This document shows, one piece after another, positions 1-64,000 of a stretch of 64,000 bases of DNA. The notes below the pieces were generated by a model. The model was not told the DNA's origin and ran no database searches. It saw only the letters and a program-made list of their open reading frames with translations. The translations under genes were made by a program, and so were the position numbers. Every line of letters begins with the position of its first letter. The first letter of the stretch is position 1. This DNA is from a virus. The stretch covers positions 128,001-192,000 of the IMG/VR virus record IMGVR_UViG_3300045988_175328; one strand, given 5' to 3'.

Positions 1-1443
1 GATAGATTGCGTCGAGAAAAAGAAGAGCAAGATAGATTACATAAGCTAGAAGAAGAACGTCATAAACTTGAAGAAGCTGAACGTAAGCTTGCCGAAGAAC
101 GTCGGCGTCAGGAAGAAGAAGCTGCGGCTCAACGTGCTCGAGAAGAAGCCGAAGCAAGACGAAGACAAGAAGAGGAAGAAGCGAATCGAAGAACAGAAGA
201 AGAACGGAGACGAAAAGAAGAAGAACGTAGAAGAAAAGAGCAGGAAGAAGCTCAGAATCAAAAAGATAGAGAGCTTCGAGAATTAAAAGAGTCTTTAATT
301 AATAAAATAGAAGCAACAAAGGCAGGATTAAAATCTAGAATTAATTCAATACAAGATTTGCCTCAAGCTTTAAAAAATAAATTTAATAAAAGTGTTGATG
401 ATCATTATAATGCAATAATCAATGCAATAAATTCTAAAACTCTCAAAGAAGAACTGTCTCAAATAGGATCTCTTCTTGATGATATTCATACAAATACAGA
501 TACTCCTAAAGAACTCAAAAATAAAACTAATGCTATTCTTGCAGCATTAGGACTTCCTGAAACATTTAAATTTCCAACAAAAGATTCCTTTGGCAGTTAT
601 TATCGAGAAGGAGATCCTGAATATCTTCAAGATGTAAAAAGAATACTTAAAGAGAAATCAAATAAAATATTTGATGAAGCAATTGCTGCATTGAAACAGA
701 ATCCAAATATTAGCATTCAAGATAAAGAAACTTATGAAAGATATTTTAACGATCTAAAAAATAAAATGTCTCAAAGAATAGATAGTGCAAATAATAGACA
801 AGAATTAATTGCTATTAATAATTATCTTGACGCATTAAGAAAGTCTCTTCCTAATATTAAAGAATTTGTGCACCTATTAATAGGCGCAATAGATCTTTTT
901 CAGTTAGGGAACAGAATTCCAGAGATTACTTACGATGAAACTCTTTCTTTAAGTTTTGAACCTAATGAGCTCTATGAAGGTTCTGAGGCTATGACTTTTG
1001 AAAAAGCAAAACAACATTTAAGAGATAAGCTTTATCAATTAAAATCTGGATATACATCTTCTTTGAATGACCATCTTAATATGTACACAGGAATTTCTGT
1101 TACTCTTACTAGCACTAAAGTGCCAGGGGCTATTGCTGATATAGAAAGCTATATAGCGAAAGCGCGGACAAAAGAAGATCTTATTAAATTAGGGCATGTT
1201 ATTAAGATGCCTACTGGTGATAACTTACCTCAAGATTATGTCGATAAAATTAATGAAATTTTAGCGACTATTGGTTTAAAATATAAAATTCCTGATCTTC
1301 TAGAAGTGGAGGGTTTTGAAGAAAAAGTCTCTTTACAATATGAAAATGAGCCTAATATTATTAAGTTCTTTTCTTTTATAAAAAATTATTTAAATCCTAA
1401 CCATTTTAGTCAAGGAAGTTATTTTATTAAAACCCAAAACTAA
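1..1443 (+). CDS. virion structural protein, 5'-truncated at window edge; probable exon 1 of an intron-split gene
   Basis: Frame open from nt 1 (ORF track 7..1443). The first ~95 aa are an E/R/K-only charged helix (EEERRRKEEERRRKEQEE). The rest is paralogous to the C-terminal ~230 aa of 4091..6406. The TAA at 1441 sits at the 5' edge of a group I intron. Confidence 0.6.
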   Translation, partial: DRLRREKEEQDRLHKLEEERHKLEEAERKLAEERRRQEEEAAAQRAREEAEARRRQEEEEANRRTEEERRRKEEERRRKEQEEAQNQKDRELRELKESLINKIEATKAGLKSRINSIQDLPQALKNKFNKSVDDHYNAIINAINSKTLKEELSQIGSLLDDIHTNTDTPKELKNKTNAILAALGLPETFKFPTKDSFGSYYREGDPEYLQDVKRILKEKSNKIFDEAIAALKQNPNISIQDKETYERYFNDLKNKMSQRIDSANNRQELIAINNYLDALRKSLPNIKEFVHLLIGAIDLFQLGNRIPEITYDETLSLSFEPNELYEGSEAMTFEKAKQHLRDKLYQLKSGYTSSLNDHLNMYTGISVTLTSTKVPGAIADIESYIAKARTKEDLIKLGHVIKMPTGDNLPQDYVDKINEILATIGLKYKIPDLLEVEGFEEKVSLQYENEPNIIKFFSFIKNYLNPNHFSQGSYFIKTQN

Positions 1444-2037
1444 CACTCGTGATTTTTAATCATGAGATACAGTTTTGGAAATTAGTAAGCCTATTGGGAA
1501 ACTAGTAGGTAGAGGTGCGGCAATACCGCATCCAATAAAGACACTGAATTGCTGGAAACCCCTAAAGCTCAAAGTACCTTGATGGTCACGAAAGTAGAAA
1601 CGAACTTTGAGATGGTGCATGGTTAAACCCTAAACACCATAACAATGGGCAATCAGCAGCGAAGCCGGAGGCGACTTGTCGCCGGAACGTTCAACGACTA
1701 GACCTCGTGAGGGTCGTACACTACAAGCGATTGGTAGTGGAAGTGGTGTCGCCTAAGTAGTATAAACTTATACTATATGGATAAGATATAGTCTGTGCCT
1801 ACATGAAAGTGTAGGGTGCGCGTAATGGCGCCGAGTAAGAAGTAGCGTTCTTACTTGAACGAAGTTTCACAAAACATGGTTCTAAAAAAGCCCTTATAGT
1901 ATAGCTATTTCATATAAAATATGATATACTATACTTGTTAAAAGTAAAGCTGTAGATCGAAAGATCTTAGGCTGTAGAGGCGACCTGGGCGCGCCTAAAA
2001 GAATAAGGGATTCTTGGAAATCCAAACTTCTCAATAG
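1429..2037 (+). mobile_element. group I self-splicing intron, ORF-less (boundaries approximate)
   Basis: Canonical core elements occur in the correct order: P AATTGCTGGAAAC 1547-1559, Q AATCAGCAGC 1651-1660, R GTTCAACGACTAGA 1689-1702, S AAGATATAGTCT 1783-1794. The region is hairpin-dense and more GC-rich than its flanks, with no ORF >=60 aa. It ends at G2037, just before the downstream frame reopens. Confidence 0.8.
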
Positions 2038-2376
2038 AGAAACTTTTTTATGGCTCTCTTAGAACCACGTGACTTTAGTCATGTGAAGCTCAGTGATTCA
2101 ATGTTAAGAGATCTTGAATTTTCGATGGAGGAAAGAGCTGCTGCTATAGACAAAGGATTTATTGTTACAAATAAGAGAAAGAAGACAAAGGCAAGAATTG
2201 CTCTTTTAGAAAAGTCCGTTTATCTTAATGGATTAAGTGAAGCTCAAAAAATTGATTATTTTAGAGATAACCCTGAAAGGATAAAGGTTGTTTTTGGAAT
2301 AGCAAATCGTTACTTTGAATCTATCAAGGTTCATACTGTTGAGATTACTCCTCATTTTACAGATAAAGTTAGATAA
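2038..2376 (+). CDS. probable exon 2 of the intron-split structural gene (ORF-track ATG at 2050)
   Basis: It is in the same reading frame as 1..1443. There is no Shine-Dalgarno before ATG 2050, unlike neighbouring genes. The frame is open from 2038, directly after TAG/G2037. Its stop overlaps the next start (TAATG). Confidence 0.45.
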   Translation, partial: RNFFMALLEPRDFSHVKLSDSMLRDLEFSMEERAAAIDKGFIVTNKRKKTKARIALLEKSVYLNGLSEAQKIDYFRDNPERIKVVFGIANRYFESIKVHTVEITPHFTDKVR

Positions 2377-4091
2377 TGATTAATAAAAATAATTTAACAA
2401 ACGAAACGGCGCTACCATTTATCTATCACCCTTACGATACATATGATTGGCAAACTGCTCCATATGGATCGATGGTAATAGATCCTGTCAATGGTGATGT
2501 CGGTATAAAATTGCGGCATAATCCAGACAGCCCTGATTCTAAAGATCCGTTTTCTAAATATGGACCTGGATGGGTAGCTGTAAAAATACAGTCTAATGTT
2601 ACTCCAATTATAGAAGAGAACTCTCGTTATATTGTCGAGACTTTTACTTTTAAATATATCGATGATGTCACTGGAGTAATGCACTATACGACTAATTCTG
2701 GCGATCATGAAACTAAATTGACCCATATAGATAATTTAGTTTTCAAGCTTGAAAAGGGTGAATATATCCCCGGCAATCATCATATTAAAGCATGTATTAA
2801 TAACTCTATCGATTTAAAACCATCGACAAAAACTCTTAAAGAGATCGATGGGAAGACATTTGTAATTAATCGCGCCGATGTTCATGAAGGCTGCGAAATT
2901 AATGTCTATTATATCGAGCGATATAAAGTTAAATCTTCCTATTCTCGCATCTTTAATCAGACGACTGAACCAGAGAATCCAGAACCTGGAGATATCTGGA
3001 TCAATACTCATGTCGATGAAAATTTAAAACAAGACCTTCCACTTGAAGTTCTTGTTCGATACGATTACGATAATATGGAAGCAATTCTTTTAATTAAAAC
3101 AGTACAATATTCTACATTAACAGCATCTTTAAATTCTAACGATTACATTATTACAACTCATTCTGGAGTATGGAATACATATCGTCTTCCTATGCTGTAT
3201 AATATAGAACAACAGCTTGTAATAAGGGGAACAAATCCTAAATATAAAGACAATGCTGTCATGAAAAATTTGTTAAAAATTAAAAGAGTTGAATTTAATC
3301 TTTCTCGAAAAGATAAAACAGCTAATGAGATAACGTATTATTTTGATGGATTCTCTGATTTGGAAACACTAATCAAGTCTTTCCAAGATATCGGAGATGC
3401 GAAGCTCGAAGAATATCAGCCAGGCAAATATAAAATAACGTTCCCTCGGAAAGTTAAAACATATTGGTTTACAATTTTTGCACGTAAATCTTCTCATGCG
3501 AAACAAGTTATTGAAAAGATTCCAGTCGATGCATTAGAACCAACAGTGCTTAATGTTAAATTCATTAGCTCTGAAGTTCATAAGGAAAACTTTTCAGATC
3601 AGTATGCTTTAGTTACAGTGAAGAGCTCACTTCCTTCAAGTGATTTTTCATTAAAGATTTCTTCTAATTATTTCTTTGTAAATAATTATCAAAGCAAAGA
3701 TTCCGCAGCTAATACATATACATACAAAATCCCATTAGCGATCAATACTCAGTATGTTACAGTGACGGCATATTCTAAATCTGGACAGAACTATTCTTCA
3801 AATTCTGATACGGTCACTTTGCCGGCAAAAGATTTAGAAGAAACAATCGTTTCTTTCCAAAAAACAGGAACTCGAGATATTAAAGGTAAGAATTACCATC
3901 TCATTAATTTTACTGTAACAACTGAAAATCCTGAAATACAAATTACTTCTCCATATCCGTATCGGATCGTTCGAGCAAGCCGTGGTGTATATACATACGG
4001 GTTTTTAAATAATGGATTAAATTATCCTATTAGTTTTACAGCAGGATCTTCACAAACTAAAAGCTATACAATAAAGGTAGACATACCGTAA
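2376..4091 (+). CDS. hypothetical protein, probable virion (tail/baseplate) component
   Basis: 571-aa ORF with TAATG overlaps to both neighbours. It has a PEPGDIWINT motif of the G-D/Q-x-W type that recurs in fibre-like proteins here (11065, 33672 and the 39129 C-terminus). Confidence 0.55.
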   Translation: MINKNNLTNETALPFIYHPYDTYDWQTAPYGSMVIDPVNGDVGIKLRHNPDSPDSKDPFSKYGPGWVAVKIQSNVTPIIEENSRYIVETFTFKYIDDVTGVMHYTTNSGDHETKLTHIDNLVFKLEKGEYIPGNHHIKACINNSIDLKPSTKTLKEIDGKTFVINRADVHEGCEINVYYIERYKVKSSYSRIFNQTTEPENPEPGDIWINTHVDENLKQDLPLEVLVRYDYDNMEAILLIKTVQYSTLTASLNSNDYIITTHSGVWNTYRLPMLYNIEQQLVIRGTNPKYKDNAVMKNLLKIKRVEFNLSRKDKTANEITYYFDGFSDLETLIKSFQDIGDAKLEEYQPGKYKITFPRKVKTYWFTIFARKSSHAKQVIEKIPVDALEPTVLNVKFISSEVHKENFSDQYALVTVKSSLPSSDFSLKISSNYFFVNNYQSKDSAANTYTYKIPLAINTQYVTVTAYSKSGQNYSSNSDTVTLPAKDLEETIVSFQKTGTRDIKGKNYHLINFTVTTENPEIQITSPYPYRIVRASRGVYTYGFLNNGLNYPISFTAGSSQTKSYTIKVDIP

Positions 4092-6406
4092 TGAAAATAA
4101 AAGAAATTAAAAAAGTATCAGCACGACTATTGGTTAATGGTCGTGCTACTTTAATTCATTCCGAAGCCGATTATGATTTCAACAAACTTCCCGTTGGTTC
4201 TATTTTAATTAATAACGATAACAATAAGATTAAAATAAAGATTGAAGGCAAATCTACTTGGTCAGATATTAAAGAAGAAATGTCGAGTCGATCATACCTG
4301 ACTATTCTAGGGAATCGTATTCTTCAAGAACCATTTCTTGTAACAGATATCGATCTCGAAAAAAATGAAATCACATATTATAATCATCGCGGCGAACGAA
4401 GAATTAAATATATATATACTGATAAGAAATGGAAGTATGCAGTCTTTGAATTAGATAAAGCTACATATACTCTAAAGAAAAATGCTATCGTCGCCCATAT
4501 TAATAATATCGTAGAATGTAATACTGAGAACTATAAGCTTCAGGAAATAACACCTCGACGAATTGGTATTGATATTCGTTGGTTAGCTGTTGGCTGCTGG
4601 GTTGACATTGCATATTACGATATCTTTAGAATGCGTTCTGTTGGCCGAGAAATCTTTGCAGGTAGTACTAGCGATAAGATAAAGAATAATTCAATGGGGC
4701 TTGTCTATGACAATTTAGACAAAGAAGGATATCCTAGATTACATGTTGAAGTCATTGAAGATCCTTCTGATCCTAATCAAGTTATCCTAAGAGTTACTTC
4801 TGAGAATGGATCAACTATTACTGTAAGCGATGTCCAGCATCTACTCGATAAAACAAATCGAGTTAAAGTAATTGAAAATAACGGCAAGGTTGATTTCATT
4901 TATCGACGTGTTTCCCAAGAATATACTACGATAATTACTTCTACTAAGCCAGGCAAAATAAAAGAAATGTTCACCGTTAAAATACCTGAGCGCGGCGAAG
5001 TAAAAATATTTAAGTTTATTTATATGTTTGGCAAATCGCAATTCAAAAAAACTCGTAAAATAATTCCTAAAAAAATTATCACGCCAGAACCAGAACTTAT
5101 CTTGGGTACTGGCATTATTGAAAGAGAAAAGACGATCGTTACTTCTTCGGATACTATCAATGTAAAACCTGCAGAACCTCAATGTGAAGTAGAGCTTATG
5201 GGTTATAATTATAAAGTTCATCTGTTAGGTAAACTTTATTATGACTCAGATTCAGGAGAGCCAGAAGAAGGATCTCATCCTATCTGGGGTTCAATATATC
5301 CTCCTGCAGGTGATTTATTTTTTAGAATTGGAGAATGTGATGGCTGGAGAATTGAATCTTCTCCTGTAAATGGATTTTATTTAGACAATAATTCAAGTAG
5401 TGGAATAGTTCGTTATTGGGGAGATGATCAATTAGATGCTCAACGTTTCTCTTGGGCAGAAAATGAAAAAATGAAAGTAAACGTAATTCCACTCAAAATT
5501 TACCAGCATGATACGTTAAGATATTCTCTTGTTTTCTATTATATTATTTTAAGAAATAAAGATAATTTGGATAATTCCAAATTTAAATACAGAATAACAA
5601 AAGAAGAATTAAGACAAGCCGGTATTGAAGAAGAATTAATAAATAAAATATATGAAAGGATATTATCTTATTCAGAATCTGAAGAAGAAATGCGGCGCAG
5701 AGAACAAGAAGAAGCTGATCGTAGACAAAGAGAGCAAGAATTATCTAATATTAGAAATTTAATTCTTCCGATCTTAAAACAAATGAAAGAGAAATTTCCT
5801 CAAAAAATAGATCAACTTGAAGGCGTATCTTCTACAGAAAAAGAAAAGTTAAAACAAAAAATTGACGATTACTATAATAAAATTATTGCCGGCGTAAATT
5901 CTACTAACGATATTTCTAAATTAAATTCTATAAAAGAATTAGTAAAAGATGTAAATCCTTTTCATGATACAGTTGAGTTTACTACTATTAAAACAAATAA
6001 ATTATTAGAGATTCTTGGATTATCTGGATCTATTGAAATACCTGACGGAAATTCAGATAATAATTCTGAGTCAAATAATGATGTTGATATTAGAGAAAGA
6101 AAAATAAAAATTGAGGATATATTCAATAAGATTATAGAAAATATAAGATACAATAATTATATTCTCAATAATAATAAAAAAATCTATATTGATCAGATTA
6201 CAGGACTAAAGAACCAAGTTTTAGAAAGATACAATGGTCCTACTCAAAGATTAGAAAAATTTTTGCTTTATACTCATGTTTTAAATTTAGGTGTTTTGTA
6301 TGAAGAAGAAAATTTAAATCTATCTGTAAGAAAAATGAATGCAATGATTGATAAATTTAATTTCTCTGGACATATTTCTTCTATTGAATATATAAACAGT
6401 TTATAG
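4091..6406 (+). CDS. hypothetical virion protein with C-terminal ER/K helix and a module paralogous to 1..1443
   Basis: 771-aa ORF. C-terminal EEEMRRREQEEADRRQREQE is followed by ...KIDDYYNKIIAGVNSTNDISKLNSIKELVKD...LEILGLSGSIEIP, which parallels ...SVDDHYNAIINAINSKTLKEELSQIGSLLDD...LAALGLPETFKFP in the first ORF. Confidence 0.6.
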   Translation: MKIKEIKKVSARLLVNGRATLIHSEADYDFNKLPVGSILINNDNNKIKIKIEGKSTWSDIKEEMSSRSYLTILGNRILQEPFLVTDIDLEKNEITYYNHRGERRIKYIYTDKKWKYAVFELDKATYTLKKNAIVAHINNIVECNTENYKLQEITPRRIGIDIRWLAVGCWVDIAYYDIFRMRSVGREIFAGSTSDKIKNNSMGLVYDNLDKEGYPRLHVEVIEDPSDPNQVILRVTSENGSTITVSDVQHLLDKTNRVKVIENNGKVDFIYRRVSQEYTTIITSTKPGKIKEMFTVKIPERGEVKIFKFIYMFGKSQFKKTRKIIPKKIITPEPELILGTGIIEREKTIVTSSDTINVKPAEPQCEVELMGYNYKVHLLGKLYYDSDSGEPEEGSHPIWGSIYPPAGDLFFRIGECDGWRIESSPVNGFYLDNNSSSGIVRYWGDDQLDAQRFSWAENEKMKVNVIPLKIYQHDTLRYSLVFYYIILRNKDNLDNSKFKYRITKEELRQAGIEEELINKIYERILSYSESEEEMRRREQEEADRRQREQELSNIRNLILPILKQMKEKFPQKIDQLEGVSSTEKEKLKQKIDDYYNKIIAGVNSTNDISKLNSIKELVKDVNPFHDTVEFTTIKTNKLLEILGLSGSIEIPDGNSDNNSESNNDVDIRERKIKIEDIFNKIIENIRYNNYILNNNKKIYIDQITGLKNQVLERYNGPTQRLEKFLLYTHVLNLGVLYEEENLNLSVRKMNAMIDKFNFSGHISSIEYINSL

Positions 6407-6426
6407 CAATATATTCATTAAAAACT

Positions 6427-6457
6427 AATCCTAAGTAATATAAACAAGGATTTTTAA
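6427..6457 (+). terminator. weak hairpin plus T-run after 4091..6406
   Basis: AATCCT (6427-6432) / AGGATT (6447-6452) stem followed by TTTTAATT. The stem is AT-rich and short. Confidence 0.3.
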
Positions 6458-6480
6458 TTAAACATAAAAAGGAATTTTAA

Positions 6481-8100
6481 ATGGCAACATGGACAAATAT
6501 TAAGTTAACGACTGAAGGTCAGATCATGCATGCCAGAGCATTAAGTAATCAAACTAAGCTTCAAGTTTTACGAGTAGTTGGAGCCACTGGCACTGTCAGT
6601 GGTTCAACTGCTAAAGATTTATCTGGACGCAAAATTGAAGCAGACTTAATCTCGGTAGCGCAGGATGATACGAATTGTGTCGTTAAATTCCAGTTCAGTA
6701 ATAATGAGCTCTTAGAAGATATCATTATTAAGGAAATTGGTTTCTTTGTTCGCGATGATTTTGGTAAAACAGTTTTGTTCTCATATATGACAGACTCTAA
6801 TCCAGAGACTCTTCCTCGAGGAAATGCTGGAGAAGACGAAGTTGTATTTGAATACTTATCTGCATTTGGATATGCAGATTCTGCTAACGTAATTCTTCGA
6901 CCAAATATTAATAATGGCGTTAACGAAGAGACAGTTAGAAATATCGTAACAACTGCGTTGAATAACGATACGCGAATAAATAATCAAAATTTTCTACCGC
7001 TAAGTGGCGGCACTGTTACTGGTGACACAACTTTTAGAAGTAACGTCACAGCTAACTCTTTAAAGGTTATCAATCGAGATAAAGAAGCAACAGTCAATAT
7101 CACAGAAGACAATCGTCTCCAAGTTGGCGGCAGTCGATTAGATTCTGTTGTAATTAATTCTTCTAATGTTCCCAAGTGGAGCAATGGCACAAGAGCTGTA
7201 GACTTAGCAACTAAAGAAGATCTAAATGGACTTTCTCCAAGTCTTGATAACAGATATCTAAAAAAAGATGGAGACTCTATTGAAGGAAACATCTCCATCA
7301 AAGAAGGAAATAAACTTACTTTAAAGAATGCAACTCCTGGAATTCAATTAAATATTAATGGCGATGAGAATAATAGAGCCTTTATTCGTCAAGGTAGGAA
7401 TGCACAAAGAGGAACTAGTTTAGATGTTGGCGGCGCCAAAATTAATAACGTCTCCTTAATTTCTAAAGAAAGACCTGTTTGGTATCGACCTTCTAATGCT
7501 GAACAAGCATGGCTCCCAGAATCTTCTCAGAATGGATCAATATTAAAAAATGAGCCGTTAGCTTTATTGTCAGATATAAATGAGTTAAAAACAAAAATAA
7601 CTAATTTAAATTCTCAATTACAAAATAAATATCGTAATCGACCTTATATGGTTTCCCTAGTAGATTGGGATAGAATGATTAGAGAAGGAGGAGGAGACAG
7701 AGAAAGCATTCTTAGCGTAAAAGTAGTTGCAGCTAATGATGTACATGCTCATGGCGGAGATAACGGTACTCTGCGATCAAAATATAGAGATAGCCAAGCT
7801 GTTATATTTTTAAAAGAAGATTATATGAATTATGATGAAATCGTATTCATAACATGTAGCGATAGCGGTTGGCATACTGCATATTATTCAATGGAAACTT
7901 GGTTATTTGATTATGCAATGTCTGAACCTATGTCTTTTGATATCACTGGCGGAGCTTCTTTCCATTGGCAATTGATGCCTAAAGTAACATTGACAGATTA
8001 TCCTCTTAGATCTTCATCTACCAATACAACGCTTGTATGTTTTTCTCAAAATTCAGCCGTAATAGATATTTTAGGTATTCGTTATAATCAACCACAATAA
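6481..8100 (+). CDS. tail fibre protein (N-terminus like the phage tail-collar fibre N-terminal domain, DUF3751 type)
   Basis: SD AAAGGA lies upstream. N-terminal MATWTNIKLTTEGQIMHARALSNQTKLQVLRVVGATG...IKEIGFFVRDDFGKTVLFSYM follows the P2 gpH-type pattern (iTtaG...a.a...kl.it..avG.G ... EiGlfd.dG.l.a). Confidence 0.6.
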   Translation: MATWTNIKLTTEGQIMHARALSNQTKLQVLRVVGATGTVSGSTAKDLSGRKIEADLISVAQDDTNCVVKFQFSNNELLEDIIIKEIGFFVRDDFGKTVLFSYMTDSNPETLPRGNAGEDEVVFEYLSAFGYADSANVILRPNINNGVNEETVRNIVTTALNNDTRINNQNFLPLSGGTVTGDTTFRSNVTANSLKVINRDKEATVNITEDNRLQVGGSRLDSVVINSSNVPKWSNGTRAVDLATKEDLNGLSPSLDNRYLKKDGDSIEGNISIKEGNKLTLKNATPGIQLNINGDENNRAFIRQGRNAQRGTSLDVGGAKINNVSLISKERPVWYRPSNAEQAWLPESSQNGSILKNEPLALLSDINELKTKITNLNSQLQNKYRNRPYMVSLVDWDRMIREGGGDRESILSVKVVAANDVHAHGGDNGTLRSKYRDSQAVIFLKEDYMNYDEIVFITCSDSGWHTAYYSMETWLFDYAMSEPMSFDITGGASFHWQLMPKVTLTDYPLRSSSTNTTLVCFSQNSAVIDILGIRYNQPQ

Positions 8101-8108
8101 GGAGAAAC

Positions 8109-9839
8109 ATGGCAAAAAAAATTGAAGAGTTTATGCTTGACGATGAGCTTCGTCGCAAAATAAATAAAACAAGTGCTAATTCTAAAATCGATTATGACGA
8201 CCTTTCTCCTGATATTGTTAACAAATTGCGATCATTAGGTTCTGCATCTAATGGAATGCTTGCTTATGATGACCAAGAACTTAGATCTAGGGTTATAAAT
8301 CTTGAAAATAATTCAGCAACTCGCGCTGAGTTTTTCAATAAAGTTTCTGATAAGTTAGCTAAAGATCAACTAAATCAAGAATTAAAAGATTTGGTTGATG
8401 ACATGCAAGACTTTTCAGATATCTTAAAAACAAGATATAGCAAAACAGAGTCAGATCAAAAATATCGATTTAAGGAAGATAAACTTACTATTGAAGATTT
8501 GTCTCCAGATCTCGCTAATAATTTAAAAACTATGCGAGATAATTTAAATGCAATTAAAACAGAGTTAACAACTCTTTCTTTTTCAAAGAACGAGTTAAAT
8601 AATTTAAAATCTACTATTGCTAATATGCCATCTGAACGTCTATCTAAATCTGCAGCCGATCAATTGTATCGCTCCAAGAAAGATCAGATTAGACTTCAAG
8701 ATGTTGAAAATAGTTTAGCAGATCCTCTCAGAATCTTACAAGAAAATTCTGATAAGCTTCAAAATGCGGCAAGTCTTCGAGACTTAAGAAATTATCGATT
8801 ATCTAGTACAAATATTTCTTTCGAAGATTTAGACCAAAGCTTAAAAGCTAAGATCAAACTTGTCGATAATCTAAATACAGATATAGAAAAAACAATTACT
8901 AATTTAATTAATAATAGGCCTAGTTTAGGATCTAATAATTCTAATAGTCATGTTGGTAATTATCAAATTTTAGAAAACGAAAGTTTCCAATCTTTTGTCG
9001 ATCAGATTTTTGGAGAGAACGCAATTTCTCCTTCAAGTCCTGGACAAGCAAGTGTAATTGAATCTATATATGCTTTATATCTGTCTAATCAAAGTAAAGA
9101 TAGAGAGATTACTTCGTTAAAAAATACATTACATTCTGTTCAATCTAGTCTACAATTACTAATCGTTCATTCTGGAATGCTTGAAAAATTAAAGAATGCC
9201 GATGTTGTTCAGCACATAAATCAGTTGTATCAATTAAATGGATTAAAGAAAGTCGATATCGATTCTTTAGCTGATTCTACTAGTGCTGATCCTGGATTAC
9301 ATATTGTTGAAATCGAAGATAATGGTACAGTTATTAAGGACGATAAGCTCGATCAAACATATGCTGAATCGACAGCTGTATTCAAAGAAACAATAACTGC
9401 TATCCAAAGTGGCGCAATTAATAACTGTCCTGAATTAATGTATCTAGATATTCCTAGCATTAAAGTATTACCAGCAGGCTCTATTATTAGTTGTCCTAAA
9501 TTAACGGTATTACGATTACCTAGCATTACTAGAATTGAAGATAAAGCTATTTTTAATTGTAATAACTTATCTAAAGTTATTTTACCTTATGACTATCAAG
9601 TAACTGGCAAAGAAAGATTCCCGGCTGGAACTATCATTGAAAGATGTTCTCGAGAAAAAGTATCTCCAGAAACAAATAGTCCTAAATACTTTAATTCTTT
9701 TATTGAAGGTAATGTGGCTAACTTAACAGACAAAGCTCCAGAAGAAGCAAATAGTGCTTCCACAGGTAATACTGCTTCTACTCCAACATCTTCTGCAAGC
9801 ACAAGTAGCCCTGCAGCGCCTGCAGCAACAGGAGTATAA
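8109..9839 (+). CDS. virion protein with coiled-coil N-terminal part, BspA-type leucine-rich repeats and an S/T/A/P-rich tail
   Basis: SD AAGGAGA. LRR_5-like repeats INNCPELMYLDIPSIKVLPAGSIISCPKLTVLRLPSITRIEDKAIFNCNNLSKVILP lie at nt 9417-9587. The C-terminal tail is SASTGNTASTPTSSASTSSPAAPAATGV. Confidence 0.55.
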   Translation: MAKKIEEFMLDDELRRKINKTSANSKIDYDDLSPDIVNKLRSLGSASNGMLAYDDQELRSRVINLENNSATRAEFFNKVSDKLAKDQLNQELKDLVDDMQDFSDILKTRYSKTESDQKYRFKEDKLTIEDLSPDLANNLKTMRDNLNAIKTELTTLSFSKNELNNLKSTIANMPSERLSKSAADQLYRSKKDQIRLQDVENSLADPLRILQENSDKLQNAASLRDLRNYRLSSTNISFEDLDQSLKAKIKLVDNLNTDIEKTITNLINNRPSLGSNNSNSHVGNYQILENESFQSFVDQIFGENAISPSSPGQASVIESIYALYLSNQSKDREITSLKNTLHSVQSSLQLLIVHSGMLEKLKNADVVQHINQLYQLNGLKKVDIDSLADSTSADPGLHIVEIEDNGTVIKDDKLDQTYAESTAVFKETITAIQSGAINNCPELMYLDIPSIKVLPAGSIISCPKLTVLRLPSITRIEDKAIFNCNNLSKVILPYDYQVTGKERFPAGTIIERCSREKVSPETNSPKYFNSFIEGNVANLTDKAPEEANSASTGNTASTPTSSASTSSPAAPAATGV

Positions 9840-9842
9840 TAA

Positions 9843-10469
9843 ATGAATATTAAAGTATACGTCGACCGATTAAAAGAATGGATTACAATTTCTAGCGACG
9901 AAGTTCTCGATAAAAATAAAAACTTATCAGATCTTCCTGATAAAGATCAAGCTATATCTAATCTTGGACTTTATGAAAAATTCGTCTCAAAAGAAGCATT
10001 AAATTCTGGATTCTTACCTAGTGTATTTAATGCTAATAATATTATACAAGACGCTAATCATAAATTTGTTACAGATGAACAAATTGAATCTTGGTCTAAT
10101 AAAATTAATAAAGTAATTGCTTATACTGAAGGATTAGAGAATGGACAAATTGGATATAATAGTTCTAATGGTAAATTCTATATTGGCATTAATGGTGAAG
10201 ATGTTATCTTAGGCGGCCGATCGGCCTTTGATAACAGAGAAGTATATACTGGTACTTTTAATGGCGATGAGAATCCTGCAGTTGTACGTAATACATATAT
10301 TGATATAAATGGTCAAGTCGTTGCTCCTCTATACGTATCGGTTCAAGCTAATGAATTTACAGCGGGAACTCTTGGAGAAGTTAGTGTTTCATTCGATGAA
10401 AACTATATTAAAGTATACAATACTGGCTCTTTCCGTGGAGCATTCTCCTGTATGGCGGTGTACCCATGA
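9843..10469 (+). CDS. hypothetical virion protein, paralog of 10466..11065
   Basis: Shared motifs LSDLPDKDQAISNLGLYEKFVSKEALNS vs LGDIASEKDAISNLGLHEKLISKEDLIS. Both end with ...NYIKVYNTGSFRGAFSCMAVYP vs ...NFIYVGNSGDANGEFAYTVYP. Confidence 0.6.
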   Translation: MNIKVYVDRLKEWITISSDEVLDKNKNLSDLPDKDQAISNLGLYEKFVSKEALNSGFLPSVFNANNIIQDANHKFVTDEQIESWSNKINKVIAYTEGLENGQIGYNSSNGKFYIGINGEDVILGGRSAFDNREVYTGTFNGDENPAVVRNTYIDINGQVVAPLYVSVQANEFTAGTLGEVSVSFDENYIKVYNTGSFRGAFSCMAVYP

Positions 10470-11065
10470 AATGGGTTGTGAATGAAGACGGAGAAGCAAC
10501 TGTTGTTGCTTCTTCCGAATCGCTTAAAAAATACTACAATTTAGGAGATATAGCTTCTGAGAAAGATGCTATTAGTAATCTTGGATTGCATGAGAAATTA
10601 ATCTCGAAAGAAGATTTAATTTCTGCTAATTTTCATGCGTATACTATAAAAGAAACTAAGAAAAAGAAATTTATTGAAGAAGATCAGATTAATAGTTTTA
10701 ATAACAAGATGTCCGATTTTACAATTTCTGAGAATCCTTTAGTTTCTACTCACCAATCAGATCTCTACTATAATACCGCAGTAAAAAGAGTATATTTAAA
10801 ATATAACAATGAGTATTATCCGCTTAGTCCTCAATCTAAGAAAGTAATCTCTGGAAAAGATACTTTTCTTGGAAGAAATGAAGAAAAGCGTATTCCTCAT
10901 CCATTAAAATCTCGTCCTGATTTTGTTGATATCGAAGCTATTAATTCTAATACTCGTATTGGCGATATATGGGTGAAGTACGATGAAAACTTTATTTACG
11001 TCGGTAATAGCGGAGATGCTAATGGTGAATTTGCATATACTGTATATCCAAAGAAAAGTAACTAA
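10466..11065 (+). CDS. hypothetical virion protein, paralog of 9843..10469
   Basis: ATGA overlap with the upstream paralog. The similarity is described under 9843..10469. Confidence 0.6.
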   Translation: MKWVVNEDGEATVVASSESLKKYYNLGDIASEKDAISNLGLHEKLISKEDLISANFHAYTIKETKKKKFIEEDQINSFNNKMSDFTISENPLVSTHQSDLYYNTAVKRVYLKYNNEYYPLSPQSKKVISGKDTFLGRNEEKRIPHPLKSRPDFVDIEAINSNTRIGDIWVKYDENFIYVGNSGDANGEFAYTVYPKKSN

Positions 11066-14000
11066 TGAGAAAGAATAGAACATTTAAACAAGGCCGCGGC
11101 TCTGAACAATTATTAAACGAAGAACTCTATAGTATTTTTATTACGACGAAAGATTTAAATCCAGATCTCTACGATCAAGAAAGACTTGTCGGAGAAAAAG
11201 CAGTTCCTGATAATATTGTTCATGGTGCATTGTGGCGTAAAGATAGAACAAATGAACTTAAATATTATGACGCTAACAAAAAACAGTGGATTAATGTTTA
11301 TGACAATAAGTTCCAATTAATCGAGCATCTTGTCGATGAATCTACTCCAGCTGATCCCATTAAAGGACAACTTTGGATATATAATGGCATCCTTCTTTAC
11401 TTTGATGGAAAAGAATGGAAACCAATTAAATCAATTCCGGCAACTGATGCTCAATTTAATGAATCTGCATTCAGTGATTTTGCTTTCGTATCTCCACTTG
11501 CTTCTGTTGGGAATGTTGTTATTGCTTCACTAGAAAATGGCGATGTAGAACGATACGAAAACAAATTAATGACTGGATATCAGAAGTCAAAACAAGATGT
11601 TGTAACCGAAGATACTGAATGGGATCACACTTGGCAAGATTCATTCATCGATCCAGTCAAAAAGAAATTAGTCGATGATAACCATCGAACTCAATATGTA
11701 ATACCAAGCGTTCTTAATGACCGTGTATTTATTGAATCAACACTTGTTGATGACTACGAGAAAGTAAGTTCTGTTTGCTTTCAATATCCAACTGTAAAAA
11801 CAGATAATAAAATACTAAGTGCTTTGCATATAAACCATCAAAAAGTTTCTAATATTACAAAGCGCTTGTTTAAAATAAATAAAGATAACTCTCGCACGAA
11901 TGCTATTATCGAATGCGATCCTACGCATACTGAATTTTATGGATTTAGAAGTGGCAGCCGATACGGTGATCACTTATATCCATATGTCGATAAAGAAATC
12001 GATGTCGGCATTACTAATAGCACAGCAAGAGCTACGACCAATACGGTAGGTATTAAACCTATCGATGAAATCAATAAACGAAACAATCCAGATCTTAATT
12101 ACGATGAGCCAGAAAATGTAGTCGTTGCTAATCATGATAGAATTGTCGATTCCTCTATGAAAGATGATCCTGATCATAGATTTGGTGACTATGCGGTAAT
12201 GCATAAAAAGATTGCATTAAATTATCGCACTGTTCAAAAGTATGATTATATTTTAGCCATATCATATGAATATAACTGGATTAACTATACTGGCACATTA
12301 AAGAAATTAAATAATGGCAACTTGTTCCAAGGTTTCCATATTCCAGATCTACCAGAATCTATTAATCTTTTCTTCGATGGATTAATGCTTGAAGAAAGAT
12401 TTTACGATACTGATCTTAAAAATAATCTAGTTAAGCTAGAAGATAAAATATATAAAGAAGATGAAGTACATGTATTTAAAAATTTTACAAAAGATTATGG
12501 TTATATTGTTGAAACCAATCTTGATAACTACGGCATTATTTCTCTTCATAAAAAATTTAAATCACCTTTAGTATTCGTAGCCGGTGAATTAATTCATCCA
12601 ACATTTGGTGGATTGATCTACAAAGATGACAAAATTTTTGTACCGCGTGCAAAAGTAAATATGCCGTGGACAGTAATTGAAGCTTTTATTCCTGGTGAAG
12701 ATAATCCATATGCAGAAGGCACTGTTAATTTCGATTCCAATATTATTAAAGGAACCGATCGTCTTTTAAATAAAGGAAATCGAAATTACGATTGGGACGC
12801 AAATGAGTATTATAACGACGGAAGTAAAAGCTTAATTATCCAAGAAGGCCAGCTAAGTCATAATGGACAAAATGTTATTTACTACAATCCATCTGTATTA
12901 AAAGATACAGATAGTGTTATCTTCTTCTTAGACGGGATGTTAATTAATCCTAAGAATATTATTTGGAATAAAGAGTTTAACTATTTAACAGTTAAAGACG
13001 GATTATTCCCAGGACAAAAGTATTTATTACTCCGAGATCCAGATGATCGATTAATTGACAGTGCTAATCTTGTTGATACATACTATACTGGAACAGTTAG
13101 TGAATCTTTAGTTTACGTTAACGGTAAATTAATCTGTAATCAGCAGCCATTAATCTCTCCTGTTAATGAAAAAGATAGATCTATTACAGCTGGTGATGGT
13201 GAGGTTGTATTATTCATGCCAGATGATGAAGCTCAGGTATCTAGCGTTAAAATCTGGGATACGTATAAACATGAATGGCGGCTTGCTACAACTCAAGAAT
13301 TAAAAGATGTTAAATTAATCTGTACTTCATATGAGAACTCTATTACTTCTGTTAAAATTAAAACACCTGTTCTTCCAGAAGATAGTGTTAATATCTATTC
13401 CTTTAAATTCGCAGGATATAGTGAAAACAGAATTCGTATCGGAGATTTTAAACGAGACGAAACAGATACAGAAGGATTAACATATCTTCTTGAGTTCGAT
13501 AAGTATGCTCCACGTATGAATAGTTTAACTGTATTTAGAAATGGTGTTCGCCAAGTATTAGACTCTGATTATGTGGAGTCGGAAGATGGCAAATCAATTA
13601 AATTCTTATGGCCGGCAGGTTCTATTAAGGCTCATGAGAAAATTCATTATACTATCGAAACATCTGATACTAATCGCAATAAGGTAATGGATGTTGTTGT
13701 TCTCGATAACAATGACTCTATCGGTACGAATGTTTACAAAATTCCAGATAAATCTGATTTACAGTTATATCCTGGCAGACTAGTCGTGTATCGTAATGGA
13801 GTCCGTCTTCCAGATAACGAATGGACACTTCTAGGAAATAAAACAATTCAGATCATTAAAACTGATCGACCATACATTGGTACAACTAAATCTAATTTCC
13901 CGAGAGAAACATATTTTAAAGAAGAATTAGACTACACATACGAAGTCGAACACCATTATCCTGACCGATTAATTATCGAGATCCGACAAGACTATGGCCG

Positions 14001-14352
14001 GAAAGAAGCTACTTTCTTGTCTAAATATAATCGAATTCCAGAGTATCCAATTAAAGATTACGATATTGATCCTTTAATCCTTGAGTCAAAAGATGAAGTT
14101 CTTTTCTATATCAATGGACTATTCACTGGATTAAGTCGAAATATGGACAGAGGATATCTTTTAAATAAATACAAATCATGCATTACATTTATGGATCCTA
14201 AAATAGCTGCAATGATTGCGACCGATCCGCTTTACATTGAACTATATGAGAACCCATTAAAAATGGAAGCATGGAAAGAAAGAACTGGTCTTTCTGAATA
14301 CAAAACTTCAATTAAACACTACATTACATATGATTATAGAACCGGTGAATAA
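11065..14352 (+). CDS. large hypothetical virion protein (1095 aa), tail/baseplate module
   Basis: Uninterrupted 3.3-kb ORF with TAATG overlaps on both sides. It has the fibre-like motif PIKGQLWIYNGILLYFDGKEWKPI. Confidence 0.55.
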   Translation: MRKNRTFKQGRGSEQLLNEELYSIFITTKDLNPDLYDQERLVGEKAVPDNIVHGALWRKDRTNELKYYDANKKQWINVYDNKFQLIEHLVDESTPADPIKGQLWIYNGILLYFDGKEWKPIKSIPATDAQFNESAFSDFAFVSPLASVGNVVIASLENGDVERYENKLMTGYQKSKQDVVTEDTEWDHTWQDSFIDPVKKKLVDDNHRTQYVIPSVLNDRVFIESTLVDDYEKVSSVCFQYPTVKTDNKILSALHINHQKVSNITKRLFKINKDNSRTNAIIECDPTHTEFYGFRSGSRYGDHLYPYVDKEIDVGITNSTARATTNTVGIKPIDEINKRNNPDLNYDEPENVVVANHDRIVDSSMKDDPDHRFGDYAVMHKKIALNYRTVQKYDYILAISYEYNWINYTGTLKKLNNGNLFQGFHIPDLPESINLFFDGLMLEERFYDTDLKNNLVKLEDKIYKEDEVHVFKNFTKDYGYIVETNLDNYGIISLHKKFKSPLVFVAGELIHPTFGGLIYKDDKIFVPRAKVNMPWTVIEAFIPGEDNPYAEGTVNFDSNIIKGTDRLLNKGNRNYDWDANEYYNDGSKSLIIQEGQLSHNGQNVIYYNPSVLKDTDSVIFFLDGMLINPKNIIWNKEFNYLTVKDGLFPGQKYLLLRDPDDRLIDSANLVDTYYTGTVSESLVYVNGKLICNQQPLISPVNEKDRSITAGDGEVVLFMPDDEAQVSSVKIWDTYKHEWRLATTQELKDVKLICTSYENSITSVKIKTPVLPEDSVNIYSFKFAGYSENRIRIGDFKRDETDTEGLTYLLEFDKYAPRMNSLTVFRNGVRQVLDSDYVESEDGKSIKFLWPAGSIKAHEKIHYTIETSDTNRNKVMDVVVLDNNDSIGTNVYKIPDKSDLQLYPGRLVVYRNGVRLPDNEWTLLGNKTIQIIKTDRPYIGTTKSNFPRETYFKEELDYTYEVEHHYPDRLIIEIRQDYGRKEATFLSKYNRIPEYPIKDYDIDPLILESKDEVLFYINGLFTGLSRNMDRGYLLNKYKSCITFMDPKIAAMIATDPLYIELYENPLKMEAWKERTGLSEYKTSIKHYITYDYRTGE

Positions 14353-16430
14353 TGAGCGTTAATCAATATCAAAAAGTAACGATCAATCAGATCGATATGG
14401 ACGCAGTTACTGAAGCAGTTATTGCAAAAGGTAATTTAGTCTATCGTACAGATCGTGCAGGAAAAACAGCTGAGGATGTCGATAAAGTATCGGGAACCCC
14501 ATCTAATAAAATCGCTATTGCTGTCGATGGCGATAGAACTACCGTACGAAATGCTCAAACTTTAAATGGAAAAGATCTTTCTTATTTCATGAGCAAGCAA
14601 GATGGTGGCAATTTAACAGAATCTGCTAAAGATATGTCTGGCAAATTTGCCGACGATATTTTAGATATTCGTGATGAACTATATCAATTACGCGGCCAAT
14701 TAGCTAAAAATGGCTATGTTAAAGATATTGGATATTATCATGGATTCTATGACGGATTCCGCAGCTTTGATCCTAAACATTTACACAAATTATTAGCATC
14801 GACAGAGAACATTCCACAAGATGCTAAGAATATTTTAAAATTAACTCCGAATGCAGATATGGATGTATTCGATAAATTCGATTACATCGCTATCGTAAAT
14901 AAACAAACAGGATTAGAATGTATTCGTCAAATCTTATCTGTTGATAAACCTAATAAAACAATTACTCTTGAAAGAAATATTGCAAATGCAGTATTAGTTC
15001 AAAATCTTGAGTATTATGAAGTATATAAATCTTATGGTACAATCCATGAAGGTGGATTTAAAATTGCTCGCCCTCTTGAAGCAGTTATGGGTGATGAGCT
15101 ATATGCTTCTGGCGTAACAGATGATACGAATCGAACTCATGTTAAAATGATGAGTCCAGGTAAGGGCTTTGCTACAACACTTAAATTTACTGAAGGTAAA
15201 ATGGGTTATCTTAAAACTGTAGAACTTTGTTTAAAAGCCTATGGTAATCCAGGTCCAGTACAATGTTTCCTTATCGATTCTCGTGATATTAAGCAGTTTA
15301 AAAACGGATCTCAAGCAGAAGCTCTTCATCTAAATAACTCTACGGCGACTACGCCAGAAGCAAATCCGATGAAGTTTTTTGCCAAGACACAGCCAAAAGC
15401 AATTAAAGCATCTGTTGAGCGACAATATGTTAAATTCTCTTTTGAGAATAATGGTAAATTCCCGATCATTCCAGACAACTACTATGGCGATCCTACTCGT
15501 TATTGTTTAATCGTTGAATTTAATGATGTCGATACTAATAACTACTATGAGATGACTTTGATTCATCATGAAGGAACAGATTTACAAATTAACAATACGT
15601 TCTACAAATATGTGCAACGTAGTGATAATTCCGTGACACCTTCTTTAAGCGAAGACGATGAGACAAAAAAAATAGATATGTACTATCAATTCATTACGCA
15701 GGAAAAGATTACTAATCAACCTAGCCCTGTTAAAGAAGGTTTATATAGCGCGCATATCTATAATAAAAATCATCAAAAAGGAAATCGTGCCCGTGTTGAA
15801 CTTCGCATTAAACGAGAAGGTTTGTATAATGCAGAGCTATTAAAATCTCCAGCTTTATTAAATACTGATCCTTTAGTCTTGCGCCGAAGCTCTTTAAATG
15901 ATACAATAAACACAGTACAAGAATTAAATCTTAGAACAGAAATTAGTAAGCCATTAGAATTACGTCGCGGCGATACTTCTGATATCAGTGAACTTGTAAC
16001 AACTATTGTTGGCGAGAATATCGTAAAAACAAAAGGTATCACCGATGAAGCAATTACATTTATGTCTCCGATTTTAGCGGCAGATAATGATCCTGTATAT
16101 CGTATGGGGTATTCAGTTGCTATCAAGGCTCGTAAATTTAAACTTGAAAATGGAGAACTCGTTAAGACAGATTTTAAACGATTCCCGTTAATGCTTAAAG
16201 AAGTTGTTAAAGACTTACGTCAGTTTGATGAGACAACTAGTGATCGCTTAATTTTTGAAACAGATTTATTCAATGAAGGCCAAGATATTGTAGATTACAA
16301 TGACTATGAACTTCAGATTTTCTGGGAGAATCCAGAGATTAGCAGAAGTACAATTACTTCACAAGAACAGATGGGTCAAATTAGAGAAGTAACAGTTAGC
16401 TTCTCTTCAGTCCCTAAACAAATTAAATAA
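14352..16430 (+). CDS. hypothetical virion protein (692 aa)
   Basis: Long ORF with a TAATG overlap to the upstream gene, followed by an intrinsic terminator. Confidence 0.55.
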   Translation: MSVNQYQKVTINQIDMDAVTEAVIAKGNLVYRTDRAGKTAEDVDKVSGTPSNKIAIAVDGDRTTVRNAQTLNGKDLSYFMSKQDGGNLTESAKDMSGKFADDILDIRDELYQLRGQLAKNGYVKDIGYYHGFYDGFRSFDPKHLHKLLASTENIPQDAKNILKLTPNADMDVFDKFDYIAIVNKQTGLECIRQILSVDKPNKTITLERNIANAVLVQNLEYYEVYKSYGTIHEGGFKIARPLEAVMGDELYASGVTDDTNRTHVKMMSPGKGFATTLKFTEGKMGYLKTVELCLKAYGNPGPVQCFLIDSRDIKQFKNGSQAEALHLNNSTATTPEANPMKFFAKTQPKAIKASVERQYVKFSFENNGKFPIIPDNYYGDPTRYCLIVEFNDVDTNNYYEMTLIHHEGTDLQINNTFYKYVQRSDNSVTPSLSEDDETKKIDMYYQFITQEKITNQPSPVKEGLYSAHIYNKNHQKGNRARVELRIKREGLYNAELLKSPALLNTDPLVLRRSSLNDTINTVQELNLRTEISKPLELRRGDTSDISELVTTIVGENIVKTKGITDEAITFMSPILAADNDPVYRMGYSVAIKARKFKLENGELVKTDFKRFPLMLKEVVKDLRQFDETTSDRLIFETDLFNEGQDIVDYNDYELQIFWENPEISRSTITSQEQMGQIREVTVSFSSVPKQIK

Positions 16431-16441
16431 CAATAATAATA

Positions 16442-16470
16442 AGCCGGGGCTAACGCCTCGGCTATTTTTC
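16442..16470 (+). terminator. rho-independent terminator
   Basis: AGCCGGGG (16442-16449) / CCTCGGCT (16456-16463) stem with one G-U pair, then ATTTTT. Confidence 0.7.
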
Positions 16471-16484
16471 TAAGAAGGATTAGT

Positions 16485-17336
16485 ATGATTACAAGTATCG
16501 AAGACTTTAAAGAACAAATAGATTATCTTGAGAACCATTTATCTGTTCCTAAATTCGAATCCTCGCAAATCATGAACTCGAAGTTGTTCAATGAATATCT
16601 AAGTTCTCTTGAAGAGTCTATCGAAAGTACTACTCTTGCAATGAGAACATTAGAAGATTGCGGAGATTTCTTAGAAATATATTTAAGTGATATGATTTTA
16701 AAATATGATAAAGAATTCCAAAATATCTTAAATTCTATTAATCAAAATCAGTCGCTATATCAAGATAAAAATTATCGAACTAATTTAGTTAATTTTAATC
16801 AAAACTCTGTTGTCAAAGATAGAGATGGTAATGAATTGCCAAATAAGAATATTAATATTCAAAAAGAAAATGATTTCCGGGCTATTATGCCAGCCGAAAA
16901 TAAAACTATATATTCTTACGATTCTTTAAAAAATGGTATTTTAATTATCAATAAAAATAATTTTTCTTCCGTTAAAACGAGAGATATTTCTGAAATAATC
17001 GTTAAATTAAAAACATCTCTACTTTGCAATAAAATAAATTTACAGTTAGTTAATGCTGATGCTATTATTCAGATTAACAACGATCCACGAGAATTTAAAG
17101 CTAATGAATATTTTAAACCGACATTAGTTGATACGTTAAAAATTAAATTAATATCTAAAAAAGAAGAAAATTCACAAATCCTTGCTCGTAAATCAGTTAA
17201 TAATTTTATCAATAATCTTAATTCAGATAATTTATCTGAGTCAAAATTAATGAAAAAAGATGTCGATAAAAAAGCTGAGATTTACTACCGCAACGATGTT
17301 ACGAAATATTTAAATCATGAACGACACAAAACTTAA
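16485..17336 (+). CDS. hypothetical protein
   Basis: SD AGAAGGA 8 nt upstream of the ATG. 283-aa ORF, first gene after the terminator. Confidence 0.6.
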   Translation: MITSIEDFKEQIDYLENHLSVPKFESSQIMNSKLFNEYLSSLEESIESTTLAMRTLEDCGDFLEIYLSDMILKYDKEFQNILNSINQNQSLYQDKNYRTNLVNFNQNSVVKDRDGNELPNKNINIQKENDFRAIMPAENKTIYSYDSLKNGILIINKNNFSSVKTRDISEIIVKLKTSLLCNKINLQLVNADAIIQINNDPREFKANEYFKPTLVDTLKIKLISKKEENSQILARKSVNNFINNLNSDNLSESKLMKKDVDKKAEIYYRNDVTKYLNHERHKT

Positions 17337-17523
17337 TCTTTCCTGCAAATTTTGCGGTGAAGATAATTACTTTAAGATAATAACAGCAGATGTTCAGGTT
17401 GGACGCAATGTCTTCTTTTTGAAGAAAGCTTATTGCAATCGTTGCAATTCATACGTCCACTCTGAATTATGCGATAAAATAAATTCACAAATAATAAATA
17501 AGGAGGAATTATCGATTGGCTGA
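17317..17523 (+). CDS. small zinc-ribbon protein
   Basis: 68 aa with CKFCGED...(27 aa)...CNRCNSYVH, two CxxC pairs. It overlaps both neighbours. Confidence 0.5.
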   Translation: MNDTKLNLSCKFCGEDNYFKIITADVQVGRNVFFLKKAYCNRCNSYVHSELCDKINSQIINKEELSIG

Positions 17524-18178
17524 TGAGATACGCGTCACGTCTAAGCTAACAGTTTCTGATATGGGGGTTAGGTTAGATACCGATAATACTGTTAGTGTAT
17601 CTGCTAGACCTATCCCTAAAAAGAATACATTTGATGACGATAAACAAATCGTATCTAATATTGAATATCGATATGGATTTTCTGATTTGGAATTAGTGCA
17701 AGATCAAGCGGCTCCGTCTTACGGAGTCGTTTCTTCTCCGATTACTATAAATAGTAGTCAATATGTAACTATCAGTACAAGTAATGACGTTAGTCCTATT
17801 GAATATTCTATTATCGATTCCACTATAGAAAAACCAATTATCCCAGTCAACATATCTGAGATTCGATACGAAAAAGCATTTGAAAAATTACCGCCGCGAT
17901 TTACTCCGGTCGGTAAAATTTCTTTTTTTGAACAGGAAGGAACAGAGTTCACTAAGAAAAAAGAATTTAGTACTGTTCAAGAATATCTAAACTACAAAAA
18001 AGATCCGAATAAGGTTCAAGCAATTTCATATATTCCACATTCAGGGAAGCGATTAAAATTAGAATCGAATACAGTAATTTTAAAAATTATTGTGCGACAA
18101 TATAATAAAGATATTCCAGTCCAATTACCGACAGTATATCTTAATAATCATGAGGAAAAATTAGGATGGAATCGCTAA
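17516..18178 (+). CDS. hypothetical protein (TTG start)
   Basis: AAGGAGG lies 9 nt upstream of TTG 17516. 220-aa ORF. Confidence 0.55.
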   Translation: MADEIRVTSKLTVSDMGVRLDTDNTVSVSARPIPKKNTFDDDKQIVSNIEYRYGFSDLELVQDQAAPSYGVVSSPITINSSQYVTISTSNDVSPIEYSIIDSTIEKPIIPVNISEIRYEKAFEKLPPRFTPVGKISFFEQEGTEFTKKKEFSTVQEYLNYKKDPNKVQAISYIPHSGKRLKLESNTVILKIIVRQYNKDIPVQLPTVYLNNHEEKLGWNR

Positions 18179-19437
18179 AAAACACAAACGTGAAATATGC
18201 TTTTATGCAAGCTTTAATGGATGAAGGTAGACATAAATCATATAAAGAATTGTCGTCTATCCAAGACAATAAACCTATCATGCGTCCTCATTCATTAATT
18301 AACGACGAAGAGATAGATTACCAAGATGTGAATGAAGATATGCTTGCGTCTAGTTTTGATCTACTGTCTTTAAATACGAATATATCAGAATTAGCAACTG
18401 AATATAGAGCCTTAGTAGATTATGTTGAGTTATCGCTTCTCGATACAAAAGCTCGTCTTGAAGAAGAAAAATCTAGACTCGAAGATGTCAATATTCTTTG
18501 TTCAAACTATAAAGATTTTAATATCGTAATTCCTTTATCTGAGCTAAGCTTTAACGGGAATATTAAGCAATATAAAAATATTCTTACAGCAGAGCCTACG
18601 ATTGAACAAGATATTGAATATAATATTATCAATGTGAACGGGAATGGGAGTTCTGACGATAATATTTACAATATAACAAATACTGAATCTAATAAGATGT
18701 ACTCCTACAAACGATACTTCTCTTATGATAAAGATAAAGCTTCTAGTTCTGTTCACATCGATAATATAGATGCACAATTAGCATTAACTATATCTTCTAA
18801 TCAGATTAATGAATTACTCATCTCTGTTAATAAAGAAACAGAAATTCTAAAAGTAGAAGTATCGAATGATCTTGCGAATTGGTCTGTAGTTAGTCATGAT
18901 TTCAATAATAGCATGACTGCGTATAAATATATATATGAAAGCGGCCGATATCATATTGTATTTTCAAGTTCTAATTACGTAAGAATTACCCTTAAGGGCA
19001 CGAAAGTAGAAGAACTAAAAGATACTCCAAATGTATATGCTAAAGTGATTGAGGTTTCTCAAATCGTAACACGATCTAGACAGTTTATCGAAGCTACTGG
19101 TATTACTGATAATTTAATTACGGCAGGTTCTGCTCATGCTGTCGGAATTTATTATGATTTATACTTACCTTCCTTTATGAAATCGCAAGCATCTCGTATC
19201 GAAACTGCATTAATTGTAAATGGCGATCGGTACAATGTAATCCCACTAAATGAACATGACGACGGCATTAAGATAATTAAAAATACGAATATATCGATAA
19301 GAAATAAATATTCTGTATTTATTGATGCTCCGATTACTTCTTTACAGTTAGAAATGAGTATACCTACATTTCAAGGATATTCTCCGTATATTGCTAATTT
19401 AAAAGTATGCTTAGGAAGGCGATCTAAAGATGTATAA
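18166..19437 (+). CDS. hypothetical protein
   Basis: 423-aa ORF that overlaps its neighbours; SD-like AGGAAAAATTAGGATG context. Confidence 0.6.
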   Translation: MESLKNTNVKYAFMQALMDEGRHKSYKELSSIQDNKPIMRPHSLINDEEIDYQDVNEDMLASSFDLLSLNTNISELATEYRALVDYVELSLLDTKARLEEEKSRLEDVNILCSNYKDFNIVIPLSELSFNGNIKQYKNILTAEPTIEQDIEYNIINVNGNGSSDDNIYNITNTESNKMYSYKRYFSYDKDKASSSVHIDNIDAQLALTISSNQINELLISVNKETEILKVEVSNDLANWSVVSHDFNNSMTAYKYIYESGRYHIVFSSSNYVRITLKGTKVEELKDTPNVYAKVIEVSQIVTRSRQFIEATGITDNLITAGSAHAVGIYYDLYLPSFMKSQASRIETALIVNGDRYNVIPLNEHDDGIKIIKNTNISIRNKYSVFIDAPITSLQLEMSIPTFQGYSPYIANLKVCLGRRSKDV

Positions 19438-20575
19438 AGACGAAATTAAAAAAATCGAATACTTTAAACAGAAGATTGTTAATATGTATTTAGCACGCGG
19501 TGAATACGCGAACGAATCAATGATTGAATCAGAATTATCTTCTTTTAATGAGCGCCTTAGTATTTTTAAACATAAATATATTGAAGATCATACGAAATTA
19601 AATGTCGAGCAATATAATGAAGAACTATGTGCTATCTATCAGGATTTAAGGATTCTTTACGAGACACTTTATGAGCTTCAAATAAAAGAGTTTAATAAAC
19701 GTAAACGAATGGTTGCTCAAAGATTAGCATATATAGGTTCTATCGCTCGTGAATATTATCACCGTTCTAGACTTGAAACGATCTCTATTTTTGGAGATAC
19801 GTTGGTATATGAATCTGGCGATTACAACTATGAATATAAAGATGGATTTACTTATATCAAATTAAATCCTATCAGCACATTTGAAGGGGCTTCTCTAGTA
19901 TTCTTAGTTGAAGATGAAAATGTATCGTCTGATCTGTTCACATTAGAATTAACTTTGACCGAGAATATTAAACCATATACGTCAAATGGAGATATTCATA
20001 CTGTTAGTGGATCTCCTAATATTAAAGAAATCCCATTTACAATTAATAAGAATTTAATTAATAAAACTGGCTATGTATTAGATCACGAATATAACCATTT
20101 GGAGAAGTATAAAATATTTCACAATAAAGGTTGTATTATGGTCGATAATACTCCTATGACATTAGCTGAATATTATAAAAAAGAATTCACTGATGAGCAT
20201 GTCGTAAAATTTTACGTACATAAAAGTACATCATTAAAGATATCAAGTACTCTAGGTTATTATGATTCTAATATCCAAAATACACCTAATGAAACAGATA
20301 AAGAGATTAAGTTTTATTATGCTAAAGTTCCGGCTTACGGGCATATTCTAATTAACACAAATGGAACATTATTCTCTGAAGTAAGTATTCCGATTGTTAA
20401 AGAAAATAAATTAATTGCCTCTACTTTAATCCAATCGGTAAGCGATCATCTTTTATCTGTAACATCTTACGATAAGCCTAAAGAATATAAGACTCCTGTT
20501 GTCGCATATAAGGGAAATCTTGATCTATCAGGACTAAAATATATAGCTGTTAAACAAGTACAATATGGTGAATAA
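19430..20575 (+). CDS. hypothetical protein
   Basis: 381-aa ORF with an 8-nt overlap to the upstream gene. Confidence 0.6.
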   Translation: MYKDEIKKIEYFKQKIVNMYLARGEYANESMIESELSSFNERLSIFKHKYIEDHTKLNVEQYNEELCAIYQDLRILYETLYELQIKEFNKRKRMVAQRLAYIGSIAREYYHRSRLETISIFGDTLVYESGDYNYEYKDGFTYIKLNPISTFEGASLVFLVEDENVSSDLFTLELTLTENIKPYTSNGDIHTVSGSPNIKEIPFTINKNLINKTGYVLDHEYNHLEKYKIFHNKGCIMVDNTPMTLAEYYKKEFTDEHVVKFYVHKSTSLKISSTLGYYDSNIQNTPNETDKEIKFYYAKVPAYGHILINTNGTLFSEVSIPIVKENKLIASTLIQSVSDHLLSVTSYDKPKEYKTPVVAYKGNLDLSGLKYIAVKQVQYGE

Positions 20576-20773
20576 ATGATCTATTATAACATAAATGCGA
20601 ATGGCGCTTGGGAGTACGACAAGCTCGCTTTGAATTATTACAATTTATTTAATGAAATTCAGTGGCGACTTGAAAAAATAAAACCCTTACTTGAAGAAAA
20701 AACTATTTCTAATAAAGCAATATATAGCGAAGAAACTTCCAAGCTATACATGCAATTAAAATATAAGGAATAA
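20576..20773 (+). CDS. hypothetical small protein
   Basis: 65-aa ORF that starts immediately after the upstream stop (TAAATG). Confidence 0.45.
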   Translation: MIYYNINANGAWEYDKLALNYYNLFNEIQWRLEKIKPLLEEKTISNKAIYSEETSKLYMQLKYKE

Positions 20774-20774
20774 T

Positions 20775-21875
20775 ATGGAATTAATTAAAAACTCTGCATA
20801 TTTTGTTAAGATGCTTGAGCAACTCGATAAAGACTATAAAGATATAGAGGCTTCAATACAATATCAGAATAAATTATACGATAAAAAAATTCAGATTATT
20901 AATGAAGTCAATCAATATAATTCTTCTCTTATCGAAAAAATTACTAAATTAAATCATAAGAATCCGGCGGCGAACGATCTTACGATTAATTCGAATAAGA
21001 TTCTTTTTACAGATACCGATAATATCGTAGAATCTCTTTCTTTGTATTCTTCGTACGGCAACTGTATTCATCCTAAAATAGTCGGCACGTTAAATAATGT
21101 ATTTAATCTTGAAACTTCGATTGGATATATGTTTAAGAATAATGCGACTGTTACGGTTAATGATAAAGAATCTGAAGAATTTACTTCTATCATTAAACAC
21201 GATTCTATTGAAAATAAAGTGCCGTATTTTGAAGTCTATAGTAATAATATTGTGACCGTTAAAATTATTGTTCCCAAGAATAGTCTTATTGGTGAAACTA
21301 CATGCAATATGATCGAGATTTCTCCGTTCCTTCCAGGAGGAGCAATTCTTGAAAATATTTTAATTGAAAGTATGGAAGGCACGGAATATAATAGTCACCA
21401 AACATTAATTAATTACTCTCAACCAATTGAGAATACTCGAATCGTATTAAGTAAAAATTACGCAGTACAAGAAATTACTCTTGTGTTCAGATTAAATTAC
21501 AAGAATAGTCAAGATTTATATCCATTCGGATTAAAGCATGTCTATCTTCTAAATGCAAACCTTGACAAGAATAGCCGTATTGTATTAAAATCTTCTTATA
21601 CGAAACTTCTTAAACAGATCGGTGAACATATCTATTTATCTGATCAGTATTCAGAAAATTTAACGGGAGAATTTAGTAAACATGATACAACATATTCGGC
21701 CGAAAAAATTAAATTGTATTCTCATTTAGCAAACGATAAATTGTTGTTTCCAATTGAGACATACACGAATACATCAATGAAACAGATATCTAGAAACACT
21801 AAAAACTTCTATGCCGACATTCCGATTGATAAATCGATGTATAGCATAGAGTTTAGAGAAATTAAGTTCGTATAA
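20775..21875 (+). CDS. hypothetical protein
   Basis: AAGGAATAATATG context. 366-aa ORF that closes the structural operon. Confidence 0.6.
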   Translation: MELIKNSAYFVKMLEQLDKDYKDIEASIQYQNKLYDKKIQIINEVNQYNSSLIEKITKLNHKNPAANDLTINSNKILFTDTDNIVESLSLYSSYGNCIHPKIVGTLNNVFNLETSIGYMFKNNATVTVNDKESEEFTSIIKHDSIENKVPYFEVYSNNIVTVKIIVPKNSLIGETTCNMIEISPFLPGGAILENILIESMEGTEYNSHQTLINYSQPIENTRIVLSKNYAVQEITLVFRLNYKNSQDLYPFGLKHVYLLNANLDKNSRIVLKSSYTKLLKQIGEHIYLSDQYSENLTGEFSKHDTTYSAEKIKLYSHLANDKLLFPIETYTNTSMKQISRNTKNFYADIPIDKSMYSIEFREIKFV

Positions 21876-21919
21876 CCTAATCATTCTATATTTTTCTGAA
21901 TTGGAGCGAACAGAAGAAA

Positions 21920-22528
21920 ATGGTCGATGCGAAGTGGTATGAACAAAACATTCTCGGGCATTCTACCGAGAAACCATACATAACTGAATATACGATAGAA
22001 TATCTTAAAGATAATGGATTTTCTGAACAAGAGATTATCGAGATCATATCCTCGGTCAAAGGAGAATATGTCTTCTATAAAGACATTCCCGATAATCTTT
22101 ACGGTACTCTCGTTGAAAAAGATAAATACTATTTTCATCCAGAGTTACAAATATTATCAAAGCCACCAGTATTTAATATTAATAATCTGACGGCAGCATC
22201 TCCTAAGTTTTTTAAAGAGATGCGAATACGATATACCGAAGAAGATCTTATCAATTACTTTCATTCAAAAGCTAATCCTAAAATCATACGGACTCCTGGT
22301 CGAGATTTTAAAGCGATTGAATACTTATGCAAAAGATATTCTACTCAACTCATGGAACCAGTAGACTGTATTCTTCATTTAATTGATGATGTCGGTTATA
22401 AGGCACGCGATTTTTTGGACATACAAAACTATGAGTTAATTACACTAGAGCGCATAGATCAAATATATTTAGATTCTGTGCGCTCTAATACTAATAAGAT
22501 AATATATCGGTGGGAACATAATGAATGA
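21920..22528 (+). CDS. hypothetical protein, first gene of the replication module
   Basis: 202-aa ORF that overlaps the DnaB-like gene by 8 nt. I recognise no motif. Confidence 0.5.
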   Translation: MVDAKWYEQNILGHSTEKPYITEYTIEYLKDNGFSEQEIIEIISSVKGEYVFYKDIPDNLYGTLVEKDKYYFHPELQILSKPPVFNINNLTAASPKFFKEMRIRYTEEDLINYFHSKANPKIIRTPGRDFKAIEYLCKRYSTQLMEPVDCILHLIDDVGYKARDFLDIQNYELITLERIDQIYLDSVRSNTNKIIYRWEHNE

Positions 22529-23534
22529 TTTTTTTAAAGAGGCTTTCGACATATTCCAGGAGTATGAAGTAGAAAGCAATAAAGACCATGAAGTAGGATA
22601 TGATACAGATAACTTCAAGAACTTTAATCAGAACTTAGATGGTTTATCTAAAGGATTATATATATTTGCTGGTGAGTCTAACTGCGGGAAAACAGCAGTT
22701 ATGACGAATCTACTACAAGATTTTGGCGTTCAAACTAAGAACAAATTATTTTCGATTTATTATACTCTCGATGATACGACGAACGAGGTTATTCCTCGAA
22801 TCATCGCAATGAATCAGAAAATACCGATTTCAGTTTGCGCTAAACCAAAACGATATGAAGCATTACTTGAAGTTACAGCACAAAATCCACAAGAGATGAT
22901 GTATCAAGAAGAGATACGTAAACATCTCGAACTGAGGAAACAAGGGATTCAATTATTACAACAACGTTCTAATCAGTTTATGATTACAGACGGCACTCGT
23001 GTTAATACATTTGAAGATATTGTCGAGCATGCTAAACGAGCTCAAGAGTTCGTTAAATCTATCGATCTAGAAAATAATATTATGATCGGGATCGATTCTA
23101 TATCTGATATTAAGTTTAAGAATCGTACTTTTAAGCAACCGCAAGAAAGACACGAAGCTTTATCAGAGTCATTGAAACAATTAGCAAATACAGAATTACA
23201 AATACCGGTATTTGGAACTTGTCATCTAAGAAAATTAAATCATGCAGGGAGACCTGTTCTTGATGACTTAAAAGAAACAGGTCGATATCAGTATGATGCC
23301 AGCGTTGTTTTCCTAACACATAATGATGTCAGTAAAAACAAGAATGCTGCTAAAATATTCTATACCAACGAAGAAAGCGAATTTATCCAGCCAGTCATTG
23401 AACTAGATTGGGCTAAGAATAAACGTAGCGAATTTAAAGGCCGCAGCTTTTATTATTTCGTTCCGAAATATTCTTATGTACAAGAATGCGTTTCTTCAGA
23501 CATAGAAAGATTCAATAATATAATTAAGGGGTGA
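22521..23534 (+). CDS. DnaB-family replicative helicase-like ATPase (C-terminal RecA-type domain only)
   Basis: Walker A GESNCGKTAVMTN, Walker B-like IMIGIDSISDI, TCHLRK (cf. DnaB sQLsR) and DLKETGRYQYDASVVFL (cf. DnaB LRESGSIEQDADVV). Confidence 0.7.
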   Translation: MNDFFKEAFDIFQEYEVESNKDHEVGYDTDNFKNFNQNLDGLSKGLYIFAGESNCGKTAVMTNLLQDFGVQTKNKLFSIYYTLDDTTNEVIPRIIAMNQKIPISVCAKPKRYEALLEVTAQNPQEMMYQEEIRKHLELRKQGIQLLQQRSNQFMITDGTRVNTFEDIVEHAKRAQEFVKSIDLENNIMIGIDSISDIKFKNRTFKQPQERHEALSESLKQLANTELQIPVFGTCHLRKLNHAGRPVLDDLKETGRYQYDASVVFLTHNDVSKNKNAAKIFYTNEESEFIQPVIELDWAKNKRSEFKGRSFYYFVPKYSYVQECVSSDIERFNNIIKG

Positions 23535-23540
23535 TACATA

Positions 23541-24011
23541 ATGGATGATGAAAAATTAGCTGTAAAAGATATTAATTTTCTCGACGAAGCTTTTAAAATT
23601 TTAGAAAGCAAAATTCATTTTGAGGAAACAGAATTTAGTAAACTTTGGTTTAAAGTAATTAATACATTAGTCGATGCTCATTTTGAAGGGAATCCTTCGA
23701 TTAAACGAATTTTAACATTAGCTGCGAAACACTATCAAACTATTGTTAAAGAACATGAATCATACTTAGATTTATTTAAAGTGCGTGAGTTTTTTAAGAC
23801 TCAAGAGTATGATCTCGAAGAATATAGTTGGCGAAAAGATACAGTTAAAGATTACATTAAAGACTTCCAAGATAAAATTTGTCAAGCTGTCGAAGGCATT
23901 GAAGGTGCCAATAGTGAAGTTCCATTACTTCGACCAAGCTTAAATAGCCCAGGATCTTTATTCTCTGACGCCTATCTTTTAACGAAAGGCCTTTTACGTG
24001 AAGATCTATAG
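23541..24011 (+). CDS. hypothetical protein
   Basis: 156-aa ORF; AAGGGGTGATACATAATG context. Confidence 0.5.
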   Translation: MDDEKLAVKDINFLDEAFKILESKIHFEETEFSKLWFKVINTLVDAHFEGNPSIKRILTLAAKHYQTIVKEHESYLDLFKVREFFKTQEYDLEEYSWRKDTVKDYIKDFQDKICQAVEGIEGANSEVPLLRPSLNSPGSLFSDAYLLTKGLLREDL

Positions 24012-24699
24012 AGATGAAGAAATACTAGACTATCTTAATAGTCCATGGTATTACTTCATGAAGTATAAAACAGATGTTGTTACATATCAGCAAGAGTTAT
24101 CCGAAGCAGTCGAAGAGATTGCTGAAGATTTTCTTGAAAAAATCGCCCAACGTAGAATCATGACGAAGGGCGATTATGTTAATAGCATTAATAAAAAATT
24201 AGAACAGTTTTATAAAGATATTCCGAATACTGATATCTTAAAAGCAATTAAGTATCTTAATGATCTTTATGATTATGCCGAATCTAAAAAGTTGCATGTT
24301 GTAGATTATGGAAAACGAGTTACTTTAGATTTTAATGGAACTCAAGTTGTTGTTAAAATTGGAGCTATCGTAAAGAACAAAGATAGTTTCTATCTATTCA
24401 TTCCAAAATACAGTACGCGATTCAACCAAATGCGATCTGATTTCGATATCGCATTAACATTACAATGGCGTGCTATTTCTGAAGCATATGAAGAATACAT
24501 TCTTGGTATTAAATGCTTCACACCAAAAAATAAAGATAAGACAATTACGTTTCGAGATTTGTCTTCGATTAAACGATTAAACTTTATCGTTACCAATGTC
24601 ATCAAAGGGATCGAACATGAAGTGTTCTTCCCAGTTCGTGAAGAATCGAGTAAGAATCGACGAATGCTAGATGTAACGGAACGATACATTGGAGGTTAA
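23998..24699 (+). CDS. hypothetical protein (start uncertain, GTG in ORF track)
   Basis: 233-aa ORF in the operon. There is no in-frame ATG near the upstream stop. Confidence 0.45.
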   Translation: MKIYRDEEILDYLNSPWYYFMKYKTDVVTYQQELSEAVEEIAEDFLEKIAQRRIMTKGDYVNSINKKLEQFYKDIPNTDILKAIKYLNDLYDYAESKKLHVVDYGKRVTLDFNGTQVVVKIGAIVKNKDSFYLFIPKYSTRFNQMRSDFDIALTLQWRAISEAYEEYILGIKCFTPKNKDKTITFRDLSSIKRLNFIVTNVIKGIEHEVFFPVREESSKNRRMLDVTERYIGG

Positions 24700-24700
24700 T

Positions 24701-25234
24701 ATGGCAACGAAAAAAGTTTATGAAATCGATGGATGCAAATATAAAACTAAAGCTTTAAAGGATACTCATGAAGAATGGACAGCTTTAAAGAAAAAGAAAT
24801 TAATTAAATCTTTTGAATTACCGCAGATTAAAGATAAGTCTAAACGCGGCCGATTCTTTGCATATAAACCTATCGTTAACGATATTAAATTTGATAGTTT
24901 AATGGAAGCTAAATACTATATTTATCTTCTTCAAGAGAAGAAAAAGAAAAATGTTGTCGACTTCCATATGCAAGTCAAATATGAGTTACAACCGGGATTT
25001 AAAAAGAATGATAAAAAAATTCAAGCAATTAATTATATTGCTGACTTTGTCGTATATTATCCGAAGAAAAAAATTCGAGTTATCGACATCAAAGGCAGAA
25101 CTACTGTAGATTTCTTACTTAAGAAAAAGATGTTCGATTACAAATTCGAAGATTTAACGTTGGAATGTATTCAATACTATGAGGATGAATGGTTATCTCT
25201 TGATGAGATAAAGAAACGAAAGAAAAAGAAATAG
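24701..25234 (+). CDS. DUF1064-type PD-(D/E)xK nuclease-like protein
   Basis: GGAGG lies 6 nt before ATG 24701; the track's TTG at 24689 is rejected. The pattern FDSLMEAKYYIYLLQEKKK...VVDFHMQVKYELQ...INYIADFVVYY...IRVIDIKG matches the DUF1064 layout (S..E...y..L ... y..DF.v ... vv.E.KG). Confidence 0.5.
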   Translation: MATKKVYEIDGCKYKTKALKDTHEEWTALKKKKLIKSFELPQIKDKSKRGRFFAYKPIVNDIKFDSLMEAKYYIYLLQEKKKKNVVDFHMQVKYELQPGFKKNDKKIQAINYIADFVVYYPKKKIRVIDIKGRTTVDFLLKKKMFDYKFEDLTLECIQYYEDEWLSLDEIKKRKKKK

Positions 25235-26242
25235 ATGCAAGTTAATGAAGAAAAAGATTTATTACTCGATTTAGATTTCGAAGAGAAAGAAGAAGGTACC
25301 TGGGATATTATTAAGGAAGATATCCCGGAAGAACGAGAAGATCTTTCAGAAGAAGATATTAATCGATTCCTAGATGGACAAAAAGAATCTTGGGAAATTA
25401 TCGAAGAAATGGTATTAGAATGCCAGAATCCTAAAACTTCACAAACCCGCCGAAATGATTTGATCGAAGAGTTAATTATACGCTTCGATCCTTTTTTGCA
25501 AATGTTTAGGGACTGTATATTCGATGATAAAACGTATTTAAATAATAAAGTGTCGCGTGAATTTATTTCATTATATATTCCTGATAAGACTTTGCGATAC
25601 AAAGTACTAAAGAGTACTCATCTTCCAAAAGATGATTTTAACGAAGTGAATCGCTGCTTGTCATTGTTTCGCATGACATACGGAAAGCGTATGGAACATT
25701 ATAATGATGTCAATTATGTATTCTCTACACTTGTCATGAAGTACAAACAAACAAATCGTAGCTTTAATGCATACGTTACATATGTGTTTAAATACGAGAT
25801 GTTTAGAATGATTCAGCAATATTTAAGGGATCGTATTAATAATAATCTTGATCGCCGAGATCAAGAAGCTATTGCAATTAAAAATCAGATTGCTCGTCAA
25901 TTGATGGCATACGATTACGACGAATATATCGTATCCGATGACGATGGCAATTTTACAGAGAATTGGTATAAAGGATTAGTTTGTTCAGAAGATTTCCGTC
26001 AATTAACTGAATTAGAACGAAGATTTTTAGTCGATTACTTCTACCATCAGAAGTATATATTTGAAATTCTAAAAGAATATAAATTAAGCCAAGAAGAGTT
26101 TAACAAGCTTCGTGAAGATGCTTGTTCTAAAATCGAAGATATCATCGGGCGTAAAATCCCGTTGTGGAGATATAAGCGCAATAAAAAACCATATGCAATA
26201 AATCGAGATCGCGAACGATACGTTCCGAATCTTCAAGATTAG
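25235..26242 (+). CDS. sigma-70-like transcription factor candidate
   Basis: Acidic N-terminus. Region-2-like DLIEELIIRFDPFLQMF and FNAYVTYVFKYEMFRMIQQY. Region-4-like HTH LTELERRFLVDYFYHQKYIFEILKEYKLSQEEFNKLREDACSKI. Confidence 0.35.
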   Translation: MQVNEEKDLLLDLDFEEKEEGTWDIIKEDIPEEREDLSEEDINRFLDGQKESWEIIEEMVLECQNPKTSQTRRNDLIEELIIRFDPFLQMFRDCIFDDKTYLNNKVSREFISLYIPDKTLRYKVLKSTHLPKDDFNEVNRCLSLFRMTYGKRMEHYNDVNYVFSTLVMKYKQTNRSFNAYVTYVFKYEMFRMIQQYLRDRINNNLDRRDQEAIAIKNQIARQLMAYDYDEYIVSDDDGNFTENWYKGLVCSEDFRQLTELERRFLVDYFYHQKYIFEILKEYKLSQEEFNKLREDACSKIEDIIGRKIPLWRYKRNKKPYAINRDRERYVPNLQD

Positions 26243-26244
26243 AA

Positions 26245-26274
26245 AAGACGGGTCAACAGCCCGTCTTTCTTATT
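26245..26274 (+). terminator. rho-independent terminator
   Basis: AAGACGGG (26245-26252) / CCCGTCTT (26260-26267) stem, then TCTTATT. Confidence 0.65.
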
Positions 26275-26344
26275 GTCTTTAATTAAACTATTTGATATAA
26301 TATCCATATATGTTTTTATTTTTTTAAACAAAACGGAGGTCTAT

Positions 26345-26809
26345 ATGCTGTACCTAATAGTCGCTAAATCTAAGAATAATGTAATTGGGAAAGACAATGA
26401 AATACCTTGGAAATCAAAAGAAGATATGACTTGGTTTCGACTGGTCACTGAAGGCCATCCTGTATTTATGGGATATAATACGTTTTTATCGATTGGCCAT
26501 TCTTTACCGAAACGTACGAATTATTTATTAAAGACTCCAGAGACAAAAGAGCAGCGAGAAATCCAAATCTATATCGAGGATCAAATCGAAGAACTTATTA
26601 AAGATCCCGGCAAAATTATTTTTTGTATTGGTGGCGCTAGTACATATGAAAAATATATCAATCGCGCCTCCAAACTTTTTGTTACCGAGATACAAGAAGA
26701 AGTAACTGGTGATACATTCTTCCCAGAGATTCCAGAGAATTTTGTCGAAAAGATATCGATGAGAACACAAGAGGAAGGATTGAAGATTACAATATATGAA
26801 TCTAAGTAA
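26345..26809 (+). CDS. folA: dihydrofolate reductase
   Basis: ACGGAGG SD before ATG 26345. MLYLIVAKSKNNVIGKDNEIPWKSKEDMTWFRLVTEGHPVFMGYNTFLSIGHSLPKRTNYLL is a classic DHFR N-terminal signature (IG..n.lPW...D...F...T....viMGr.Tf.Si...LP.R.n.vl). Confidence 0.85.
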   Translation: MLYLIVAKSKNNVIGKDNEIPWKSKEDMTWFRLVTEGHPVFMGYNTFLSIGHSLPKRTNYLLKTPETKEQREIQIYIEDQIEELIKDPGKIIFCIGGASTYEKYINRASKLFVTEIQEEVTGDTFFPEIPENFVEKISMRTQEEGLKITIYESK

Positions 26810-28424
26810 AATACAAGATAATAGAATTTTTAAAGAAATTGTTTCTTTAAAAGAGATTACTGAAGAAAATATTAAACAAATTTTTATTGATCAGTCTTGG
26901 ATATACAAATTACCTGAGATACCAGGCATAAAGAAGGCTGCTAAAGAATTTATAAAACATTACAAAGCGGGCCGCGATATTTATGTTTATGCCGACTATG
27001 ATGTAGATGGAATGACATCTGGAACGATCATGAAGAAATTTCTTGAAAATATTTGTGAAAAAAGTAGTGTCTATTTTCCAGAACGAACTGATGGTTATGG
27101 ACTTTCAAAAGTATTTATCGAAGACTTATCGTTTCGATATTCAGAAAATATGCCATTGGTTATCACTGTCGATAATGGGATTACAAAAGTTGAAGAAGCA
27201 AATCTTTGTAAACAATATAAGATTCCATTAATCATTACAGACCATCATTTGCCGCAAGATGAATTGCCTAATGCTACTCTCTTAGATCCTCATTTGTATG
27301 AAGGAGACCATTGGTCTAAAGCATTGTGCGGAGCTGGAGTCGCTTACTTCTTCTGCCGAGAAATAGAAAATCAACTTAACTTAAATCATAAGATTACCGA
27401 CAGACTTCTTTATCTAGTTGCTATTGGAACTATTTCCGATATCATGAAGCAGACTATCGTAAATCAAGCAATTGTAAGAAAAGGGTTTGAACAAATTAAT
27501 CAACGGAATATTCCAGCTACATTAATTGAATTACTTAAACTTAATTCTATATACAATATCACTTCAGAACATATCCTTTGGGAGATCGCTCCGCGTCTTA
27601 ATGCATGTAGCCGAATGGGAAACATCAAACAAAGTTTGACACTCTTTAATTATAACAAAGACCCGTTAGATGAAATCCTTAAGATCGACACATTAAATAA
27701 AGAACGTAAAGCATTAACTAAAGAATATGAAGAAAAAGTTTTACAAACCGTAATTAATAATGGAGCAATCGCTGTTTCAATTCTCGACACAATCCCAATC
27801 GGTATTGTCGGCATTCTTGCTGGAAAATTACAAGACCATACTGGATTGCCTTCGTTTGTCGGCACAATACACAATGCTGTATATCACGGATCAGCACGTA
27901 GTAATTACATATCTTTAAAATATTTACTTGAAGGAAATGCTTCAGTCATTGGGTTTGGGGGACATGCTTCGGCATGCGGGTTCAATATCGATGCAGCTCA
28001 ATTAGATTTATTCTTTGAAGAAACTCTTAATAGAATTACTAAATTTATTGAGGAATATGGAGATCAATCTCAAGAACAAGTTGAATATAATGAATTAATT
28101 ACAATTGCTCTTAAAGATATTTCAAAAGAAACATATGAAGCATTTTATTCTTTTTCATACGATCCAATCTATTTTACAAAACCAATTCTTTGTATTAAAG
28201 ATTTAGAGGTTGTTGCTATTAGCCACAGTAAAAATAATTACGAAAATGTGAAATACTCTTTATCTGATGGCGTTTTACAGAAAGATATTTGGGGTTGGAA
28301 TGCGAATCGGTTTGGAATTAATCGTGGTGATTATGTCACATTATATGGTGATATATCTGAAGATTTTATGAAACCGGGTCGATACACTTTAAATATTAAA
28401 TACATAGAAAGAAAGGTTGTTTAA
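26796..28424 (+). CDS. recJ: RecJ-like DHH-family single-strand DNA exonuclease
   Basis: DHH motifs IYVYADYDVDGMTSG, ITVDNGI and IITDHHLP; GGHASACGF in the DHHA1-like part. Confidence 0.8.
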   Translation: MNLSKIQDNRIFKEIVSLKEITEENIKQIFIDQSWIYKLPEIPGIKKAAKEFIKHYKAGRDIYVYADYDVDGMTSGTIMKKFLENICEKSSVYFPERTDGYGLSKVFIEDLSFRYSENMPLVITVDNGITKVEEANLCKQYKIPLIITDHHLPQDELPNATLLDPHLYEGDHWSKALCGAGVAYFFCREIENQLNLNHKITDRLLYLVAIGTISDIMKQTIVNQAIVRKGFEQINQRNIPATLIELLKLNSIYNITSEHILWEIAPRLNACSRMGNIKQSLTLFNYNKDPLDEILKIDTLNKERKALTKEYEEKVLQTVINNGAIAVSILDTIPIGIVGILAGKLQDHTGLPSFVGTIHNAVYHGSARSNYISLKYLLEGNASVIGFGGHASACGFNIDAAQLDLFFEETLNRITKFIEEYGDQSQEQVEYNELITIALKDISKETYEAFYSFSYDPIYFTKPILCIKDLEVVAISHSKNNYENVKYSLSDGVLQKDIWGWNANRFGINRGDYVTLYGDISEDFMKPGRYTLNIKYIERKVV

Positions 28425-28430
28425 TATTCA

Positions 28431-31400
28431 ATGTTCACACACTTGCATGTGCATACAGAATATAGCTTACTCGATGGCTATTGTCATATTGAAAAGTTAG
28501 TCGCAAGAGCTAAAGAGCTCGGCATGACTCATCTTGCAATTACTGATCATAACCATCTTGGCGGCATTATTAAGTTCCAAGATGTTTGTTTAAAAAACAA
28601 CATAACTCCTATATTAGGATATGAAGCCTACCAAACTTGGAATATGAGAGAGCTTGCTAAACCATTAGAAGATCGGCGAAAAGCTGCTCTACAAAAAGCT
28701 CTCGATGAAGGTGCTTTAACGGAAGATGAAGTTAATTTTTTTCTGAAGAAGAAAGTTAAAGTTAAAAAAACTAAGACTGAGATTAAAAATATTTCAGATA
28801 AATATATGTATGACTCGAAGCAATATCATTTAATATTGCTTGCTTATAATCAAACAGGGCTTAATAATTTAATTAAGTTACAGTCTGAATCCGCTAGAGA
28901 TTGTACATACAATGGCCGCTTTTTACTTGACTTTAATTTGTTAAAAAAATATAACGAAGGAATTATTTGCACTACTGCTTGCGTTGGCAGCATGCCTGCT
29001 CAATTAGTCTGGAAAGATAATTATAAAATTGCCGAAGCCGTTATCTTAAAATACAAAGAAATCTTTGGCGATCGATTCTATCTTGAAGTCCAAGACAATC
29101 AAGTCGAGATTCAGAATAAAGTTAATAACTTCTATATCGAGATGAGCGAAAAACATGGTATTGAATTAGTCGCTACTTCTGATGTCCATTATGTTCTTAA
29201 GGAAGATCATTATGATCATGATGTGTTAGTATCGATCGGGACTGGTTCTAAGATAACTGACCCTACACGTATGCGATACGATAATAACTTTTGGCTCAAA
29301 TCCGAAGAAGAAATGGTTAAAGGTTTTGAAATGCTTGTTCGCATATTTGGTGGGAAAATGGATCCGTATCTTAAGGCTATCGAAAATACAAATAAGATTG
29401 CTTCGATGGTCGGTTCTTTTTCGATTGGCAGTAAAAAACCATTAATGCCGAAGGTTCCAGGAATAGCTGGTGATACAAATCGTATTCTTCGAGACAAAGC
29501 CTTCCGTGGACTGTATGAGCTTGCTAAAACTCGTGATAATATTCGTGAAAATATTCATGAGTATGAAAAGCGATTAAGTTATGAGTTAAATATAATTAAC
29601 TATAAAGGCTTTGCCGATTATATGTTAATTGTTGAAGAATTTATTCGTTGGTCTGCCGAGAATGGTATCATGACAGGATCTGGTCGTGGATGCTCAACAG
29701 CCGGCACTTCTATTCTCTTAAATAACGGTGATATTAAGCCCATAGAGAACGTTAAAATTGGAGATAAGGTATTTACACATACAGGTATCGTTAAGCCCGT
29801 CAAAAACGTTTTTAACTATGATATCGAGGAAGACCTATATCGTATTAAAGCTGGCTCTAACGATGAGATGACATATACTGGCGACCATAAATTTTTTGTT
29901 GCAACAAAAGATAACAGTGTTCCACACTGGAAACCTATTTCTGAATTAAATGTTGGCGATAGCTTGTTAATGCCTAAGCTTAAAATTAAAGTTGATGATA
30001 CTCAAGTTATGACGTATCTTACTGAGCTTCATTCGGATTTTAATGAACGACGTGGTTTAACATATCCGACTAAAAAGATTAGAGCTAGTCATAAAGCATA
30101 TCCTTCTAAATTTTACTGGTCAAAAGATTTCATTAAGCTTTTAGGATATATTGTTTCTTCAGGATACATCCGGAATATTCGTTCCGAAGGAAAGCAGAAT
30201 TATGAAATAGCTGTATCATTTCTATCAGAAGATTCTGTTCAGGCTCAAGAGTATATAAGTCTTTGTAAAGCAGTATTTGATGAATCTCCTGTCGCAAGAA
30301 AATCAGACAATAAAAAAAGAATTGTTCTTTCAATTCAAAGTAAAGTATTAGCTGTATTTATTTCTTCGTTGATATATAATAGCGATTCTGAATTCGATCG
30401 ATTCGACAAACGAATTCCTAAACGAATTTTCACAATGAGTGATGATTTTAAAAAAGCTTTTTTGCAGCCTTTTTTTACTGGTATTAAAGGATTTCCGTTT
30501 GTAGTCGATGGTAAAACTAAAATACAAATTAGTCTCACGAATAAAAATCTGGCGCATCAATTAGTTACTTTACTTAACTTAATGGGCATCCATTCTAGAA
30601 TTGTTAGTCGGCTTTATGATACTAAATTAAATTTGTATGAATACAAAGTATCGATTGCTAAAGAATCGTATCCCGAGTTTTATGCTTTAATGGGCGTCTA
30701 TTTAACTTATAAAGAGGGATATAAACCATCAAATTATAAAACATATGCAGATTATTATGAAGTTACCATTCGAGAGTTAACAAAGTTACCTAATGTAAAA
30801 ACAAAAGTATACGATATCGAAGTCGAAAAAGACCATTCTTATATCGGAAACTTAAGTGCTGTTCATAACAGTGCCAGCGGAAGTTTAGTACTCCTCTGTA
30901 TCGGAGCAACTAAGAATATCGACCCAATAGAACATGGCTTATTGTTCGGGCGTTTCTTAACAATCGATAGAACCGGTCTTCCCGATATAGATTCAGATAT
31001 AAGTTACACTGGCCGAGAAAAAGTAATCCATCATTTAAAAGAAACTTACGGCACAAGCGCTGTTTCCCATATCGGAACTTATTCAGAGATGGGTGTAAAG
31101 TCTGGGATTAAAGATGTGTGTCGGGTACTTGGAATCGATTTCTTAGAATCGAATATGATCTCGAAAGAGATCGATTTAATTGAAGCTGTTCCGCCGCAAC
31201 CTAAGTTTAAACACTTTGATGCACTAAAGAATAGCACTAACCCAACAGAACAATCAATGTGGAGACGCTTCGATAATCTCGAAAAAAAATATCCAGAAGT
31301 ATTCAGGCTCGCTCGAAACTTCGAAGGATTAAAACGAGGTTTTGGAGTTCATGCTAGTGGCATCTTGGTTATGCCATGTGAAGTAACAGATTATTTCCCG

Positions 31401-31925
31401 ACACGTGTCGATGACTTTGGTGTCAGCATTTGTTTGTTTACTGGGGTAGAAGTCGAAGCAAAGAATGCTGTTAAGCTTGATGTGCTAGGATTAAAAACCT
31501 TAAGTATCATAGAAGATACGCTAAAGAATTTAAATAAAACTATCGACTGGCTTTATGAAGTTGCTAATATTGAAGATCATAACATATATGAGATGATTGC
31601 CAATTCGGAAACAGATTGTGTATTCCAATTAGAATCAGATATGTTTAAAGATATGATGAAATATTTGCAGCCAACAGACTTTCAAGATATCGTCGCCGCT
31701 ACTTCATTAGGTAGACCAGGACCATTAAGCCAAGGCATGGATAAAGATTATTCGCATCGGAAACATGGTCGAGAAGAAATAAGTTTTATTCTGCCGCGGA
31801 TTGAAAATATATTAGATAGAACCTACGGCGTCATCTGCTATCAGGAACAGCTAATGGCCATATCAAAGCAAGTTAGTGGCTTTGATGATAATCAGGCAGA
31901 TAGTATCTCGAGAAAAATTATTGCT
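28431..31925 (+). CDS. dnaE: DNA polymerase III alpha subunit (DnaE), exon 1, includes an intein
   Basis: PHP motif FTHLHVHTEYSLLDG. GSGRG|(intein)|SASGSLVLLCIGATKNIDP matches GPGRGSAAGSLV..L.IT.IDP. Catalytic PDIDSDIS. The exon ends ...SRKIIA (cf. LRRAMGKKK), with a T before the TAATAATAGG intron start. Confidence 0.9.
29691..30869 (+). mobile_element. intein (393 aa) in DnaE with a degenerate LAGLIDADG-type endonuclease domain
   Basis: It starts at Cys (CSTAGTSILLNNGDIKPIENVKIGDKV). Block B is MTYTGDHKFFV. It ends ...VYDIEVEKDHSYIGNLSAVHN followed by +1 Ser. Removing it restores the conserved GRG-SASGSLV motif. The LAGLIDADG-like LLGYIVSSGY lacks the acidic residue. Confidence 0.85.
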
Positions 31926-32208
31926 TAATAATAGGCCTCCTATAAAGTAATTTATAGTGAGCATCGTGTGAACTCCAAAATGGAGGTGTTTGATTTAGAT
32001 CAAGCTAACGGTAAAAACCTAAGTCTATTTAGATATGGAAATACCGTGCCAAGCCTCATGTTGAGGAAGGTGTAACGACTATGGATGATGAGTGTAATCC
32101 AGTAGAGGAACCAAGGTGAAAGACCAAATTCGAAGCGCACGACAACCATTTTGGTTGAAGAGATAGTCTACTCCCCTAAGAAATATCGGGAAACCGAGGG
32201 TATCAAGG
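31926..32208 (+). mobile_element. group I intron 1 in dnaE (283 nt, ORF-less)
   Basis: It starts TAATAATAGG after exon T31925. R-like GGTGTAACGACTATGG and S-like GAAGAGATAGTCT are present. It ends at G32208. Splicing gives SRKIIA|KKKQELMPML, matching the conserved ...GKKK.EEM of DnaE. Confidence 0.8.
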
Positions 32209-32427
32209 AAAAAGAAGCAAGAACTAATGCCTATGCTTATTCGTTGCCATATCTATGGCAAGAAAAACATAGAAGGCCCTGAAGGGTGGGAGAACGATAG
32301 CAAAGCTCCATGGTATGATCCAAAAGGTAAGTACGGACCTGAAATAAAAGGAGCTCTAGCTAACGGATATACCGAGGAAGAGATGATAAATTATTTTGAA
32401 TATATCGATGGATTCAGCAGTTACGCT
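32209..32427 (+). CDS. dnaE: DnaE exon 2 (73 codons)
   Basis: In frame with exon 1 after splicing. It ends ...IDGFSSYA with a T before the second TAATAATAGG. Together with exon 3 it rebuilds YA|FNQSHAAAY (cf. GYGFNKSHSAAY). Confidence 0.8.
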
Positions 32428-32771
32428 TAATAATAGGGCGCATTAATAAAGAAATTTATTAATGAAAATGGGATAAACCTTTTTAGGGTGTCGATTTAAT
32501 TGTCGGCTAACGGTAGAAGTTAAATAAGCAAACGACGAATACGCTTCCTAAGAGATGCTACGGTCCACATTGTGGATAGCAGCCAATACCGTGCCAATCT
32601 AAAATCTTAGCCTTTAGTGATTTTAGCAGGTGTAGAGACTAACAGGTGAGTAGCTAAAACAATAAGCCTGACATGAACATCCCACATCTTAAATAGAGAT
32701 GAAGAGATAGTCCGATACTCATGAATAACAGTAATGAGAGTATGAGATAAAGAGCTCATATGTAACGAATG
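32428..32771 (+). mobile_element. group I intron 2 in dnaE (344 nt, ORF-less)
   Basis: It has the same 5' start TAATAATAGG. It shares GCTAACGGTA, AATACCGTGCCAA, an R element AGGTGTAGAGACTAACA and an S element GAAGAGATAGTCC with intron 1. It ends at G32771. Confidence 0.8.
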
Positions 32772-33566
32772 TTTAATCAGTCACATGCTGCCGCATATTC
32801 ATATAATACATTTCTTACAGCATGGTTAAAGTATTATTATCCGGCCGAATTCTTTGCGGCTCATCTTTCTATGCAAGATACAAAAGATCTTTATAAATAT
32901 TTACCGATCGTAAGGAAAGCTGGTATCGAAATAAAATGTCCAGATATTAATAAATCTGGAGAGAACTTTTTGCCACAAGGTAAAAGTATTTTATTCGGCT
33001 TAGGCAGTGTCAATACAATTGGAGGGAAGGCGTTAAATGCTATTATGACGAACCGCCCATTCTCTTCGATTGAAGATCTTGATAGTAAGGTATCTGGCCG
33101 TGAATTAAATAAAAGAAGTATTAATTATTTAATTCAGGCTGGTGCTTTTGATTTTGAAGATGCAAACCGAAAGGTAGTTGCTAATAAATTTGCTGATCTT
33201 CGTAAAGATACTAAAATATATCTTGAAGAACCTATGACCGAAAAAGAATACATGGAGATGGAAAGTAACAGTATTGGATTCCCTGTAACATATCTTCCAG
33301 AATGGTATCATCTTGAACTAGGAGACACTCCTTTCTTCAAGATAAAAGTAGCTGCTGTTAATGAACGAAATGATCGTTCTGGTAATTTAATGGCGTTTTT
33401 AGAACTTGATGTTGGAGGCGGCGTACTAATCGATGCCGTAGCATTTAGTTCTATATACACTACTAACTTAAGTTACCTTCGAAAAGATAGCGAGATATTT
33501 GTATCCGGCAAAAAAGATAGTGAATCTAAATTTGTTCTTAAAAAAATAAGTCTTACTGGTGAGTAA
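32772..33566 (+). CDS. dnaE: DnaE exon 3 (C-terminal part)
   Basis: FNQSHAAAYSYNTFLTAWLKYYYPAEFFAA matches FNKSHSAAYA...tyqtaWLKahYPaEFmAA. A terminator follows. Confidence 0.85.
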   Translation, partial: FNQSHAAAYSYNTFLTAWLKYYYPAEFFAAHLSMQDTKDLYKYLPIVRKAGIEIKCPDINKSGENFLPQGKSILFGLGSVNTIGGKALNAIMTNRPFSSIEDLDSKVSGRELNKRSINYLIQAGAFDFEDANRKVVANKFADLRKDTKIYLEEPMTEKEYMEMESNSIGFPVTYLPEWYHLELGDTPFFKIKVAAVNERNDRSGNLMAFLELDVGGGVLIDAVAFSSIYTTNLSYLRKDSEIFVSGKKDSESKFVLKKISLTGE

Positions 33567-33570
33567 TAAA

Positions 33571-33620
33571 AGAACCGTGGAAATATATGCTTTTAAGCGT
33601 AGACTTCCACGGTTCTTTCT
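33571..33620 (+). terminator. rho-independent terminator after dnaE
   Basis: GAACCGTGGAA (33571-33581) / TTCCACGGTTC (33604-33614), an 11-bp stem, then TTTCTG. Confidence 0.7.
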
Positions 33621-33671
33621 GTAATATAGAATCGTTATTTTTAAAATTTAATTTTTAAAGGAAATTAATAT

Positions 33672-34409
33672 ATGTCAAATATAAAAGGAAATATTGTTGT
33701 TAACGATCCCGCCTCTGGCAATAATCGGGTCTTCAATCCTAAGACTGAAGCAAGCCAAGTATATTTTGCCGACGGCGAAACGTTAGAACAAAAATTTAAA
33801 AAATGGATTCCAGATCATGCATTACTATCTGATCGTGCAGGTACTGCTGATCGTAGTGATCTAAGCGAAGATACTCGTAAATTTATGGGGCATCCTATCG
33901 AAGATTTTTTAATGCGAGAAGAATTGCTATCTGCTATCTACAAAGCTATCGATATGATGGAATGGAAACCTAGTGTTGAACACCTTGAAGATCTAGCTGT
34001 TACTTATCCCAACGCTAAAGCTGGAGATCTTGCGATGGTTCGCGGTGGAGATCCTGCTGGAAGCATTTATCGATTCGATGGAAACCATTGGGTACTAGCT
34101 GTTCGTGCTGGCGAAACTGTTATTCCAAATAATGTAATCGATAAAATTAATAAAGCCTCTGTAATTCGCAAAAAAGAATTCAGCAACGCTGATTGGATAA
34201 AACAAGGCGACAATGATTACACATTATCGATTCGATTATTCGGCGCTGAAATTTTACAAGTATATGCAAGCGATAACAATATTAATAAAATTAGCACTAT
34301 TACTCCAGAGTATAATGATAATAATGTTGTGATTCGCAGCATCGAGCCAGAGTCTGGATATATTCTTTACTACTTAAAAGATGAGCCTATTACTATCGAA
34401 AGAAATTAA
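33672..34409 (+). CDS. fibre-like virion protein
   Basis: AAGGAAATTAATATATG context. KAGDLAMVRGGDPAGSIYRFDGNHWVL is the same G-D/Q-x...-y-dG-.W motif seen at the C-terminus of the 39129 fibre. Confidence 0.5.
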   Translation: MSNIKGNIVVNDPASGNNRVFNPKTEASQVYFADGETLEQKFKKWIPDHALLSDRAGTADRSDLSEDTRKFMGHPIEDFLMREELLSAIYKAIDMMEWKPSVEHLEDLAVTYPNAKAGDLAMVRGGDPAGSIYRFDGNHWVLAVRAGETVIPNNVIDKINKASVIRKKEFSNADWIKQGDNDYTLSIRLFGAEILQVYASDNNINKISTITPEYNDNNVVIRSIEPESGYILYYLKDEPITIERN

Positions 34410-34411
34410 CT

Positions 34412-35224
34412 ATGATTAAATTCTTAAATGGAAAATCTACATCTCACGATATTTCAATAAAGATACTCGAATTATTAAAACAAATCGATGTCGTTAAACT
34501 GTATCCGTCAGACAACATTCTAACAAAAGGTTCTGTTAAGGATTACTTCGATAATTTTAAAGATAGAATAAAAACATTTAAAGATAATGTATCTAATAAT
34601 TTTGACGCTCTTAAAGAATATATTAATTCTAAGTTAGATCTATATCCTACAAAAAAAGAAGCAGATGCAAAGTATGAAAATCTAGCAAATAAAAAAGATT
34701 TCGTTAGAAAAAATGAAATTAATTCTTTTTTTAGTACTTTATTGCTTAATACAAATCAAACATTATCTTTAAATAATACTAGCGGTCCATTAATTAAAAC
34801 TCCAGATTTTTCAATGGAAGTTAGACCTAATTTAATTAAAATAAAAAATAGCGCCGGGAAAGATTTGTTTACTATAGAAAATGGAGTGTTTAAATTAAAC
34901 GGAAAAACAGTTCTTTTAGATAAAGAAAATTTAAGTACTCCTGGCTGGACATTATTGCCAGGATCAGTTAATATTCCTCCTAAAACAAAAATACCATTAA
35001 GCGGAATTAGCTTTAATGATCTGTTAATTATTTATAAATACTGGGACGCGGAAGACAGTAATGATCATCCTTTAGTTGCGCATATTCCATATTATTCTGT
35101 TGCTGGCGATAGGATTTTTAATCAACATTTGCTTTATAAAATTGAAGTAACAAGAGATTATATTATGGAGATAAGCGATATTAAAGCGTCTGGCGCTAAA
35201 TTTTTGGGGGTATATTATCGATGA
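34412..35224 (+). CDS. member 1 of a tandem paralog array (fibre/receptor-binding-like), C-terminus ...GVYYR
   Basis: Helical N-terminal half. The central part is ...IKIKNSAGKDLFTIENGVFKLNGKTVL... The stop overlaps the next start (CGATGA). Confidence 0.55.
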   Translation: MIKFLNGKSTSHDISIKILELLKQIDVVKLYPSDNILTKGSVKDYFDNFKDRIKTFKDNVSNNFDALKEYINSKLDLYPTKKEADAKYENLANKKDFVRKNEINSFFSTLLLNTNQTLSLNNTSGPLIKTPDFSMEVRPNLIKIKNSAGKDLFTIENGVFKLNGKTVLLDKENLSTPGWTLLPGSVNIPPKTKIPLSGISFNDLLIIYKYWDAEDSNDHPLVAHIPYYSVAGDRIFNQHLLYKIEVTRDYIMEISDIKASGAKFLGVYYR

Positions 35225-36081
35225 ATTTAAATAATAAAGACGCTCAAAATAAAGAAATAATTAAGATACATGATTTTGTCGAAGAGAATGTCGTCCCAAA
35301 AATAGAATCTATTTCAAATATCGATCGAATTAATAAATTTAAAAATGAATATGGTTCTGAAATTAAATTATTTAAATCAAAACTGCAACGTAAATTCTAT
35401 GAATTTATCGATAGTTTAAATGTTAAATTAAAAAATATTTATACAAAAATTGAATCTGATAGACTTTTCATTAGAAAAGAAGATAAAGAAAATTTTGTTG
35501 ACCGATCTACAAAGTGGACTACAAATAAAACACAATTATTTAAAGATGGTGCTTTTTTAAATATTTCAGATCGAACAGATACACTCATGCTTTTAAATGG
35601 CGTTAAGTTTGTTTTAGACGGAAACAAAATAAAATTTATTAATCCTGATGGAAGTGAAATATATTCTTACGATCCAGATACTGAAACACAATATGTTCAT
35701 GGCAAAGAAGTTGTTTCTCTTACCGAAAAAGTAGTTTCTGGTGGATTATGGAAAACAATTCCAAATTCTTCGGCTGATCAATTGAATCAGAAGATAATGT
35801 TACCTAGTTATTTTAATGATTTAATGATCGTTTATTATCGAGGTCAAAATAGTTGGTATTGGCCACCAAAAGGTCCTCTTTATGAACAACTTTGTCGACC
35901 AGAATTGCCAATAAAATTCTATACAATTTATGGGAAGTTAGGAATTGAAGTGACAAAAGAACATGTTAAGATAACATCTAAAGGCCCAGGCATGTTTGCT
36001 TCTGCATGGCCAGAAAATATAGATGGAAACAAGTTAAGTAAAAAAGATGAAGTAAAAATCTTAAAGGTGCTTTATCGATGA
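35221..36081 (+). CDS. member 2 of the tandem paralog array, C-terminus ...KVLYR
   Basis: ...KIKFINPDGSEIYSYD...VHGKEVV... and FNDLMIVYY parallel FNDLLIIYKY in member 1. CGATGA overlaps on both sides. Confidence 0.55.
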   Translation: MNLNNKDAQNKEIIKIHDFVEENVVPKIESISNIDRINKFKNEYGSEIKLFKSKLQRKFYEFIDSLNVKLKNIYTKIESDRLFIRKEDKENFVDRSTKWTTNKTQLFKDGAFLNISDRTDTLMLLNGVKFVLDGNKIKFINPDGSEIYSYDPDTETQYVHGKEVVSLTEKVVSGGLWKTIPNSSADQLNQKIMLPSYFNDLMIVYYRGQNSWYWPPKGPLYEQLCRPELPIKFYTIYGKLGIEVTKEHVKITSKGPGMFASAWPENIDGNKLSKKDEVKILKVLYR

Positions 36082-37157
36082 TTGATTTTTTAAAAACTAC
36101 ATTAGAACAAATAAGAGCCTTACGGCGGCAAATCTTTTTGTTTAACAAACTAGAAAGTATTGTAAATGATCGCGGCTCTTTTAACGTTTTCAATGAAGCT
36201 GCAAAATATTTAGAAAAATTACTTACCGATACTACTTCTGATTTTTCTGATCAAATCCAAAAACTTCGAGATAAGTTTAATAATGATATGCTCAATTATT
36301 ATCAAACTTCTGAAGCTGATGAAAGATATCTTCTCAAATCAGAAGGTGAAAATTATCTTAAATTTTCAAAACCATCGATGAATAATATTATAGAAATTAA
36401 TTCAGGCGACTCTCCCGCTATTGAATTCAAGTCTAGATCTAAACCATATTTTAAAATTAAAGAGATCGAAATTACAGGATTTCCTTTTAAAATTTTAAAA
36501 AATGGTGTGCCGATATTCGAACTTGACAATCTTGGAATTAAATCTAATAAGAAAACTATTGTTACTGAAGAAAATATGTCTTCTTTTATAAAAATGACAG
36601 ATTGGAAAATAGCACAAGTAAAAGATGGTCATTTATTCGAAATTCCTTCTGATCAATTTAATGAATATTGGATGGCTCCAAAGAACAATAACTGGACTAA
36701 CTCATTCTATGTTTATGTGAAAAATACTTTATCTATGGAAATGAATTCAACTGTTTTAGATGAAGATGTTACAAAAGAAGGAAATCTTCCAATGACAGGA
36801 TCTCCATATTATGCATTCTGGTATCCTCAAAATAAAGTTCAATGGGGTTCTGTCTTAGTTAAATATGAAAAAGCATGGGACGAAATGGAATGGAAAACAA
36901 GAACTGGAGTTCCGGCAGATTATGTTTTACAACCTGGCGAGCGATATGGAACCGAATGGAAAAGAAAACATAAATGGAAAGGATATCATCCATATGAACG
37001 AAGAGACTGGGTTGATTATCAAGTATTAAAAGCTCATCATCCTGGAAAAATAACATTTGATATACGAGAGCTTTATTCTCAACGACGAAAACATCGGCAT
37101 TCTAGAAATGAACAATGGGATTATGCTGGCGGATATTATGATGTATATTGGAGATAA
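36078..37157 (+). CDS. member 3 of the tandem paralog array, C-terminus ...DVYWR
   Basis: Helical N-terminus. The central part is FKILKNGVPIFELDNLGIKSNKKTIV. The C-terminal domain is larger and W/Y/H-rich. Confidence 0.5.
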   Translation: MIDFLKTTLEQIRALRRQIFLFNKLESIVNDRGSFNVFNEAAKYLEKLLTDTTSDFSDQIQKLRDKFNNDMLNYYQTSEADERYLLKSEGENYLKFSKPSMNNIIEINSGDSPAIEFKSRSKPYFKIKEIEITGFPFKILKNGVPIFELDNLGIKSNKKTIVTEENMSSFIKMTDWKIAQVKDGHLFEIPSDQFNEYWMAPKNNNWTNSFYVYVKNTLSMEMNSTVLDEDVTKEGNLPMTGSPYYAFWYPQNKVQWGSVLVKYEKAWDEMEWKTRTGVPADYVLQPGERYGTEWKRKHKWKGYHPYERRDWVDYQVLKAHHPGKITFDIRELYSQRRKHRHSRNEQWDYAGGYYDVYWR

Positions 37158-37160
37158 TAA

Positions 37161-37673
37161 ATGGATTTAAAAACAATAAAAGAATATATCGATGAACTAA
37201 AACAATCGATACAAAAATTAAAAACAGAACAAATTACTTCTCCAACATATATTGCCACCGATACTGTTCGTGAAAAGCTATTTACTAAAAACCAAACTAT
37301 TGAGTTTTTACGTTCCATTAAAGCGAAACTTTCAGAGATCTCAATTAACGATCTTTCGATTGCTGATAATTCTATTCGTAAGAGTAGATTCACTATTACG
37401 TTCGGTAAAGATCTTTTAGTTAATAACAATAAAGTTCTAACCGAGAATATGAGCCGCGTCAATAAATTTAAGTATTATAAGAAAGAAGAGCTTGAAAATG
37501 GTGAATATTATTTGCTATTTAATTTAAGTCCTTTCTATGAGCCATATTTACTGTTCTTTGCTGGCGATAATATCGAAACTAATTTATTTACAATCATTGA
37601 CCGTAAAATAACTTCAAAATATACATTCACTATTCAGAAACGGGAGAATACTACTATCGATGGAAATCAATAA
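37161..37673 (+). CDS. array-associated small protein (170 aa)
   Basis: Helical N-terminus as in its neighbours (IKEYIDELKQSIQKLK) and ...ITFGKDLLVNNNKVL. It lacks the terminal Y-x-R. Confidence 0.45.
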   Translation: MDLKTIKEYIDELKQSIQKLKTEQITSPTYIATDTVREKLFTKNQTIEFLRSIKAKLSEISINDLSIADNSIRKSRFTITFGKDLLVNNNKVLTENMSRVNKFKYYKKEELENGEYYLLFNLSPFYEPYLLFFAGDNIETNLFTIIDRKITSKYTFTIQKRENTTIDGNQ

Positions 37674-38172
37674 TCAATTATTCGACCTAGTTTCTCTAGA
37701 CAAGGAAACTCGAGAACTTGAAAAAATATTAATCGATGATATCGATTTCCTTATGAGTGAATTGTCGAATAAATATAAACAAGAACACACATTTGATCAA
37801 GATACACTTCTTAAGCAAGAAGAAGATGCAATTTGTAATATCGATACATTAATGACAAATACGACAGAAGGAAATATCACTATTACTGATGATTCCTTAA
37901 GTATTGGTAGTAATGTATTATCTTCAAAAACATATAATAATAATAAATTAGTGTTTGATACAACACCAATTTTTACGTGGACACAAGTTCCACTTAATAA
38001 AACGATTCCTTTAGGCGAGTATACCGAGATATTAATTAAAAGTGACTTTGGCGACATTTTCTTGTTAAATAAAGCTGGTCACTATAAAAAAGAAACTTTG
38101 TATCTTGAAATTCTTGGCAACTACTTAATAATCGACAACCTATCTTTAATAAAAGGAGTCTATCTACGATAA
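37660..38172 (+). CDS. member of the tandem paralog array, C-terminus ...GVYLR
   Basis: 170 aa. ...ITITDDSLSIGSNVLSSK... The C-terminal sequence is LIKGVYLR. Confidence 0.5.
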   Translation: MEINNQLFDLVSLDKETRELEKILIDDIDFLMSELSNKYKQEHTFDQDTLLKQEEDAICNIDTLMTNTTEGNITITDDSLSIGSNVLSSKTYNNNKLVFDTTPIFTWTQVPLNKTIPLGEYTEILIKSDFGDIFLLNKAGHYKKETLYLEILGNYLIIDNLSLIKGVYLR

Positions 38173-38173
38173 T

Positions 38174-38704
38174 ATGAAAAAACTATCGATGGATTCATTA
38201 TTTACTAGACTTCAAAAATTAGCCGCCATCTTAGATGAAATTCCCGATAAAATCATTAGTAATGAAGACATTATTATCGGGAATGACGGCTTAAAGTCAA
38301 GTAATATAAACACGGACTATGTTCCGAAAACAGCTTTCGTCGATATGATTTCGGCGTCAAAATTAAATGCAAAATCACTCGTCGTAAATCACTTCGATTT
38401 CTATGATGGTGATATACATTTCGGTCCACACACATTACATATCGACGACGAACCTGTTATCGATGAAAAAAAAGTTGTCCTTGAGAATACTGTTAAAGAA
38501 ACAACTCATTTACTTCATCAATCGATACTTAATTTAAAAGAAGAACTCATAATTCTTACGAATCATGGGTTTTTTATTTTACCAAAAAATGAAATCGTCG
38601 ACAATGCAATTATCCCGAATCTTGGTATTATCCGTCTCATAGATAATGTGATTTCGATTCGAACCGATCGCGATATCGAAATTAAAGGAGCTTTTACACG
38701 ATGA
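38174..38704 (+). CDS. member of the tandem paralog array, C-terminus ...GAFTR
   Basis: 176 aa. ...IHFGPHTLHIDDEPVI... The C-terminal sequence is EIKGAFTR. CGATGA overlap to the next gene. Confidence 0.5.
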   Translation: MKKLSMDSLFTRLQKLAAILDEIPDKIISNEDIIIGNDGLKSSNINTDYVPKTAFVDMISASKLNAKSLVVNHFDFYDGDIHFGPHTLHIDDEPVIDEKKVVLENTVKETTHLLHQSILNLKEELIILTNHGFFILPKNEIVDNAIIPNLGIIRLIDNVISIRTDRDIEIKGAFTR

Positions 38705-39120
38705 AACATTTTATTGATCAAGCTTCATTGAACGAAACAAGTATTGAATACTTAGTCTATAAGTTAAATGAAGTCATCCGAAATCTTAATAACAAACCCG
38801 ATATTCATGATCTTGAGTACTGGGAAGATTATTTCTCTAAAATAAAAGCCCGCGAAGAAAATCTTACGTATGAAGATATTCTCGAAGGGCTTAAAAATAA
38901 GCCTAGCTTTAGCGAAGTACGCGAAGAAATTCGTGCCGAACTTACTAAGCTTATTGACGAAATTAACCAACGTATCTACCAGCCATCTCTCGAACAATTA
39001 CTTCGAGTTATCGGCGATAGTTTACAGGAACATATTCAACGAATGGCGCAACAATATCTTGATCGTTCAATCAACGATATTAAAGAACAATTAAGCGCTG
39101 AAATTATTTACTGGTCCTAG
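38701..39120 (+). CDS. hypothetical helical protein preceding the giant fibre
   Basis: 139-aa ORF, predicted helical by eye from heptad-like spacing and K/E richness. Confidence 0.5.
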   Translation: MKHFIDQASLNETSIEYLVYKLNEVIRNLNNKPDIHDLEYWEDYFSKIKAREENLTYEDILEGLKNKPSFSEVREEIRAELTKLIDEINQRIYQPSLEQLLRVIGDSLQEHIQRMAQQYLDRSINDIKEQLSAEIIYWS

Positions 39121-39128
39121 GAGAACAA

Positions 39129-42100
39129 ATGCTTAAATCTAGAATCCATTTTGGCCTTTACGATCCTCGTAAAGATAGAGGTATTAATTTTAATGGTGGC
39201 AACGGTGGAAGTGTTACGCCATCTGCACCTACAACAGATTTAACTGACTTGTCTAATGCTGTTAAAGCTGCCGATCAAGCTGTTAAAGCTGCTGAACAAA
39301 AATTAGCAGAAACGAAAGCGACTGCTGATTCTAATAAAGAAAAAACGGCTGAAAATAACTCCTTAGCCAAAGCTGCTCAAGCTGCTGCTGATGTAGCAAA
39401 AGCTTCTGCAGAACTTGCGAAAGCTGAAGCAGCTGCGGCCAAGGCGAAAGGTGAAGAAGCTGTTGGTCTTGCAAATGCTGGCACAGCTAAAGCAAACGAA
39501 GTCGAAGCTAAAGCTCAAGAAGCTAAAGTTGCGGCCGATGCTGCTAAAGAAGCTGCTGATGCTGCTAAAGCTGCGATCGAAGAAGTCAAAGCATTAGCTC
39601 AAGAAGCTAAACAAAAAGCAGAACAAGCTGCTGCCGGTAATGCAACTCCAAGTGCTCCTGCATCTGATCCAGCTGCTGCTCGAAAAGCTGAAGAAGCGAA
39701 ACAAGAAGCCGCTGCCGCTAAAGCTGCTGTTGAAGAAGCTAAACCAAAAGTTGAAGCTGCAAAACAAGCTGCCGATGAAGCAAAAGCAAAAGCTGAAGAA
39801 TTAGGCCCTAAAATTGAAGAAGCCAAAACTCTTGCACGTAAAGCTCAAGAAGATGCTAACCTTGCAAAAGCTGGCCTCGAAGAAGTTAAACCTAAAATTG
39901 ATGCAGCGAAACAAACTGCTGAAGATGCTAAAACTAAAGCTGATGAAGCTAAAGCTGCAATCGACGGTCTTAAAGAAAAGAACGACGAATTAAAACAAAA
40001 AGTTAACGAAGCATTAACAGCTGTTCAAGGTCAAAACGACGGCATCTCTGAAGCTAAAACTAAAGCTGCCGATGCTCTTGGAAAAGCTAACGAAACTCTT
40101 CAAAAATTCCCAGTTCTCGATGCTAAAGTCGATACAGCAAAAGAAGTAGCGGAAGCTGCTAAAGCAAAAGCTAACGAAGTAGAAGCTATTGCTAATGCTG
40201 CGAACGAAGCTGCATTGGCAACTAATCGTGCTATCAGTGAATTAACTCCTAAAGTTGAAGAAGCTAAAACTCTTGCAACAGAAGCAAAAGAAAAAGCTAA
40301 CGAAGTCGAAGGTAAGGCTACTGAAGCTAAAACTGCAGCTGGTGAAGCTACAGCTAAAGCCGAAGCTGCCGACACTAAAGCACAAGGAGTTAAAGAAGCT
40401 GTCGACACTTTAAAACAAGAAATTGCAGCCGATAAAGAAAATATCAAAGCTACTTACTTACCTAAAACAGAAGCAGCTGCTATGTATCAACCTAAAGGTG
40501 AATACGTATCCTTAACAGAACTTGCTGAAAAGATTCGTGAAGCTAATGACGGTGATCTAAAAGCAACTGATGCTGACGCTAAATATGCGACTAAAGCTGA
40601 GATCGAAGCTCTTAATAAAGCAATGACTCCTGAAGCAGTCGCTCAAATTAAAAAAGCAATCCAAGTTCTTCAAGACAATCCTGACTTGATGGAACAAATC
40701 GCTAAGAAAGCGAATGCTGATACAGTTTATACTAAAGAACAAATGGATCACGATCTTCAAGAATTACGTAAATTAATTACTGATCTTGAAACTAAAGTTA
40801 AAGAACCAGGCGAAGCTCCTGATTTAACTCAATTCGTTAAACTTTCTGAATTAAGTGAAAAAGTATTAGCCCTTGTCGACTTAACTCCTTACTTAACAAA
40901 AGAAGAAGCTGAGCGTACATATCTTAAAAAAGTTGATCTTCCAGATATCGAAGCTATCAAAACTCAACTTGCAACTAAACTTGACGAAAGTGCATTGCAA
41001 ACAGTTACTCAAACTCTTGAGTTATTAGTGACTGATGTACAAGCTAATAAAGCTGACGTTCTTAAATATAAACAACAAATCACTGAAGCTAACGATAATG
41101 CAGCTGCTGCTAAAGCAAAAGCAGAAGGATTAGAACCTCGCGTAGCTGGTATCGAAGAAAAACAAGAATTTGTTAAACGTACCGTAATGGAAGCTTCTGC
41201 AAAAGCTGATGCCGCTGGAGGACAAATTCAATCTATTCGCGAGTTCATCGATAATTTACATGTTCCTGAAGTTAGCGGTTTCGCAACTAAAAAAGAAGTT
41301 GCAGGCAAGGCCGATAAATCTCAATTAGAAGCTCTTGCTACTAAAGAAGAATTAGGTGCTAAAGCAAATGCAAGCGACTTAACTTCTTTGGCAACTAAAG
41401 AAGAAGTAGCAGCTAAAGCAAACGCTTCTGATTTAACTTCTTTAGCCACTAAAGAAGAAGTAGCGGCTAAAGCAAACGCAAGTGACTTGACTTCTTTGGC
41501 TACTAAAGAAGAATTACAAGCTAAAGCTAATGCAAGTGATTTAACTTCTCTTGCTACAAAAGAAGAGTTAGCTACTAAAGCTAATGCATCTGACTTAACA
41601 CCTTTAGCGACAAAAGAAGAAGTTAATGCTGTCGATACTAAAGCTACTGGATTAACAACTCGCGTTGAAACTTTAGAAAATGCAACTCACTTCACAAAAG
41701 CTGAAGCTGATGAAGCATATCAACCAAAAGGCGAATATGCTCTTAAATCTCAATTAGATGCAATTGCTGGTCTTGACTCTGCAACTGTTGAAAAATTAAA
41801 AGCTATGCTTACCGATTTAGAAGCGAACGGCAACGTTGCTGCTATTGTTGAAAAACTTGGTAAAGTATACACTAAAGAAGAAGCTAATGGCTTACTTGCA
41901 GCTCTTGCTACTAAAGAAGAAATTGCTGATGTTGTTAAATCTCCAGCTCTTGCGGCTTTAAAACAAGAGTTAGAAACAGCTATCGAAGCAAATGCTACGA
42001 AAGAAGAATTAGCAGCTAAGGCAAACGCTAGTGACTTGACTCCTCTTGCTACTAAAGAAGAGCTTACTGCTAAAGCTCAAGAGTTAACAACAGTTATCGA

Positions 42101-44141
42101 AGCTAAAGCTACTAAGGAAGAATTGGCTGCTAAAGCTAATGCAAGCGACTTAACTCCTTTAGCCACTAAAGAAGAAGTTAATACTAAAGCACAAGAATTA
42201 ACGACAGCTATCGAAGCTAAAACAACTCTTGATGCAGTGAAAGCAGTATATGATCCTAAGATCGAAACTATTAATTCTAAAGATGCTGAGCAAGATGCTA
42301 AGATTCAAGCTAATACTACAGCTCTTGAAGGTAAAGCTAATACATCTGCTTTAGAAACATTAGCAACAAAAGAAGAGGTTGCTGGCAAAGCCGACAAATC
42401 TCAATTGTTAGCTCTTGCTACTAAAGAAGAATTAGCTCTTAAAGCAGATGCTGCTACATTATCTTCTTACTTAACTGGCGAACAAGCTACTGGCTTATAT
42501 GCTCCAAAAGAAGCAACAGCTAATGCTATTGAAGAAGTTAAACGAGATGTTACTACAATTCGTGATACCACAATCGATGCAAAAGTAACAGCTAAACTTG
42601 GCGAAGAATTACCAAAATACCAATTAAAAGGTAATTATGTAACTCGTGAAACTGCTGACGCTACATACCAACCTATCGGTCAATATGTAACGACAGAAAA
42701 AGCTAATGAACTTCATCAAGAAGCATTAGGTAAAGCAGCCGAAGCTAAATCTGCAGCCGATACTGTAACAAATACTGTAACGACTACTCTTCCAACTCTT
42801 GCAACTAAAGAAGAAGTTGGCACCGCTAAAACTGAAGTTCTTTCTTCTGTTGAAGCTGGATACGTTAAAAAAACTGCTCTTGCTGATTACGTTACAACTG
42901 CAAAACATACAGAAGACTTAACAACTAAAGAAACTGAGATTAAAGCCTTCGCCGAAGAAACTTATCTTAAAAAATCTGACGCTAAAAAAGTTGGTCTTAC
43001 TGAACAAGATGTTGACAGCATTGTCGATAATAAATTAGTTGATGTTAAAGAAGCTGTAAAAACAGTAACAGAAATCAAAGCTAATGTCGGTAAAAATCAA
43101 TCTAGCGTAGAAGGCATTATTGCTACTTTATCTGAAAAAGCATCGAAAGAAGAAACTAAAGATCTTGCATCTAAAGTTCTTTTAAATCAAACTAAAGAAG
43201 CATTAGAACAATCTATCCAAGCTCAAGTTCAAGCTTTAGCTGAAGCTAAACAAGCATTAGAACAAGCTATTTCTTCTCAACATGATTCTGATATCGCGGC
43301 ATTCCAAACTAAAGCTGATTTCGCGACATGGTTAACTGATACTTATACAGCAGCTATTAATCAAATCAAAACTGATATGATGACAGCTGAAAAAACTGGT
43401 ACAGCTATCGACGAAAAATTAAAAACTTTCCGCACAACATTAGATTCTGTATTCCAACCTATCGGTGATTACATTACTCGTGAAGAGTTTAATCGCAACA
43501 CTCCTGGTTATATCACTAAAACAGAATCTGATCGTTTGTATCAAGGTATTGGTAACTATGCAACAGCTACTGATGTTGAATCTCAAATCAATGCTGTTAA
43601 ACAAACTATTCAAGGTATTCAATCTGCAGCTAATAATGCATTAACTCTTGATGGAGCTAAAGCAGTATTCGCGTTGAAAGGTGATTATTTCACTCGTGCC
43701 GATCTTGAAACTATTGCTAAAGATTCTGCTTTTGCAACAGTTATCAATCAAGCGATTGCTTCTCAAAACTTCTTAGACTCTGCAACAGCAGAATCTCGTT
43801 ACCAACGTAAAGGTAATTTTGCAACAAAAGAAGAAGTTCAACAATTAATCGATGGCGCAGGATTATCCTCTGATCAAAGTGCAGCTCTTGCTAAACTTGA
43901 AGGTTTCGATAAAGCAAACTATGTTCTTAAAGAAACTTACGATACTAAAGTTCAAGCTCTTCAAGCTGAGATCGATGCTCTTAAATCTAAACCAGCAGTA
44001 GCACAATCTGGTGCAGCTGCTACTCGTCCATCTCAAAATCTAGTTGCTGGACAAATGTTCTTCAATACTGACACAAAAGCAATGGAATACTACGATGGCA
44101 CTCAATGGGTATCTCCATTAACAGCTACTCGTATTTCTTAA
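39129..44141 (+). CDS. giant Ala-rich coiled-coil/repeat tail fibre (1670 aa)
   Basis: SD TAGGAGAACAAATG. About 450 aa of A/K/E coiled coil is followed by ATKEE-type repeats. The C-terminal tip is SQNLVAGQMFFNTDTKAMEYYDGTQWVSPL. A strong terminator follows. Confidence 0.75.
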   Translation: MLKSRIHFGLYDPRKDRGINFNGGNGGSVTPSAPTTDLTDLSNAVKAADQAVKAAEQKLAETKATADSNKEKTAENNSLAKAAQAAADVAKASAELAKAEAAAAKAKGEEAVGLANAGTAKANEVEAKAQEAKVAADAAKEAADAAKAAIEEVKALAQEAKQKAEQAAAGNATPSAPASDPAAARKAEEAKQEAAAAKAAVEEAKPKVEAAKQAADEAKAKAEELGPKIEEAKTLARKAQEDANLAKAGLEEVKPKIDAAKQTAEDAKTKADEAKAAIDGLKEKNDELKQKVNEALTAVQGQNDGISEAKTKAADALGKANETLQKFPVLDAKVDTAKEVAEAAKAKANEVEAIANAANEAALATNRAISELTPKVEEAKTLATEAKEKANEVEGKATEAKTAAGEATAKAEAADTKAQGVKEAVDTLKQEIAADKENIKATYLPKTEAAAMYQPKGEYVSLTELAEKIREANDGDLKATDADAKYATKAEIEALNKAMTPEAVAQIKKAIQVLQDNPDLMEQIAKKANADTVYTKEQMDHDLQELRKLITDLETKVKEPGEAPDLTQFVKLSELSEKVLALVDLTPYLTKEEAERTYLKKVDLPDIEAIKTQLATKLDESALQTVTQTLELLVTDVQANKADVLKYKQQITEANDNAAAAKAKAEGLEPRVAGIEEKQEFVKRTVMEASAKADAAGGQIQSIREFIDNLHVPEVSGFATKKEVAGKADKSQLEALATKEELGAKANASDLTSLATKEEVAAKANASDLTSLATKEEVAAKANASDLTSLATKEELQAKANASDLTSLATKEELATKANASDLTPLATKEEVNAVDTKATGLTTRVETLENATHFTKAEADEAYQPKGEYALKSQLDAIAGLDSATVEKLKAMLTDLEANGNVAAIVEKLGKVYTKEEANGLLAALATKEEIADVVKSPALAALKQELETAIEANATKEELAAKANASDLTPLATKEELTAKAQELTTVIEAKATKEELAAKANASDLTPLATKEEVNTKAQELTTAIEAKTTLDAVKAVYDPKIETINSKDAEQDAKIQANTTALEGKANTSALETLATKEEVAGKADKSQLLALATKEELALKADAATLSSYLTGEQATGLYAPKEATANAIEEVKRDVTTIRDTTIDAKVTAKLGEELPKYQLKGNYVTRETADATYQPIGQYVTTEKANELHQEALGKAAEAKSAADTVTNTVTTTLPTLATKEEVGTAKTEVLSSVEAGYVKKTALADYVTTAKHTEDLTTKETEIKAFAEETYLKKSDAKKVGLTEQDVDSIVDNKLVDVKEAVKTVTEIKANVGKNQSSVEGIIATLSEKASKEETKDLASKVLLNQTKEALEQSIQAQVQALAEAKQALEQAISSQHDSDIAAFQTKADFATWLTDTYTAAINQIKTDMMTAEKTGTAIDEKLKTFRTTLDSVFQPIGDYITREEFNRNTPGYITKTESDRLYQGIGNYATATDVESQINAVKQTIQGIQSAANNALTLDGAKAVFALKGDYFTRADLETIAKDSAFATVINQAIASQNFLDSATAESRYQRKGNFATKEEVQQLIDGAGLSSDQSAALAKLEGFDKANYVLKETYDTKVQALQAEIDALKSKPAVAQSGAAATRPSQNLVAGQMFFNTDTKAMEYYDGTQWVSPLTATRIS
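41337..41606 (+). repeat. 5 x 54-bp in-frame tandem repeat inside the fibre gene
   Basis: The unit encodes ATKEE(V/L)xAKANASDLT(S/P)L. Copies start at 41337, 41391, 41445, 41499 and 41553. A related 114-bp unit (ATKEELAAKANASDLTPLATKEExxxKAQELTTxIEAK) occurs twice at 41994-42221. Confidence 0.85.
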
Positions 44142-44155
44142 TCTAATTATTAATT

Positions 44156-44187
44156 AAGAGGCGGTTTAACTGCCGCCTCTTTTTTAC
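44156..44187 (+). terminator. rho-independent terminator after the giant fibre gene
   Basis: AAGAGGCGG (44156-44164) / CCGCCTCTT (44173-44181), then TTTTT. Confidence 0.85.
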
Positions 44188-44204
44188 TTAAGAAAGGAAA
44201 TTTT

Positions 44205-45125
44205 ATGTCAGAAAAAGACGTTAAAAAAATTGCGTTCTGTTCTTTAGATGAATATAAAACAATTCAAAAAGAAGAAGGAACGGAATATATTATCGACGCT
44301 GCCGATATTTCTGAAGCGATTACAAATAGTGACGCAATTGATCCTGGGCATTCATCAGAAAGCCATACGTCTAAAGAAGAGGTATGTAAATTTCCAGTTT
44401 TTGTTAGAAGATTTTTTGTCCGAAAAGAATCTGATGAAGAAGGCGCTAGTTATTTTTGTGTAGATGTTCATAAAACTTTTGGCGGGTATAAACAAGAATT
44501 AAAAAGTGATAATTATTTTTATTTATCAAAAAGTCATTTTTCTAATATTGATTTTTCTACTAATTCTCATTTTGAACATACTGTAAAAACAATTACATCT
44601 TATGGAAAAAAATATTATATTCATTATTTTAAGATGATCCCACATTCTGGAGCAGAAAGCTCAGCCTTTACTATGGGAAGCTATAAGAGTAAATATAATA
44701 TTTATTTGTCTACTTCTTTAAATGTTCCATCTGATTATATTAAAATTTATGAATCATATAATTTAGATAACATCAGTATTTATAATGAAGAACTTGATCT
44801 TGAGCCATATATTTATCTTGATGATATGAAGTATGGTTATACTCAACCGTTTATTATAGAAGCTACCTCTGAAGAAATTCCAGAACAGTATCGAGAAAAA
44901 TTTGAAGAATATAAACATAAATTCATAGATCATTTCAATCAATCTAAAATGAAATTTTATGTTATACCAAAAGAATATGGTAAGTACATTAATATCGACG
45001 AGCGAGATTTTCAAGATTCAAAGTTATTCGAAAAAGATATTTTTTTTGATAATTACAATAACATTCCTGAAGATCAAGAGTATTTATTTTTAATGATGTA
45101 TTTTCAAGAATTTAAATTAAATTAA
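44205..45125 (+). CDS. fibre/RBP-like protein with a conserved N-terminal adaptor, paralog of 45135..46079
   Basis: SD AAAGGAAATTTTATG. N-terminal MSEKDVKKIAFCSLDEYKTIQKEEGTEYIIDAADISEAITNSDAIDPGHSSESH vs MSQDKVNKIVFCSLDEYKTLSKEENTGYIIDAKDVSEAITNSDTIESGGHSSEGH. The C-terminal parts are unrelated. Confidence 0.55.
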   Translation: MSEKDVKKIAFCSLDEYKTIQKEEGTEYIIDAADISEAITNSDAIDPGHSSESHTSKEEVCKFPVFVRRFFVRKESDEEGASYFCVDVHKTFGGYKQELKSDNYFYLSKSHFSNIDFSTNSHFEHTVKTITSYGKKYYIHYFKMIPHSGAESSAFTMGSYKSKYNIYLSTSLNVPSDYIKIYESYNLDNISIYNEELDLEPYIYLDDMKYGYTQPFIIEATSEEIPEQYREKFEEYKHKFIDHFNQSKMKFYVIPKEYGKYINIDERDFQDSKLFEKDIFFDNYNNIPEDQEYLFLMMYFQEFKLN

Positions 45126-45134
45126 TAGGTAAAG

Positions 45135-46079
45135 ATGTCTCAAGATAAAGTAAATAAAATTGTATTTTGTTCTTTAGATGAGTATAAAACTCTAAGTAAG
45201 GAAGAAAATACAGGATATATAATCGATGCTAAAGATGTCTCTGAGGCTATTACAAACAGTGATACTATAGAATCTGGTGGACATAGTTCTGAAGGTCATT
45301 CTGTCGATCCGAATCAAGAACCTGATTTTATCTGGCTGCCACATCTTTATAAAAAGTTTGATTTACAAAATGTAAAAGAGCCAGCATCTTTAGAATATGA
45401 AACGAATAATCCAAGTAGAATTGGGTATGCGAAACCAGTTATTTTTCAAGGGACATTAAAAAATAAGCAAATACAATTACTCGATAATGTAATTAATTAC
45501 GATGCTTTAACTGAAGTTAATATCGGCAATATTTCAATCGACAAATTTAATAATTTGTCTCTTTTGAGGATTCCACTAAATAAAGAGAAGTTGCCCTTTT
45601 TCTTTAAAGGCAATACTCAAGAGAAAATTTTTCCTGTGTTATCTACACTTTCTGAGTCTACTTCTTCTTCTGAATTTCCAATTCCTTTTGTTTATTATTC
45701 TGTAGGAGAATCTAGTTCATTTTCCTTTTCTGCTAATGATCGGGACTATTATTTTAGCAATCCTATATATAATTCTACCGATAAAACATCTGAATGGAGT
45801 TTTTATCTTGATGAAGAAAGAAATTATTACATTCAAAGTTCTTTTATCGAAACAAAAGAAATAAAAGAAATGCAAGATGGACCAGAAAAAGAAGCAGCTA
45901 AAAAAGAAAGAAAAACAAAGCTAGTTGAAAAGCTAAAGAATCAGAATAATTTATTTTACTTCTGTGGAGTCGATTATTTCCAATTTAGTAATATTCAAGA
46001 GCCTCCTGATGCTGAAAATTTTAATTGGTTTAACATTGGAGATTTAAAAGTACGATTCAAAAAACTTCACCGTTCCTAA
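45135..46079 (+). CDS. fibre/RBP-like protein, paralog of 44205..45125 with a different C-terminal domain
   Basis: See 44205..45125. Confidence 0.55.
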   Translation: MSQDKVNKIVFCSLDEYKTLSKEENTGYIIDAKDVSEAITNSDTIESGGHSSEGHSVDPNQEPDFIWLPHLYKKFDLQNVKEPASLEYETNNPSRIGYAKPVIFQGTLKNKQIQLLDNVINYDALTEVNIGNISIDKFNNLSLLRIPLNKEKLPFFFKGNTQEKIFPVLSTLSESTSSSEFPIPFVYYSVGESSSFSFSANDRDYYFSNPIYNSTDKTSEWSFYLDEERNYYIQSSFIETKEIKEMQDGPEKEAAKKERKTKLVEKLKNQNNLFYFCGVDYFQFSNIQEPPDAENFNWFNIGDLKVRFKKLHRS

Positions 46080-46098
46080 TTAATAGAAAGAGATACCG

Positions 46099-46452
46099 TT
46101 GAGCTTACTTAGTTTTACCTTCGCAGAGATTCTATCCCTCGTCATTGGTTGTATCACTATTTGCGGTACAATCATTGGGGCCTACGACAAACGGATCTCT
46201 GTCTTACGAGACAATGAAATACTTAAACTTCGTCTCGAATTAGAATCAGTTTATAAAGACAATCGACATACCGTCGAAATGAATACTGACGCTATCAATA
46301 CATTAGCTCTCAGTATTAATAAGCTTAATGAAGCCGTTGACTTAATGCAAGAAAAAATGGTTAATTTAACGGCTGAGCAAAGCGCAGTCAAAGAGTCTCT
46401 TAAAATTGCGCATAAACGTATCACAGAGCTCCACGACTATCACCATCAATAA
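46099..46452 (+). CDS. membrane-anchored coiled-coil protein (TTG start, uncertain)
   Basis: N-terminal hydrophobic segment FAEILSLVIGCITICGTIIGAY, then a helical region. A terminator follows. Confidence 0.4.
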   Translation: MSLLSFTFAEILSLVIGCITICGTIIGAYDKRISVLRDNEILKLRLELESVYKDNRHTVEMNTDAINTLALSINKLNEAVDLMQEKMVNLTAEQSAVKESLKIAHKRITELHDYHHQ

Positions 46453-46458
46453 TATTTC

Positions 46459-46493
46459 GGGCGGGATATTATCATATATCTCGCCCCTTTTTA
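46459..46493 (+). terminator. rho-independent terminator
   Basis: GGGCGGGATAT ... ATATCTCGCCCC stem, then TTTTTAC. Confidence 0.7.
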
Positions 46494-46512
46494 CTAACAA
46501 AAAGGATTGTTA

Positions 46513-48885
46513 ATGTCAGAAAATATTAAAGATATTCGATTAGTTACTGCCGAAAAATATAAAGAGTTTACGACAGATAATATATCTGACGATAACATTG
46601 CATATCTTATCAATTCTGGTGAACTTCTTCTTAAAACAGAATTTGATACGTTCAAAGAAACAGTTCCGACAAAAGAACAAGTTTCTTCGACATATGCAGA
46701 AAAAACATCTTTAGCTCCTTACGAAACTAAAGAGAATGCCGAAGCTCTTTATTTAAAAAAGAGTGACGCAGAAACTACGTATTTGCAACCAAAAGATTTA
46801 GAAAATATTCCTAAAAAATCTGACTTAAATCTATATCTTACAAAAGAATCGGCTTCTTCTGCTTACGCGACAAAAGAAGAAATAGGTACTTTTATTACGA
46901 CAGAAACTGCAGAGAGAGCTTTTCTAAAAAAAGAAACTGCCGATTCTACGTATGCAGCAAAATCTGAAATTCCAGATGTAAGCTCTTTTCTTACAAGTAA
47001 AACGGCAGAAGAAACATACGCTAAAAAAGATCAGCTCAATAATTTATTAACGACAGATGTCGCTGACTCTACGTATTTAAAACAAGACACTGCGTCTTCT
47101 ACATATGCATTAAAATCAGAGATTCCGGCTTTAGATCCGTATGTAACAAAAGATTCAGCGAACTCTACATATGCCTTAAAAACAGATCTTAACAATATAC
47201 CGACAGAAGCATCTATTTCTGAAACATACGTAAAGAAAACAGATCTTAACCTCGATACATATGTAACGAAAGATACAGCGTCTTCTACTTACGCGACAAA
47301 AGAAGAGTTAACTCCTCTTTTAAGATCTGCTTCTGCCGAAGAAACGTACCTTAAAAAAGCTGACCTTAATCTTGATCCATACTTAACTAAAGATACGGCT
47401 TCTTCCTCTTATGCGACTAAAAATGAAATCGCTAATTTCTTAACGGAAACATCTGCCGATTCTTCTTATGCTAAGAAAGAAGAGTTAACTCCTCTTTTAA
47501 CAACAGCCGCTGCCGAAGAAACATATCTTAAGAAGAATGATGTTCATCTCGATACATATCTTACAAAAGATACAGCATCTTCAACTTATGCATTAAAAAC
47601 AGATCTTACTCCATTTGTGACAACTGAATCTATTGAAGCTACTTATTTAAAGAAATCTGATAGCGAAAATTTCTTAACTAAGAATATTGCTTCTTCTACA
47701 TACTTAAGTAAAACTGATGCTGAGTCTCTTTACATTCCTAAAACAGAAGAACAATCTTTCTTAAAAACAGAAACTGCAGATTCTGTATATTTAACTAAAA
47801 ATGATGCAGAGTCTACTTATATGAAAAAAGGATCGGCGCTAACTGAAGAAGAAGCGAATTCTCTTTTCGCCAAAAAATCAGAAATCCCGACTGGTTATGC
47901 TGCGCAATCAGAAGTAGAATCGACATACTTAAAAAAATCTGATGCAGAGTCCACGTATTTAAAGACAGCAACGGCTGCTTCTACGTACGCATTAAAATCT
48001 CAGATTCCTTCTGCCGATACGTTCGTAACGAAAGAATCGGCTGAAAAAACATATTTAAAATCTGCTGATGCTGATACTAAGTATGCTTTAAAATCTGAGG
48101 TTGGTTCTTCTACAGCAAGCGGTTCTTTTACAAAAGAAATAGCCGATAACACATATTTATCGAAAGAGACTGCAGAATCTACATACTTAAAAACAGCAAC
48201 AGCTGCTTCTACGTATGCGTTAAAATCTAGTATCCCTTCCTTATCTGATTATTTAACAAAAGATTCGGCGGCATCTACATATTTAACGACCGCAAAGGCC
48301 GATGAAGTTTATCAAAAAAAATCAGAATTAATTACTGCTCTTGATAACTATGTTACAAAAAAACTTGCGAACGAAACTTTTGTTACACAAGATTCTTTAA
48401 ATAAACAAAAAGTTCTACTTCATTCTATAAAAGAAATTACTCCGCAAGGCGTTAAAGGTACTGCTAAGATTTCTTTTAATCGTACTGATAATATTGTTCA
48501 AGTAACATTTGGCGGTCTTTCTTGGGGCATGTTCAATGTTCTTCCATTTGATCAACTCAAGAAAACTCGTGAAGTAAATGGATATAAATGGTTCATGTTC
48601 ACGAAAACAAGCAACAACCGAGATTACACTCATACTCATGTTGTTCCTGAAGGATATCGATCTGAAGGTTCCGTCATTACAACAATCTGTCTCGATAGCG
48701 GCGAACCGATCGGAACTATGTATCTCGGCGGCAAAGATGATATGAATATTATTGTACTTCGTATTGCTAACGATAAAGTACAAAGTGCTCTTGACAAAGG
48801 ATTCCGAGTATCCCCAGCATTCTATCTTACTACCGATGCTCTTCCTCAAGAAACACGCGGTAATAAAATTCAGGTACCACAATAA
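46513..48885 (+). CDS. repeat-rich tail fibre (about 790 aa)
   Basis: AAAGGA SD before ATG 46513; TTG 46507 is rejected. There are dozens of degenerate units such as TKDTASSTYATKEEL / YLKKSDAESTY. The C-terminal part is a globular domain. Confidence 0.7.
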   Translation: MSENIKDIRLVTAEKYKEFTTDNISDDNIAYLINSGELLLKTEFDTFKETVPTKEQVSSTYAEKTSLAPYETKENAEALYLKKSDAETTYLQPKDLENIPKKSDLNLYLTKESASSAYATKEEIGTFITTETAERAFLKKETADSTYAAKSEIPDVSSFLTSKTAEETYAKKDQLNNLLTTDVADSTYLKQDTASSTYALKSEIPALDPYVTKDSANSTYALKTDLNNIPTEASISETYVKKTDLNLDTYVTKDTASSTYATKEELTPLLRSASAEETYLKKADLNLDPYLTKDTASSSYATKNEIANFLTETSADSSYAKKEELTPLLTTAAAEETYLKKNDVHLDTYLTKDTASSTYALKTDLTPFVTTESIEATYLKKSDSENFLTKNIASSTYLSKTDAESLYIPKTEEQSFLKTETADSVYLTKNDAESTYMKKGSALTEEEANSLFAKKSEIPTGYAAQSEVESTYLKKSDAESTYLKTATAASTYALKSQIPSADTFVTKESAEKTYLKSADADTKYALKSEVGSSTASGSFTKEIADNTYLSKETAESTYLKTATAASTYALKSSIPSLSDYLTKDSAASTYLTTAKADEVYQKKSELITALDNYVTKKLANETFVTQDSLNKQKVLLHSIKEITPQGVKGTAKISFNRTDNIVQVTFGGLSWGMFNVLPFDQLKKTREVNGYKWFMFTKTSNNRDYTHTHVVPEGYRSEGSVITTICLDSGEPIGTMYLGGKDDMNIIVLRIANDKVQSALDKGFRVSPAFYLTTDALPQETRGNKIQVPQ

Positions 48886-49145
48886 TGAAAAATCTTTTTA
48901 AAATGATGCTCTATGAAAACGATCAGTTAAGCTACACACGAATCATTTCGTTCACTTTACTTTTACTGCTTGTATTCGTAACACTTTATCTTGTAATTTC
49001 TGATACGGCTTGGCAGCATTATGAGACACTTGCCGGCATTGCTGGCGGCGGATCAACAGCTACACAAGTCGCGAATAAATTAATTAACAGTAAATACAAT
49101 TCGGCAGTTGGATCTTACGAACAAAAAAGCGATCGAGAAATATGA
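48885..49145 (+). CDS. small single-pass membrane protein (holin-like, speculative)
   Basis: 86 aa with one TM segment IISFTLLLLLVFVTLYLVI. It is translationally coupled on both sides and lies two genes upstream of an amidase. Confidence 0.3.
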   Translation: MKNLFKMMLYENDQLSYTRIISFTLLLLLVFVTLYLVISDTAWQHYETLAGIAGGGSTATQVANKLINSKYNSAVGSYEQKSDREI

Positions 49146-50350
49146 GAAAAATAAAAGCACCAAAATTAAAAATTAATGTGCTTTCCTCTGAAGACTTTAA
49201 GAGAGCGTCGACAAACGCTCTCTTTAAAGATAGCGAAGTATATATCCTCTCGAAGGACTCCATACTGGATCTTTACCGAGATTTAACTTCGCTCTCTCAA
49301 GGAAAGCAAACTAAATTACATCCGAAAAATACTTCGATTCTTTTATCGCCGAACGGCGAGATCGAAGCTAATATAGATTTATCTCCGTACTACACACGAT
49401 CCGAAGCGTTAAAACAATTCGTATCACGTAGCGAACAGCCCGATAATAGCTACTATTCTAATTTAGTACGGGATTTCTTTAAAGCCGATAAGATTAAAGG
49501 CGCCGGTCTTATTAATGTGACTCGGAATGAAGATGTTTACACCGTATCGTCTTCAATGCCGTTCTCGTTTGATAATAACCGCATCCATATTGGCGACGGT
49601 ACTGGCGGTAATGCCGGTACAACAATTGGCCATAACTCTTCGGCACAGCATTCTAATTCTGTAGCTCTTGGCTCCGATTCGGTTGCTACGCTTCCGAATG
49701 AAGTATCGGTTGGCAACTCTCAAACTAAACGTAAAATTACGAATGTCGATAAAGGTGTTGAACCAACTGATGTCGTAACGGTAGCTCAATTACAAGAAGC
49801 AATTAATACTGTTAAAAATAATCTTACGAATATTGCTTCTCAGCTTTATCCGATCGGGGCTGTTTACATTACAGTACTTACTCATAACCCGACCGATCTT
49901 TTCGGTGGTCAGTGGGTTAAGCTTCCGGCCGGCAAAATGCTTATTAATGAAGGCGACGGATTTAATCTTAATGAAATCGGCGGCGAGAAAGAGCATGTAT
50001 TAACTGAAGCCGAGATGCCAGGGCATGCACATGTATTAGATGGCAAAGGAAGAATTCAAACAAATACTGTTGAACTAAAGGGGAATATCTCTTATTCTCA
50101 ATCTGGTGACAATGGAGGTGGCTTAGCTAAATATAGATCATCTAATGGTATTGTTAAAGTTGAATCTTATTACGGAGAACAGACAAGAAAAGGTGATAGT
50201 GGAGATTCTGCTATTAATCTTAATATTGATGCTTCTCACTCTCATATATTAGATTTGTCTTCTCTATCAATGCAACGAGCCGGCTCCTCTGTGGCTCATA
50301 ACAATATGCCACCATATCTTGTCGTTAATATGTGGAAACGTGTCGGTTAA
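49142..50350 (+). CDS. tail fibre with a C-terminal phage tail-collar / MdpB-like domain
   Basis: YPIGAVYITVLTHNPTDLFGGQWVKLPAGKMLI...GGEKEHVLTEAEMPGHAHV...SHSHIL...HNNMPPYLVVNMWKRVG fits the collar-domain pattern (PiG.i.......P.gW..c.G ... lt..qmP.H.H ... hnN.qPyl.l...i). Confidence 0.65.
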   Translation: MRKIKAPKLKINVLSSEDFKRASTNALFKDSEVYILSKDSILDLYRDLTSLSQGKQTKLHPKNTSILLSPNGEIEANIDLSPYYTRSEALKQFVSRSEQPDNSYYSNLVRDFFKADKIKGAGLINVTRNEDVYTVSSSMPFSFDNNRIHIGDGTGGNAGTTIGHNSSAQHSNSVALGSDSVATLPNEVSVGNSQTKRKITNVDKGVEPTDVVTVAQLQEAINTVKNNLTNIASQLYPIGAVYITVLTHNPTDLFGGQWVKLPAGKMLINEGDGFNLNEIGGEKEHVLTEAEMPGHAHVLDGKGRIQTNTVELKGNISYSQSGDNGGGLAKYRSSNGIVKVESYYGEQTRKGDSGDSAINLNIDASHSHILDLSSLSMQRAGSSVAHNNMPPYLVVNMWKRVG

Positions 50351-50367
50351 TACGAAAGGATTTCTTA

Positions 50368-50925
50368 ATGCAATTAACTAAAGATCAATTACTTAATACA
50401 TGCGAAGAACAAGGCTATAATAATACAAAGATTACTCTTCATTGGTCAGCCGGCCATTATGATCAGTTATTCGATGACTATCATCTTTGTATCGATGGTA
50501 ATGGTAACTTCCATCAGATGAAAGATTTTAGTGAAGTCGGCGCCCATTGCTATCGTGAGAATACGAATAACTTCGGCATCTCGGTATGCTCGAACTACAA
50601 TTCCGGCCTCTACGAAAACTCTCCGGGATATTTTACGTACGAACCAGGACCAGAACCTGTTAATTATAATCAACTCGAATCGCTTGCACATGCTGTAGCC
50701 GTATGCTGCGTTACTTGGGGATTACCGTTATCGCAAGTATTTACTCACGGCGAACGTTGTTTAATTCGTCAAGACCTCTACGACTACGAAACAGAACGTT
50801 GGGATCTCGATATCCTCGTTCCAGAATGTCACGTACGCAAGACATCGCCAACGACAACATCTGGTGGCGACTGGATTCGTAACCGAGCACGAGAACTTGC
50901 TAAGAGCTGGGGGACGGAGCTCTAA
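50368..50925 (+). CDS. N-acetylmuramoyl-L-alanine amidase (Amidase_2 / T7-lysozyme-like)
   Basis: AAAGGA SD before ATG 50368. ITLHWSAG, DYHLCIDGNGNFHQ, VGAHCYRENTNNFGISVC and VFTHGE parallel T7 lysozyme IFVHCSAT, GYHFIIKRDGTVE, GSHAKGYNHNSIGVC and AHHE. Confidence 0.75.
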   Translation: MQLTKDQLLNTCEEQGYNNTKITLHWSAGHYDQLFDDYHLCIDGNGNFHQMKDFSEVGAHCYRENTNNFGISVCSNYNSGLYENSPGYFTYEPGPEPVNYNQLESLAHAVAVCCVTWGLPLSQVFTHGERCLIRQDLYDYETERWDLDILVPECHVRKTSPTTTSGGDWIRNRARELAKSWGTEL

Positions 50926-51890
50926 TGGCTCTTAACGATTACGAGTTCTCGGTACGAGAAACCGAGCCAAAACGTGCCGAGATGCTCAATCGTCTTAAAA
51001 ACGAAATCGGAGAATTAACAAAAGATACAATTATTAATACTAATGAAGATACTCCCGATACTCAGTTTAATGACGATAAGGCATTATCGGCGGCGCTGGC
51101 CTTCTCGAAATTCCCGACAAAAGAAAAATTAAACAATGAATACTATAATAAGCCGGCGGTCGATAATTTAATTAATCAGATCCTTGCAAATAAACTCCCA
51201 GAATTAAAGGCTCTTTTTATGGAGGAGCTAAATAAGCATCGACATGCCGACCCGATCGATCATCCCGATATCCCGGGATCGAAGATCATCGATCATTCGA
51301 TCACGCGTGATAAGCTTGCATTCCAAATCTCGTTCGAGAATTCATGGCCTATCGGATCGATCTATATGACGACGGTCGATACTAACCCAGCAACTCTCTT
51401 CGGATTCGGTACGTGGACGAAAATCCCAGCCGGCAAAGTTCTCCTTTCCGAAGGTAATGATATGGGTACGATTTACACTAACGGTGAAACCGGCGGATCT
51501 AAAGAGATCTCGATCGACAAATCTTTCGTTCCGTATCACACGCACACAATGCAAGATGGAAGTGGAGCTCATACGCACACCGGTAAGGTATCGAATAACG
51601 GCGATCATTTCCACGGATTCCAAGGCGAACATTGGGAATCATATGCGCGTTTTGGAACATATGATAATAGTGAACGTGGCTATGGGTCTGCCGGAGGTAT
51701 TGATAACGACAATCTTGTCTACAAAACAACAACAGATGGCGCCCATACTCATACCCTTCAAATCGACCCGTCGACAGGATCTCATATCCACACAATTAAT
51801 CCGGCCGGAACTCAAACACAAGACGTAGTCGAAAAACACTCAATAATACAACCATATATCGTTTGCTATATGTGGAAACGCACTGCATAG
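50925..51890 (+). CDS. tail fibre tip with a tail-collar-like domain and multiple HxH motifs
   Basis: WPIGSIYMTTVDTNPATLFGFGTWTKIPAGKVLL, then PYHTHTMQDGSGAHTHTG..GDHFHGF...GAHTHTLQIDPSTGSHIHTI...IIQPYIVCYMWKRTA. Confidence 0.65.
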   Translation: MALNDYEFSVRETEPKRAEMLNRLKNEIGELTKDTIINTNEDTPDTQFNDDKALSAALAFSKFPTKEKLNNEYYNKPAVDNLINQILANKLPELKALFMEELNKHRHADPIDHPDIPGSKIIDHSITRDKLAFQISFENSWPIGSIYMTTVDTNPATLFGFGTWTKIPAGKVLLSEGNDMGTIYTNGETGGSKEISIDKSFVPYHTHTMQDGSGAHTHTGKVSNNGDHFHGFQGEHWESYARFGTYDNSERGYGSAGGIDNDNLVYKTTTDGAHTHTLQIDPSTGSHIHTINPAGTQTQDVVEKHSIIQPYIVCYMWKRTA

Positions 51891-51901
51891 TATATCTTAA
51901 T

Positions 51902-51945
51902 CCTCCCTTACTTCTTAACTGGAGTAAGGGAGGTATTTTTTTTAT
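51902..51945 (+). terminator. rho-independent terminator closing the fibre/lysis module
   Basis: CCTCCCTTACT (51902-51912) / AGTAAGGGAGG (51923-51933), then TATTTTTTTT. Confidence 0.85.
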
Positions 51946-52201
51946 TAGTGTTAGGTGGGGTCTAGTGACGGTTCTTTTAATAAGGAAAGAAAATGAGTAT
52001 AAATATATATAAGATGGAGAGTACAGGCTGGCCGACATTTATGTCGATCAGTTAAGTGGAAGTGTAGTTAGAATGGGGGTTGTTGGGTCTTAAAATGGAA
52101 ATAATAAAATAAAGAGAAAAATAGCAAAACATATTCTGACTGAAATTTAGGAATAGTAATAAGAGTAATTTGTTTTGGTCGAAGTATTGTTTGCGAGACG
52201 G

Positions 52202-52403
52202 AAATAAATAAATGAATTTTGATGACATAGGTCGAGTTAGCTGTGTAGGTCGATAGACGTGTTTTATACGTAAGCCAGATTTTGTGAAAAATTTAAAAAT
52301 AAATAAGAAAATAAATAAATGCTGATTTGTTGTGGTAGGTCAAGTTAGATGCGTAGGTTGACAGGCGTGTTCTGTAAGTGAACTAGAATTTTGTAGAGAA
52401 TTT
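52202..52403. repeat. two imperfect direct repeats of ~95 bp with a 107-bp period, each holding two TAGGTYRA boxes
   Basis: Both copies start AAATAAATAAATG (52202, 52309) and continue ...TTTG.TG...TAGGTC.AGTTAG.TG.GTAGGT.GA.AG.CGTGTT...GA.TTTTGT....AATTT, about 75% identical by eye. They lie in a 700-bp C-poor non-coding region. Confidence 0.75.
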
Positions 52404-52594
52404 GGAGGGGGAAGTGTTTTATGAAGATATTAGAGTGCTGAGAAATCATGCCCCCGGGTGCTTGATTCTCGGAACTCTCACTACTTTTGCGCCATATAGT
52501 AGCCAGGCGCATTTCTAAATGTGGTTACGACGAGCCTTTCTGACTGGAGCTCGTTTCAATCCAGTCGAATTTGTTCAGAAAAGGAGAAATTATC

Positions 52595-55500
52595 ATGAAC
52601 AAACAAAACATTCAAAACAACAAAAATTTAAAAGCTGTCGTATTGGCAGCAGTAGATGCAGCAGTAGCTGCTGATGTGCGCGTGGTTAATACCACTGCGG
52701 CGGTAACAACCGCAGAAGCAGTAGTTACTGAAACTGCAGAAACACTTGCGCGCGCAGCGGTACAGTTTCAAACATTTATCAACAATTTTGTAGTAGAAGG
52801 AGGCGAGTATCGTAGCTTCATGGGCATTCTATCTGATGTAGGATTTACACATCCAGATCTTGTTAAATGGGTGCGTAAACAAAAATGGACAGAAGCAATG
52901 TCTATTTGGAGAGAGGGTCAAGGATACACACGTAATTCTTTCCTTTGTGATGAAGACTGGAATACATTCCTCGAATTACGGGAAGCCCTCCTTCAAGCGC
53001 GCAATGCGTACAAAAACGCAAAACGTAAATTAGCTAGAAAAGAAGTCGCATTAAAAGCAGCAAAAAAAGAGGCAGCAAAAGCCTTATTAGCAGAGAAATC
53101 TGCAAACAAACAATGGAAAAAGGCGAGAAAGGATGCGAAAGAAGCAAGAGCTACTGAAGCAGCAGTAGCAGTCGAAGAGGCTCGATTAGAAAAAGCACGA
53201 AAACGTGCTGAAAAAGTGGGTCCGAAGGAACCGCCAAAACAAAGAGTGGCCGTAGCTGTTGCTGGTCTTGAGTCCATGTTAGAATGGATCGAATCTAGAA
53301 AGGTAGCTGTTACTAAAACAGTTGTATTAGAAAATACAGCTAAATTAGTAACAGAAGCTAACGCAGCTGTTGAGTACGGTTATATGGATGCTAGAACTGG
53401 AGAATTTGTTTCTACAGAAGGAACAAAAGAGTTCTCTGGTGCTAGATTCAAAACTGGTGCTATCAACATTGCCGATAAAAATACTGCTAAAGCAACAGCA
53501 AAAGCCAACGCTACTGCTAATGGTAAAGATTTAGATGGAGACGTCATAAATCGCTTCGTTAAACCTAGAAATATCCTTGATGGATTCAAACTTAAATTGC
53601 AAATGTTTGGATCTAAAGTACGTGTGCGTAACGTACTTAAAGGTAATCGTAAAGGTTTTAAAGCTGTAATGGGACCAAAAGCACAAGTTGCTATTAAGTC
53701 CATTATCGTTGACGGTAGCGACGTAATGGCTAATGGTGAAGGTGTAAAAGCTATGGCAGTAGCAACTACATCCTCCATTAGCTATATTGTACGTACAGCA
53801 ATTCGTCTTGGCGAAGAAAAAGGATGGGCTGAAGAGCTTGTTCTTAGAAATTCTTCTATTAAGACTGGCTATATGGATGGCAACATCGGTATCAACTCTC
53901 ATAGAGAGATGACATCGATGGAAGCCGATTTAACATATATGACTGCAGAAGTATCTGCTAATTATGTGTTGAATGGCTTAATCTCCATTCATATCGATAA
54001 AGAGGATGAGGAAGGCGTATCCTTCACAAAGGGCATTCGTCAAGCAGAATTCATTATCGTTGATGGAATTAAATACATTCCGTTAATGGTTGAGTCTGTT
54101 GCGAAGACTCGTCTATACGATACAGTATGGACAGCTGAGCATCTGGCTAACCAATGGCGCGAAGTGCTTCGTGTAGCGACAGGAGGAATCTCTGACAGTA
54201 TTACTCTAATGAAAGAGTTAACTAAAGCTCTTAAATTGAGAAGCCGTTTGGGAATGGGGTTCTCTCCTAGCTATGAGTTCGAAATCGATCTTGCACGTTG
54301 GGGCGTTGTGTATCTTGACGCTTCTATCGATGCAATCGACGGACAAGCTTACGGAAGCAGAGCTATGATGGAAGAGCTTCTTGAACTAGCTGGCGTGAAC
54401 TCATGGCAAGTTCGCACGAATACAGGTAAAGGACAACTCGTTCCAATGAAAAGAATGAAACGTCTACTTGCTGTATTGTGCGAACAATACGGTCTTGAAC
54501 TCGTTTACGTTTCTGACGTTGACGAAGTTCAAGCAGCTATTGATGCAGCAAGAGCTGAAGGTAAAAGAGTAGCCGTTGTTGTTGGTAACGCCGAACATAT
54601 TGGCATGATCGGCGATATGAATTTCTTTAAAGGAATTCCGACTATCAATGATGGTGGCATTGTTCGTCTAAGCGTCTTGAGAAATCTTGCACCAACAGGC
54701 AACGGCTCTCACTTCGCTTACCAGGCAGCAGTGGGTGCTTTATGCTCTTACGAATGGGATAATAAAGACCGTTTCGTAAAAGCATTGGCTATGCAAGCCG
54801 TTGAAAAATTCACAGAAGCTTTCAATGGCTGTGCTGTTAATAAATCTGTAACTGATTTGTTTGCAGCATTAGTTGGAGTAAAAGGATTGGCTGGCGAAGC
54901 TGATATCATCAGCGAATTAGCCAACGGTGCATTTACTCCAGCTATGTATGGCATTAAAGAGCTTTCCTATGCGTTAAGAAACGAGCAACAAGTTGTTCGT
55001 GGTAGTGCATGGAAAGTTTCTTGCCCAGGCATGAAGGACGAGCTATTTAACGAAGCTATTCTTGAAGGAGCTGGCCTACTTGTTGTAGAAGGAATTGTTT
55101 CTAATAACAATCCTTTACTAAAACAAGGCGATTGGGTGATGGCATTGAGATACCCACATTCCAATGGGTTCTCTTTCGTTAAAATCAGACTTGTAACAGT
55201 ATCTGAAGCTATCGAAAGAGTGAACAACTCTTCCGCGTTTGCGGCTCAAAAAGCTGTCATGATCGATGAGCTATTATCCCTTGGTGATAATAACATCATG
55301 GTAGACAGCAGCCGTGAGGTATTGGAAGCATTAGCTGGTATGGATTTTGATGGAGACGTGATCTCTGTCTTAAATCCAGAAGAAGCAGAGTTGCTTTTGC
55401 CAATGGATGAGCTACGTACAGTCATTGCTCCGATCGTAACGAAAGCTCAAGAAAAAGAGCTTGTTGTTACAGGAAACTTTGAAGATACAATGCAACATCT

Positions 55501-57397
55501 TCAAAGCGAGATGGCAGCTAATGAAACTAAGTACGTTGGCGAAATCTCCAATGGAGTAATGAAAGCAACTGAGTTCTTGGGTCTTCCTAAAGATGAACAA
55601 AGAAAAATTGTGGCAGAAATTGTCCGCAATGGAAATCTAAGCCACAATGGCTTATTGCCTACGTTCAACTGGGAGGAACAAGTAACTTGGGTTGAAGGAA
55701 AAGAAGGATTCGTACTTAGCGATGAGTCTACAACTCCTCAAGCTTTAGTTGCTATGAAAAATGCGTTCTTCGATAAAGTTGATGAACGAAACTACTCTGT
55801 AGAAAGTTTCATCAACTTCGCAGAATACGTTGTCATCATGTCTGGTCCAACGCAAGGATTCGTAATTGATGCGGCGAAAAAATTCTGTCCAATCGTAGAC
55901 TTAGCAGAAGATATCTTCTCCAACTTAAGTCTTGGATGGAAAAGATTCGCTCCAACAATGGTGCTTACATGCAATGAGTATGGAGAGTTCTCCAAAGGTA
56001 TGTCTTATAACTTTGGCGAAGAGAACTCTAGCATTACTCTTACAGTAGGCGCATGTATTCAGGTAGAAGCTTTCAAAGCGTTTGCGGTGGAAGCTTCTAA
56101 AGCTATCTTAAATGCATTTGCTGGAGAGGATGCATCTAAAGCTAACTGGAAAGCATTTGAAGACGCATTGAAAAAAGAGTCTTTAATGTCTTTGGTTGGT
56201 GGTAAGATGAACTCTGCTAGAAAGAACTGCAGAAACATTGCTGCTGGAGCTGCAGCTGCGATTAAAGTTATCGACAACCAAATCGCAGAAGCTTGCGGCG
56301 AAGAAAACATTCCTAGTAAAACAATGAAGGAATGGAGCGACGCTATCGGCTGCATGTTTGCTGCATCTGGTACAATCAATCCTCTTGGATTACGTGCTTA
56401 TGCATCCAGCAAAACATTACGTCCAGCAATCTTGAAAGCAATGCTTGACGCTGCTGAAGTAAAATCCATTCCTGTAGAAATTGGATTTACTTCTATGGCA
56501 AGAGTTGCTTTTGCGAAAGCGAATGTTGGAGAAAAAGTATTCTTCGAAAACTCTAAAGCTGCTGATGCTAACGGAGTAATTCTTCTACACTCTGGTTTAA
56601 CAGGTTACTACAAAGTATCTGTTAAAACAGAAGAAGTAGAAGAAAACGGAGAAACAATCTCTGTAGAGACATACTTCGTAGAAGTGCCTGTGTCCGAAGT
56701 ATTAGGCATCGAACCGATGAAAACAAATCGTTTCGTTGCTCACTTAGGATACGAAGGTGCCGATGCTGAAGTCGCTAGAAAGTTTAATGCTGAATTAACT
56801 AAGTTCGACTTCTGCGCGGAAGGTACGTTCGCTTTCTATGGCACGATGAAAGAACTAAACAATCTTATGATTGAAAAGTTTGGCGAAGGTGTCTTAAGAG
56901 ACGTATTGGTATCAACAATAACTGGGCTAAAAAACGGTGAAGACGTTTATAGCCAACAGTTTGTTGATTTCATCGCTCTTGCTAATGGTCACGCTACTGA
57001 TCCGAAGTATGCAGCTGATGACAAACATGACCGCGTATTCTTTGTTCGCAAAGATGAGAATGGTCGGGTTGTGGTTATGAGATCATTGCCTAACCAAGCA
57101 ATGGCTTATGGCCATGAAGCGTTTAAGCTAAGAGGCATGTTCGCTGGAGAACTAAGATTAGTTAGTTACATCTTAGAAGGAAAAGCTAAGTCTGACAAAA
57201 AGGGCTATGTTAATAGCTACTTATTGTTAGAGCACAAAACTTTAGCTCCTAAGCAAGAAATCAGTGCGTATATCAATGGTTTAATTACTAAATATGCGGC
57301 TGATTTCAAAGCAGCTGTCTTAAATAAAAAGTTCGAATTAGGTTGCCTTGGTAGCCTAGTTCAAACTGTATTATCTGATGAAGAAATCATTGGATAA
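52595..57397 (+). CDS. giant two-barrel polymerase candidate (YonO / RdRP-like single-chain RNA polymerase)
   Basis: AAAGGAGA SD 8 nt before ATG 52595; the track's TTG at 52571 is rejected. SWQVRTNTGKGQLVPM lies at 54401-54448 (cf. FQIR.GG.KG). GDWVMALRYPHSNGFSFVKIRLV lies at 55127-55195 (cf. NRAPTLHR / RNPCLHPGD). AGMDFDGDVISVLNP lies at 55334-55378 (DxDGD catalytic loop). The gene has its own terminator. Confidence 0.6.
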   Translation: MNKQNIQNNKNLKAVVLAAVDAAVAADVRVVNTTAAVTTAEAVVTETAETLARAAVQFQTFINNFVVEGGEYRSFMGILSDVGFTHPDLVKWVRKQKWTEAMSIWREGQGYTRNSFLCDEDWNTFLELREALLQARNAYKNAKRKLARKEVALKAAKKEAAKALLAEKSANKQWKKARKDAKEARATEAAVAVEEARLEKARKRAEKVGPKEPPKQRVAVAVAGLESMLEWIESRKVAVTKTVVLENTAKLVTEANAAVEYGYMDARTGEFVSTEGTKEFSGARFKTGAINIADKNTAKATAKANATANGKDLDGDVINRFVKPRNILDGFKLKLQMFGSKVRVRNVLKGNRKGFKAVMGPKAQVAIKSIIVDGSDVMANGEGVKAMAVATTSSISYIVRTAIRLGEEKGWAEELVLRNSSIKTGYMDGNIGINSHREMTSMEADLTYMTAEVSANYVLNGLISIHIDKEDEEGVSFTKGIRQAEFIIVDGIKYIPLMVESVAKTRLYDTVWTAEHLANQWREVLRVATGGISDSITLMKELTKALKLRSRLGMGFSPSYEFEIDLARWGVVYLDASIDAIDGQAYGSRAMMEELLELAGVNSWQVRTNTGKGQLVPMKRMKRLLAVLCEQYGLELVYVSDVDEVQAAIDAARAEGKRVAVVVGNAEHIGMIGDMNFFKGIPTINDGGIVRLSVLRNLAPTGNGSHFAYQAAVGALCSYEWDNKDRFVKALAMQAVEKFTEAFNGCAVNKSVTDLFAALVGVKGLAGEADIISELANGAFTPAMYGIKELSYALRNEQQVVRGSAWKVSCPGMKDELFNEAILEGAGLLVVEGIVSNNNPLLKQGDWVMALRYPHSNGFSFVKIRLVTVSEAIERVNNSSAFAAQKAVMIDELLSLGDNNIMVDSSREVLEALAGMDFDGDVISVLNPEEAELLLPMDELRTVIAPIVTKAQEKELVVTGNFEDTMQHLQSEMAANETKYVGEISNGVMKATEFLGLPKDEQRKIVAEIVRNGNLSHNGLLPTFNWEEQVTWVEGKEGFVLSDESTTPQALVAMKNAFFDKVDERNYSVESFINFAEYVVIMSGPTQGFVIDAAKKFCPIVDLAEDIFSNLSLGWKRFAPTMVLTCNEYGEFSKGMSYNFGEENSSITLTVGACIQVEAFKAFAVEASKAILNAFAGEDASKANWKAFEDALKKESLMSLVGGKMNSARKNCRNIAAGAAAAIKVIDNQIAEACGEENIPSKTMKEWSDAIGCMFAASGTINPLGLRAYASSKTLRPAILKAMLDAAEVKSIPVEIGFTSMARVAFAKANVGEKVFFENSKAADANGVILLHSGLTGYYKVSVKTEEVEENGETISVETYFVEVPVSEVLGIEPMKTNRFVAHLGYEGADAEVARKFNAELTKFDFCAEGTFAFYGTMKELNNLMIEKFGEGVLRDVLVSTITGLKNGEDVYSQQFVDFIALANGHATDPKYAADDKHDRVFFVRKDENGRVVVMRSLPNQAMAYGHEAFKLRGMFAGELRLVSYILEGKAKSDKKGYVNSYLLLEHKTLAPKQEISAYINGLITKYAADFKAAVLNKKFELGCLGSLVQTVLSDEEIIG

Positions 57398-57408
57398 CAA
57401 ATAATAAT

Positions 57409-57448
57409 AAAGAGAGACCTCTATATGGGGTCTCCTCTTTTTTTTTAT
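57409..57448 (+). terminator. rho-independent terminator after the polymerase-like gene
   Basis: GAGACC (57414-57419) / GGTCTC (57429-57434), extendable with a bulge, followed by a 10-nt T run. Confidence 0.8.
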
Positions 57449-58004
57449 TTTCTGGGATCCCCTCCGGGATCAGGATTCCTCCGCTACGGCTCAGCCTGCG
57501 CTCCGGAATAGGCCAGCCTATGGCTGTCCGTTAGGAGCGTTATCATTAGGTAGAGGTATAACGATAGAGGAAATAAAAATCCTCATTTATGAGGGTTTAT
57601 CCTTAGTAAGGAGGAAGATAGAAAGTAAAAATGTTTTTCTTCTTAAGGGGCAAGCCCCTTAACAACCCCGCCACCCCTGCGGGATGGACCGAACTGGCGG
57701 TGGATGAGGTCGTCCGAAACGACGTCAAACTAAAGGAAAAATCCTCACTTGTGAGGAAACTTGCTCCTGAGTACGAGCTAAAACTGCTTGCGAGGAAAAA
57801 TCCTCGTTGTTGAGAGCACTTGCTCTTCGAAGGCCCTGGCGGTGTCGGAGAGAGGAGTAGGTGCTGTGGTCCTGAATAAGACATTAAACTGTTTCAGAGG
57901 AGAAAATCCTCTGTTGTGAGAGAGCTCATTTAACTCTCTGTTTTAATTAAGCCAGTGTAGAAATATTTGCTGGTGTTTTCGGGCGCATGCCCAAGGAGGT
58001 TATC

Positions 58005-58469
58005 ATGTTAACTTTAGAATTAAATCGAAAAATGGCCTATGGTTTTTTCCCAGAATTAATTCGCGATGAAGAGAAAATTGCGAATTTGAATGACTTATTT
58101 CAAGAAGTTATTATGAAAAATAATCCTAACGGAGTTAAGCTCCAATTGGATTTTAAGCACAATGTAATTGTGCATAAAACCAATGTAGGCGAAGTAACTC
58201 TAGTAGAAGAGTACTTCCCTAATGGTACTGAAAAACTTTGGGTAAATCGTTTCCGTAACAGGAAACAACTATTACCTAAAGTTCCTGCAGAATTAATTCC
58301 TGTCGCAAAAGAATGCGACGAAAGAAATTTATACAAATTTAATTATTTAAGAGAAGGAAACATTACGTTTTATCTCGCAAATAATAGAAAGGTTCTCGTA
58401 AGAGAAACTAAAATGGAGGATGGAAGTCTTTCAATCGATTTATTCTACCTAGCTGATTTGTTGGCCTAA
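58005..58469 (+). CDS. hypothetical early-type protein
   Basis: AAGGAGG lies 6 nt before ATG 58005. The track's ATG at 57987 lies inside the leader hairpin. Confidence 0.6.
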   Translation: MLTLELNRKMAYGFFPELIRDEEKIANLNDLFQEVIMKNNPNGVKLQLDFKHNVIVHKTNVGEVTLVEEYFPNGTEKLWVNRFRNRKQLLPKVPAELIPVAKECDERNLYKFNYLREGNITFYLANNRKVLVRETKMEDGSLSIDLFYLADLLA

Positions 58470-58640
58470 GTAGAATAATCTCCTAAGCATGAGAATAAAC
58501 TGCTTATTTGTAACGGCTCCTGAATATGAGCATTAAACTGTTCTAGAAGAAAATCCTCTATTATGAGTTTTGTCCGTAATGACGATAAACTAATTATTAT
58601 AATTTAATTTGGCGGCAAATCGCCAGAAAGGAGGCATATT

Positions 58641-58796
58641 ATGTCTCAATTAGAATTAACAAACCACTTAGCGTGGGTAGAAGAAATGGTTGCATTCGCG
58701 GAGACTGAAGAGTCCAACTACCGTGACTTCGAAGGATATCTTGCGGAGTCATTTATCGGAGGCCTGGACCTCTGGCTAGGAGACGATGAATTTTAG
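58641..58796 (+). CDS. small acidic protein (51 aa), absent from the ORF track
   Basis: The full cassette lies upstream (TAAACT, AT tract, GGCGGCAAATCGCC, AGGAGG, 7 nt, ATG). It encodes MSQLELTNHLAWVEEMVAFAETEESNYRDFEGYLAESFIGGLDLWLGDDEF. Confidence 0.6.
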   Translation: MSQLELTNHLAWVEEMVAFAETEESNYRDFEGYLAESFIGGLDLWLGDDEF

Positions 58797-58934
58797 ACTC
58801 TAGTTTCCTGACCAAGACCTAGGTATGTCTTTAAACTGCCTAAATCCTCCCCATTGCGGGGACTGAATTGTCTGAGATGACGTTAAACTATTTAATTTAA
58901 TTCATGGCGGCAAATCGCCAGAAAGGAGATAAGT

Positions 58935-59225
58935 ATGCATACTTATACTCTTGAAAACACTGAGGCACTAGTTGCCTTAGTGCGTGACCTTTGTTTTAGC
59001 AATGGTCATTGTCCCAAAGAAATCTTCTCTTGGGATGAAAAACATTACATTGTAGCCGGCAACCTAGCTAGTTACGATGGACCATGGGACGGTCCTGAAG
59101 ATGTCGCTCATATCTACGTTGATGGTGTAGGCGTGGGAGAAATAGATATCTTCGGCGCCGACCAAATTGCATTCGCCGTTGCTAACTGGAACGGCGAAGA
59201 ATTGAACAGAAAGGTGGTGGCTTAA
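58935..59225 (+). CDS. hypothetical small protein (B-module-like N-terminus)
   Basis: Cassette plus AAGGAGA SD. TLENTEALVALVRDLCFSNG resembles the xLxxLVEYIxKxxG helix of the 61817/62582/63071 family. Confidence 0.6.
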   Translation: MHTYTLENTEALVALVRDLCFSNGHCPKEIFSWDEKHYIVAGNLASYDGPWDGPEDVAHIYVDGVGVGEIDIFGADQIAFAVANWNGEELNRKVVA

Positions 59226-59255
59226 CTGCTTTTCTGTAATCTCGTCGACCACTCG

Positions 59256-59639
59256 GTGGATGTTTACGATTTAGTAGGAAATCTAATCGTGAGCATCCCT
59301 AAGAGTGGTCGTGTAGCTCGTGTTCGGACAAGTAGCGAAAGAGTGGGCGCTATTTGTTCTAAGGATTTTAGCTATCGAAAATACAATGAAGACGGTAGCT
59401 ATGAAGATACACCACTTAAAGGGAACCCACAATCTGGGCACCTGAATATATTCAAATCTGAGTATTCAGATGTCGAAGGGTTCCCTGAAACTATAGAACA
59501 GGGTGTGTATTATATTGTCAGTTCTATGGTGGCGTCTCGTATACAGAGTCATCAGGTTATTGCGCCTGGTCAGATTATGCGGGACGCCTCCGGCAAAGCC
59601 GTAGGATGCTGCGGTCTTAGTTATACTGCCGGAAGATAA
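59256..59639 (+). CDS. hypothetical protein (GTG start, uncertain)
   Basis: 127-aa ORF with no clear SD. It follows 58935..59225 by 30 nt. Confidence 0.45.
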   Translation: MDVYDLVGNLIVSIPKSGRVARVRTSSERVGAICSKDFSYRKYNEDGSYEDTPLKGNPQSGHLNIFKSEYSDVEGFPETIEQGVYYIVSSMVASRIQSHQVIAPGQIMRDASGKAVGCCGLSYTAGR

Positions 59640-59682
59640 ATTAATTAATTTAAATAGGGCCCGGATGCTCGAGGAGGTAATG

Positions 59683-59856
59683 ATGAAGAATATAATTATC
59701 GTATGCATGCTATCACTAATCTGCACTATAGCAATAGTGGAATTTTCAGTAGGCTTGTTCCCAGCATTAGCTGGGTATCCAGAAGCATTGGCTACAGCAG
59801 GAGCTATTTCTGTTGCAACTATTTCCTTCATGTTGTTTGACATGATAGGAGACTGA
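59683..59856 (+). CDS. small hydrophobic membrane peptide (57 aa)
   Basis: GAGGAGG at 59671-59677; the start is ATG 59680 or 59683. It has two hydrophobic segments and is a paralog of 59952..60122. Confidence 0.55.
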   Translation: MKNIIIVCMLSLICTIAIVEFSVGLFPALAGYPEALATAGAISVATISFMLFDMIGD

Positions 59857-59951
59857 AAAATCCTCGTTTATGAGGAGAAGTCCGTAATGACTGTAAACTA
59901 TTCTAATATATTTAATTAATTAAAGGGCGCAAATGCCCGGAGGAGGTTTCT

Positions 59952-60122
59952 ATGAGAGACGAAATCATTTTATTAATTTCCAGCATTGCAGTAGGAGTGG
60001 GAATTTCTACTCTTATTAATGAGGTTTTCCCTATATTAGTGGATTATCCATTAGTAATGTCTATCTTCGGAGGAATCATCTCAGGAGCGATATATTATTT
60101 TATTCACTTGTTATCATACTAG
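59952..60122 (+). CDS. small hydrophobic membrane peptide (56 aa), absent from the ORF track
   Basis: The full cassette lies upstream with GGAGGAGG SD. It encodes MRDEIILLISSIAVGVGISTLINEVFPILVDYPLVMSIFGGIISGAIYYFIHLLSY. Confidence 0.6.
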   Translation: MRDEIILLISSIAVGVGISTLINEVFPILVDYPLVMSIFGGIISGAIYYFIHLLSY

Positions 60123-60295
60123 TAGAATAAAATCCTCAGACCTCAGCAAGTCTTTAAACTACTCTTTCCTGACAGTTCCTAAGTATGAACATAAAACTGC
60201 TTATCTTTTAAAAATCCTCGCTTGTGAGGTGCTTGCGTAGAAATAGCAAGCTATATTATTTTAATTAGGCCTTAGGCCAGAAATGGAGTTTTATC

Positions 60296-60766
60296 ATGAA
60301 AACACAAAAATCTACAGAACGCAAATTAGTTAATTTTTCTAGCTACTTTAAACAAAAAGACGACAAAGTCTTTGGTGCTGCTGTATTGCACTGCGGCAAG
60401 GAAGTGCAAGTTGCTGCTTACAATGGCGGCAAAGCCCTTCATTCTATTGAAGGAGCTGTGTGTGCAGCAGCATGCGCAGCTACAGTAAATATGAAGAAGG
60501 GAGACCTCTTCACCATGATTGTTGACTTGAAGACATTACGCCAATTATGGTCTGCTATTAAAACTGGCAATGTAACTGATGACTTCGCAGGCAATGAGGC
60601 GGAACGCAATGCCGTTATCAAAATGGCCGAACGCGTTCCAGCCCTTCGGGCTCGCGGCATTATTGTGAACATTCGTGCTCATAAAGATGTCTATGCAAGT
60701 GGAGGATACTTAGCAGGGCAACTCCCAATTTGGAGCCGTATGGCTACCAAAGCTATGAACATCTAA
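60296..60766 (+). CDS. hypothetical protein
   Basis: Leader hairpin plus TGGAG SD. 156-aa ORF, Ala/Cys-rich in the centre (GAVCAAACAATV). Confidence 0.6.
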   Translation: MKTQKSTERKLVNFSSYFKQKDDKVFGAAVLHCGKEVQVAAYNGGKALHSIEGAVCAAACAATVNMKKGDLFTMIVDLKTLRQLWSAIKTGNVTDDFAGNEAERNAVIKMAERVPALRARGIIVNIRAHKDVYASGGYLAGQLPIWSRMATKAMNI

Positions 60767-60851
60767 ATCCTCTGACCTGAGCATGTCGGTAAACTGCTCA
60801 ATTATTTAATTTAATTTAATTAAGGGCGGCAAATCGCCCGAGGAGGTTTAT

Positions 60852-61337
60852 ATGCAAACTTTGAAAATTAACAATCCTACAAGAAACTTAATTGAGATGA
60901 CTTTAGAGGTCACAAAATTAAACGGCACTATTGAACAAGACGGCAATGCTGTTATCATTAATTTGCCAGAAGAACAGGTGTCTGCCTTTGTAGAATGGTA
61001 CGGTGGTACTGGACTTAAGGAGACTGCCCTTGCCATCGCAAAGAAAGCAGGAGCATTAACTGCCAAAGCAGGAGACCTTACGAAAGTAGGGACTGTTGCT
61101 TTAGGAAAATTATCTTTCAAGACAGCCTTCGGTATGACTCGCAGAGCCATTGAGGCGACCGCGGGGATCACAGCTGCGGCCGTTAATGGCGCCAAAGAAG
61201 CTTATAGCGAAATGGTAAGTTCTGACGAGTTCAGAGCTGTTAAAGAATCTTTTAGTTCTGGACGCGGCAACGGCATTGAATTTGTCGAAATGACACCGGT
61301 TGTTCAAGCTGAAGTAGCAGAAGTTGTAGAAGGATAG
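60852..61337 (+). CDS. hypothetical protein
   Basis: Full cassette plus GAGGAGG SD. 161-aa ORF. Confidence 0.6.
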   Translation: MQTLKINNPTRNLIEMTLEVTKLNGTIEQDGNAVIINLPEEQVSAFVEWYGGTGLKETALAIAKKAGALTAKAGDLTKVGTVALGKLSFKTAFGMTRRAIEATAGITAAAVNGAKEAYSEMVSSDEFRAVKESFSSGRGNGIEFVEMTPVVQAEVAEVVEG

Positions 61338-61409
61338 AAATCCTCAGACCTGAGCAAGTCGTTAAACTGCTTAATTTAAATTGAATTATATTTTATGGAG
61401 GGAACTGTC

Positions 61410-61523
61410 ATGAATAAAGAAGTTAAACAAATTATTGCATCTATCGGAGTATTAGGATTGTGTTACGCAGTCGGATACGCTATTGGCTATTTCGGATTTA
61501 ATCTTGTTAAGAAAATTAAATAA
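61410..61523 (+). CDS. small membrane peptide (37 aa), absent from the ORF track
   Basis: TGGAGGG SD 8 nt upstream. It encodes MNKEVKQIIASIGVLGLCYAVGYAIGYFGFNLVKKIK, one TM segment with basic ends. Confidence 0.5.
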   Translation: MNKEVKQIIASIGVLGLCYAVGYAIGYFGFNLVKKIK

Positions 61524-61533
61524 AGGAGGCTAC

Positions 61534-61794
61534 ATGACTATTTCTGAACTTGAGGGCGCCATTAAAATGATGTTCATCATTTACGGCGAGCCGACCGCAA
61601 CGAATATTGGCTACGGTGTTTTCAGAGTCACCGCTAGTGATGCTGAAATCCTTATTGAGAGGATTGATACTACTGGTGGATCTAGTATTAAACTGACTGG
61701 TCCGTCTGGTTCTATTGAAAAAGACGAGCCGTCTTTAGAATTTAGATTGTTGGTTGACCGTCTAGAGCGAGTTGTAGACGGTTATAATTATTAG
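61534..61794 (+). CDS. A-module-only member of a small-protein family
   Basis: AAAGGAGG lies 5 nt before ATG 61534; the track start at 61483 would overlap the 37-aa peptide gene. It resembles the N-terminal halves of 61817 and 62582. Confidence 0.6.
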   Translation: MTISELEGAIKMMFIIYGEPTATNIGYGVFRVTASDAEILIERIDTTGGSSIKLTGPSGSIEKDEPSLEFRLLVDRLERVVDGYNY

Positions 61795-61816
61795 TTTATC
61801 TGTAAGGAGAAACATT

Positions 61817-62302
61817 ATGGAATTACAAGTAATTAAAGGTATGGTTATTGCGGCAAAATTAGCAAACAAATTTATGGGCGGCGCCTTGGAAAACAATCGT
61901 GCCGAGCTCCAAATCGGTGACGTGAATTTAGTTATTTACAGCGCTGGCGGAAACGAGGTAGTAATTGCTCCAACTTCTATGGAGATGTGGTATGACCCAA
62001 TCCATGTTGAAGGAACTTTGGAAACTGTCTTCGATACCATCGGAGAGATGCTAAAAGAAGCTGTCGAAGATGACGAAGACTCTCCATATCGTTACGAGTT
62101 TCCTAACTTAGAGCGCCTTGTCGAGTATATCGAGAAAGAAACAGGTGTCGTAGCTAACGAACATCCTAAATGCTATACTAAAGAATGGGACGGTATTATG
62201 GAATTCGACGAGTTCAAAATCGTTTTCTTTGGGCCATACCATGGTACTGTATATGTGCCGGAAGATTACAAACTTAACTTTGTGTTGAAAGAGTTACCAT
62301 AA
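61817..62302 (+). CDS. A+B two-module family protein
   Basis: Clearly and extensively similar to 62582..63061 along its whole length, e.g. SPYRYEFPNLERLVEYIEKETGVVANEHPK...FKIVFFGPYHGTVYVPEDYKLNFVLKELP. Confidence 0.7.
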   Translation: MELQVIKGMVIAAKLANKFMGGALENNRAELQIGDVNLVIYSAGGNEVVIAPTSMEMWYDPIHVEGTLETVFDTIGEMLKEAVEDDEDSPYRYEFPNLERLVEYIEKETGVVANEHPKCYTKEWDGIMEFDEFKIVFFGPYHGTVYVPEDYKLNFVLKELP

Positions 62303-62313
62303 GGAGAAATATT

Positions 62314-62568
62314 ATGGAATTAATTAAAGGATTATTCATTGGCGCCGCCTTACTAGGCAAACCAGTTCTCGTTAAGAAAGAACGGAAGGGCGTATACAAT
62401 TTTATTATCGGGCCGATCACAGTTTTTATCTATGATTGGGATGACAGTCGCACTATCGTCGGTATTGATGGACCAGAAGGTTCATACGAATCTTACAAAA
62501 TCGACGGGGATGTGAGAACAGTATTACACTACCTTGTAGATGTCAACAATAATATCGAGATTAAATAG
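62314..62568 (+). CDS. A-module-only family member
   Basis: MELIKGLFIGAALLGKP... parallels MELQVIKGMVIAAKLANK... and MKIIEGLIMAARLANK... Confidence 0.6.
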   Translation: MELIKGLFIGAALLGKPVLVKKERKGVYNFIIGPITVFIYDWDDSRTIVGIDGPEGSYESYKIDGDVRTVLHYLVDVNNNIEIK

Positions 62569-62581
62569 GAGTATTATTGCT

Positions 62582-63061
62582 ATGAAAATTATTGAAGGTT
62601 TAATTATGGCTGCAAGATTAGCAAATAAAGATATAACATATCGACTAGAAATTAATTATGCCGAATTTAAGATTGGAGATATTACTTTAGATATCTACAT
62701 AAAAGATAAAAATATAGTTATGATTACTCCGACTTGTGAGAACATGTGGGGACAGCCACTCTATATCGAAGGAACAGTCGGGTCTGTTTTCTCTGATATC
62801 TTAGACATGGTAAACGAATCAGATGTCGATTCTGAGAATTCTCCGTATCGTCAGCGCTTTTCAAATTTAAAATCTTTGGTTGAGTACATCGTAAAAGAAA
62901 CGGGAGCTATTGCAGGAGAACATCCCAAACGTTATATCGAAGAGTGCGCTGACGTTATCGAATTCATTGAATTTAAAGTTGTATTATTCGGGCCATATCA
63001 TGGAACAGTGTATGCTCCCGAAGATTACCAACTGAACTTTGTTTTAGACGAATTACCGTAA
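62582..63061 (+). CDS. A+B two-module family protein (paralog of 61817..62302)
   Basis: TAGGAG SD before ATG 62582; the track start at 62540 overlaps the upstream gene. SPYRQRFSNLKSLVEYIVKETGAIAGEHPK...FKVVLFGPYHGTVYAPEDYQLNFVLDELP. Confidence 0.7.
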   Translation: MKIIEGLIMAARLANKDITYRLEINYAEFKIGDITLDIYIKDKNIVMITPTCENMWGQPLYIEGTVGSVFSDILDMVNESDVDSENSPYRQRFSNLKSLVEYIVKETGAIAGEHPKRYIEECADVIEFIEFKVVLFGPYHGTVYAPEDYQLNFVLDELP

Positions 63062-63070
63062 GGAGAATTT

Positions 63071-63295
63071 ATGATGGTATTATATTTCGATACAGTTGAG
63101 GAGCTTATCGAATATTTTAAAAAGAAATCTGGATTCGAGCCGGGGCCTGTGAAAATTATTCGTTATTCTGATGGCGCATTCGATATTGTATATGGAGATA
63201 TCGAGCTAGAATTCGAGAATAAGATTAAAGGTTCCGTCTTGTTCTGTGGCGACTTTATGGTTCGCTTCGAACTTGGCACTCCCGTCGTAATCTAA
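63071..63295 (+). CDS. B-module-only family member
   Basis: FDTVEELIEYFKKKSGFEPGP...IELEFENKIKGSVLF parallels the C-terminal halves of 61817 and 62582. Confidence 0.6.
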   Translation: MMVLYFDTVEELIEYFKKKSGFEPGPVKIIRYSDGAFDIVYGDIELEFENKIKGSVLFCGDFMVRFELGTPVVI

Positions 63296-63347
63296 AAAAT
63301 CCTCGTTGGCGAGGTCGTATTTAAAATTTAATTAAGGAGGAATTATT

Positions 63348-63611
63348 ATGAACATGTCTTATTACGGAAGCTTATTTGATTTGGTAGAAGATATTAAAAA
63401 AGACTGCGGCGGATGGGAAACGTACAGTTATAAAGCCAAAGGCAATCAGTTAGACATTGAATTCTTTTTGGGCGACGATATCGTATGTAAGGCTGTCTTC
63501 GTGTTCGAGAAAAACTTAATCGAAGGATCTTATGTTGTCGACGAAGATATTTATGACTTCTCGGTTAAAACGGATGAAGTATTACACCATTTGTTTGCAC
63601 GTTTAGGTTAG
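63348..63611 (+). CDS. B-module-like small protein
   Basis: AAGGAGG SD. YGSLFDLVEDIKKDCGGWE helix. Preceded by motif copy 12 and followed by a terminator. Confidence 0.6.
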   Translation: MNMSYYGSLFDLVEDIKKDCGGWETYSYKAKGNQLDIEFFLGDDIVCKAVFVFEKNLIEGSYVVDEDIYDFSVKTDEVLHHLFARLG

Positions 63612-63617
63612 TTGCTT

Positions 63618-63644
63618 GGGTCCTTCGGGACCCTTATTCTTTTA
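63618..63644 (+). terminator. rho-independent terminator (UUCG tetraloop)
   Basis: GGGTCC (63618-63623), loop TTCG, GGACCC (63628-63633), then TTATTCTTTT. Confidence 0.75.
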
Positions 63645-63657
63645 TCTGGAGGTTACT

Positions 63658-63891
63658 ATGTCTATTGAATGGATTAAAGATATGTTTATTAAATTAAAAG
63701 ATGAGGCCGGAGCTATTGTCGGCATTGGTAATATGCATGACTATGATTTCGGGAAGATGTCTTTTAATTTTATCGACATGGACTTTGGAGTTGTCGGCGT
63801 CTCTTTCTGGGAAGGAGATGACGTATTTAATTTTGACGTATGCGCCGACTATGAAGAATTAATTAATGAACTTAATAGTATTCTAGGATAA
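63658..63891 (+). CDS. B-module-like small protein
   Basis: TGGAGG SD before ATG 63658; the track start at 63616 would run through the terminator hairpin. IEWIKDMFIKLKDEAGAIVG helix. Confidence 0.6.
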   Translation: MSIEWIKDMFIKLKDEAGAIVGIGNMHDYDFGKMSFNFIDMDFGVVGVSFWEGDDVFNFDVCADYEELINELNSILG

Positions 63892-63901
63892 GGAGAACTA
63901 T

Positions 63902-64000
63902 ATGGAAAACTTGTGCGAATTATTAATGGAAGAAAAAGAAATAGGATTAGTTCAGTCTGTCGAGATTGAAGACGACTTATATCTATATGAATATCCAAGC
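63902..64000 (+). CDS. hypothetical protein, 3'-truncated by the window edge
   Basis: AAGGAGA SD 5 nt before ATG 63902. The frame is open to the end of the window (MENLCELLMEEKEIGLVQSVEIEDDLYLYEYPS...). Confidence 0.5.
   Translation, partial: MENLCELLMEEKEIGLVQSVEIEDDLYLYEYPS

Follow-up and report, generated by a model that had tools for sequence, protein, structure and literature searches.

The question raised by this locus is how an uncultured phage of approximately 227 kb could obtain its replicative DNA polymerase from a gene that is spread over three open reading frames. In the window, i.e., the 64,000-nt stretch of the phage sequence analysed here, the plus strand carries ORFs at 28431..31928 (1165 aa), 32227..32430 (67 aa) and 32769..33566 (265 aa), exactly where the original prediction had placed them. 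The first ORF matches the Pfam families PHP (E 1.5e-42), DNA_pol3_alpha (1.1e-58) and finger (positions 1-143 of 166), its residues 421-813 further match Intein_splicing, Hom_end_hint and LAGLIDADG_3, and the third ORF matches HHH_6. One intein and two small group I introns break up the polymerase gene, and we are highly confident that it encodes a DnaE-type Pol III alpha subunit invaded by three self-removing selfish elements; the RNA and protein splicing itself we infer from the sequence.

Joining 28431-29690, 30870-31925, 32209-32427 and 32772-33563 gives a DnaE of 1109 aa and 126.4 kDa, which reproduces the predicted outcome of removing 31926-32208 and 32428-32771 from the RNA and the residues encoded by 29691-30869 from the protein. 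The N-extein (28431..29690, + strand; Pfam PHP and DNA_pol3_alpha) comprises the PHP domain and the start of the palm, is colinear with homologues and ends in MTGSGRG. The extein continues in the 3' part of exon 1 (30870..31925, +) through SASGSLV, PDIDSD, YQEQL and SRKIIA, as assigned by alignment and by the DNA_pol3_alpha and finger matches. Exon 2 (32209..32427, +) contributes 73 codons, from KKKQELMPMLIRCHIYGKKN to YIDGFSSYA, which align without gaps to uninterrupted homologues and are joined to exon 3 in the sister phage contig L001. Exon 3 (32772..33566, +; stop codon 33564-33566) opens with FNQSHAAAY and encodes the C-terminal part with the HhH and OB-fold, identified by HHH_6 and by alignments.

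The joined product belongs to the family C polymerases, with the PHP, palm, fingers and HhH domains in order and PDIDSD intact. The DnaE structures of Taq and E. coli match it with E values of 1e-131 to 1e-145, and the alignment to Thermus aquaticus DnaE (2hpi, E 7.6e-145) is unbroken across both RNA junctions. It is colinear with many uninterrupted homologues of 1114-1115 aa and approximately 60% identity on contigs of 220-235 kb; the best isolate match has 36% identity. All three junctions are free of gaps against these homologues and Taq DnaE, which, together with the intron-less allele in L001, confirms that the predicted element boundaries are exact. The hallmark motifs GSGRG-SASGSLV, PDIDSD, SRKIIA-KKKQELM and SSYA-FNQSHAAAY were all recovered, and the elements do lie within the most conserved motifs, as had been claimed.

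The intein (29691..30869, +; 393 aa, 45.2 kDa) interrupts GSGRG-SASGS, which aligns gap-free to GPGRGSAAGS of an uninterrupted homologue. Every splicing block (A, B, F and G) expected of a class 1 intein with the Hint fold is present, i.e., Cys1 (29691), TGDH (TxxH) in block B (29877-29894), block F/G VYDIEVEKDHSY...SAVHN (30807-30869) with its VHN (His-Asn) and Ser+1 (30870), and the Pfam Intein_splicing score of 56.4 bits exceeds the cut-off of 35.8. The intein is missing from approximately 45 homologues, and inteins occupy the same site in P0072, L001, L059 and L061. Its endonuclease domain is alignable to PI-PkoII (PDB 2cw7) and scores 22.1 bits with LAGLIDADG_3 (cut-off 22.5). The metal-binding acidic residues of both LAGLIDADG-like motifs (30138-30167 and 30459-30491) are absent, the positions reading S and I/K, and the domain looks constrained in spite of this loss, with 47 synonymous-only versus 19 amino-acid-changing codons relative to L001. 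The endonuclease fold has probably been kept and the nuclease activity probably lost.

Both introns are group I members of a single td-like (IA2-like) subfamily. The last exon base before each intron is a U, which provides the U.G pair of P1; the last intron base is a G, and joining the exons at these boundaries re-establishes the dnaE reading frame. The core comprises the P3/P7 pseudoknot, P4-P6, P7.1, P8, J8/7 and P9, and its covariation bears out the predicted group I identity of the two RNA inserts; P7 (GACUA/UAGUC) and P4 are invariant helices whose support consists of sequence conservation. Neither intron reaches the Rfam RF00028 gathering cut-off of 50 bits (41.6 and 24.6 bits), which is an annotation threshold and not a biological criterion. 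RF00028 fails to align P3 owing to two additional hairpins between it and P4. Two covarying hairpins between the P3 5' strand and J3/4-P4 may be a feature of a whole intron class, for which a scan of IMG/VR yielded at least 120 matching stretches, and we found no published description of such a core layout.

Intron 1 (31926..32208, +; 283 nt, ORF-less), assigned by RF00028, the MFE fold and a same-site copy in L001, lies between codons A772 and K773 of the 1109-aa spliced numbering, where RKIIA-KKKQELMPML aligns gap-free to RKITAKKKASLMPLM of an uninterrupted homologue. It starts with UAAUAAUAG, i.e., three in-frame stop codons, and its terminal G is at 32208. P1 (31923-31927 with 31932-31936) is short, having only the three exon-guide pairs G31923-C31936, C31924-G31935 and U31925.G31934; the Rfam alignment favoured another P1 register (U31926.G), which is incompatible with the reading frame. 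The further helices are P3 (31964-31970 with 32136-32142), P4 (32008-32013 with 32042-32047), P7 (32077-32081 with 32164-32168) and P8 (32143-32148 with 32152-32157), and the core is found in the MFE fold. RF00028 matches 31917-32190 with an E value of 6.8e-9 in a 1.3-kb search and 3.4e-7 in the whole window. P3 conforms to a helix that covaries across the class, with 10 different compensating sequences, and the differences from the 93%-identical L001 copy are confined to loops or are compensatory.

Intron 2 (32428..32771, +; 344 nt, ORF-less) opens with the same UAAUAAUAG, ends in G32771 and lies between codons A845 and F846. Its boundaries are given to the base by the intron-less allele, since L001 reads AGTTACGCC joined directly to TTTAACCAG where the window reads AGTTACGCT, 32428-32771 and TTTAATCAG. 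P1 (32424-32428 with 32436-32440) pairs the exon with the guide from C32424-G32440 through U32427.G32437, and one of these C-G pairs is changed to U-A in a homologue (L061). It is followed by P3 (32469-32474 with 32679-32684), P4 (32510-32515 with 32587-32592), P7 (32637-32641 with 32708-32712), P8 (32685-32689 with 32697-32701) and P9 with P9.1 (32718-32760). RF00028 matches 32418-32731 with an E value of 8.6e-4 in the 1.3-kb search and 0.042 in the whole window. Among five homologues, 96.6% of the cells of the 83 modelled pairs are paired and 15 of the 83, the exon-guide pair in P1 among them, show compensatory change, versus 33-39% of cells and no more than four compensatory pairs in slid controls, and none of 500 shuffles matched the observed values. 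P3 does not vary among the five members and hence has no covariation support within this family. The unconstrained MFE fold recovers the hand-built model.

We propose that each intron would leave by the standard two-step, guanosine-initiated transesterification, with the U of the 5' exon end GCU as the wobble partner in P1. Both introns open with stop codons, and therefore ribosomes would halt immediately on unspliced RNA. Translation of the spliced RNA would give a 1502-aa precursor (171 kDa), from which the intein would remove itself through an initial acyl shift, transesterification, cyclisation of Asn and a final acyl shift, releasing the 126-kDa DnaE and the 45-kDa intein. A search with a junction-spanning peptide retrieved no near-identical uninterrupted product.

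The sister phage L001, with approximately 89% nucleotide identity to the window, carries a different set of elements in the same gene. It has kept intron 1, lacks intron 2 and has an extra group I intron (292 nt, Rfam 31.6 bits) after YQEQL, 24 codons upstream of intron 1, where the window is continuous; the occupied intron sites are thus 772 and 845 in the window versus 748 and 772 in L001. Conceptual splicing yields 1503 codons in each phage with no internal stops. Between the exteins, 253 codons show synonymous-only differences and 15 show amino-acid-changing ones, without frameshifts (96 versus 6 in the N-extein, 28431..29690), and by this comparison the spliced frame is under strong purifying selection in all exons, the 73-codon exon 2 included. 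Such a pattern is hard to reconcile with a decaying pseudogene, or with inactive introns or intein, in a phage that makes no functional DnaE and uses the host polymerase. That reading could draw on the missing endonuclease genes of both introns, the replaced acidic residues of the intein and the two low Rfam scores, yet the residues for intein splicing are all intact and the introns of the two phages differ in ways that keep their helices intact, and we regard it as very improbable.

It is also very improbable that the three ORFs give separate polypeptides of 1165, 67 and 265 aa, held together by non-covalent assembly as in a naturally fractured polymerase, with the spacer RNA left unspliced. 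The breaks sit in the middle of conserved motifs, and although ATG codons are available at 32227 and 32769, the latter just one codon before exon 3, the former is the first internal ATG, six codons into exon 2, so that the KKK motif would be lost. Shine-Dalgarno sequences are weak genome-wide and their absence here therefore says little, but the spacers have the conserved and covarying folds of group I ribozymes, exons 2 and 3 are fused in L001, and approximately 45 relatives have a continuous gene. An assembly artefact (for instance, chimeras of co-occurring strains or a collapse of repeats between them) can practically be dismissed, for although a clade polymorphic for insertions can mislead assemblers, two ENA contigs with different assembly accessions carry the full 5136-nt stretch at 100% identity, two more partial contigs match at 100% and 99.97%, and L001 and several IMG/VR contigs independently carry homologous introns at the same sites.

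A polymerase gene with removable interruptions, our preferred reading, is not unique to this phage but represents one state of a system that is polymorphic at six sites in its lineage. Across 73 related loci on approximately 70 contigs, zero to three elements per gene occur at six dnaE sites, and in approximately 45 relatives dnaE is a single continuous gene. Introns at sites 459, 748 and 845 of relatives carry LAGLIDADG ORFs; at site 845 the endonuclease gene is located in the P1 loop. In the dnaE of this lineage of human-associated phages of approximately 230 kb, the same introns circulate both with an endonuclease gene and as ORF-less forms. The window introns have no endonuclease gene and the LAGLIDADG acids of the intein are lost, and therefore all three elements are probably immobile passengers here, or mobilisable only in trans. 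During co-infection, ORF-less copies such as these may be moved in trans or may shield the site they occupy; if so, site occupancy would determine whose polymerase allele persists when phages infect together. A wider idea, which we put forward tentatively and consider rather doubtful, is that the introns are part of a widespread phage class scoring under the Rfam cut-off and the dnaE of this lineage is a six-site homing battleground.

Standard pipelines call this gene an 'intein/homing endonuclease' protein and two orphan fragments, and Rfam at its default threshold reports neither window intron; therefore, the replicative polymerase of this phage is mis-annotated wherever it is present. The two phages with different intron sets constitute a natural experiment, and the relatives, with six sites with and without endonuclease genes, offer a compact setting in which to follow, within one essential gene, how homing elements are gained and lost, how their endonucleases decay and how their sites are chosen. 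None of this alters the accepted view of how homing elements work, and the locus is a familiar type of selfish-element pile-up, not a new kind.

The closest models for the introns are those of the T4 genes td, nrdB and nrdD (sunY), small self-splicing group IA2 introns in phage DNA-metabolism genes. They share with the window introns an in-frame stop directly after the 5' splice site, a near-identical core in J6/7-P7 (UAACGACUA) and J8/7-P7' (GAGAUAGUC), P7.1 and P7.2 ahead of the 3' strand of P3, and a linker of the purine-rich GAAG type (GAAAC in td) that leads into this strand and P8. Unlike them, the window introns reside in dnaE without an intron ORF, have two covarying hairpins between the P3 5' strand and J3/4-P4, and combine a very short P1 (3-4 exon pairs) with an Rfam score under the cut-off. 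Several homing elements in one phage gene for replication or nucleotide metabolism are also found in bnrdE/bnrdF of the B. subtilis prophage SPbeta (group I introns and an intein) and in the DNA polymerase genes of phages SPO1, Twort and Bastille (two or three introns). The latter polymerases belong to family A and the SPbeta inteins reside in ribonucleotide reductase, whereas in the window a family C (DnaE) polymerase bears both kinds of element. The intein resembles PI-PkoII-type inteins in having a Hint splicing domain into which a LAGLIDADG endonuclease domain with two motifs is inserted, but differs in motif 1 (LLGYIVSSGY versus LLGYYVSEGY in PI-PkoII) and motif 2 (FFTGIKG versus YFIGDGD).

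In the uncultured crAss-like and Jug phages of the gut, short group I introns lacking ORFs, endonuclease genes and inteins break up many essential genes, that for DNA polymerase among them, and metatranscriptome reads back the splicing of roughly half of the introns predicted in Jug phages (PMC12880540). The window phage shares with them a human association and essential genes split by introns and inteins, but it represents another lineage, of approximately 227 kb and with a DnaE-type polymerase; DnaE is not mentioned in that study of gene fragmentation (PMC12880540). The cyanobacterial split DnaE intein (Ssp, Npu) has the exteins AEY-CFN (PMC8484483), i.e., it shares the target motif Y-[G/C/A]FNxSH with intron 2, which is inserted in SSYA-FNQSH one codon downstream of the homologous position. 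The cyanobacterial element is a split intein acting on the protein, whereas intron 2 is an RNA intron, and the intein of the window itself sits at a different motif (GRG-S). The neighbouring positions point to convergent targeting of one motif by RNA- and protein-level elements.

The DNA polymerase III alpha gene (dnaE) of this phage occupies three + strand ORFs (28431..31928, 32227..32430 and 32769..33566), which are present exactly as the original prediction described them. When the pieces are joined at its coordinates, i.e., without an intein at 29691-30869 and introns at 31926-32208 and 32428-32771, a DnaE of 1109 aa (126.4 kDa) results, and the excised intein measures 393 aa (45.2 kDa). 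In Pfam, the first ORF carries PHP, DNA_pol3_alpha and finger positions 1-143/166, with Intein_splicing, Hom_end_hint and LAGLIDADG_3 matches nested in residues 421-813, and the third ORF holds HHH_6. The joined product aligns with Thermus aquaticus DnaE (2hpi) at an E-value of 7.6e-145, continuously over both RNA junctions ('adsisrkiiaKKKQELM' / 'ADLLRRA-MGKKRVEEM' for intron 1 and 'fssyaFNQSHAAAYS' / 'FANYGFNKSHAAAYS' for intron 2). Many uninterrupted homologues of 1114-1115 aa, encoded on 220-235 kb contigs, are about 60% identical to the spliced protein and align to it with no gap at any of the three junctions. We consider the reading of a triply invaded DnaE real and correctly interpreted, the splicing itself being predicted from sequence.

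Contigs filed under different ENA assembly accessions carry the 5136-nt locus at 100% identity, which excludes an assembly error. The internal ATGs were checked for Shine-Dalgarno signals, which genuine genes of this genome often lack themselves. A junction-spanning peptide query for spliced transcripts or intron-less alleles returned five matches, all distant. Megablast against GenBank phages gave no match, and the best protein match, from Moorella phage MTATph1, reaches 36%, which leaves no available cultured relative. A RecJ-like DHH/DHHA1 protein is encoded directly upstream of DnaE (26796-28424), and the gene order near DnaE is conserved in relatives, with DHFR on one contig (L194) and DnaB_C and DUF1064 on another (L002); this neighbourhood is a replication module.

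Both RNA inserts are group I introns. Rfam run at the gathering threshold gave no match in the window, while in E-value mode RF00028, the group I intron model, was the sole significant family in 31700-33000, matching intron 1 at 31917-32190 (41.6 bits, E 6.8e-9) and intron 2 at 32418-32731 (24.6 bits, E 8.6e-4), both below the 50-bit cut-off. Likewise, the contigs of the sister phage (L001) and of another relative (L002) gave no match when searched whole, matches being obtained from short stretches only; these misses are a filter effect. The two introns open alike, GCU|UAAUAAUAGG, both end in G and they have a common core, CUAACGGUA...UACCGUGCCAA...GGUGUA(A/G)(C/A)GACUA...GAAGAGAUAGUC. For intron 2, the unconstrained MFE fold recovers the hand-built model (P1, P2, P3, P4, P5, P6/6a, P7.1, P8, P9 and P9.1), which was scored, with P7 as a pseudoknot, on an alignment of five homologous introns that occupy this site. 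Standard pairs filled 96.6% of cells versus 33-39% in slid controls, compensatory change affected 15 pairs versus at most 4, and none of 500 shuffles matched the observed pairing values. One of the compensatory changes, C-G to U-A in one relative (L061), concerns a pair of exon and guide sequence in P1. The fold of intron 1 comprises P1 (GCUUA:UAGGC, with U31925.G31934), P3 (UCGUGUG:CGCACGA) and P8 (CAACCA:UGGUUG), and all its differences from the 93%-identical copy in L001 lie in loops or are compensatory. A 5' splice site after U31926, as in the Rfam alignment, was rejected, as no 3' site restores the frame and homologues have no extra residues. The hand-derived P3 candidates for intron 1, ACUC:GAGU, UGGA:UCCA and CCUC:GAGG, were superseded by UCGUGUG:CGCACGA, which immediately precedes P8 in the MFE fold and in the class-wide comparison.

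The intron 2 guide GGGCG could also pair with the end of exon 1, UGCUU (31923-31936 and 32424-32440). The identical intron starts and the cross-pairing guide would fit spread from site to site, e.g., by reverse splicing. Skipping of exon 2, with 31925 joined to 32772, would be in frame and is a possibility.

L001, the closest relative (ENA, 36.8 kb; 88-89% nucleotide identity in flanking and exon blocks), provides a natural control. It reads continuously, ...AGTTACGCC|TTTAACCAG..., where the window has its second insert, and the predicted ends of intron 2, 32428-32771, are therefore exact. Intron 1 is kept (L001 4804-5088, Rfam 38.6 bits), and an additional group I intron of 292 nt (4439-4730, 31.6 bits) lies 24 codons upstream, after YQEQL, where the window is continuous. 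Numbered by the mature window protein, L001 thus combines the intein with introns at sites 748 and 772, and the window the intein with introns at 772 and 845. Conceptual splicing of either gene yields 1503 codons with no internal stops. Between the two, synonymous-only differences prevail over amino-acid-changing ones in extein codons (253 against 15), in the intein splicing domain (27 against 8) and in its endonuclease domain (47 against 19), indicating strong purifying selection on the spliced frame, and this selection speaks for removal of both introns and intein in vivo. The proteins clustered at 90% identity around the L001 ORF measure 1165, 1147 or 1142 aa, and their partners 265-361 aa; this variation in length shows that several configurations circulate in the close clade.

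A tblastn search with the mature protein covered 73 related loci, mostly IMG/VR contigs up to 263 kb. Elements occur at six distinct sites in the DnaE family (420, 459, 701, 748, 772 and 845), with zero to three per gene, none above three in this 73-locus sample, and about 45 of the 73 loci uninterrupted. The intein site 420/421 (GRG|S, window 29690/29691) is occupied in the window, L001, L059 and L061. Site 459/460, inside PDIDSD, holds a second group I subfamily in 14 loci, either 283-358 nt long or, where a LAGLIDADG ORF is present, about 1.2 kb, and site 748 (YQEQL|) is filled in four loci by 292 nt or by about 1.2 kb with such an ORF. Eight loci have an insert of about 1.4 kb at site 701/702 (LG|RPGP) with an ORF of 350 aa, whose product (L036, L039, L059) weakly matches a 'homing endonuclease associated repeat'; its C-terminal ..LAVEYDGPQHF.. 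recalls PD-(D/E)xK nucleases. Site 772 (RKIIA|KKK, window 31925/31926) carries an ORF-less group I intron of 271-285 nt in the window, L001 and L067. Site 845/846 (SSYA|FNQSH, window 32427/32428) carries a group I intron of 344-359 nt, or of about 1.3 kb with an ORF, in the window, L054, L061, L065 and L068. The ribozyme of window intron 2 recurs in L054, L061 and L065, there with a double-motif LAGLIDADG ORF of 283-296 aa inserted in the P1 loop (L054 5087-5935, L065 5946-6797, L061 7125-8012), and window intron 2 is therefore a mobile intron in its ORF-less version. In L054 and L065 this ORF overlaps, by its last codons (..GRINGEI*), with the guide sequence and P2, and in L061 it continues through P2 and the P3 5' strand region into a hairpin termed Y; thus coding and RNA structure use the same bases.

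The intein, which has same-site counterparts in L001, L059, L061 and a further homologue (P0072), shows the blocks needed for splicing: Cys first, TGDH in block B, VYDIEVEKDHSY...SAVHN in block F/G and Ser after, with 56.4 bits for Pfam Intein_splicing (cut-off 35.8). The LAGLIDADG endonuclease of PI-PkoII (2cw7) aligns with the central domain of the intein, and in PI-PkoII the first motif reads LLGYYVSEGY versus LLGYIVSSGY here (30138-30167), and the second YFIGDGD versus FFTGIKG (30459-30491). Since both acidic residues are replaced, the nuclease is probably inactive. By its excess of synonymous-only codons, the endonuclease domain nevertheless looks constrained rather than freely decaying.

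A scan of IMG/VR with the core motif found at least 120 matching stretches (L074-L193), and 11 distinct full examples among the matches listed have a common arrangement: P3 5' strand, AAC, hairpin X, GGUGU, hairpin Y, GCUAA and P4 on the 5' side, and GAAG, P3 3' strand and P8 on the 3' side. Among these examples, intron 1 included, P3 takes ten different compensating sequences. In the five-intron alignment of the intron 2 site, all four pairs of hairpin Y have compensatory changes. Both window introns have X and Y placed between P3 5' strand and J3/4-P4 (31973-32003 in intron 1, 32477-32505 in intron 2), a region that in canonical group I introns consists of J3/4 alone; the two hairpins also account for the poor alignment of P3 by Rfam. 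The class core resembles that of phage T4 td (IA2), from which it differs in having a pair of hairpins between P3 and J3/4. No description of hairpins between P3 and P4 was found in the literature, and the core layout is possibly undescribed. A separate predicted ribozyme at 1467-1815 (+) scores much more strongly against RF00028 than the dnaE introns (74.7 bits, E 4.5e-19, E-value mode) and was likewise absent from the gathering-threshold run of the window. It falls between ORFs 7..1443 and 2050..2376, the stop codon of the former (1441-1443) precedes the predicted P1, and flanking exons are not obvious; five codons from ATG 1462 could possibly serve as its exon.

Group I introns and inteins in phage genes for replication and nucleotide metabolism are classical, e.g., the td, nrdB and nrdD introns of T4, those in the DNA polymerase genes of SPO1, Twort and Bastille, and the introns plus an intein in bnrdE/F of SPbeta, and DnaE inteins are well known. 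In crAss-like and Jug gut phages, essential genes including DNA polymerase are heavily fragmented by inteins and by short group I introns without ORFs, and in Jug phages splicing is supported by metatranscriptome reads (PMC12880540). Literature searches gave no instance of a dnaE gene with group I introns; what is new here is the host gene and the phage lineage, while the mechanism is standard. The value of the system lies in the natural intron-plus/intron-minus pair of the window and L001, the six-site polymorphism in DnaE and the possibly undescribed core of the intron class. The cyanobacterial split DnaE intein is inserted at AEY|CFN (PMC8484483), and by alignment window intron 2 (SSYA|FNQSH, 32425-32774) lies one codon downstream of that position. 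One DnaE motif is thus, as judged from this alignment, targeted by elements of both kinds, RNA and protein.

Follow-up and report, generated by a model that had tools for sequence, protein, structure and literature searches.

The polymerase gene and its surroundings

The window analysed here is a stretch of 64,000 nucleotides (positions 128,001 to 192,000 of the IMG/VR virus record IMGVR_UViG_3300045988_175328) from a phage of ~225 kb. At 52595–57397 on the + strand lies a coding sequence for a protein of 1600 amino acids, its stop codon (57395–57397) counted within the CDS. The ATG at 52595 is preceded by a GGAG Shine–Dalgarno sequence and is aligned with the start codons of the relatives. 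An in-frame TTG at 52571 gives a mechanical ORF of 1608 aa; the ATG is favoured because the ribosome-binding site is conserved and the protein would begin with MNK. The extent of the ORF proposed in the initial annotation is therefore retained. The lineage is found in uncultured phages of ~220–228 kb; the relatives range from 1264 to 1790 aa, and in public annotation such proteins are ‘hypothetical’. The features of the locus are collected in Table 1.

Table 1. Features of the polymerase locus, in coordinates of the window
Feature	Position	Strand	Basis
Intrinsic-terminator-like hairpin and T-run, closing the upstream tail-fibre/amidase genes	51902..51943 (hairpin 51902–51933)	+	13-bp stem with 7 GC pairs, then TATTTTTTTT
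Non-coding leader, ~660 nt	51944..52594	+	~75-nt imperfect direct repeat; last ~180 nt hairpin-rich (MFE fold)
Polymerase coding sequence, 1600-aa single-chain two-barrel (predicted)	52595..57397	+	ORF, family alignment, AF2, Foldseek, hhalign, HMM
Optional N-terminal module, aa 1–340: Ala/Val-rich, ~90-aa globular, Lys/Ala/Glu-rich predicted helix, variable linker	52595..53614	+	Absence in alleles
Predicted catalytic core, aa 490–1190: both double-psi beta-barrels and following helices	54062..56164	+	AF2 pLDDT 89.8; Foldseek
QVRTNTGKGQ, aa 605–614: strand-turn-strand of first (beta-like) barrel, with basic R607 and K612	54407..54436	+	Family-invariant; AF2 strands
RYPHSNGFSF, aa 852–861: (R/K)(Y/N)P strand of second (beta-prime-like) barrel	55148..55177	+	P854 invariant in 32/32
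DFDGD, aa 917–921: putative Mg2+-binding aspartate triad	55343..55357	+	D917/D919/D921 invariant in 32/32
MSGPTQGFVIDAAKK, aa 1082–1096: conserved helix motif (IDxxK), candidate bridge-helix equivalent	55838..55882	+	Family-invariant
C-terminal extension, aa 1191–1600, least conserved	56165..57394	+	23–31% identity between clades
Intrinsic-terminator-like hairpin and T-run, 17 nt past the stop codon	57414..57446 (hairpin 57414–57434)	+	GAGACCTCTATATGGGGTCTC then CTCTTTTTTT; conserved in four clades

The gene is always preceded by a block of Gp10_C tail-fibre, amidase and Gp10_C genes, and the terminator sequence that closes this block is kept in sister phages. The leader that follows contains two copies of its repeat (52220–52294 and 52328–52403), and GTAGGTYGAYAGRCGTGTT is found in the window at these two sites only. 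A stem ACGAGC...GCTCGT carries a loop, GACTGG, that can pair with CCAGTC just ahead of the ribosome-binding site. Over its last 260 nt the leader is ~90% identical between phages whose polymerase cores are 35–45% identical, and its stems show compensatory changes (ACGAGC/GCTCGT, ACGGGT/ACCCGT and GCGCC/GGCGC). The promoter scan placed no sigma-70-like site on the + strand of the leader, Rfam searches of the leader, the non-coding stretch downstream and the motif array were without a match, and a tRNA search found none. With terminator-like hairpins on both flanks and the repeat in the leader, the gene fits the earlier description of a monocistronic unit with a repeat-bearing leader and a downstream terminator.

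Downstream is a region of small genes for which a private set of repeated motifs had been proposed, and the set was indeed found: conserved pseudoknot-like elements, with a hairpin/pseudoknot–TAAACT arrangement repeated in fixed register ahead of the small genes. Because their covariation on the + strand tolerates G-U pairs, these intergenic motifs are read as RNA structures, and the pattern points to this rather than to promoters. An interpretation of AAATCCTC-N17-TAAACT as a −35/−10 promoter was rejected since the ‘spacer’ is a covarying stem-loop, tolerating G-U, whose loop pairs with sequence after TAAACT. The neighbouring region also has hairpin/T-run elements that read as terminators on the antisense strand only. 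Two further candidates were not upheld. Contig ends near the gene could not be established as a genome terminus, as contigs break at different points and others continue past them, and Pfam did not confirm a sigma factor in the ORF at 25235–26242, which PHROGs had weakly suggested. No second polymerase paralogue was found in the window.

Conserved motifs and predicted fold of the core

The three ordered motifs on which the initial annotation was based lie exactly where it had placed them: SWQVRTNTGKGQLVPM (aa 603–618, 54401–54448), GDWVMALRYPHSNGFSFVKIRLV (aa 845–867, 55127–55195) and AGMDFDGDVISVLNP (aa 914–928, 55334–55378), with 305 residues between K612 and D917. Residues Q605, R607, K612, G613, R852-Y-P-H855, G915, D917, D919 and D921 are invariant in eight of eight relatives, with cores down to 35% identity; within DFDGD the middle glycine alone varies (DFDID in P0008). 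Across 32 far more distant sequences P854, G915, D917, D919 and D921 remain invariant, while Q605, R607 and K612 are nearly so (at least 90% of the 32), the pattern Q.R....K being present in 30; K679 (GDMNFFK) is nearly invariant too. Judged from this conservation, the three motifs exceed chance. A second DLDGD, at aa 313–317, is not conserved and provides an example of what a chance motif looks like.

The conservation continues past the metal loop. The ~650 aa there had been described as lacking any recognisable motif, which does not stand: the ~680 aa following the loop hold YVGE (980–983), ERNY (1064–1067) and MSGPxQGxxIDxxKK (1082–1096). YVGE aligns with IGEYSN of the YonO family and MSGPxQGxxIDxxKK with its IDxAK. 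The IDxxK residues (1091–1095) are kept in distant relatives and fall in a helical part of the predicted model (model residues 594–607). In beta-prime the bridge helix has the sequence ...DTALKTA..., and from its resemblance to this motif IDxxK is a candidate bridge-helix equivalent.

Modelling of the core (aa 490–1190) with AlphaFold2, on a 31-sequence alignment of the core that includes the bridging relatives described below, gave a confident prediction with a pLDDT of 89.8 and a pTM of 0.88; a model of aa 341–1540 on a 6-sequence alignment was unusable (pLDDT 38). In the core model two double-psi beta-barrels are predicted, the beta-like one first and the beta-prime-like one after it, which is the order in single-chain members of the superfamily. 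The beta-like barrel would contribute the two conserved basic residues, R607 and K612, from the QVRTNTGKGQ region, which forms strands at model residues 115–118 and 123–129. The DxDxD metal loop of the superfamily has its counterpart in the beta-prime-like barrel, where DFDGD is placed in the loop between model strands 411–414 and 433–437.

In a Foldseek search the best solved structure was QDE-1 (E 6.7e-9, prob 1.00, ~730 columns), followed by maize RDR2 (6e-7), P32 gp64 (8.8e-4) and P23-45 gp96 (1.9e-3), with weak matches to beta-prime/Rpb1 trailing behind the phage RNAPs; the crAss-like enzyme 6VR4 was absent among the top 50 PDB matches. In BFVD the best matches were to proteins of uncultured phages that bear the name ‘RNA dependent RNA polymerase’ and to fragments of crAss-like virion RNAPs, the crAss-like homologues reaching E 1.3e-4. 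These matches bear out the structural relationships that had been anticipated. In the profile alignment with QDE-1, QVRTNTGKGQ pairs with AVQGRFGSAKGM, with R607 and K612 aligned to the arginine and lysine of QGRFGSAKG, and DFDGD aligns with GGDYDGD. The same segments pair with VRxxxxKG, its basic residues included, and with DNDGD/DFDGD in the YonO family, where RYPHSNGFSF is aligned with R(S)PH.

Sequence searches with the protein itself were largely silent. Pfam gave no family, the matches to PFIN and Cas3_HD being sub-threshold noise; PHROGs returned nothing, neither phmmer nor an hmmsearch based on the 9-sequence family gave a useful match among PDB sequences, and 50,697 phage records searched by tblastn yielded nothing useful at E 1e-5 or E 10. 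A homologue search with a broad alignment recovered the close family only, and a locus search with the narrow alignment 4 distant IMG/VR loci only. In a profile search of the PDB three of the top four entries were QDE-1 with both barrels aligned, but with E of only ~0.4. Bridging relatives were obtained from 1.84 billion proteins (E 2.6e-10 to 1e-3) with a profile built solely from the window family, and these carry Q.R....K, (R/K)(Y/N)P and G.DFD.D. Of the profile matches that had been suggested, that to the RdRP family PF05183 was seen in part: the window protein has none even at E ≤ 10, but 3 of 10 bridging relatives match just under threshold (P0010 scores 23.6 bits where the cutoff is 23.8).

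The match to the YonO family is much clearer. Alignment of the extended family to the YonO family with hhalign gave 98.8% probability (E 5.3e-17, 466 columns) with all three motifs paired, and a YonO-family HMM run against the 46 window ORFs of at least 150 aa hit this ORF alone, with 16.2 bits (E 6e-6), the next ORF reaching 0.4 bits. The narrow window family (Neff 2) against the YonO family gave a non-significant 7% (E 0.005) and the extended alignment against YonO alone 14.8%. As the narrow family by itself is below significance, the homology to YonO depends on intermediate sequences and on the predicted structure. Together, profile homology, conservation and predicted fold support the two-barrel reading of the initial annotation, namely a single-chain RNA polymerase related to phage YonO and QDE-1, very divergent and previously unannotated. 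On the YonO profile match, the bridging relatives and the predicted fold, it forms a deep and new subfamily within a class of enzyme that is already known.

The translation does show the Ala/Val-rich and then basic (Lys/Ala/Glu-rich) N-terminal segment noted earlier. The N-terminal module is missing from P0002–P0004 and from 1264-aa members of the same 90% cluster, the latter being alleles that are otherwise >90% identical. Where the module is present it is unusually conserved: its aa 1–232 are 59–72% identical between clades as against 23–45% for the remainder of the protein, and the between-clade DNA similarity stops near 53469. It has no Pfam match and no other copy within the window; a homologue search with the module alone also gave no match, probably because it was swamped by low-complexity words. 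The C-terminal extension matched no Pfam or PHROGs family. In sister phages with flanks 75–90% identical the polymerase core is a 35–45%-identical allele, so that, on sequence, the core behaves as an exchangeable cassette swapped between closely related phages.

Proposed template, delivery and role of the polymerase

By analogy with its relatives, the phage probably transcribes part of its own genome with its own enzyme. The explanation that we consider likely for the whole, drawing on sequence, model and analogy, is an intact polymerase of the YonO/QDE-1 branch that is DNA-templated, is not carried in the virion and transcribes phage genes. In such an enzyme the first double-psi beta-barrel would supply R607 and K612, the second the D917–D919–D921 magnesium loop, and the later helices would carry IDxxK; conservation, profile homology and predicted fold argue that it is a catalytically intact nucleotide polymerase of this RdRP-like branch. 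DNA as the template is suggested by YonO, P23-45 gp64 and crAss gp66. YonO, which is absent from the virion, is a DNA-dependent RNAP that transcribes the SPbeta late genes, and its start site lies downstream of the YonO gene itself; gp66 and the enzymes of P23-45 likewise serve as phage transcriptases. One class of phage genes may thus be transcribed without the host enzyme. The polymerase would be produced during infection from a unit of its own with terminators at both ends, its dose controlled by the long, conserved and structured leader, and its targets would be phage genes in the same orientation, beginning with the small-gene array just downstream, as with YonO and the operon after it. 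The 340-aa N-terminal module would be an accessory, as it is dispensable in natural variants.

Of these elements the mode of delivery is the least firm: non-virion is the likeliest, yet this reading is weak. We lean towards it because the YonO relatives look early (in Enterocloster and Thomasclavelia phages they lie within the first 2–3 kb of the genome records), because a strong terminator precedes the gene, and because the N-terminal module is absent from >90% identical alleles. Against it, 1600 aa far exceeds the known non-virion two-barrel phage enzymes (YonO, 839 aa; gp64, a chain of 593 residues) and the gene comes directly after tail-fibre and amidase genes.

Virion-packaged models for an ejected RNAP are gp66, N4 vRNAP and P23-45 gp96. 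A packaged enzyme, made late with the tail proteins, ejected with the DNA and transcribing the neighbouring small (early) genes ahead of all phage protein synthesis, is a tentative alternative here. The size of the protein in all its relatives, its 410-aa C-terminal extension, the constant position behind the tail block and the crAss-like vRNAP fragments among the BFVD matches would all suit it. So would the promoters: sigma-70-like, host-type sites are not enriched in the adjoining early-looking small genes (29 found, 31.6 expected), and gp66 itself prefers single-stranded templates, with no detectable promoter motif. Set against this are the terminator and 660-nt conserved regulatory leader that separate the polymerase from the tail genes, the non-virion nature of YonO as the nearest sequence family, and the natural alleles lacking the N-terminal module, which would be the obvious candidate for packaging or ejection.

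It is also conceivable, though we think it unlikely, that the polymerase and the surrounding structured elements are one system, in which the enzyme, possibly injected, starts on single-stranded, structure-bearing nucleic acid and not on duplex promoters, or that the lineage, with QDE-1 as its best structural match, stands nearer to the eukaryotic RNAi polymerases than do the phage enzymes with solved structures. The candidate start sites would then be the TAAACT elements ahead of the small genes, as extruded + strand DNA or as RNA. If true, the phage would have either a two-barrel equivalent of the N4 hairpin-promoter mechanism or an RNA-templated activity of its own.

A mainly RNA-templated polymerase with the activity of QDE-1/RDR enzymes, copying phage or host transcripts, such as those with pseudoknot-like elements, into antisense or dsRNA for regulation or counter-defence, seems improbable to us. 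The RNAi polymerases QDE-1 and RDR2 are the best structural matches, QDE-1 has both DdRP and RdRP activity as described in PMC9508822, and there are many + strand RNA-like structured elements nearby, with hairpin/T-runs that would terminate on the antisense strand only. The characterised phage members of the superfamily, however, are all DNA-dependent transcriptases, enzymes of the QDE-1 type are themselves more robust on ssDNA than on RNA templates, and no sequence feature discriminates the template type.

That the polymerase-like core is a relic which has lost catalysis and become a structural or ejection protein, or that the motif triad is coincidental, is the least credible reading: no curated family matches the protein and aa 1–490 and 1190–1600 have no assignable fold, but the catalytic residues are all invariant at 35% identity between clades and in distant relatives, the high-confidence predicted fold matches active polymerases end to end, and the DLDGD at aa 313–317 lacks the conservation that marks the real loop.

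Comparison with known two-barrel polymerases

Among relatives of the cellular transcription enzyme, single-chain two-barrel RNAPs are the simplest, and the eukaryotic RNAi polymerases are proposed to derive from them. To our knowledge very few of them have been studied (YonO, crAss gp66, P23-45 gp64/gp96 and QDE-1), and the window protein defines a further deep lineage, missed by Pfam and PHROGs. It comes with two natural experiments: nearly identical alleles of which some have the N-terminal module and others lack it, and sister phages that carry a 35–45%-identical version in place of the core while leader, terminator and intergenic signals are unchanged. Such contrasts could reveal determinants of promoter choice and regulation in YonO-type enzymes.

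The YonO family (SPbeta YonO and its like in Enterocloster, Thomasclavelia, Clostridium and Bacillus phages, for which ‘RNA-dependent RNA polymerase’ is a frequent annotation) shares with the window protein a single chain with the beta-like barrel first and the ordered motifs SxxxQ/K.R, DG, Q/V.R....KG, YQ, R.PH, DFDGD, GE.SN and IDxxK. Both are phage-borne, in low-GC genomes that use Shine–Dalgarno sequences, with co-oriented genes after the polymerase gene. BLAST detects no similarity between them, and the YonO-type proteins are compact, at 831–924 aa; the window protein is about twice the size of YonO (839 aa), as the initial annotation had stated. The additional length consists of the optional 340-aa N-terminal module, a further ~150 aa ahead of the core and the 410-aa C-terminal extension, and the regions 1–490 and 1191–1600 have no counterpart in YonO-type proteins. 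Conversely, the Cys-rich C-terminal tail of YonO is missing, and the HU-like gene that follows YonO-type genes does not adjoin the window polymerase among the ORFs scanned.

With QDE-1 and RDR2 (PF05183) the likeness is one of fold: they are the best structural match, Q.R....KG and G.D.DGD align, and a helical connector lies between the barrels. They differ in sequence (12% identity, no PF05183 score), the TM-score is 0.44 when normalised to the query, and the window gene is that of a bacterial virus, outside any RNAi context. The crAss-like phi14:2 gp66 (PDB 6VR4) resembles the window protein in being a very large two-barrel phage enzyme made of a single chain, in having a DFDxD loop and in the position of its gene beside tail genes. 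It is larger, at 2180 aa, and is virion-borne (MS/MS; rifampicin-resistant early transcription), and against the family HMMs it gave no significant alignment beyond the DFDxD loop. The Thermus P23-45/P32 enzymes gp64 (non-virion) and gp96 (virion) are also phage two-barrel RNAPs, with a match much weaker than that of QDE-1; the solved chain of gp64 is far shorter than the window protein, and in gp96 the polymerase is fused to a tape-measure protein.

Conserved motifs and predicted fold

The three motifs of the 1600-aa polymerase lie exactly where the initial annotation placed them (aa 603-618, 845-867 and 914-928), with 305 residues between K612 and D917 as it had counted. The protein is labelled 'hypothetical' in public records, gave no useful match to Pfam, PHROGs or PDB sequences, and a tblastn search of 50,697 phage genomes with it returned nothing. 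Only eight clusters of relatives were found in an index of 5.8 billion proteins, all from contigs of ~99-228 kb. A first clade is 74-95% identical to the window protein across the common region; core identity in a second is just 35-45%. The residues of the motif triad are unchanged in all eight clusters, the sole exception being DFDGD/DFDID. The variable linker has another DxDGD-like string, DLDGD, which was rejected as a chance motif without conservation, relatives having DLDQ or SLDK there.

A search of 1.84 billion representatives with the family-core profile, run with no word filter, yielded 29 proteins at E<=1e-3, of which just three were close. The alignment of the 26 distant bridging proteins (119-1427 aa) covers both barrel regions, with the common motifs Q.R....K, (R/K)(Y/N)P and G.DFD.D. 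The proposed match to the RdRP profile PF05183 fails for the window protein itself, though three of ten bridging relatives score slightly below threshold. Against the PDB, the wider profile, which includes the bridging relatives, found QDE-1 entries as three of the top four with both barrels aligned, at an E of only ~0.4.

Comparison with YonO (839 aa in SPBc2), aligned with three diverse relatives from Enterocloster, Thomasclavelia and Bacillus phages, bore out the anticipated homology. The extended alignment matched this family at 98.8% in hhalign (E 5.3e-17, 466 columns), pairing ESVAKTR with SSAGQIRT, RYPH with R.PH, VGEISN with IGEYSN and IDAAKK with IDxAK, as well as the motifs DG, Q/V.R....KG, YQ and DFDGD; the narrow profile of the close family stayed below significance. 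Among the 46 window ORFs of at least 150 aa the polymerase was the sole match to the YonO-family HMM (16.2 bits; runner-up 0.4).

An AF2 model from six sequences was unusable (pLDDT 38), while that of aa 490-1190 from a 31-sequence alignment reached pLDDT 89.8 and pTM 0.88, with all segments at least 50. As the initial annotation expected, Foldseek matched this core in the PDB to QDE-1 (E 6.7e-9, prob 1.00, 731 columns, TMq 0.44), maize RDR2 (E 6e-7), phage P32 gp64 (E 8.8e-4) and P23-45 gp96 (E 1.9e-3), with beta-prime and Rpb1 chains in a weak tail, and in BFVD to an uncultured-phage 'RNA dependent RNA polymerase' (E 7.5e-11) and crAss-like vRNAP fragments (down to E 1.3e-4). QVRTNTGKGQ is modelled as a strand-turn-strand and DFDGD as part of an inter-strand loop, a predicted geometry that fits a double-psi beta-barrel active site. 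From the structure matches and the YonO profile homology we assign the protein to the YonO/RdRP-like branch of the two-barrel superfamily, where it represents a separate deep subfamily.

The transcription unit and its setting

The window is part of a large phage. Contigs as long as 227 kb carry identical copies of the polymerase, every long ORF of the window is on the same strand, and its genes include tail-fibre-like proteins, a DnaB-like helicase, RecJ and an intein-containing DnaE. GC content steps at ~48000 from 0.29-0.38 (mostly 0.30-0.35) to 0.37-0.42, the higher-GC part holding tail-fibre, polymerase and small genes, and GC skew turns strongly positive from 52 kb on.

Coordinates of features in the window and in related loci
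Feature	Window	Elsewhere	Remarks
DnaE-type (Pol III alpha) polymerase	28431-31928 and 32769-33566		split by intein (Hint + LAGLIDADG-like, aa ~420-815)
Upstream terminator	51902-51933		hairpin + T-run
Polymerase ORF	52595-57397 (+)		1600 codons, open
N-terminal module	52595-53614		aa 1-340
DLDGD string	53531-53545		aa 313-317
Downstream terminator	57414-57434		hairpin + T-run
Conserved noncoding element	57455-57550		TCCCCTCCGGGAT...CTCCGCTACGGC...
TAAACT fixed-register element	57572-63314 (+)	L008 5.6-11.3 kb; L010 6.3-12.2 kb	intergenic repeats
AAAAATCCTC-N5-GAGG hairpins	57572-57594, 57734-57756, 57793-57815, 59853-59875, 60207-60229, 63292-63314
YpsA-family gene (PF06908)		L007 16729-17265 / L008 8560-9096; L014 48590-49105	L007/L008: small-gene array of the P0003 phage
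AAA_33 + PolyA_pol + HD gene		L015 11409-13385	658 aa; P0008 phage

Because terminators lie on both sides, the gene and its 660-nt leader are a separate unit, as first proposed, between a tail-fibre/amidase block and a small-gene array. AAAAGGAGAAATTATC precedes the ATG, which in the alignment matches the relatives' starts, ATGAA(C/G)AA(A/G). Clades share ~90% identity in the leader's final 260 nt, which contain stems with compensatory changes and a loop that pairs with sequence directly before the RBS. Three independent contigs of 222-227 kb (behind L008, L010 and L011) stop 0.9, 1.8 and 6.5 kb upstream of the gene, where shorter contigs continue; the stops could mean that the genome ends or carries a repeat here, or that assembly broke within hypervariable tail-fibre genes.

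The initial reading as a two-barrel polymerase was correct. The catalytic motifs are intact, the predicted fold is of the two-barrel type, YonO and QDE-1 show homology, and the gene forms a conserved transcription unit of its own. The enzyme would carry out DNA-templated RNA synthesis serving phage transcription, and we lean modestly towards its being made inside the cell. Delivery in the virion, somewhat less probable, would suit the protein's large size, the position of its gene after the tail genes and an adjacent region without host-type promoter enrichment, but YonO-family members are non-virion enzymes with early-placed genes, this gene is set apart from the tail genes by a terminator and a regulatory leader, and the N-terminal module can be dispensed with.

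The N-terminal module and exchange of the core

Residues 1-340 are an optional module, missing in the relatives P0002-P0004 and in 1264-aa members of the window protein's own 90% cluster, which start MNK-TITKN... and coexist there with 1600-aa forms, both on 218-228-kb contigs. Between clades, identity over aa 1-232, where the module is present, is 59-72% versus 23-45% for the remainder; the module is better conserved than the catalytic core.

By blastn, the window phage and the phages of P0006, P0007 and P0008 are 75-90% identical over four separate stretches: the tail-fibre genes (compared in the P0007 and P0008 loci, the P0006 contig ending just upstream), the leader, the N-terminal coding part to ~53469, and 57405 onward. 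The core between them is too diverged for blastn. The sister phages at L010, L015 and L016 keep 75-90% DNA identity at 49000-53469 and 57405-60000, with core proteins (window 53470-57400) at 35-45%. Conserved flanks around a diverged core argue that the core has been swapped as a cassette among otherwise close genomes, with break points at the module/core junction and the terminator. Upstream, the P0003 phage differs, with three small ORFs there, yet its core is similar (77% nt).

The gene directly 3' of the polymerase in the P0008 phage encodes AAA_33, PolyA_pol and HD domains, an RNA-repair-like kinase/nucleotidyltransferase fusion; no such gene occupies the corresponding window position.

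Downstream elements and comparison with known polymerases

The private motif set suspected in the small-gene region is real: AAATCCTC occurs in 12 copies, on the + strand only and confined to 57.5-63.3 kb, AAAATCCTC occurs nine times against 1.1 expected, and the motif is found at the same place in three clades. Many copies are followed by a fixed-register element (3-5-bp stem, 8-nt loop CTRAGYAW, 2 nt, TAAACT, GCTYA) whose loop pairs with T-GCTYA. Counted over 19 copies taken from three phages, the proportion of cells that pair is 80.7%, compared with 67.5% when shuffled (0/500) and 22-35% in slid controls; the second helix, which played no part in choosing the copies, has GC/GU/AU and AU/GC exchanges. 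Since the pairing tolerates G-U, the pattern favours a + strand RNA (or ssDNA) H-type pseudoknot over a duplex promoter, and the motif set is therefore not accepted as the polymerase's promoters, a role it may nonetheless have. The element is kept in three phage clades and has no match in Rfam. There is a second class, GTC-CGTRAT-GAC-NN-TAAACTAWYT, and the usual order 3' of the element is TTTAATTTAATT, a GC hairpin (GGCGGCAAATCGCC) and the RBS. The AAAAATCCTC-N5-GAGG hairpins are preceded by an A-run on the + strand, which carries all genes there, so they read as intrinsic terminators on the - strand only.

Just past the polymerase terminator, a GC-rich conserved noncoding element is kept in four clades with a few compensatory changes (RNAalifold -16 kcal/mol, 3 covarying pairs) and may, tentatively, be a small RNA; its parallel in SPbeta is an ncRNA lying 3' of yonO and lacking annotation. 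Like the P0003 phage, SPbeta has a YpsA-like gene (yoqJ), which may be an accessory common to phages with YonO-type polymerases. HMM comparison revealed no sequence-level similarity to the crAss-like gp66. Single-chain two-barrel phage RNAPs are already known, YonO-like enzymes of jumbo phages among them, so the window polymerase is a variant and not a new kind; its difference rests on architecture and modular evolution rather than on novelty of mechanism.

Follow-up and report, generated by a model that had tools for sequence, protein, structure and literature searches.

Thermus phage P23-45 provides a precedent for conserved motifs around small genes that are served by a two-barrel virion RNA polymerase (RNAP); its enzyme, gp96, uses AT-rich promoters and seven terminators with a conserved 26-nt motif (PMC10770324). 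Inspection of the sequence of this motif reveals a repeated hairpin followed by a T-run beside small genes, and the P23-45 pre-early mRNAs look leaderless. The locus described here, in a 64-kb window of viral DNA (the whole stretch that was analysed), resembles the P23-45 pre-early region in having a two-barrel single-chain phage RNAP, for which gp96 is the best fold match, and in that its small genes are clustered, with short conserved motifs to either side of each one. Unlike the P23-45 terminator motif with its GC hairpin and T-run, the cassettes in the window lack a T-run, have their conserved box on the 5' side of the hairpin and include a pseudoknot; the genes have long leaders and Shine-Dalgarno sites, and the RNAP is free-standing, whereas gp96 is fused to the tape-measure protein.

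Coliphage N4 also has short hairpins with conserved flanks ahead of its early genes and beside the gene for a giant phage RNAP. Its virion RNAP is T7-like, and its hairpins form in the template DNA strand, with 5-7 bp in the stem and 3 nt in the loop; the structures described here, including a pseudoknot, belong instead to the sense strand and contain G·U pairs, and the polymerase is two-barrel. The RNase III sites of the T7 early region are similar in that structured elements separate nearly all early cistrons of one polycistronic strand and in the proposed role, which is to generate RNA ends and protect them, but RNase III requires a duplex of roughly 20 bp, longer than the 4-10 bp stems of the present cassettes, whose main element is a pseudoknot. 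The PeSL cassettes of T4-type phages, an early (sigma-70) promoter and a plain stem-loop between small early genes, are likewise short, modular and found around small early genes, of unknown function, in a plastic region; the present cassettes differ in having no sigma-70 consensus and in being built from the pseudoknot and an invariant 9-mer.

The pseudoknot itself has the same H-type topology as the preQ1-I riboswitch aptamer and the pistol ribozyme, is about as large, and likewise carries an A-rich strand behind stem 1. Its loop 2 is too short for preQ1-I, and it occurs after stop codons in multiple copies rather than in the 5' leaders of queuosine genes; unlike pistol, it has no P2/P3. No Rfam family matches it. 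In MALAT1 a triple helix adjoins a tRNA-like element cleaved by RNase P, and comparably a same-strand tRNA gene lies 4-12 nt downstream of 27 of 119 pseudoknot copies in IMG/VR, where RNase P would make the 3' end. We know of no described natural, phage-wide counterpart of pseudoknots that protect 3' ends. Small H-type pseudoknots such as evopreQ1 and mpknot confer exonuclease protection at RNA 3' ends, as on pegRNAs, and are, like the phage element, compact, with an A-rich third loop and a position at an RNA end (PMC13042712). These examples and MALAT1 are eukaryotic or synthetic; for the cassettes here, exonuclease resistance is a prediction.

The polymerase gene and its downstream cluster

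The gene at 52595..57397 (+ strand) encodes a single-subunit RNAP of 1600 aa, with its true start at the ATG at 52595 behind AGGAGA. The product carries RTNTGKGQ (residue 607), RYPHSNG (852) and GMDFDGD (917), conforming to the RxxxxKG and RYPH patterns. Remote homologs keep GxDxDxD, the RYPH proline and the upstream R/K without variation. Foldseek with an AF2 model of residues 760-1010 returned the P23-45 gp96 virion RNAP as top matches, with beta-prime subunits, QDE-1 and the phiKZ non-virion RNAP ranked below. Judged from motifs and modelled fold, the product is a two-barrel and not a T7-like RNAP, which bears out its initial description as polymerase-like. Relatives whose RNAP cores are only ~35% identical carry an identical AAATCCTC/TAAACT code.

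The RNAP gene is followed by a canonical intrinsic terminator (GAGACCTCTATATGGGGTCTC then a T-run; 57414..57445, +) and by a cluster of small, early-type genes whose boundaries carry sense-strand RNA structures. Behind the gene at 63348-63611 lies a hairpin that looks like a canonical terminator and has a T-rich tail (63618..63643, +). Sigma-70-like promoters show no excess between the genes.

The AAATCCTC box and the leader elements

There are 12 exact matches to AAATCCTC, all on the + strand, all intergenic and all inside 57577-63304, starting at 57577, 57739, 57798, 57904, 58551, 58842, 59858, 60130, 60212, 60765, 61338 and 63297; no copy occurs on either strand in the rest of the 64-kb window. 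The shuffle expectation is 3.76 ± 1.87 for 64 kb and both strands, or ~0.3 per 5.7 kb, and none of 100 shuffles reached 12 copies. The first four copies are overlapped only by mechanical ORFs without ribosome-binding sites. The counts of the initial annotation are reproduced at the exact coordinates: 12 copies in 5.7 kb, far above chance, lying between real genes and absent from the first 52 kb, and the both-strand count places them in one cluster.

Nine of the 12 copies form a CCTCN-4nt-NGAGG hairpin, here termed T element. The first of these, a AAAATCCTC hairpin with a 9-bp stem, lies at 57576..57599 (−9.6 kcal/mol, z −4.2); T elements 2 to 6 follow at 57738..57757, 57797..57813, 57903..57920, 58550..58567 and 58842..58862, the seventh at 59857..59875, immediately 3' of the stop at 59856, the ninth at 60211..60229 and the twelfth at 63296..63314, followed by a TTTAATT box at 63327 (all +). 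The three remaining copies (60130, 60765 and 61338), previously seen to differ, have no hairpin and run directly into a CTGAGCAAGTC..TAAACT unit. A stop codon lies 0-8 nt before five copies and other elements precede the rest, so that the reported usual distance of 0-10 nt from a stop holds for these five. The next start codon comes 51-101 nt after the last AAATCCTC, in agreement with an earlier estimate of 50-100 nt; as also reported, the packed genes at 61535-63295 have no AAATCCTC among them, and the hairpins have no T-runs 3' of them and are not canonical intrinsic terminators.

The box is invariant, nearly restricted to the jumbo-phage clade of this window, and is the 5' arm of a sense-strand hairpin with G·U pairs. 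At pair 5 of the T hairpin we counted 17 A-U, 19 G·U, 3 G-C and no A·C; with G·U common and A·C absent, this is a structure of the sense strand. AAATCCTC is unchanged both where it is paired, in the hairpin form, and where it is mostly unpaired, in the fused form, and such invariance would suit a promoter or terminator box read in duplex DNA at least as well as a signal recognised in RNA.

Ahead of 8 cassette-bearing genes there is a TT[TA]AATT box at a distance of 21-63 nt (34-47 nt for six), whereas the packed genes have no such box before them. GC hairpins of −9.5 to −9.9 kcal/mol abut AGGAGG: GGCGGCAAATCGCC (58611..58624, after a TTTAATT box at 58603) directly precedes the Shine-Dalgarno site, and comparable hairpins are placed at 58906..58919 (boxes at 58891 and 58896), 59925..59938 (GGGCGCAAATGCCC, box at 59911) and 60824..60839 (GGGCGGCAAATCGCCC, boxes at 60805-60821), all on the + strand. 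The order of the parts varies, AAATCCTC being 5' of the pseudoknot in fused units and 3' of one in other intergenic regions, and gene-free leaders hold arrays of T elements and pseudoknots (57.4-58.0 kb here, ~1.8 kb in L007).

The TAAACT pseudoknot in the window and in other phages

TAAACT is not a bare box but loop 3 of a sense-strand H-type pseudoknot, in which a 4-bp stem 1 is followed by C-UGAGCA-A, the return strand of the stem and N-UUAAAC-UGCUCA. Loop 1 is thus a C, stem 2 (UGAGCA/UGCUCA) has up to 6 bp, loop 2 is 1 nt (1-2 nt) and loop 3 is A-rich (N-UUAAAC). About ten unpaired nucleotides are almost invariant within this 30-nt fold, and the conserved loop positions (C, A, AAAC) could serve a protein, a ligand or catalysis instead of passive stability. 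The 57.4-64 kb region holds 11 of the 29 + strand copies of TAAACT in the window and 7 of the 8 copies of TAAACTG.

A covariance model of the hairpin and TAAACT unit, run unfiltered across the whole window, picked up 9 strong copies at E <= 0.005 together with 3 weak ones of class B; they are confined to the + strand between 57755 and 61378, and the window holds no further match with E below 0.3. The class A pseudoknots are located at 57763..57790 (GCTC-CTGAGTAC-GAGC-TAAAACT-GCTT; E 7e-7), 57868..57895 (E 5e-6), 58479..58506 (9 nt after the stop at 58469; E 5e-8), 58516..58545 (E 0.005), 58815..58842 (E 9e-8) and 60175..60203 (E 8e-5), and those fused to a T box at 60129..60165 (degenerate, with a CTCAGC loop and ACTC tail; E 7e-9), 60765..60800 (box overlapped by the stop TAA; E 3e-10) and 61338..61373 (E 1e-10). 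The class B units detected by the model lie at 58571..58596 (GTC-CGTAAT-GAC-GA-TAAACTA), 58869..58894 and 59879..59904, and a class B-like hairpin with CAAACTA at 57709..57735 (all +).

Covariation is seen in both stems, among 52 copies on related jumbo-phage contigs as well as among over 270 on unrelated IMG/VR contigs. Of the cells in the 52 distinct clade copies, 90.4% are paired; shuffling gives 72%, and 0 of 500 shuffles reach the observed value, with 95 double-change cells against 33.7 expected; registers shifted by 1-3 columns pair in just 27-42%. Column pair 18-33 shows 20 U·G wobbles but only 3 C·A, and this frequency of U·G identifies the pseudoknot as an RNA structure of the sense strand. 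When stem 2 was left unspecified, the IMG/VR pattern gave 123 matches, 100 of which have all four stem-2 pairs (chance ~2%) in 21 different tetramers, and with stem 1 unspecified it was fully paired in 118 of 119. The pseudoknot is present in hundreds of unrelated phage contigs, some of them related to temperate Lactobacillus phages of 36-40 kb, and the hosts of these phages are very different; a 106-nt query matched no Rfam 15 family, Pistol and PreQ1 included, even at E <= 10. It is a widespread phage RNA family absent from Rfam, and the privacy initially ascribed to the code therefore holds for AAATCCTC and not for the TAAACT unit.

A same-strand ORF stop lies within 200 nt upstream of 206 of 278 IMG/VR pseudoknots; the spacing is never 0-3 nt, is 4-9 nt in 99 cases and peaks at 5-7 nt, and the pseudoknots of the window are spaced alike. 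In L344 the order is stop, TAATCCTC, pseudoknot and a sigma-70 promoter (TTGACA-18-TATAAT), and in prophage Lj965 the pseudoknot lies 7 nt after a minor head gene; together with the tRNA-adjacent copies, these cases indicate a 3' element, not a promoter. A U-rich tail follows 19% of the IMG/VR pseudoknots and none in the window, hence termination is not a general function of the element.

Proposed RNA boundaries and competing interpretations

That the cassettes mark gene boundaries, as initially noted, is upheld, and we tentatively propose, at somewhat under even confidence, that they act at the RNA level, with a 3' cap, an AT-rich box for a new end and a protective 5' hairpin. A cassette would then comprise the cap (hairpin and pseudoknot), the AT-rich TTTAATT box, the 5' hairpin and the Shine-Dalgarno site, along with the clade-specific invariant box AAAAUCCUC, which mostly forms the 5' arm of a short hairpin. 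The pseudoknot, set as near the upstream stop codon as the terminating ribosome permits, and probably the AAAUCCUC hairpin, would end and cap the upstream RNA, the former as a structural block against 3'-to-5' exonucleases; with a U-rich tail after it, it may be a terminator-like element, and next to tRNA genes it would come to stand at the 3' terminus left by RNase P cleavage. A new 5' end would arise within the AT-rich stretch, produced by an endonuclease or by initiation at a P23-45-like AT-rich promoter, and the GC hairpin would shield the 5' end of the downstream message. No single order of cleavage and capping fits all cassettes, because AAATCCTC is found on either side of the pseudoknot, and capping of coding messages leaves the gene-free leader arrays unexplained. 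The boundary proposal, which comes near to the RNA-processing sites initially offered as an alternative, is favoured by the persistence of the same code beside RNAP alleles of 35% identity.

This persistence weighs against cassettes that punctuate transcription for the phage's own RNAP as in P23-45, since specificity for promoters or terminators is unlikely to outlast such divergence. AAAATCCTC with a hairpin or pseudoknot would there be a factor-independent terminator or pause of an unusual kind, TTTAATT an AT-rich promoter and each small gene its own transcription unit. The structural kinship to gp96, an enzyme that has AT-rich promoters and terminators with a conserved motif (PMC10770324), speaks for it, as do the invariant 9-mer directly after stops and its absence from packed operon-like genes, the rather constant distance of TTTAATT from start codons and the lack of a sigma-70 excess. 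We nevertheless consider it rather unlikely: the pseudoknot is shared with phages without such an RNAP, so this part at least is not polymerase-specific, T elements stand in tandem in gene-free leaders, the cassettes have no U-tract, and their elements bear no likeness to the P23-45 terminator motif, which consists of an ordinary GC hairpin with a T-run. The supposed tie of the code to the adjacent polymerase is not supported, and the TAAACT pseudoknot is probably a signal for RNA ends and not a private promoter of its neighbour.

The sharp spacing in the 206 cases would also suit a pseudoknot that meets the ribosome at the mRNA entrance with the stop codon in the A site, either modulating termination and recycling or blocking post-termination 70S scanning and re-initiation. 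Pseudoknot-stimulated recoding (−1 frameshifting, MuLV readthrough) has the same stop-to-knot window, but in-frame stops within a few codons (TAA ATC CTC TGA at 60764) make readthrough products implausible, many clade copies belong to gene-free arrays or are 15-80 nt away from the nearest stop, and the closest site left folded by a terminating ribosome explains the spacing as well; action on the ribosome seems improbable. Slightly less probable still is a catalytic or ligand-binding RNA, either an aptamer of the preQ1-I type or a tiny self-cleaving ribozyme akin to pistol's 5' half. The near-invariant unpaired nucleotides, the spread over very different hosts, typical of self-contained RNA functions, and the stem 1-UUAAA linker, which we take to be similar to pistol and preQ1-I/evopreQ1 sequences, point that way; the failure to match Rfam 15 at E <= 10, the missing P2/P3 helices for a pistol substrate, a loop 2 of 1-2 nt too short for a preQ1 pocket and twelve or more copies per gene cluster, unlike a riboswitch, point away from it.

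Under the initial suggestion of N4-type promoters, the template strand would extrude DNA hairpins for the adjacent polymerase to read; in its favour, the hairpins lie before small early-type genes near a phage RNAP. The minus strand does show the AAATCCTC hairpin followed by ATTTTT, four of which are flagged by a terminator scan, and terminators of antisense transcription would be a variant of the same idea. We regard both as very unlikely. The stems of 3-5 bp and loops of 4 or 8 nt are unlike those of N4, the 52595 RNAP is two-barrel and not T7-like, and the pseudoknot, whose covariation has no rationale in a DNA promoter, also occurs in phages without this type of RNAP. DNA hairpin promoters are largely refuted by the strand asymmetry of pairing: each G·U of the sense strand becomes a C·A mismatch on the other, leaving stems of 4 bp.

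Boxes and hairpins downstream of the polymerase gene

The initial annotation described a set of repeated boxes confined to the region downstream of the polymerase-like gene (52595-57397, + strand), and this observation holds. All 12 copies of AAATCCTC were found where they had been reported, on the + strand between 57577 and 63304, and counting over the whole window on both strands revealed none outside this stretch. The shuffle expectation is 3.76 copies per whole 64 kb, or about 0.3 for the 57577-63304 stretch, and 12 or more copies were reached in 0 of 100 shuffles. When the sequence is read against the ORF table, every one of the 12 lies between genes, as claimed. Nine of the 12 copies fold into the hairpin CCTC-N / N-GAGG, whose loop is 4 nt long, and three variant copies (60130, 60765 and 61338) run directly into ..GAC-CTGAGCAA-GTC-N-TTAAACTGCT. 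The second box, TAAACT, is enriched in the region, which holds 11 of its 29 + strand copies and 7 of 8 for TAAACTG, and the tightly packed genes at 61535-63295 are free of any of these elements. A T-run was looked for on the + strand after the 12 AAATCCTC hairpins and the 9 pseudoknots described below and was found after none of them, in agreement with the annotation; the elements are not Rho-independent terminators, which consist of a GC-rich hairpin with an immediate U-tract.

The AAATCCTC box is invariant in all relatives and shows no covariation, with AAAAUCCUC being strictly conserved, and the partner arm of the box varies. The related contig L007 carries longer, varying stems, CCTCCTC/GAGGAGG and CCTCTCC/GGAGAGG, indicating that the hairpin is real. 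At the fifth pair we counted A-U 17 times, G·U 19 times, G-C three times and A·C not at all; the absence of A·C against 19 G·U indicates a sense-strand structure. On the minus strand the AAATCCTC hairpins look like weak terminators, but this antisense reading was rejected on strand asymmetry, since the wobble pairs turn into mismatches there.

The order of box and pseudoknot varies among the cassettes, and in the fused units the box occupies the 5-9 nt spacer between stop codon and pseudoknot. Gene-free arrays of such units are found at 57.4-58.0 kb in the window and over 1.8 kb in L007. At 8 cassette-bearing genes a TT[TA]AATT box is located 21-63 nt upstream of the start codon (34-47 nt in 6 of the 8), and none was found when it was sought at the packed genes. 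It is usually followed by a GC hairpin with covarying stems (GGCGGCAAATCGCC, GGGCGCAAATGCCC, GGCCTTAGGCC; in relatives a GTAGAAATA-loop type), which immediately adjoins AGGAGG. Sigma-70-like sites are not enriched in the region.

Other noncoding features accompany these arrays. A 27-nt element, TTAAGGGGCAAGCCCCTTAACAACCCC, a palindromic hairpin with a C-rich tail, is located at 57643-57669 and is conserved in clade leaders (L001 21760 and 22765, L004 6130, L007 18368); it belongs neither to the AAATCCTC hairpins nor to the pseudoknots. Right after the terminator of the polymerase gene, positions 57446-57575 form a GC-rich, hairpin-rich noncoding block, which has no Rfam match, is about 90% identical to L006 despite the replaced neighbouring polymerase core and may be a small structured RNA. 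In relatives only, a gene-free region of 2.1 kb (L001 19890-22050) starts about 170 bp past the right end of the window. It holds GCGAGCGAAGCGAGC repeats and (C/G)AGTAATATAAG in at least 6 copies, each preceding a hairpin, e.g. AGTAATATAAGTCTCGAAGAGACTTAAC, which look like a second, distinct set of promoter-like or small-RNA units; L004 and L006 have gene-free gaps of the same size.

The TAAACT pseudoknot: structure, position and spread

Covariation was analysed by comparing the window with L001, whose polymerase is 95% identical, L003 and L004 (78%), and L006 and L007 (~35%). In stem 1, the 3-4 bases before the 8-nt loop CTGAGCAA pair and covary with the bases after the loop (GAC/GTC, GCTC/GAGC, TCTC/GAGA, GTTC/GAAC, ACTC/GAGT and ACCTC/GAGGT). 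In stem 2, loop positions 3-6 pair and covary with the four bases directly after AAACT (GAGC/GCTC, GGAC/GTCC, GGGC/GCCC, GAAC/GTTC and TGGT/GCCA). Over 52 distinct clade copies, 90.4% of cells are paired versus 72% in shuffles, a level reached by 0 of 500, double changes occupy 95 cells against 33.7 expected and are seen at 7 of 9 pairs, and registers slid by 1-3 columns give merely 27-42% pairing. Minimum-energy folding allows stem 2 to be extended to 6 bp, UGAGCA/UGCUCA. The resulting layout is a stem 1 of about 4 bp, a loop 1 consisting of C, a stem 2 of up to 6 bp, a loop 2 of 1-2 nt and a loop 3 of N-UUAAAC, which is predicted to form a triplex with stem 1. On these alignments the TAAACT unit is a compact H-type pseudoknot, with compensatory changes in both helices. 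U·G wobbles are frequent (20 at one pair) and C·A is rare (3), which points to a sense-strand structure, most simply RNA.

An unfiltered covariance-model run over the whole window returned 9 pseudoknot units and 3 weaker units of the form GTC-CGTAAT-GAC-NN-TAAACTA, all on the + strand at 57755-61378, with nothing comparable elsewhere in the window. A stem 2 was sought for the weaker units and rejected, as the downstream AT-rich sequence gives no consistent pairing, and they are treated here as a hairpin-only relative of the pseudoknot.

The annotation had regarded the boxes and hairpins as a private code, which stands for AAATCCTC but not for the TAAACT pseudoknot, as the latter is widespread in IMG/VR phage contigs. 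A first IMG/VR scan with the pattern CTGAGCAA-N5-8-AAACTGCTC, in which stem 1 was unspecified, gave at least 120 loci, and stem 1 was perfectly paired, with many different stems, in 118 of the 119 matches listed with a 6-nt spacer. A second scan, with stem 1 fixed and stem 2 free (GACCTNNNNAAGTCNNNAAACT), gave at least 123 distinct copies; all four stem-2 pairs are formed in 100 of the 123 unrelated matches listed (chance ~2%), by 21 different tetramers. The carriers include marine-type contigs, where many copies follow a DUF932 gene, and relatives of temperate Lactobacillus phages; the copy in prophage Lj965 has 3 of 4 stem-2 pairs and lies 7 nt after a minor head gene. BLAST of the IMG/VR carriers returned mostly just tRNA or weak gene matches. 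AATCCTC joined to a pseudoknot was found outside the clade just three times (L010, L343 and L344), and these may be due to chance.

Among the matches listed, 206 of 278 distinct IMG/VR copies have a same-strand ORF end within 200 nt upstream, and in those 206 the first base of stem 1 is 0-3 nt from the stop codon in none and 4-9 nt in 99. Judging from the ribosome footprint, 4-9 nt would be the closest site that is not unfolded by a ribosome with the stop codon in its A site. The window obeys the same spacing, with a TAA at 60764-60766 and stem 1 starting at 60773. A same-strand tRNA gene is found 4-12 nt downstream in 27 of the 119 matches listed, and a U-rich tail (5 or more T among the following 8 nt) in 54 of the 278 pseudoknots listed (19%). 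One JGI contig shows the order stop, TAATCCTC, pseudoknot, TTGACA-18-TATAAT, and therefore the pseudoknot there ends the upstream unit and is not part of the promoter.

Two recurrent arrangements were observed among the IMG/VR carriers. In seven loci (L033, L059, L077, L085, L092, L126 and L010) a DUF932 gene (phrog_1221), the pseudoknot and a tRNA follow in fixed order; in this arrangement, on marine-type contigs, the tRNA is often tRNA-Asp and ribonucleotide reductase genes are nearby. In six others (L040, L149, L189, L207, L145 and L219) a conserved T-rich tail, TTTTT(G/T)TATGC(C), comes after the pseudoknot. In L145 and L219 the tail continues into TATGCTATAAT, an extended -10-like sequence, which points to a junction of a terminator with a following promoter in those phages.

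Rfam 15 has no family reaching its gathering score in the window, nor any relevant match at E ≤ 1, or at E ≤ 10 for a 106-nt query, and searching the literature for the motif strings returned primer noise only. As far as these searches show, neither the code specific to this clade nor the widespread pseudoknot has been described before. Short conserved structures that punctuate phage early genes are already known as a general kind. The chance that the pseudoknot represents a new class of functional RNA is considered substantial.

The polymerase and the reading of the cassettes

The polymerase gene has its true start at ATG 52595, encodes a product of 1600 aa and lies after tail and lysis genes. 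Sequence searches (Pfam, PHROGs, phmmer and profile searches against PDB sequences, tblastn against 50,697 phage records) returned nothing, similar DNA was not found in known phages, and homologs were found only in metagenomic contigs of 222-225 kb, which indicates a jumbo phage. The product contains the motifs RTNTGKGQ (607), RYPHSNG (852) and GMDFDGD (917); the GxDxDxD triad, the proline of RYPH and an upstream R/K are invariant in homologs down to 19-27% identity. AF2 gave a pLDDT of 40 for residues 401-1600, and a usable model was obtained only from a 251-residue core with 12 sequences (residues 760-1010, core pLDDT 70-93). For this model, Foldseek ranks the P23-45 gp96 virion RNAP structures 8h2n and 8h2m first among PDB matches (probability 1.00, E 3e-3); below them come the largest RNAP subunits (beta-prime) of bacteria, plastids and archaea, QDE-1, Pol IV-RDR2 and the phiKZ non-virion RNAP. 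The fold match spans the first double-psi beta-barrel only. In a two-barrel (multisubunit-like) RNAP, one double-psi beta-barrel bears the metal-binding DxDGD loop and the other bears conserved basic residues; the motifs found here, together with the fold matches, lead us to predict an enzyme of this kind in a single chain.

We are highly confident in the elements as genuine RNA structures of the sense strand. The best-supported reading, of at most moderate confidence and derived from sequence comparison, is that they form RNA-level boundary cassettes. The pseudoknot, and probably also the AAAUCCUC hairpin, would end and cap the upstream RNA, the AT-rich stretch would be the origin of a new 5' end, through cleavage or initiation, and the GC hairpin would shield the downstream message.

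The initial annotation had likened the hairpins to the promoters of phage N4. In an N4-type promoter, the template DNA strand folds into a hairpin (5-7 bp stem, 3-nt loop) that is recognised by a single-subunit virion RNAP of the T7-like kind. Here the stems measure 3-5 bp and enclose loops of 4 or 8 nt, the wobbles are those of the sense strand and would be C·A on the template, and the adjacent enzyme has instead a DFDGD double-psi-barrel fold that matches two-barrel RNAPs, so neither half of the analogy was borne out. RNA-processing sites had also been proposed, an alternative close to the best-supported reading. RNase III sites do not fit: they need about two helical turns of dsRNA, and the longest stem here is 9 bp (57576-57599), the others being 4-6 bp. 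The preQ1-I riboswitch (RF00522) had no match in 6.6 kb searched at E ≤ 1 or in 106 nt searched at E ≤ 10, and its loop 2 carries a ligand-pairing C, whereas loop 2 here is 1-2 nt. The Pistol ribozyme (RF02679), which combines a P1 hairpin and a pseudoknot with helices P2 and P3 and is cleaved at a G-U site, had no Rfam match either, and here the 3' strand of stem 2 directly follows the linker, without P2 or P3. We regard a role at the ribosome, a ribozyme or aptamer, and an N4-type DNA element as less likely readings.

The main rival is that the cassettes are transcription punctuation for the phage RNAP itself, on the model of P23-45, where gp96 uses AT-rich promoters and a conserved 26-nt motif is common to seven terminators (PMC10770324). 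A phage two-barrel RNAP related to gp96 is also present here, with an invariant catalytic triad, and TT[TA]AATT before starts and the AAATCCTC hairpin or pseudoknot after stops would, by position, be candidate counterparts of its promoters and terminators. However, the P23-45 motif, which we located, is an ordinary GC hairpin with a T-run beside small genes and is dissimilar to the elements here. Moreover, L006 and L007 share the flanks of the window (71-77% nucleotide identity over 52246-53469, 90% over 57405-57816) and the same AAATCCTC/TAAACT code, yet their polymerase core is not alignable as DNA and is only ~35% identical as protein, which argues against the code being an enzyme-specific promoter or terminator language. 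We consider punctuation of the P23-45 type rather improbable.

Small H-type pseudoknots at RNA 3' ends block exonucleases (PMC13042712). As a tentative and somewhat doubtful extension of the boundary-cassette reading, the TAAACT box could be an undescribed, very widespread class of phage pseudoknot that acts as a natural exoribonuclease-resistant 3' cap at the minimum ribosome-tolerated distance behind stops, combined in this clade with AAAAUCCUC into a full early-transcript punctuation code. Such a cap would correspond, in viruses of bacteria, to xrRNAs and to the MALAT1 triple helix and its RNase P arrangement. Should it serve generally as a 3'-end cap or as a terminator-like signal, the pseudoknot would, on the basis of the two IMG/VR scans with at least 120 loci each, be among the commonest structured RNA motifs in phage genomes; it would improve phage annotation by marking gene ends and transcript boundaries, offer a small natural element for stabilising synthetic RNAs and illustrate how phages protect their messages independently of host terminators. 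Within the clade, AAAATCCTC and TTTAATT are candidate signals for a new branch of single-chain two-barrel RNAPs.

Surroundings of the polymerase gene

The polymerase gene is a mosaic, in which two core alleles that are ~35% identical are found between conserved flanks (window 52595-57397 compared with L001, L006 and L007). An Ala/Lys-rich N-terminal domain of ~340 aa is present in the window and in L006/L007; L001 has a 1262-aa version without it and three extra genes upstream instead. In the L007/L008 lineage the polymerase gene is immediately followed by an insertion encoding a 658-aa protein (L007 15409-17385), upstream of the 1.8-kb array with its roughly ten pseudoknot and AAATCCTC units; with its AAA_33 kinase, poly(A) polymerase/CCA-adding and HD domains, the protein looks like an RNA-end repair or tailing enzyme.

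The polymerase gene is preceded by a 700-bp noncoding stretch (51891-52594) with a strong canonical terminator at its start (51902-51943) and two ~70-nt direct repeats (~52225-52295 and ~52335-52405, GTAGGTCgAGTTAG..GTAGGT.GA.AG.CGTGTT). A genome terminus was considered here because L004, L006 and L008 end upstream of the gene, and was rejected; these contigs stop at varying positions within upstream genes, in two cases in the Gp10_C gene, whose domain is present twice, and the ends are probably an assembly effect.

Two further places in the window show unusual gene organisation. Genes 58935-59225 and 59226/59256-59639 are in the same frame with one TAA between them (59223-59258), and the second has a conserved N-terminus, LLFCNLVDH, which starts at a CTG in the window and, in L004, behind a GTG that has a ribosome-binding site of its own; either initiation at a non-canonical codon or readthrough of the stop codon could account for this. 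An intein, with Intein_splicing and Hint matches at residues 420-813, splits the DNA polymerase III alpha gene at 28431-31928, whose product has PHP, NTPase and finger domains.
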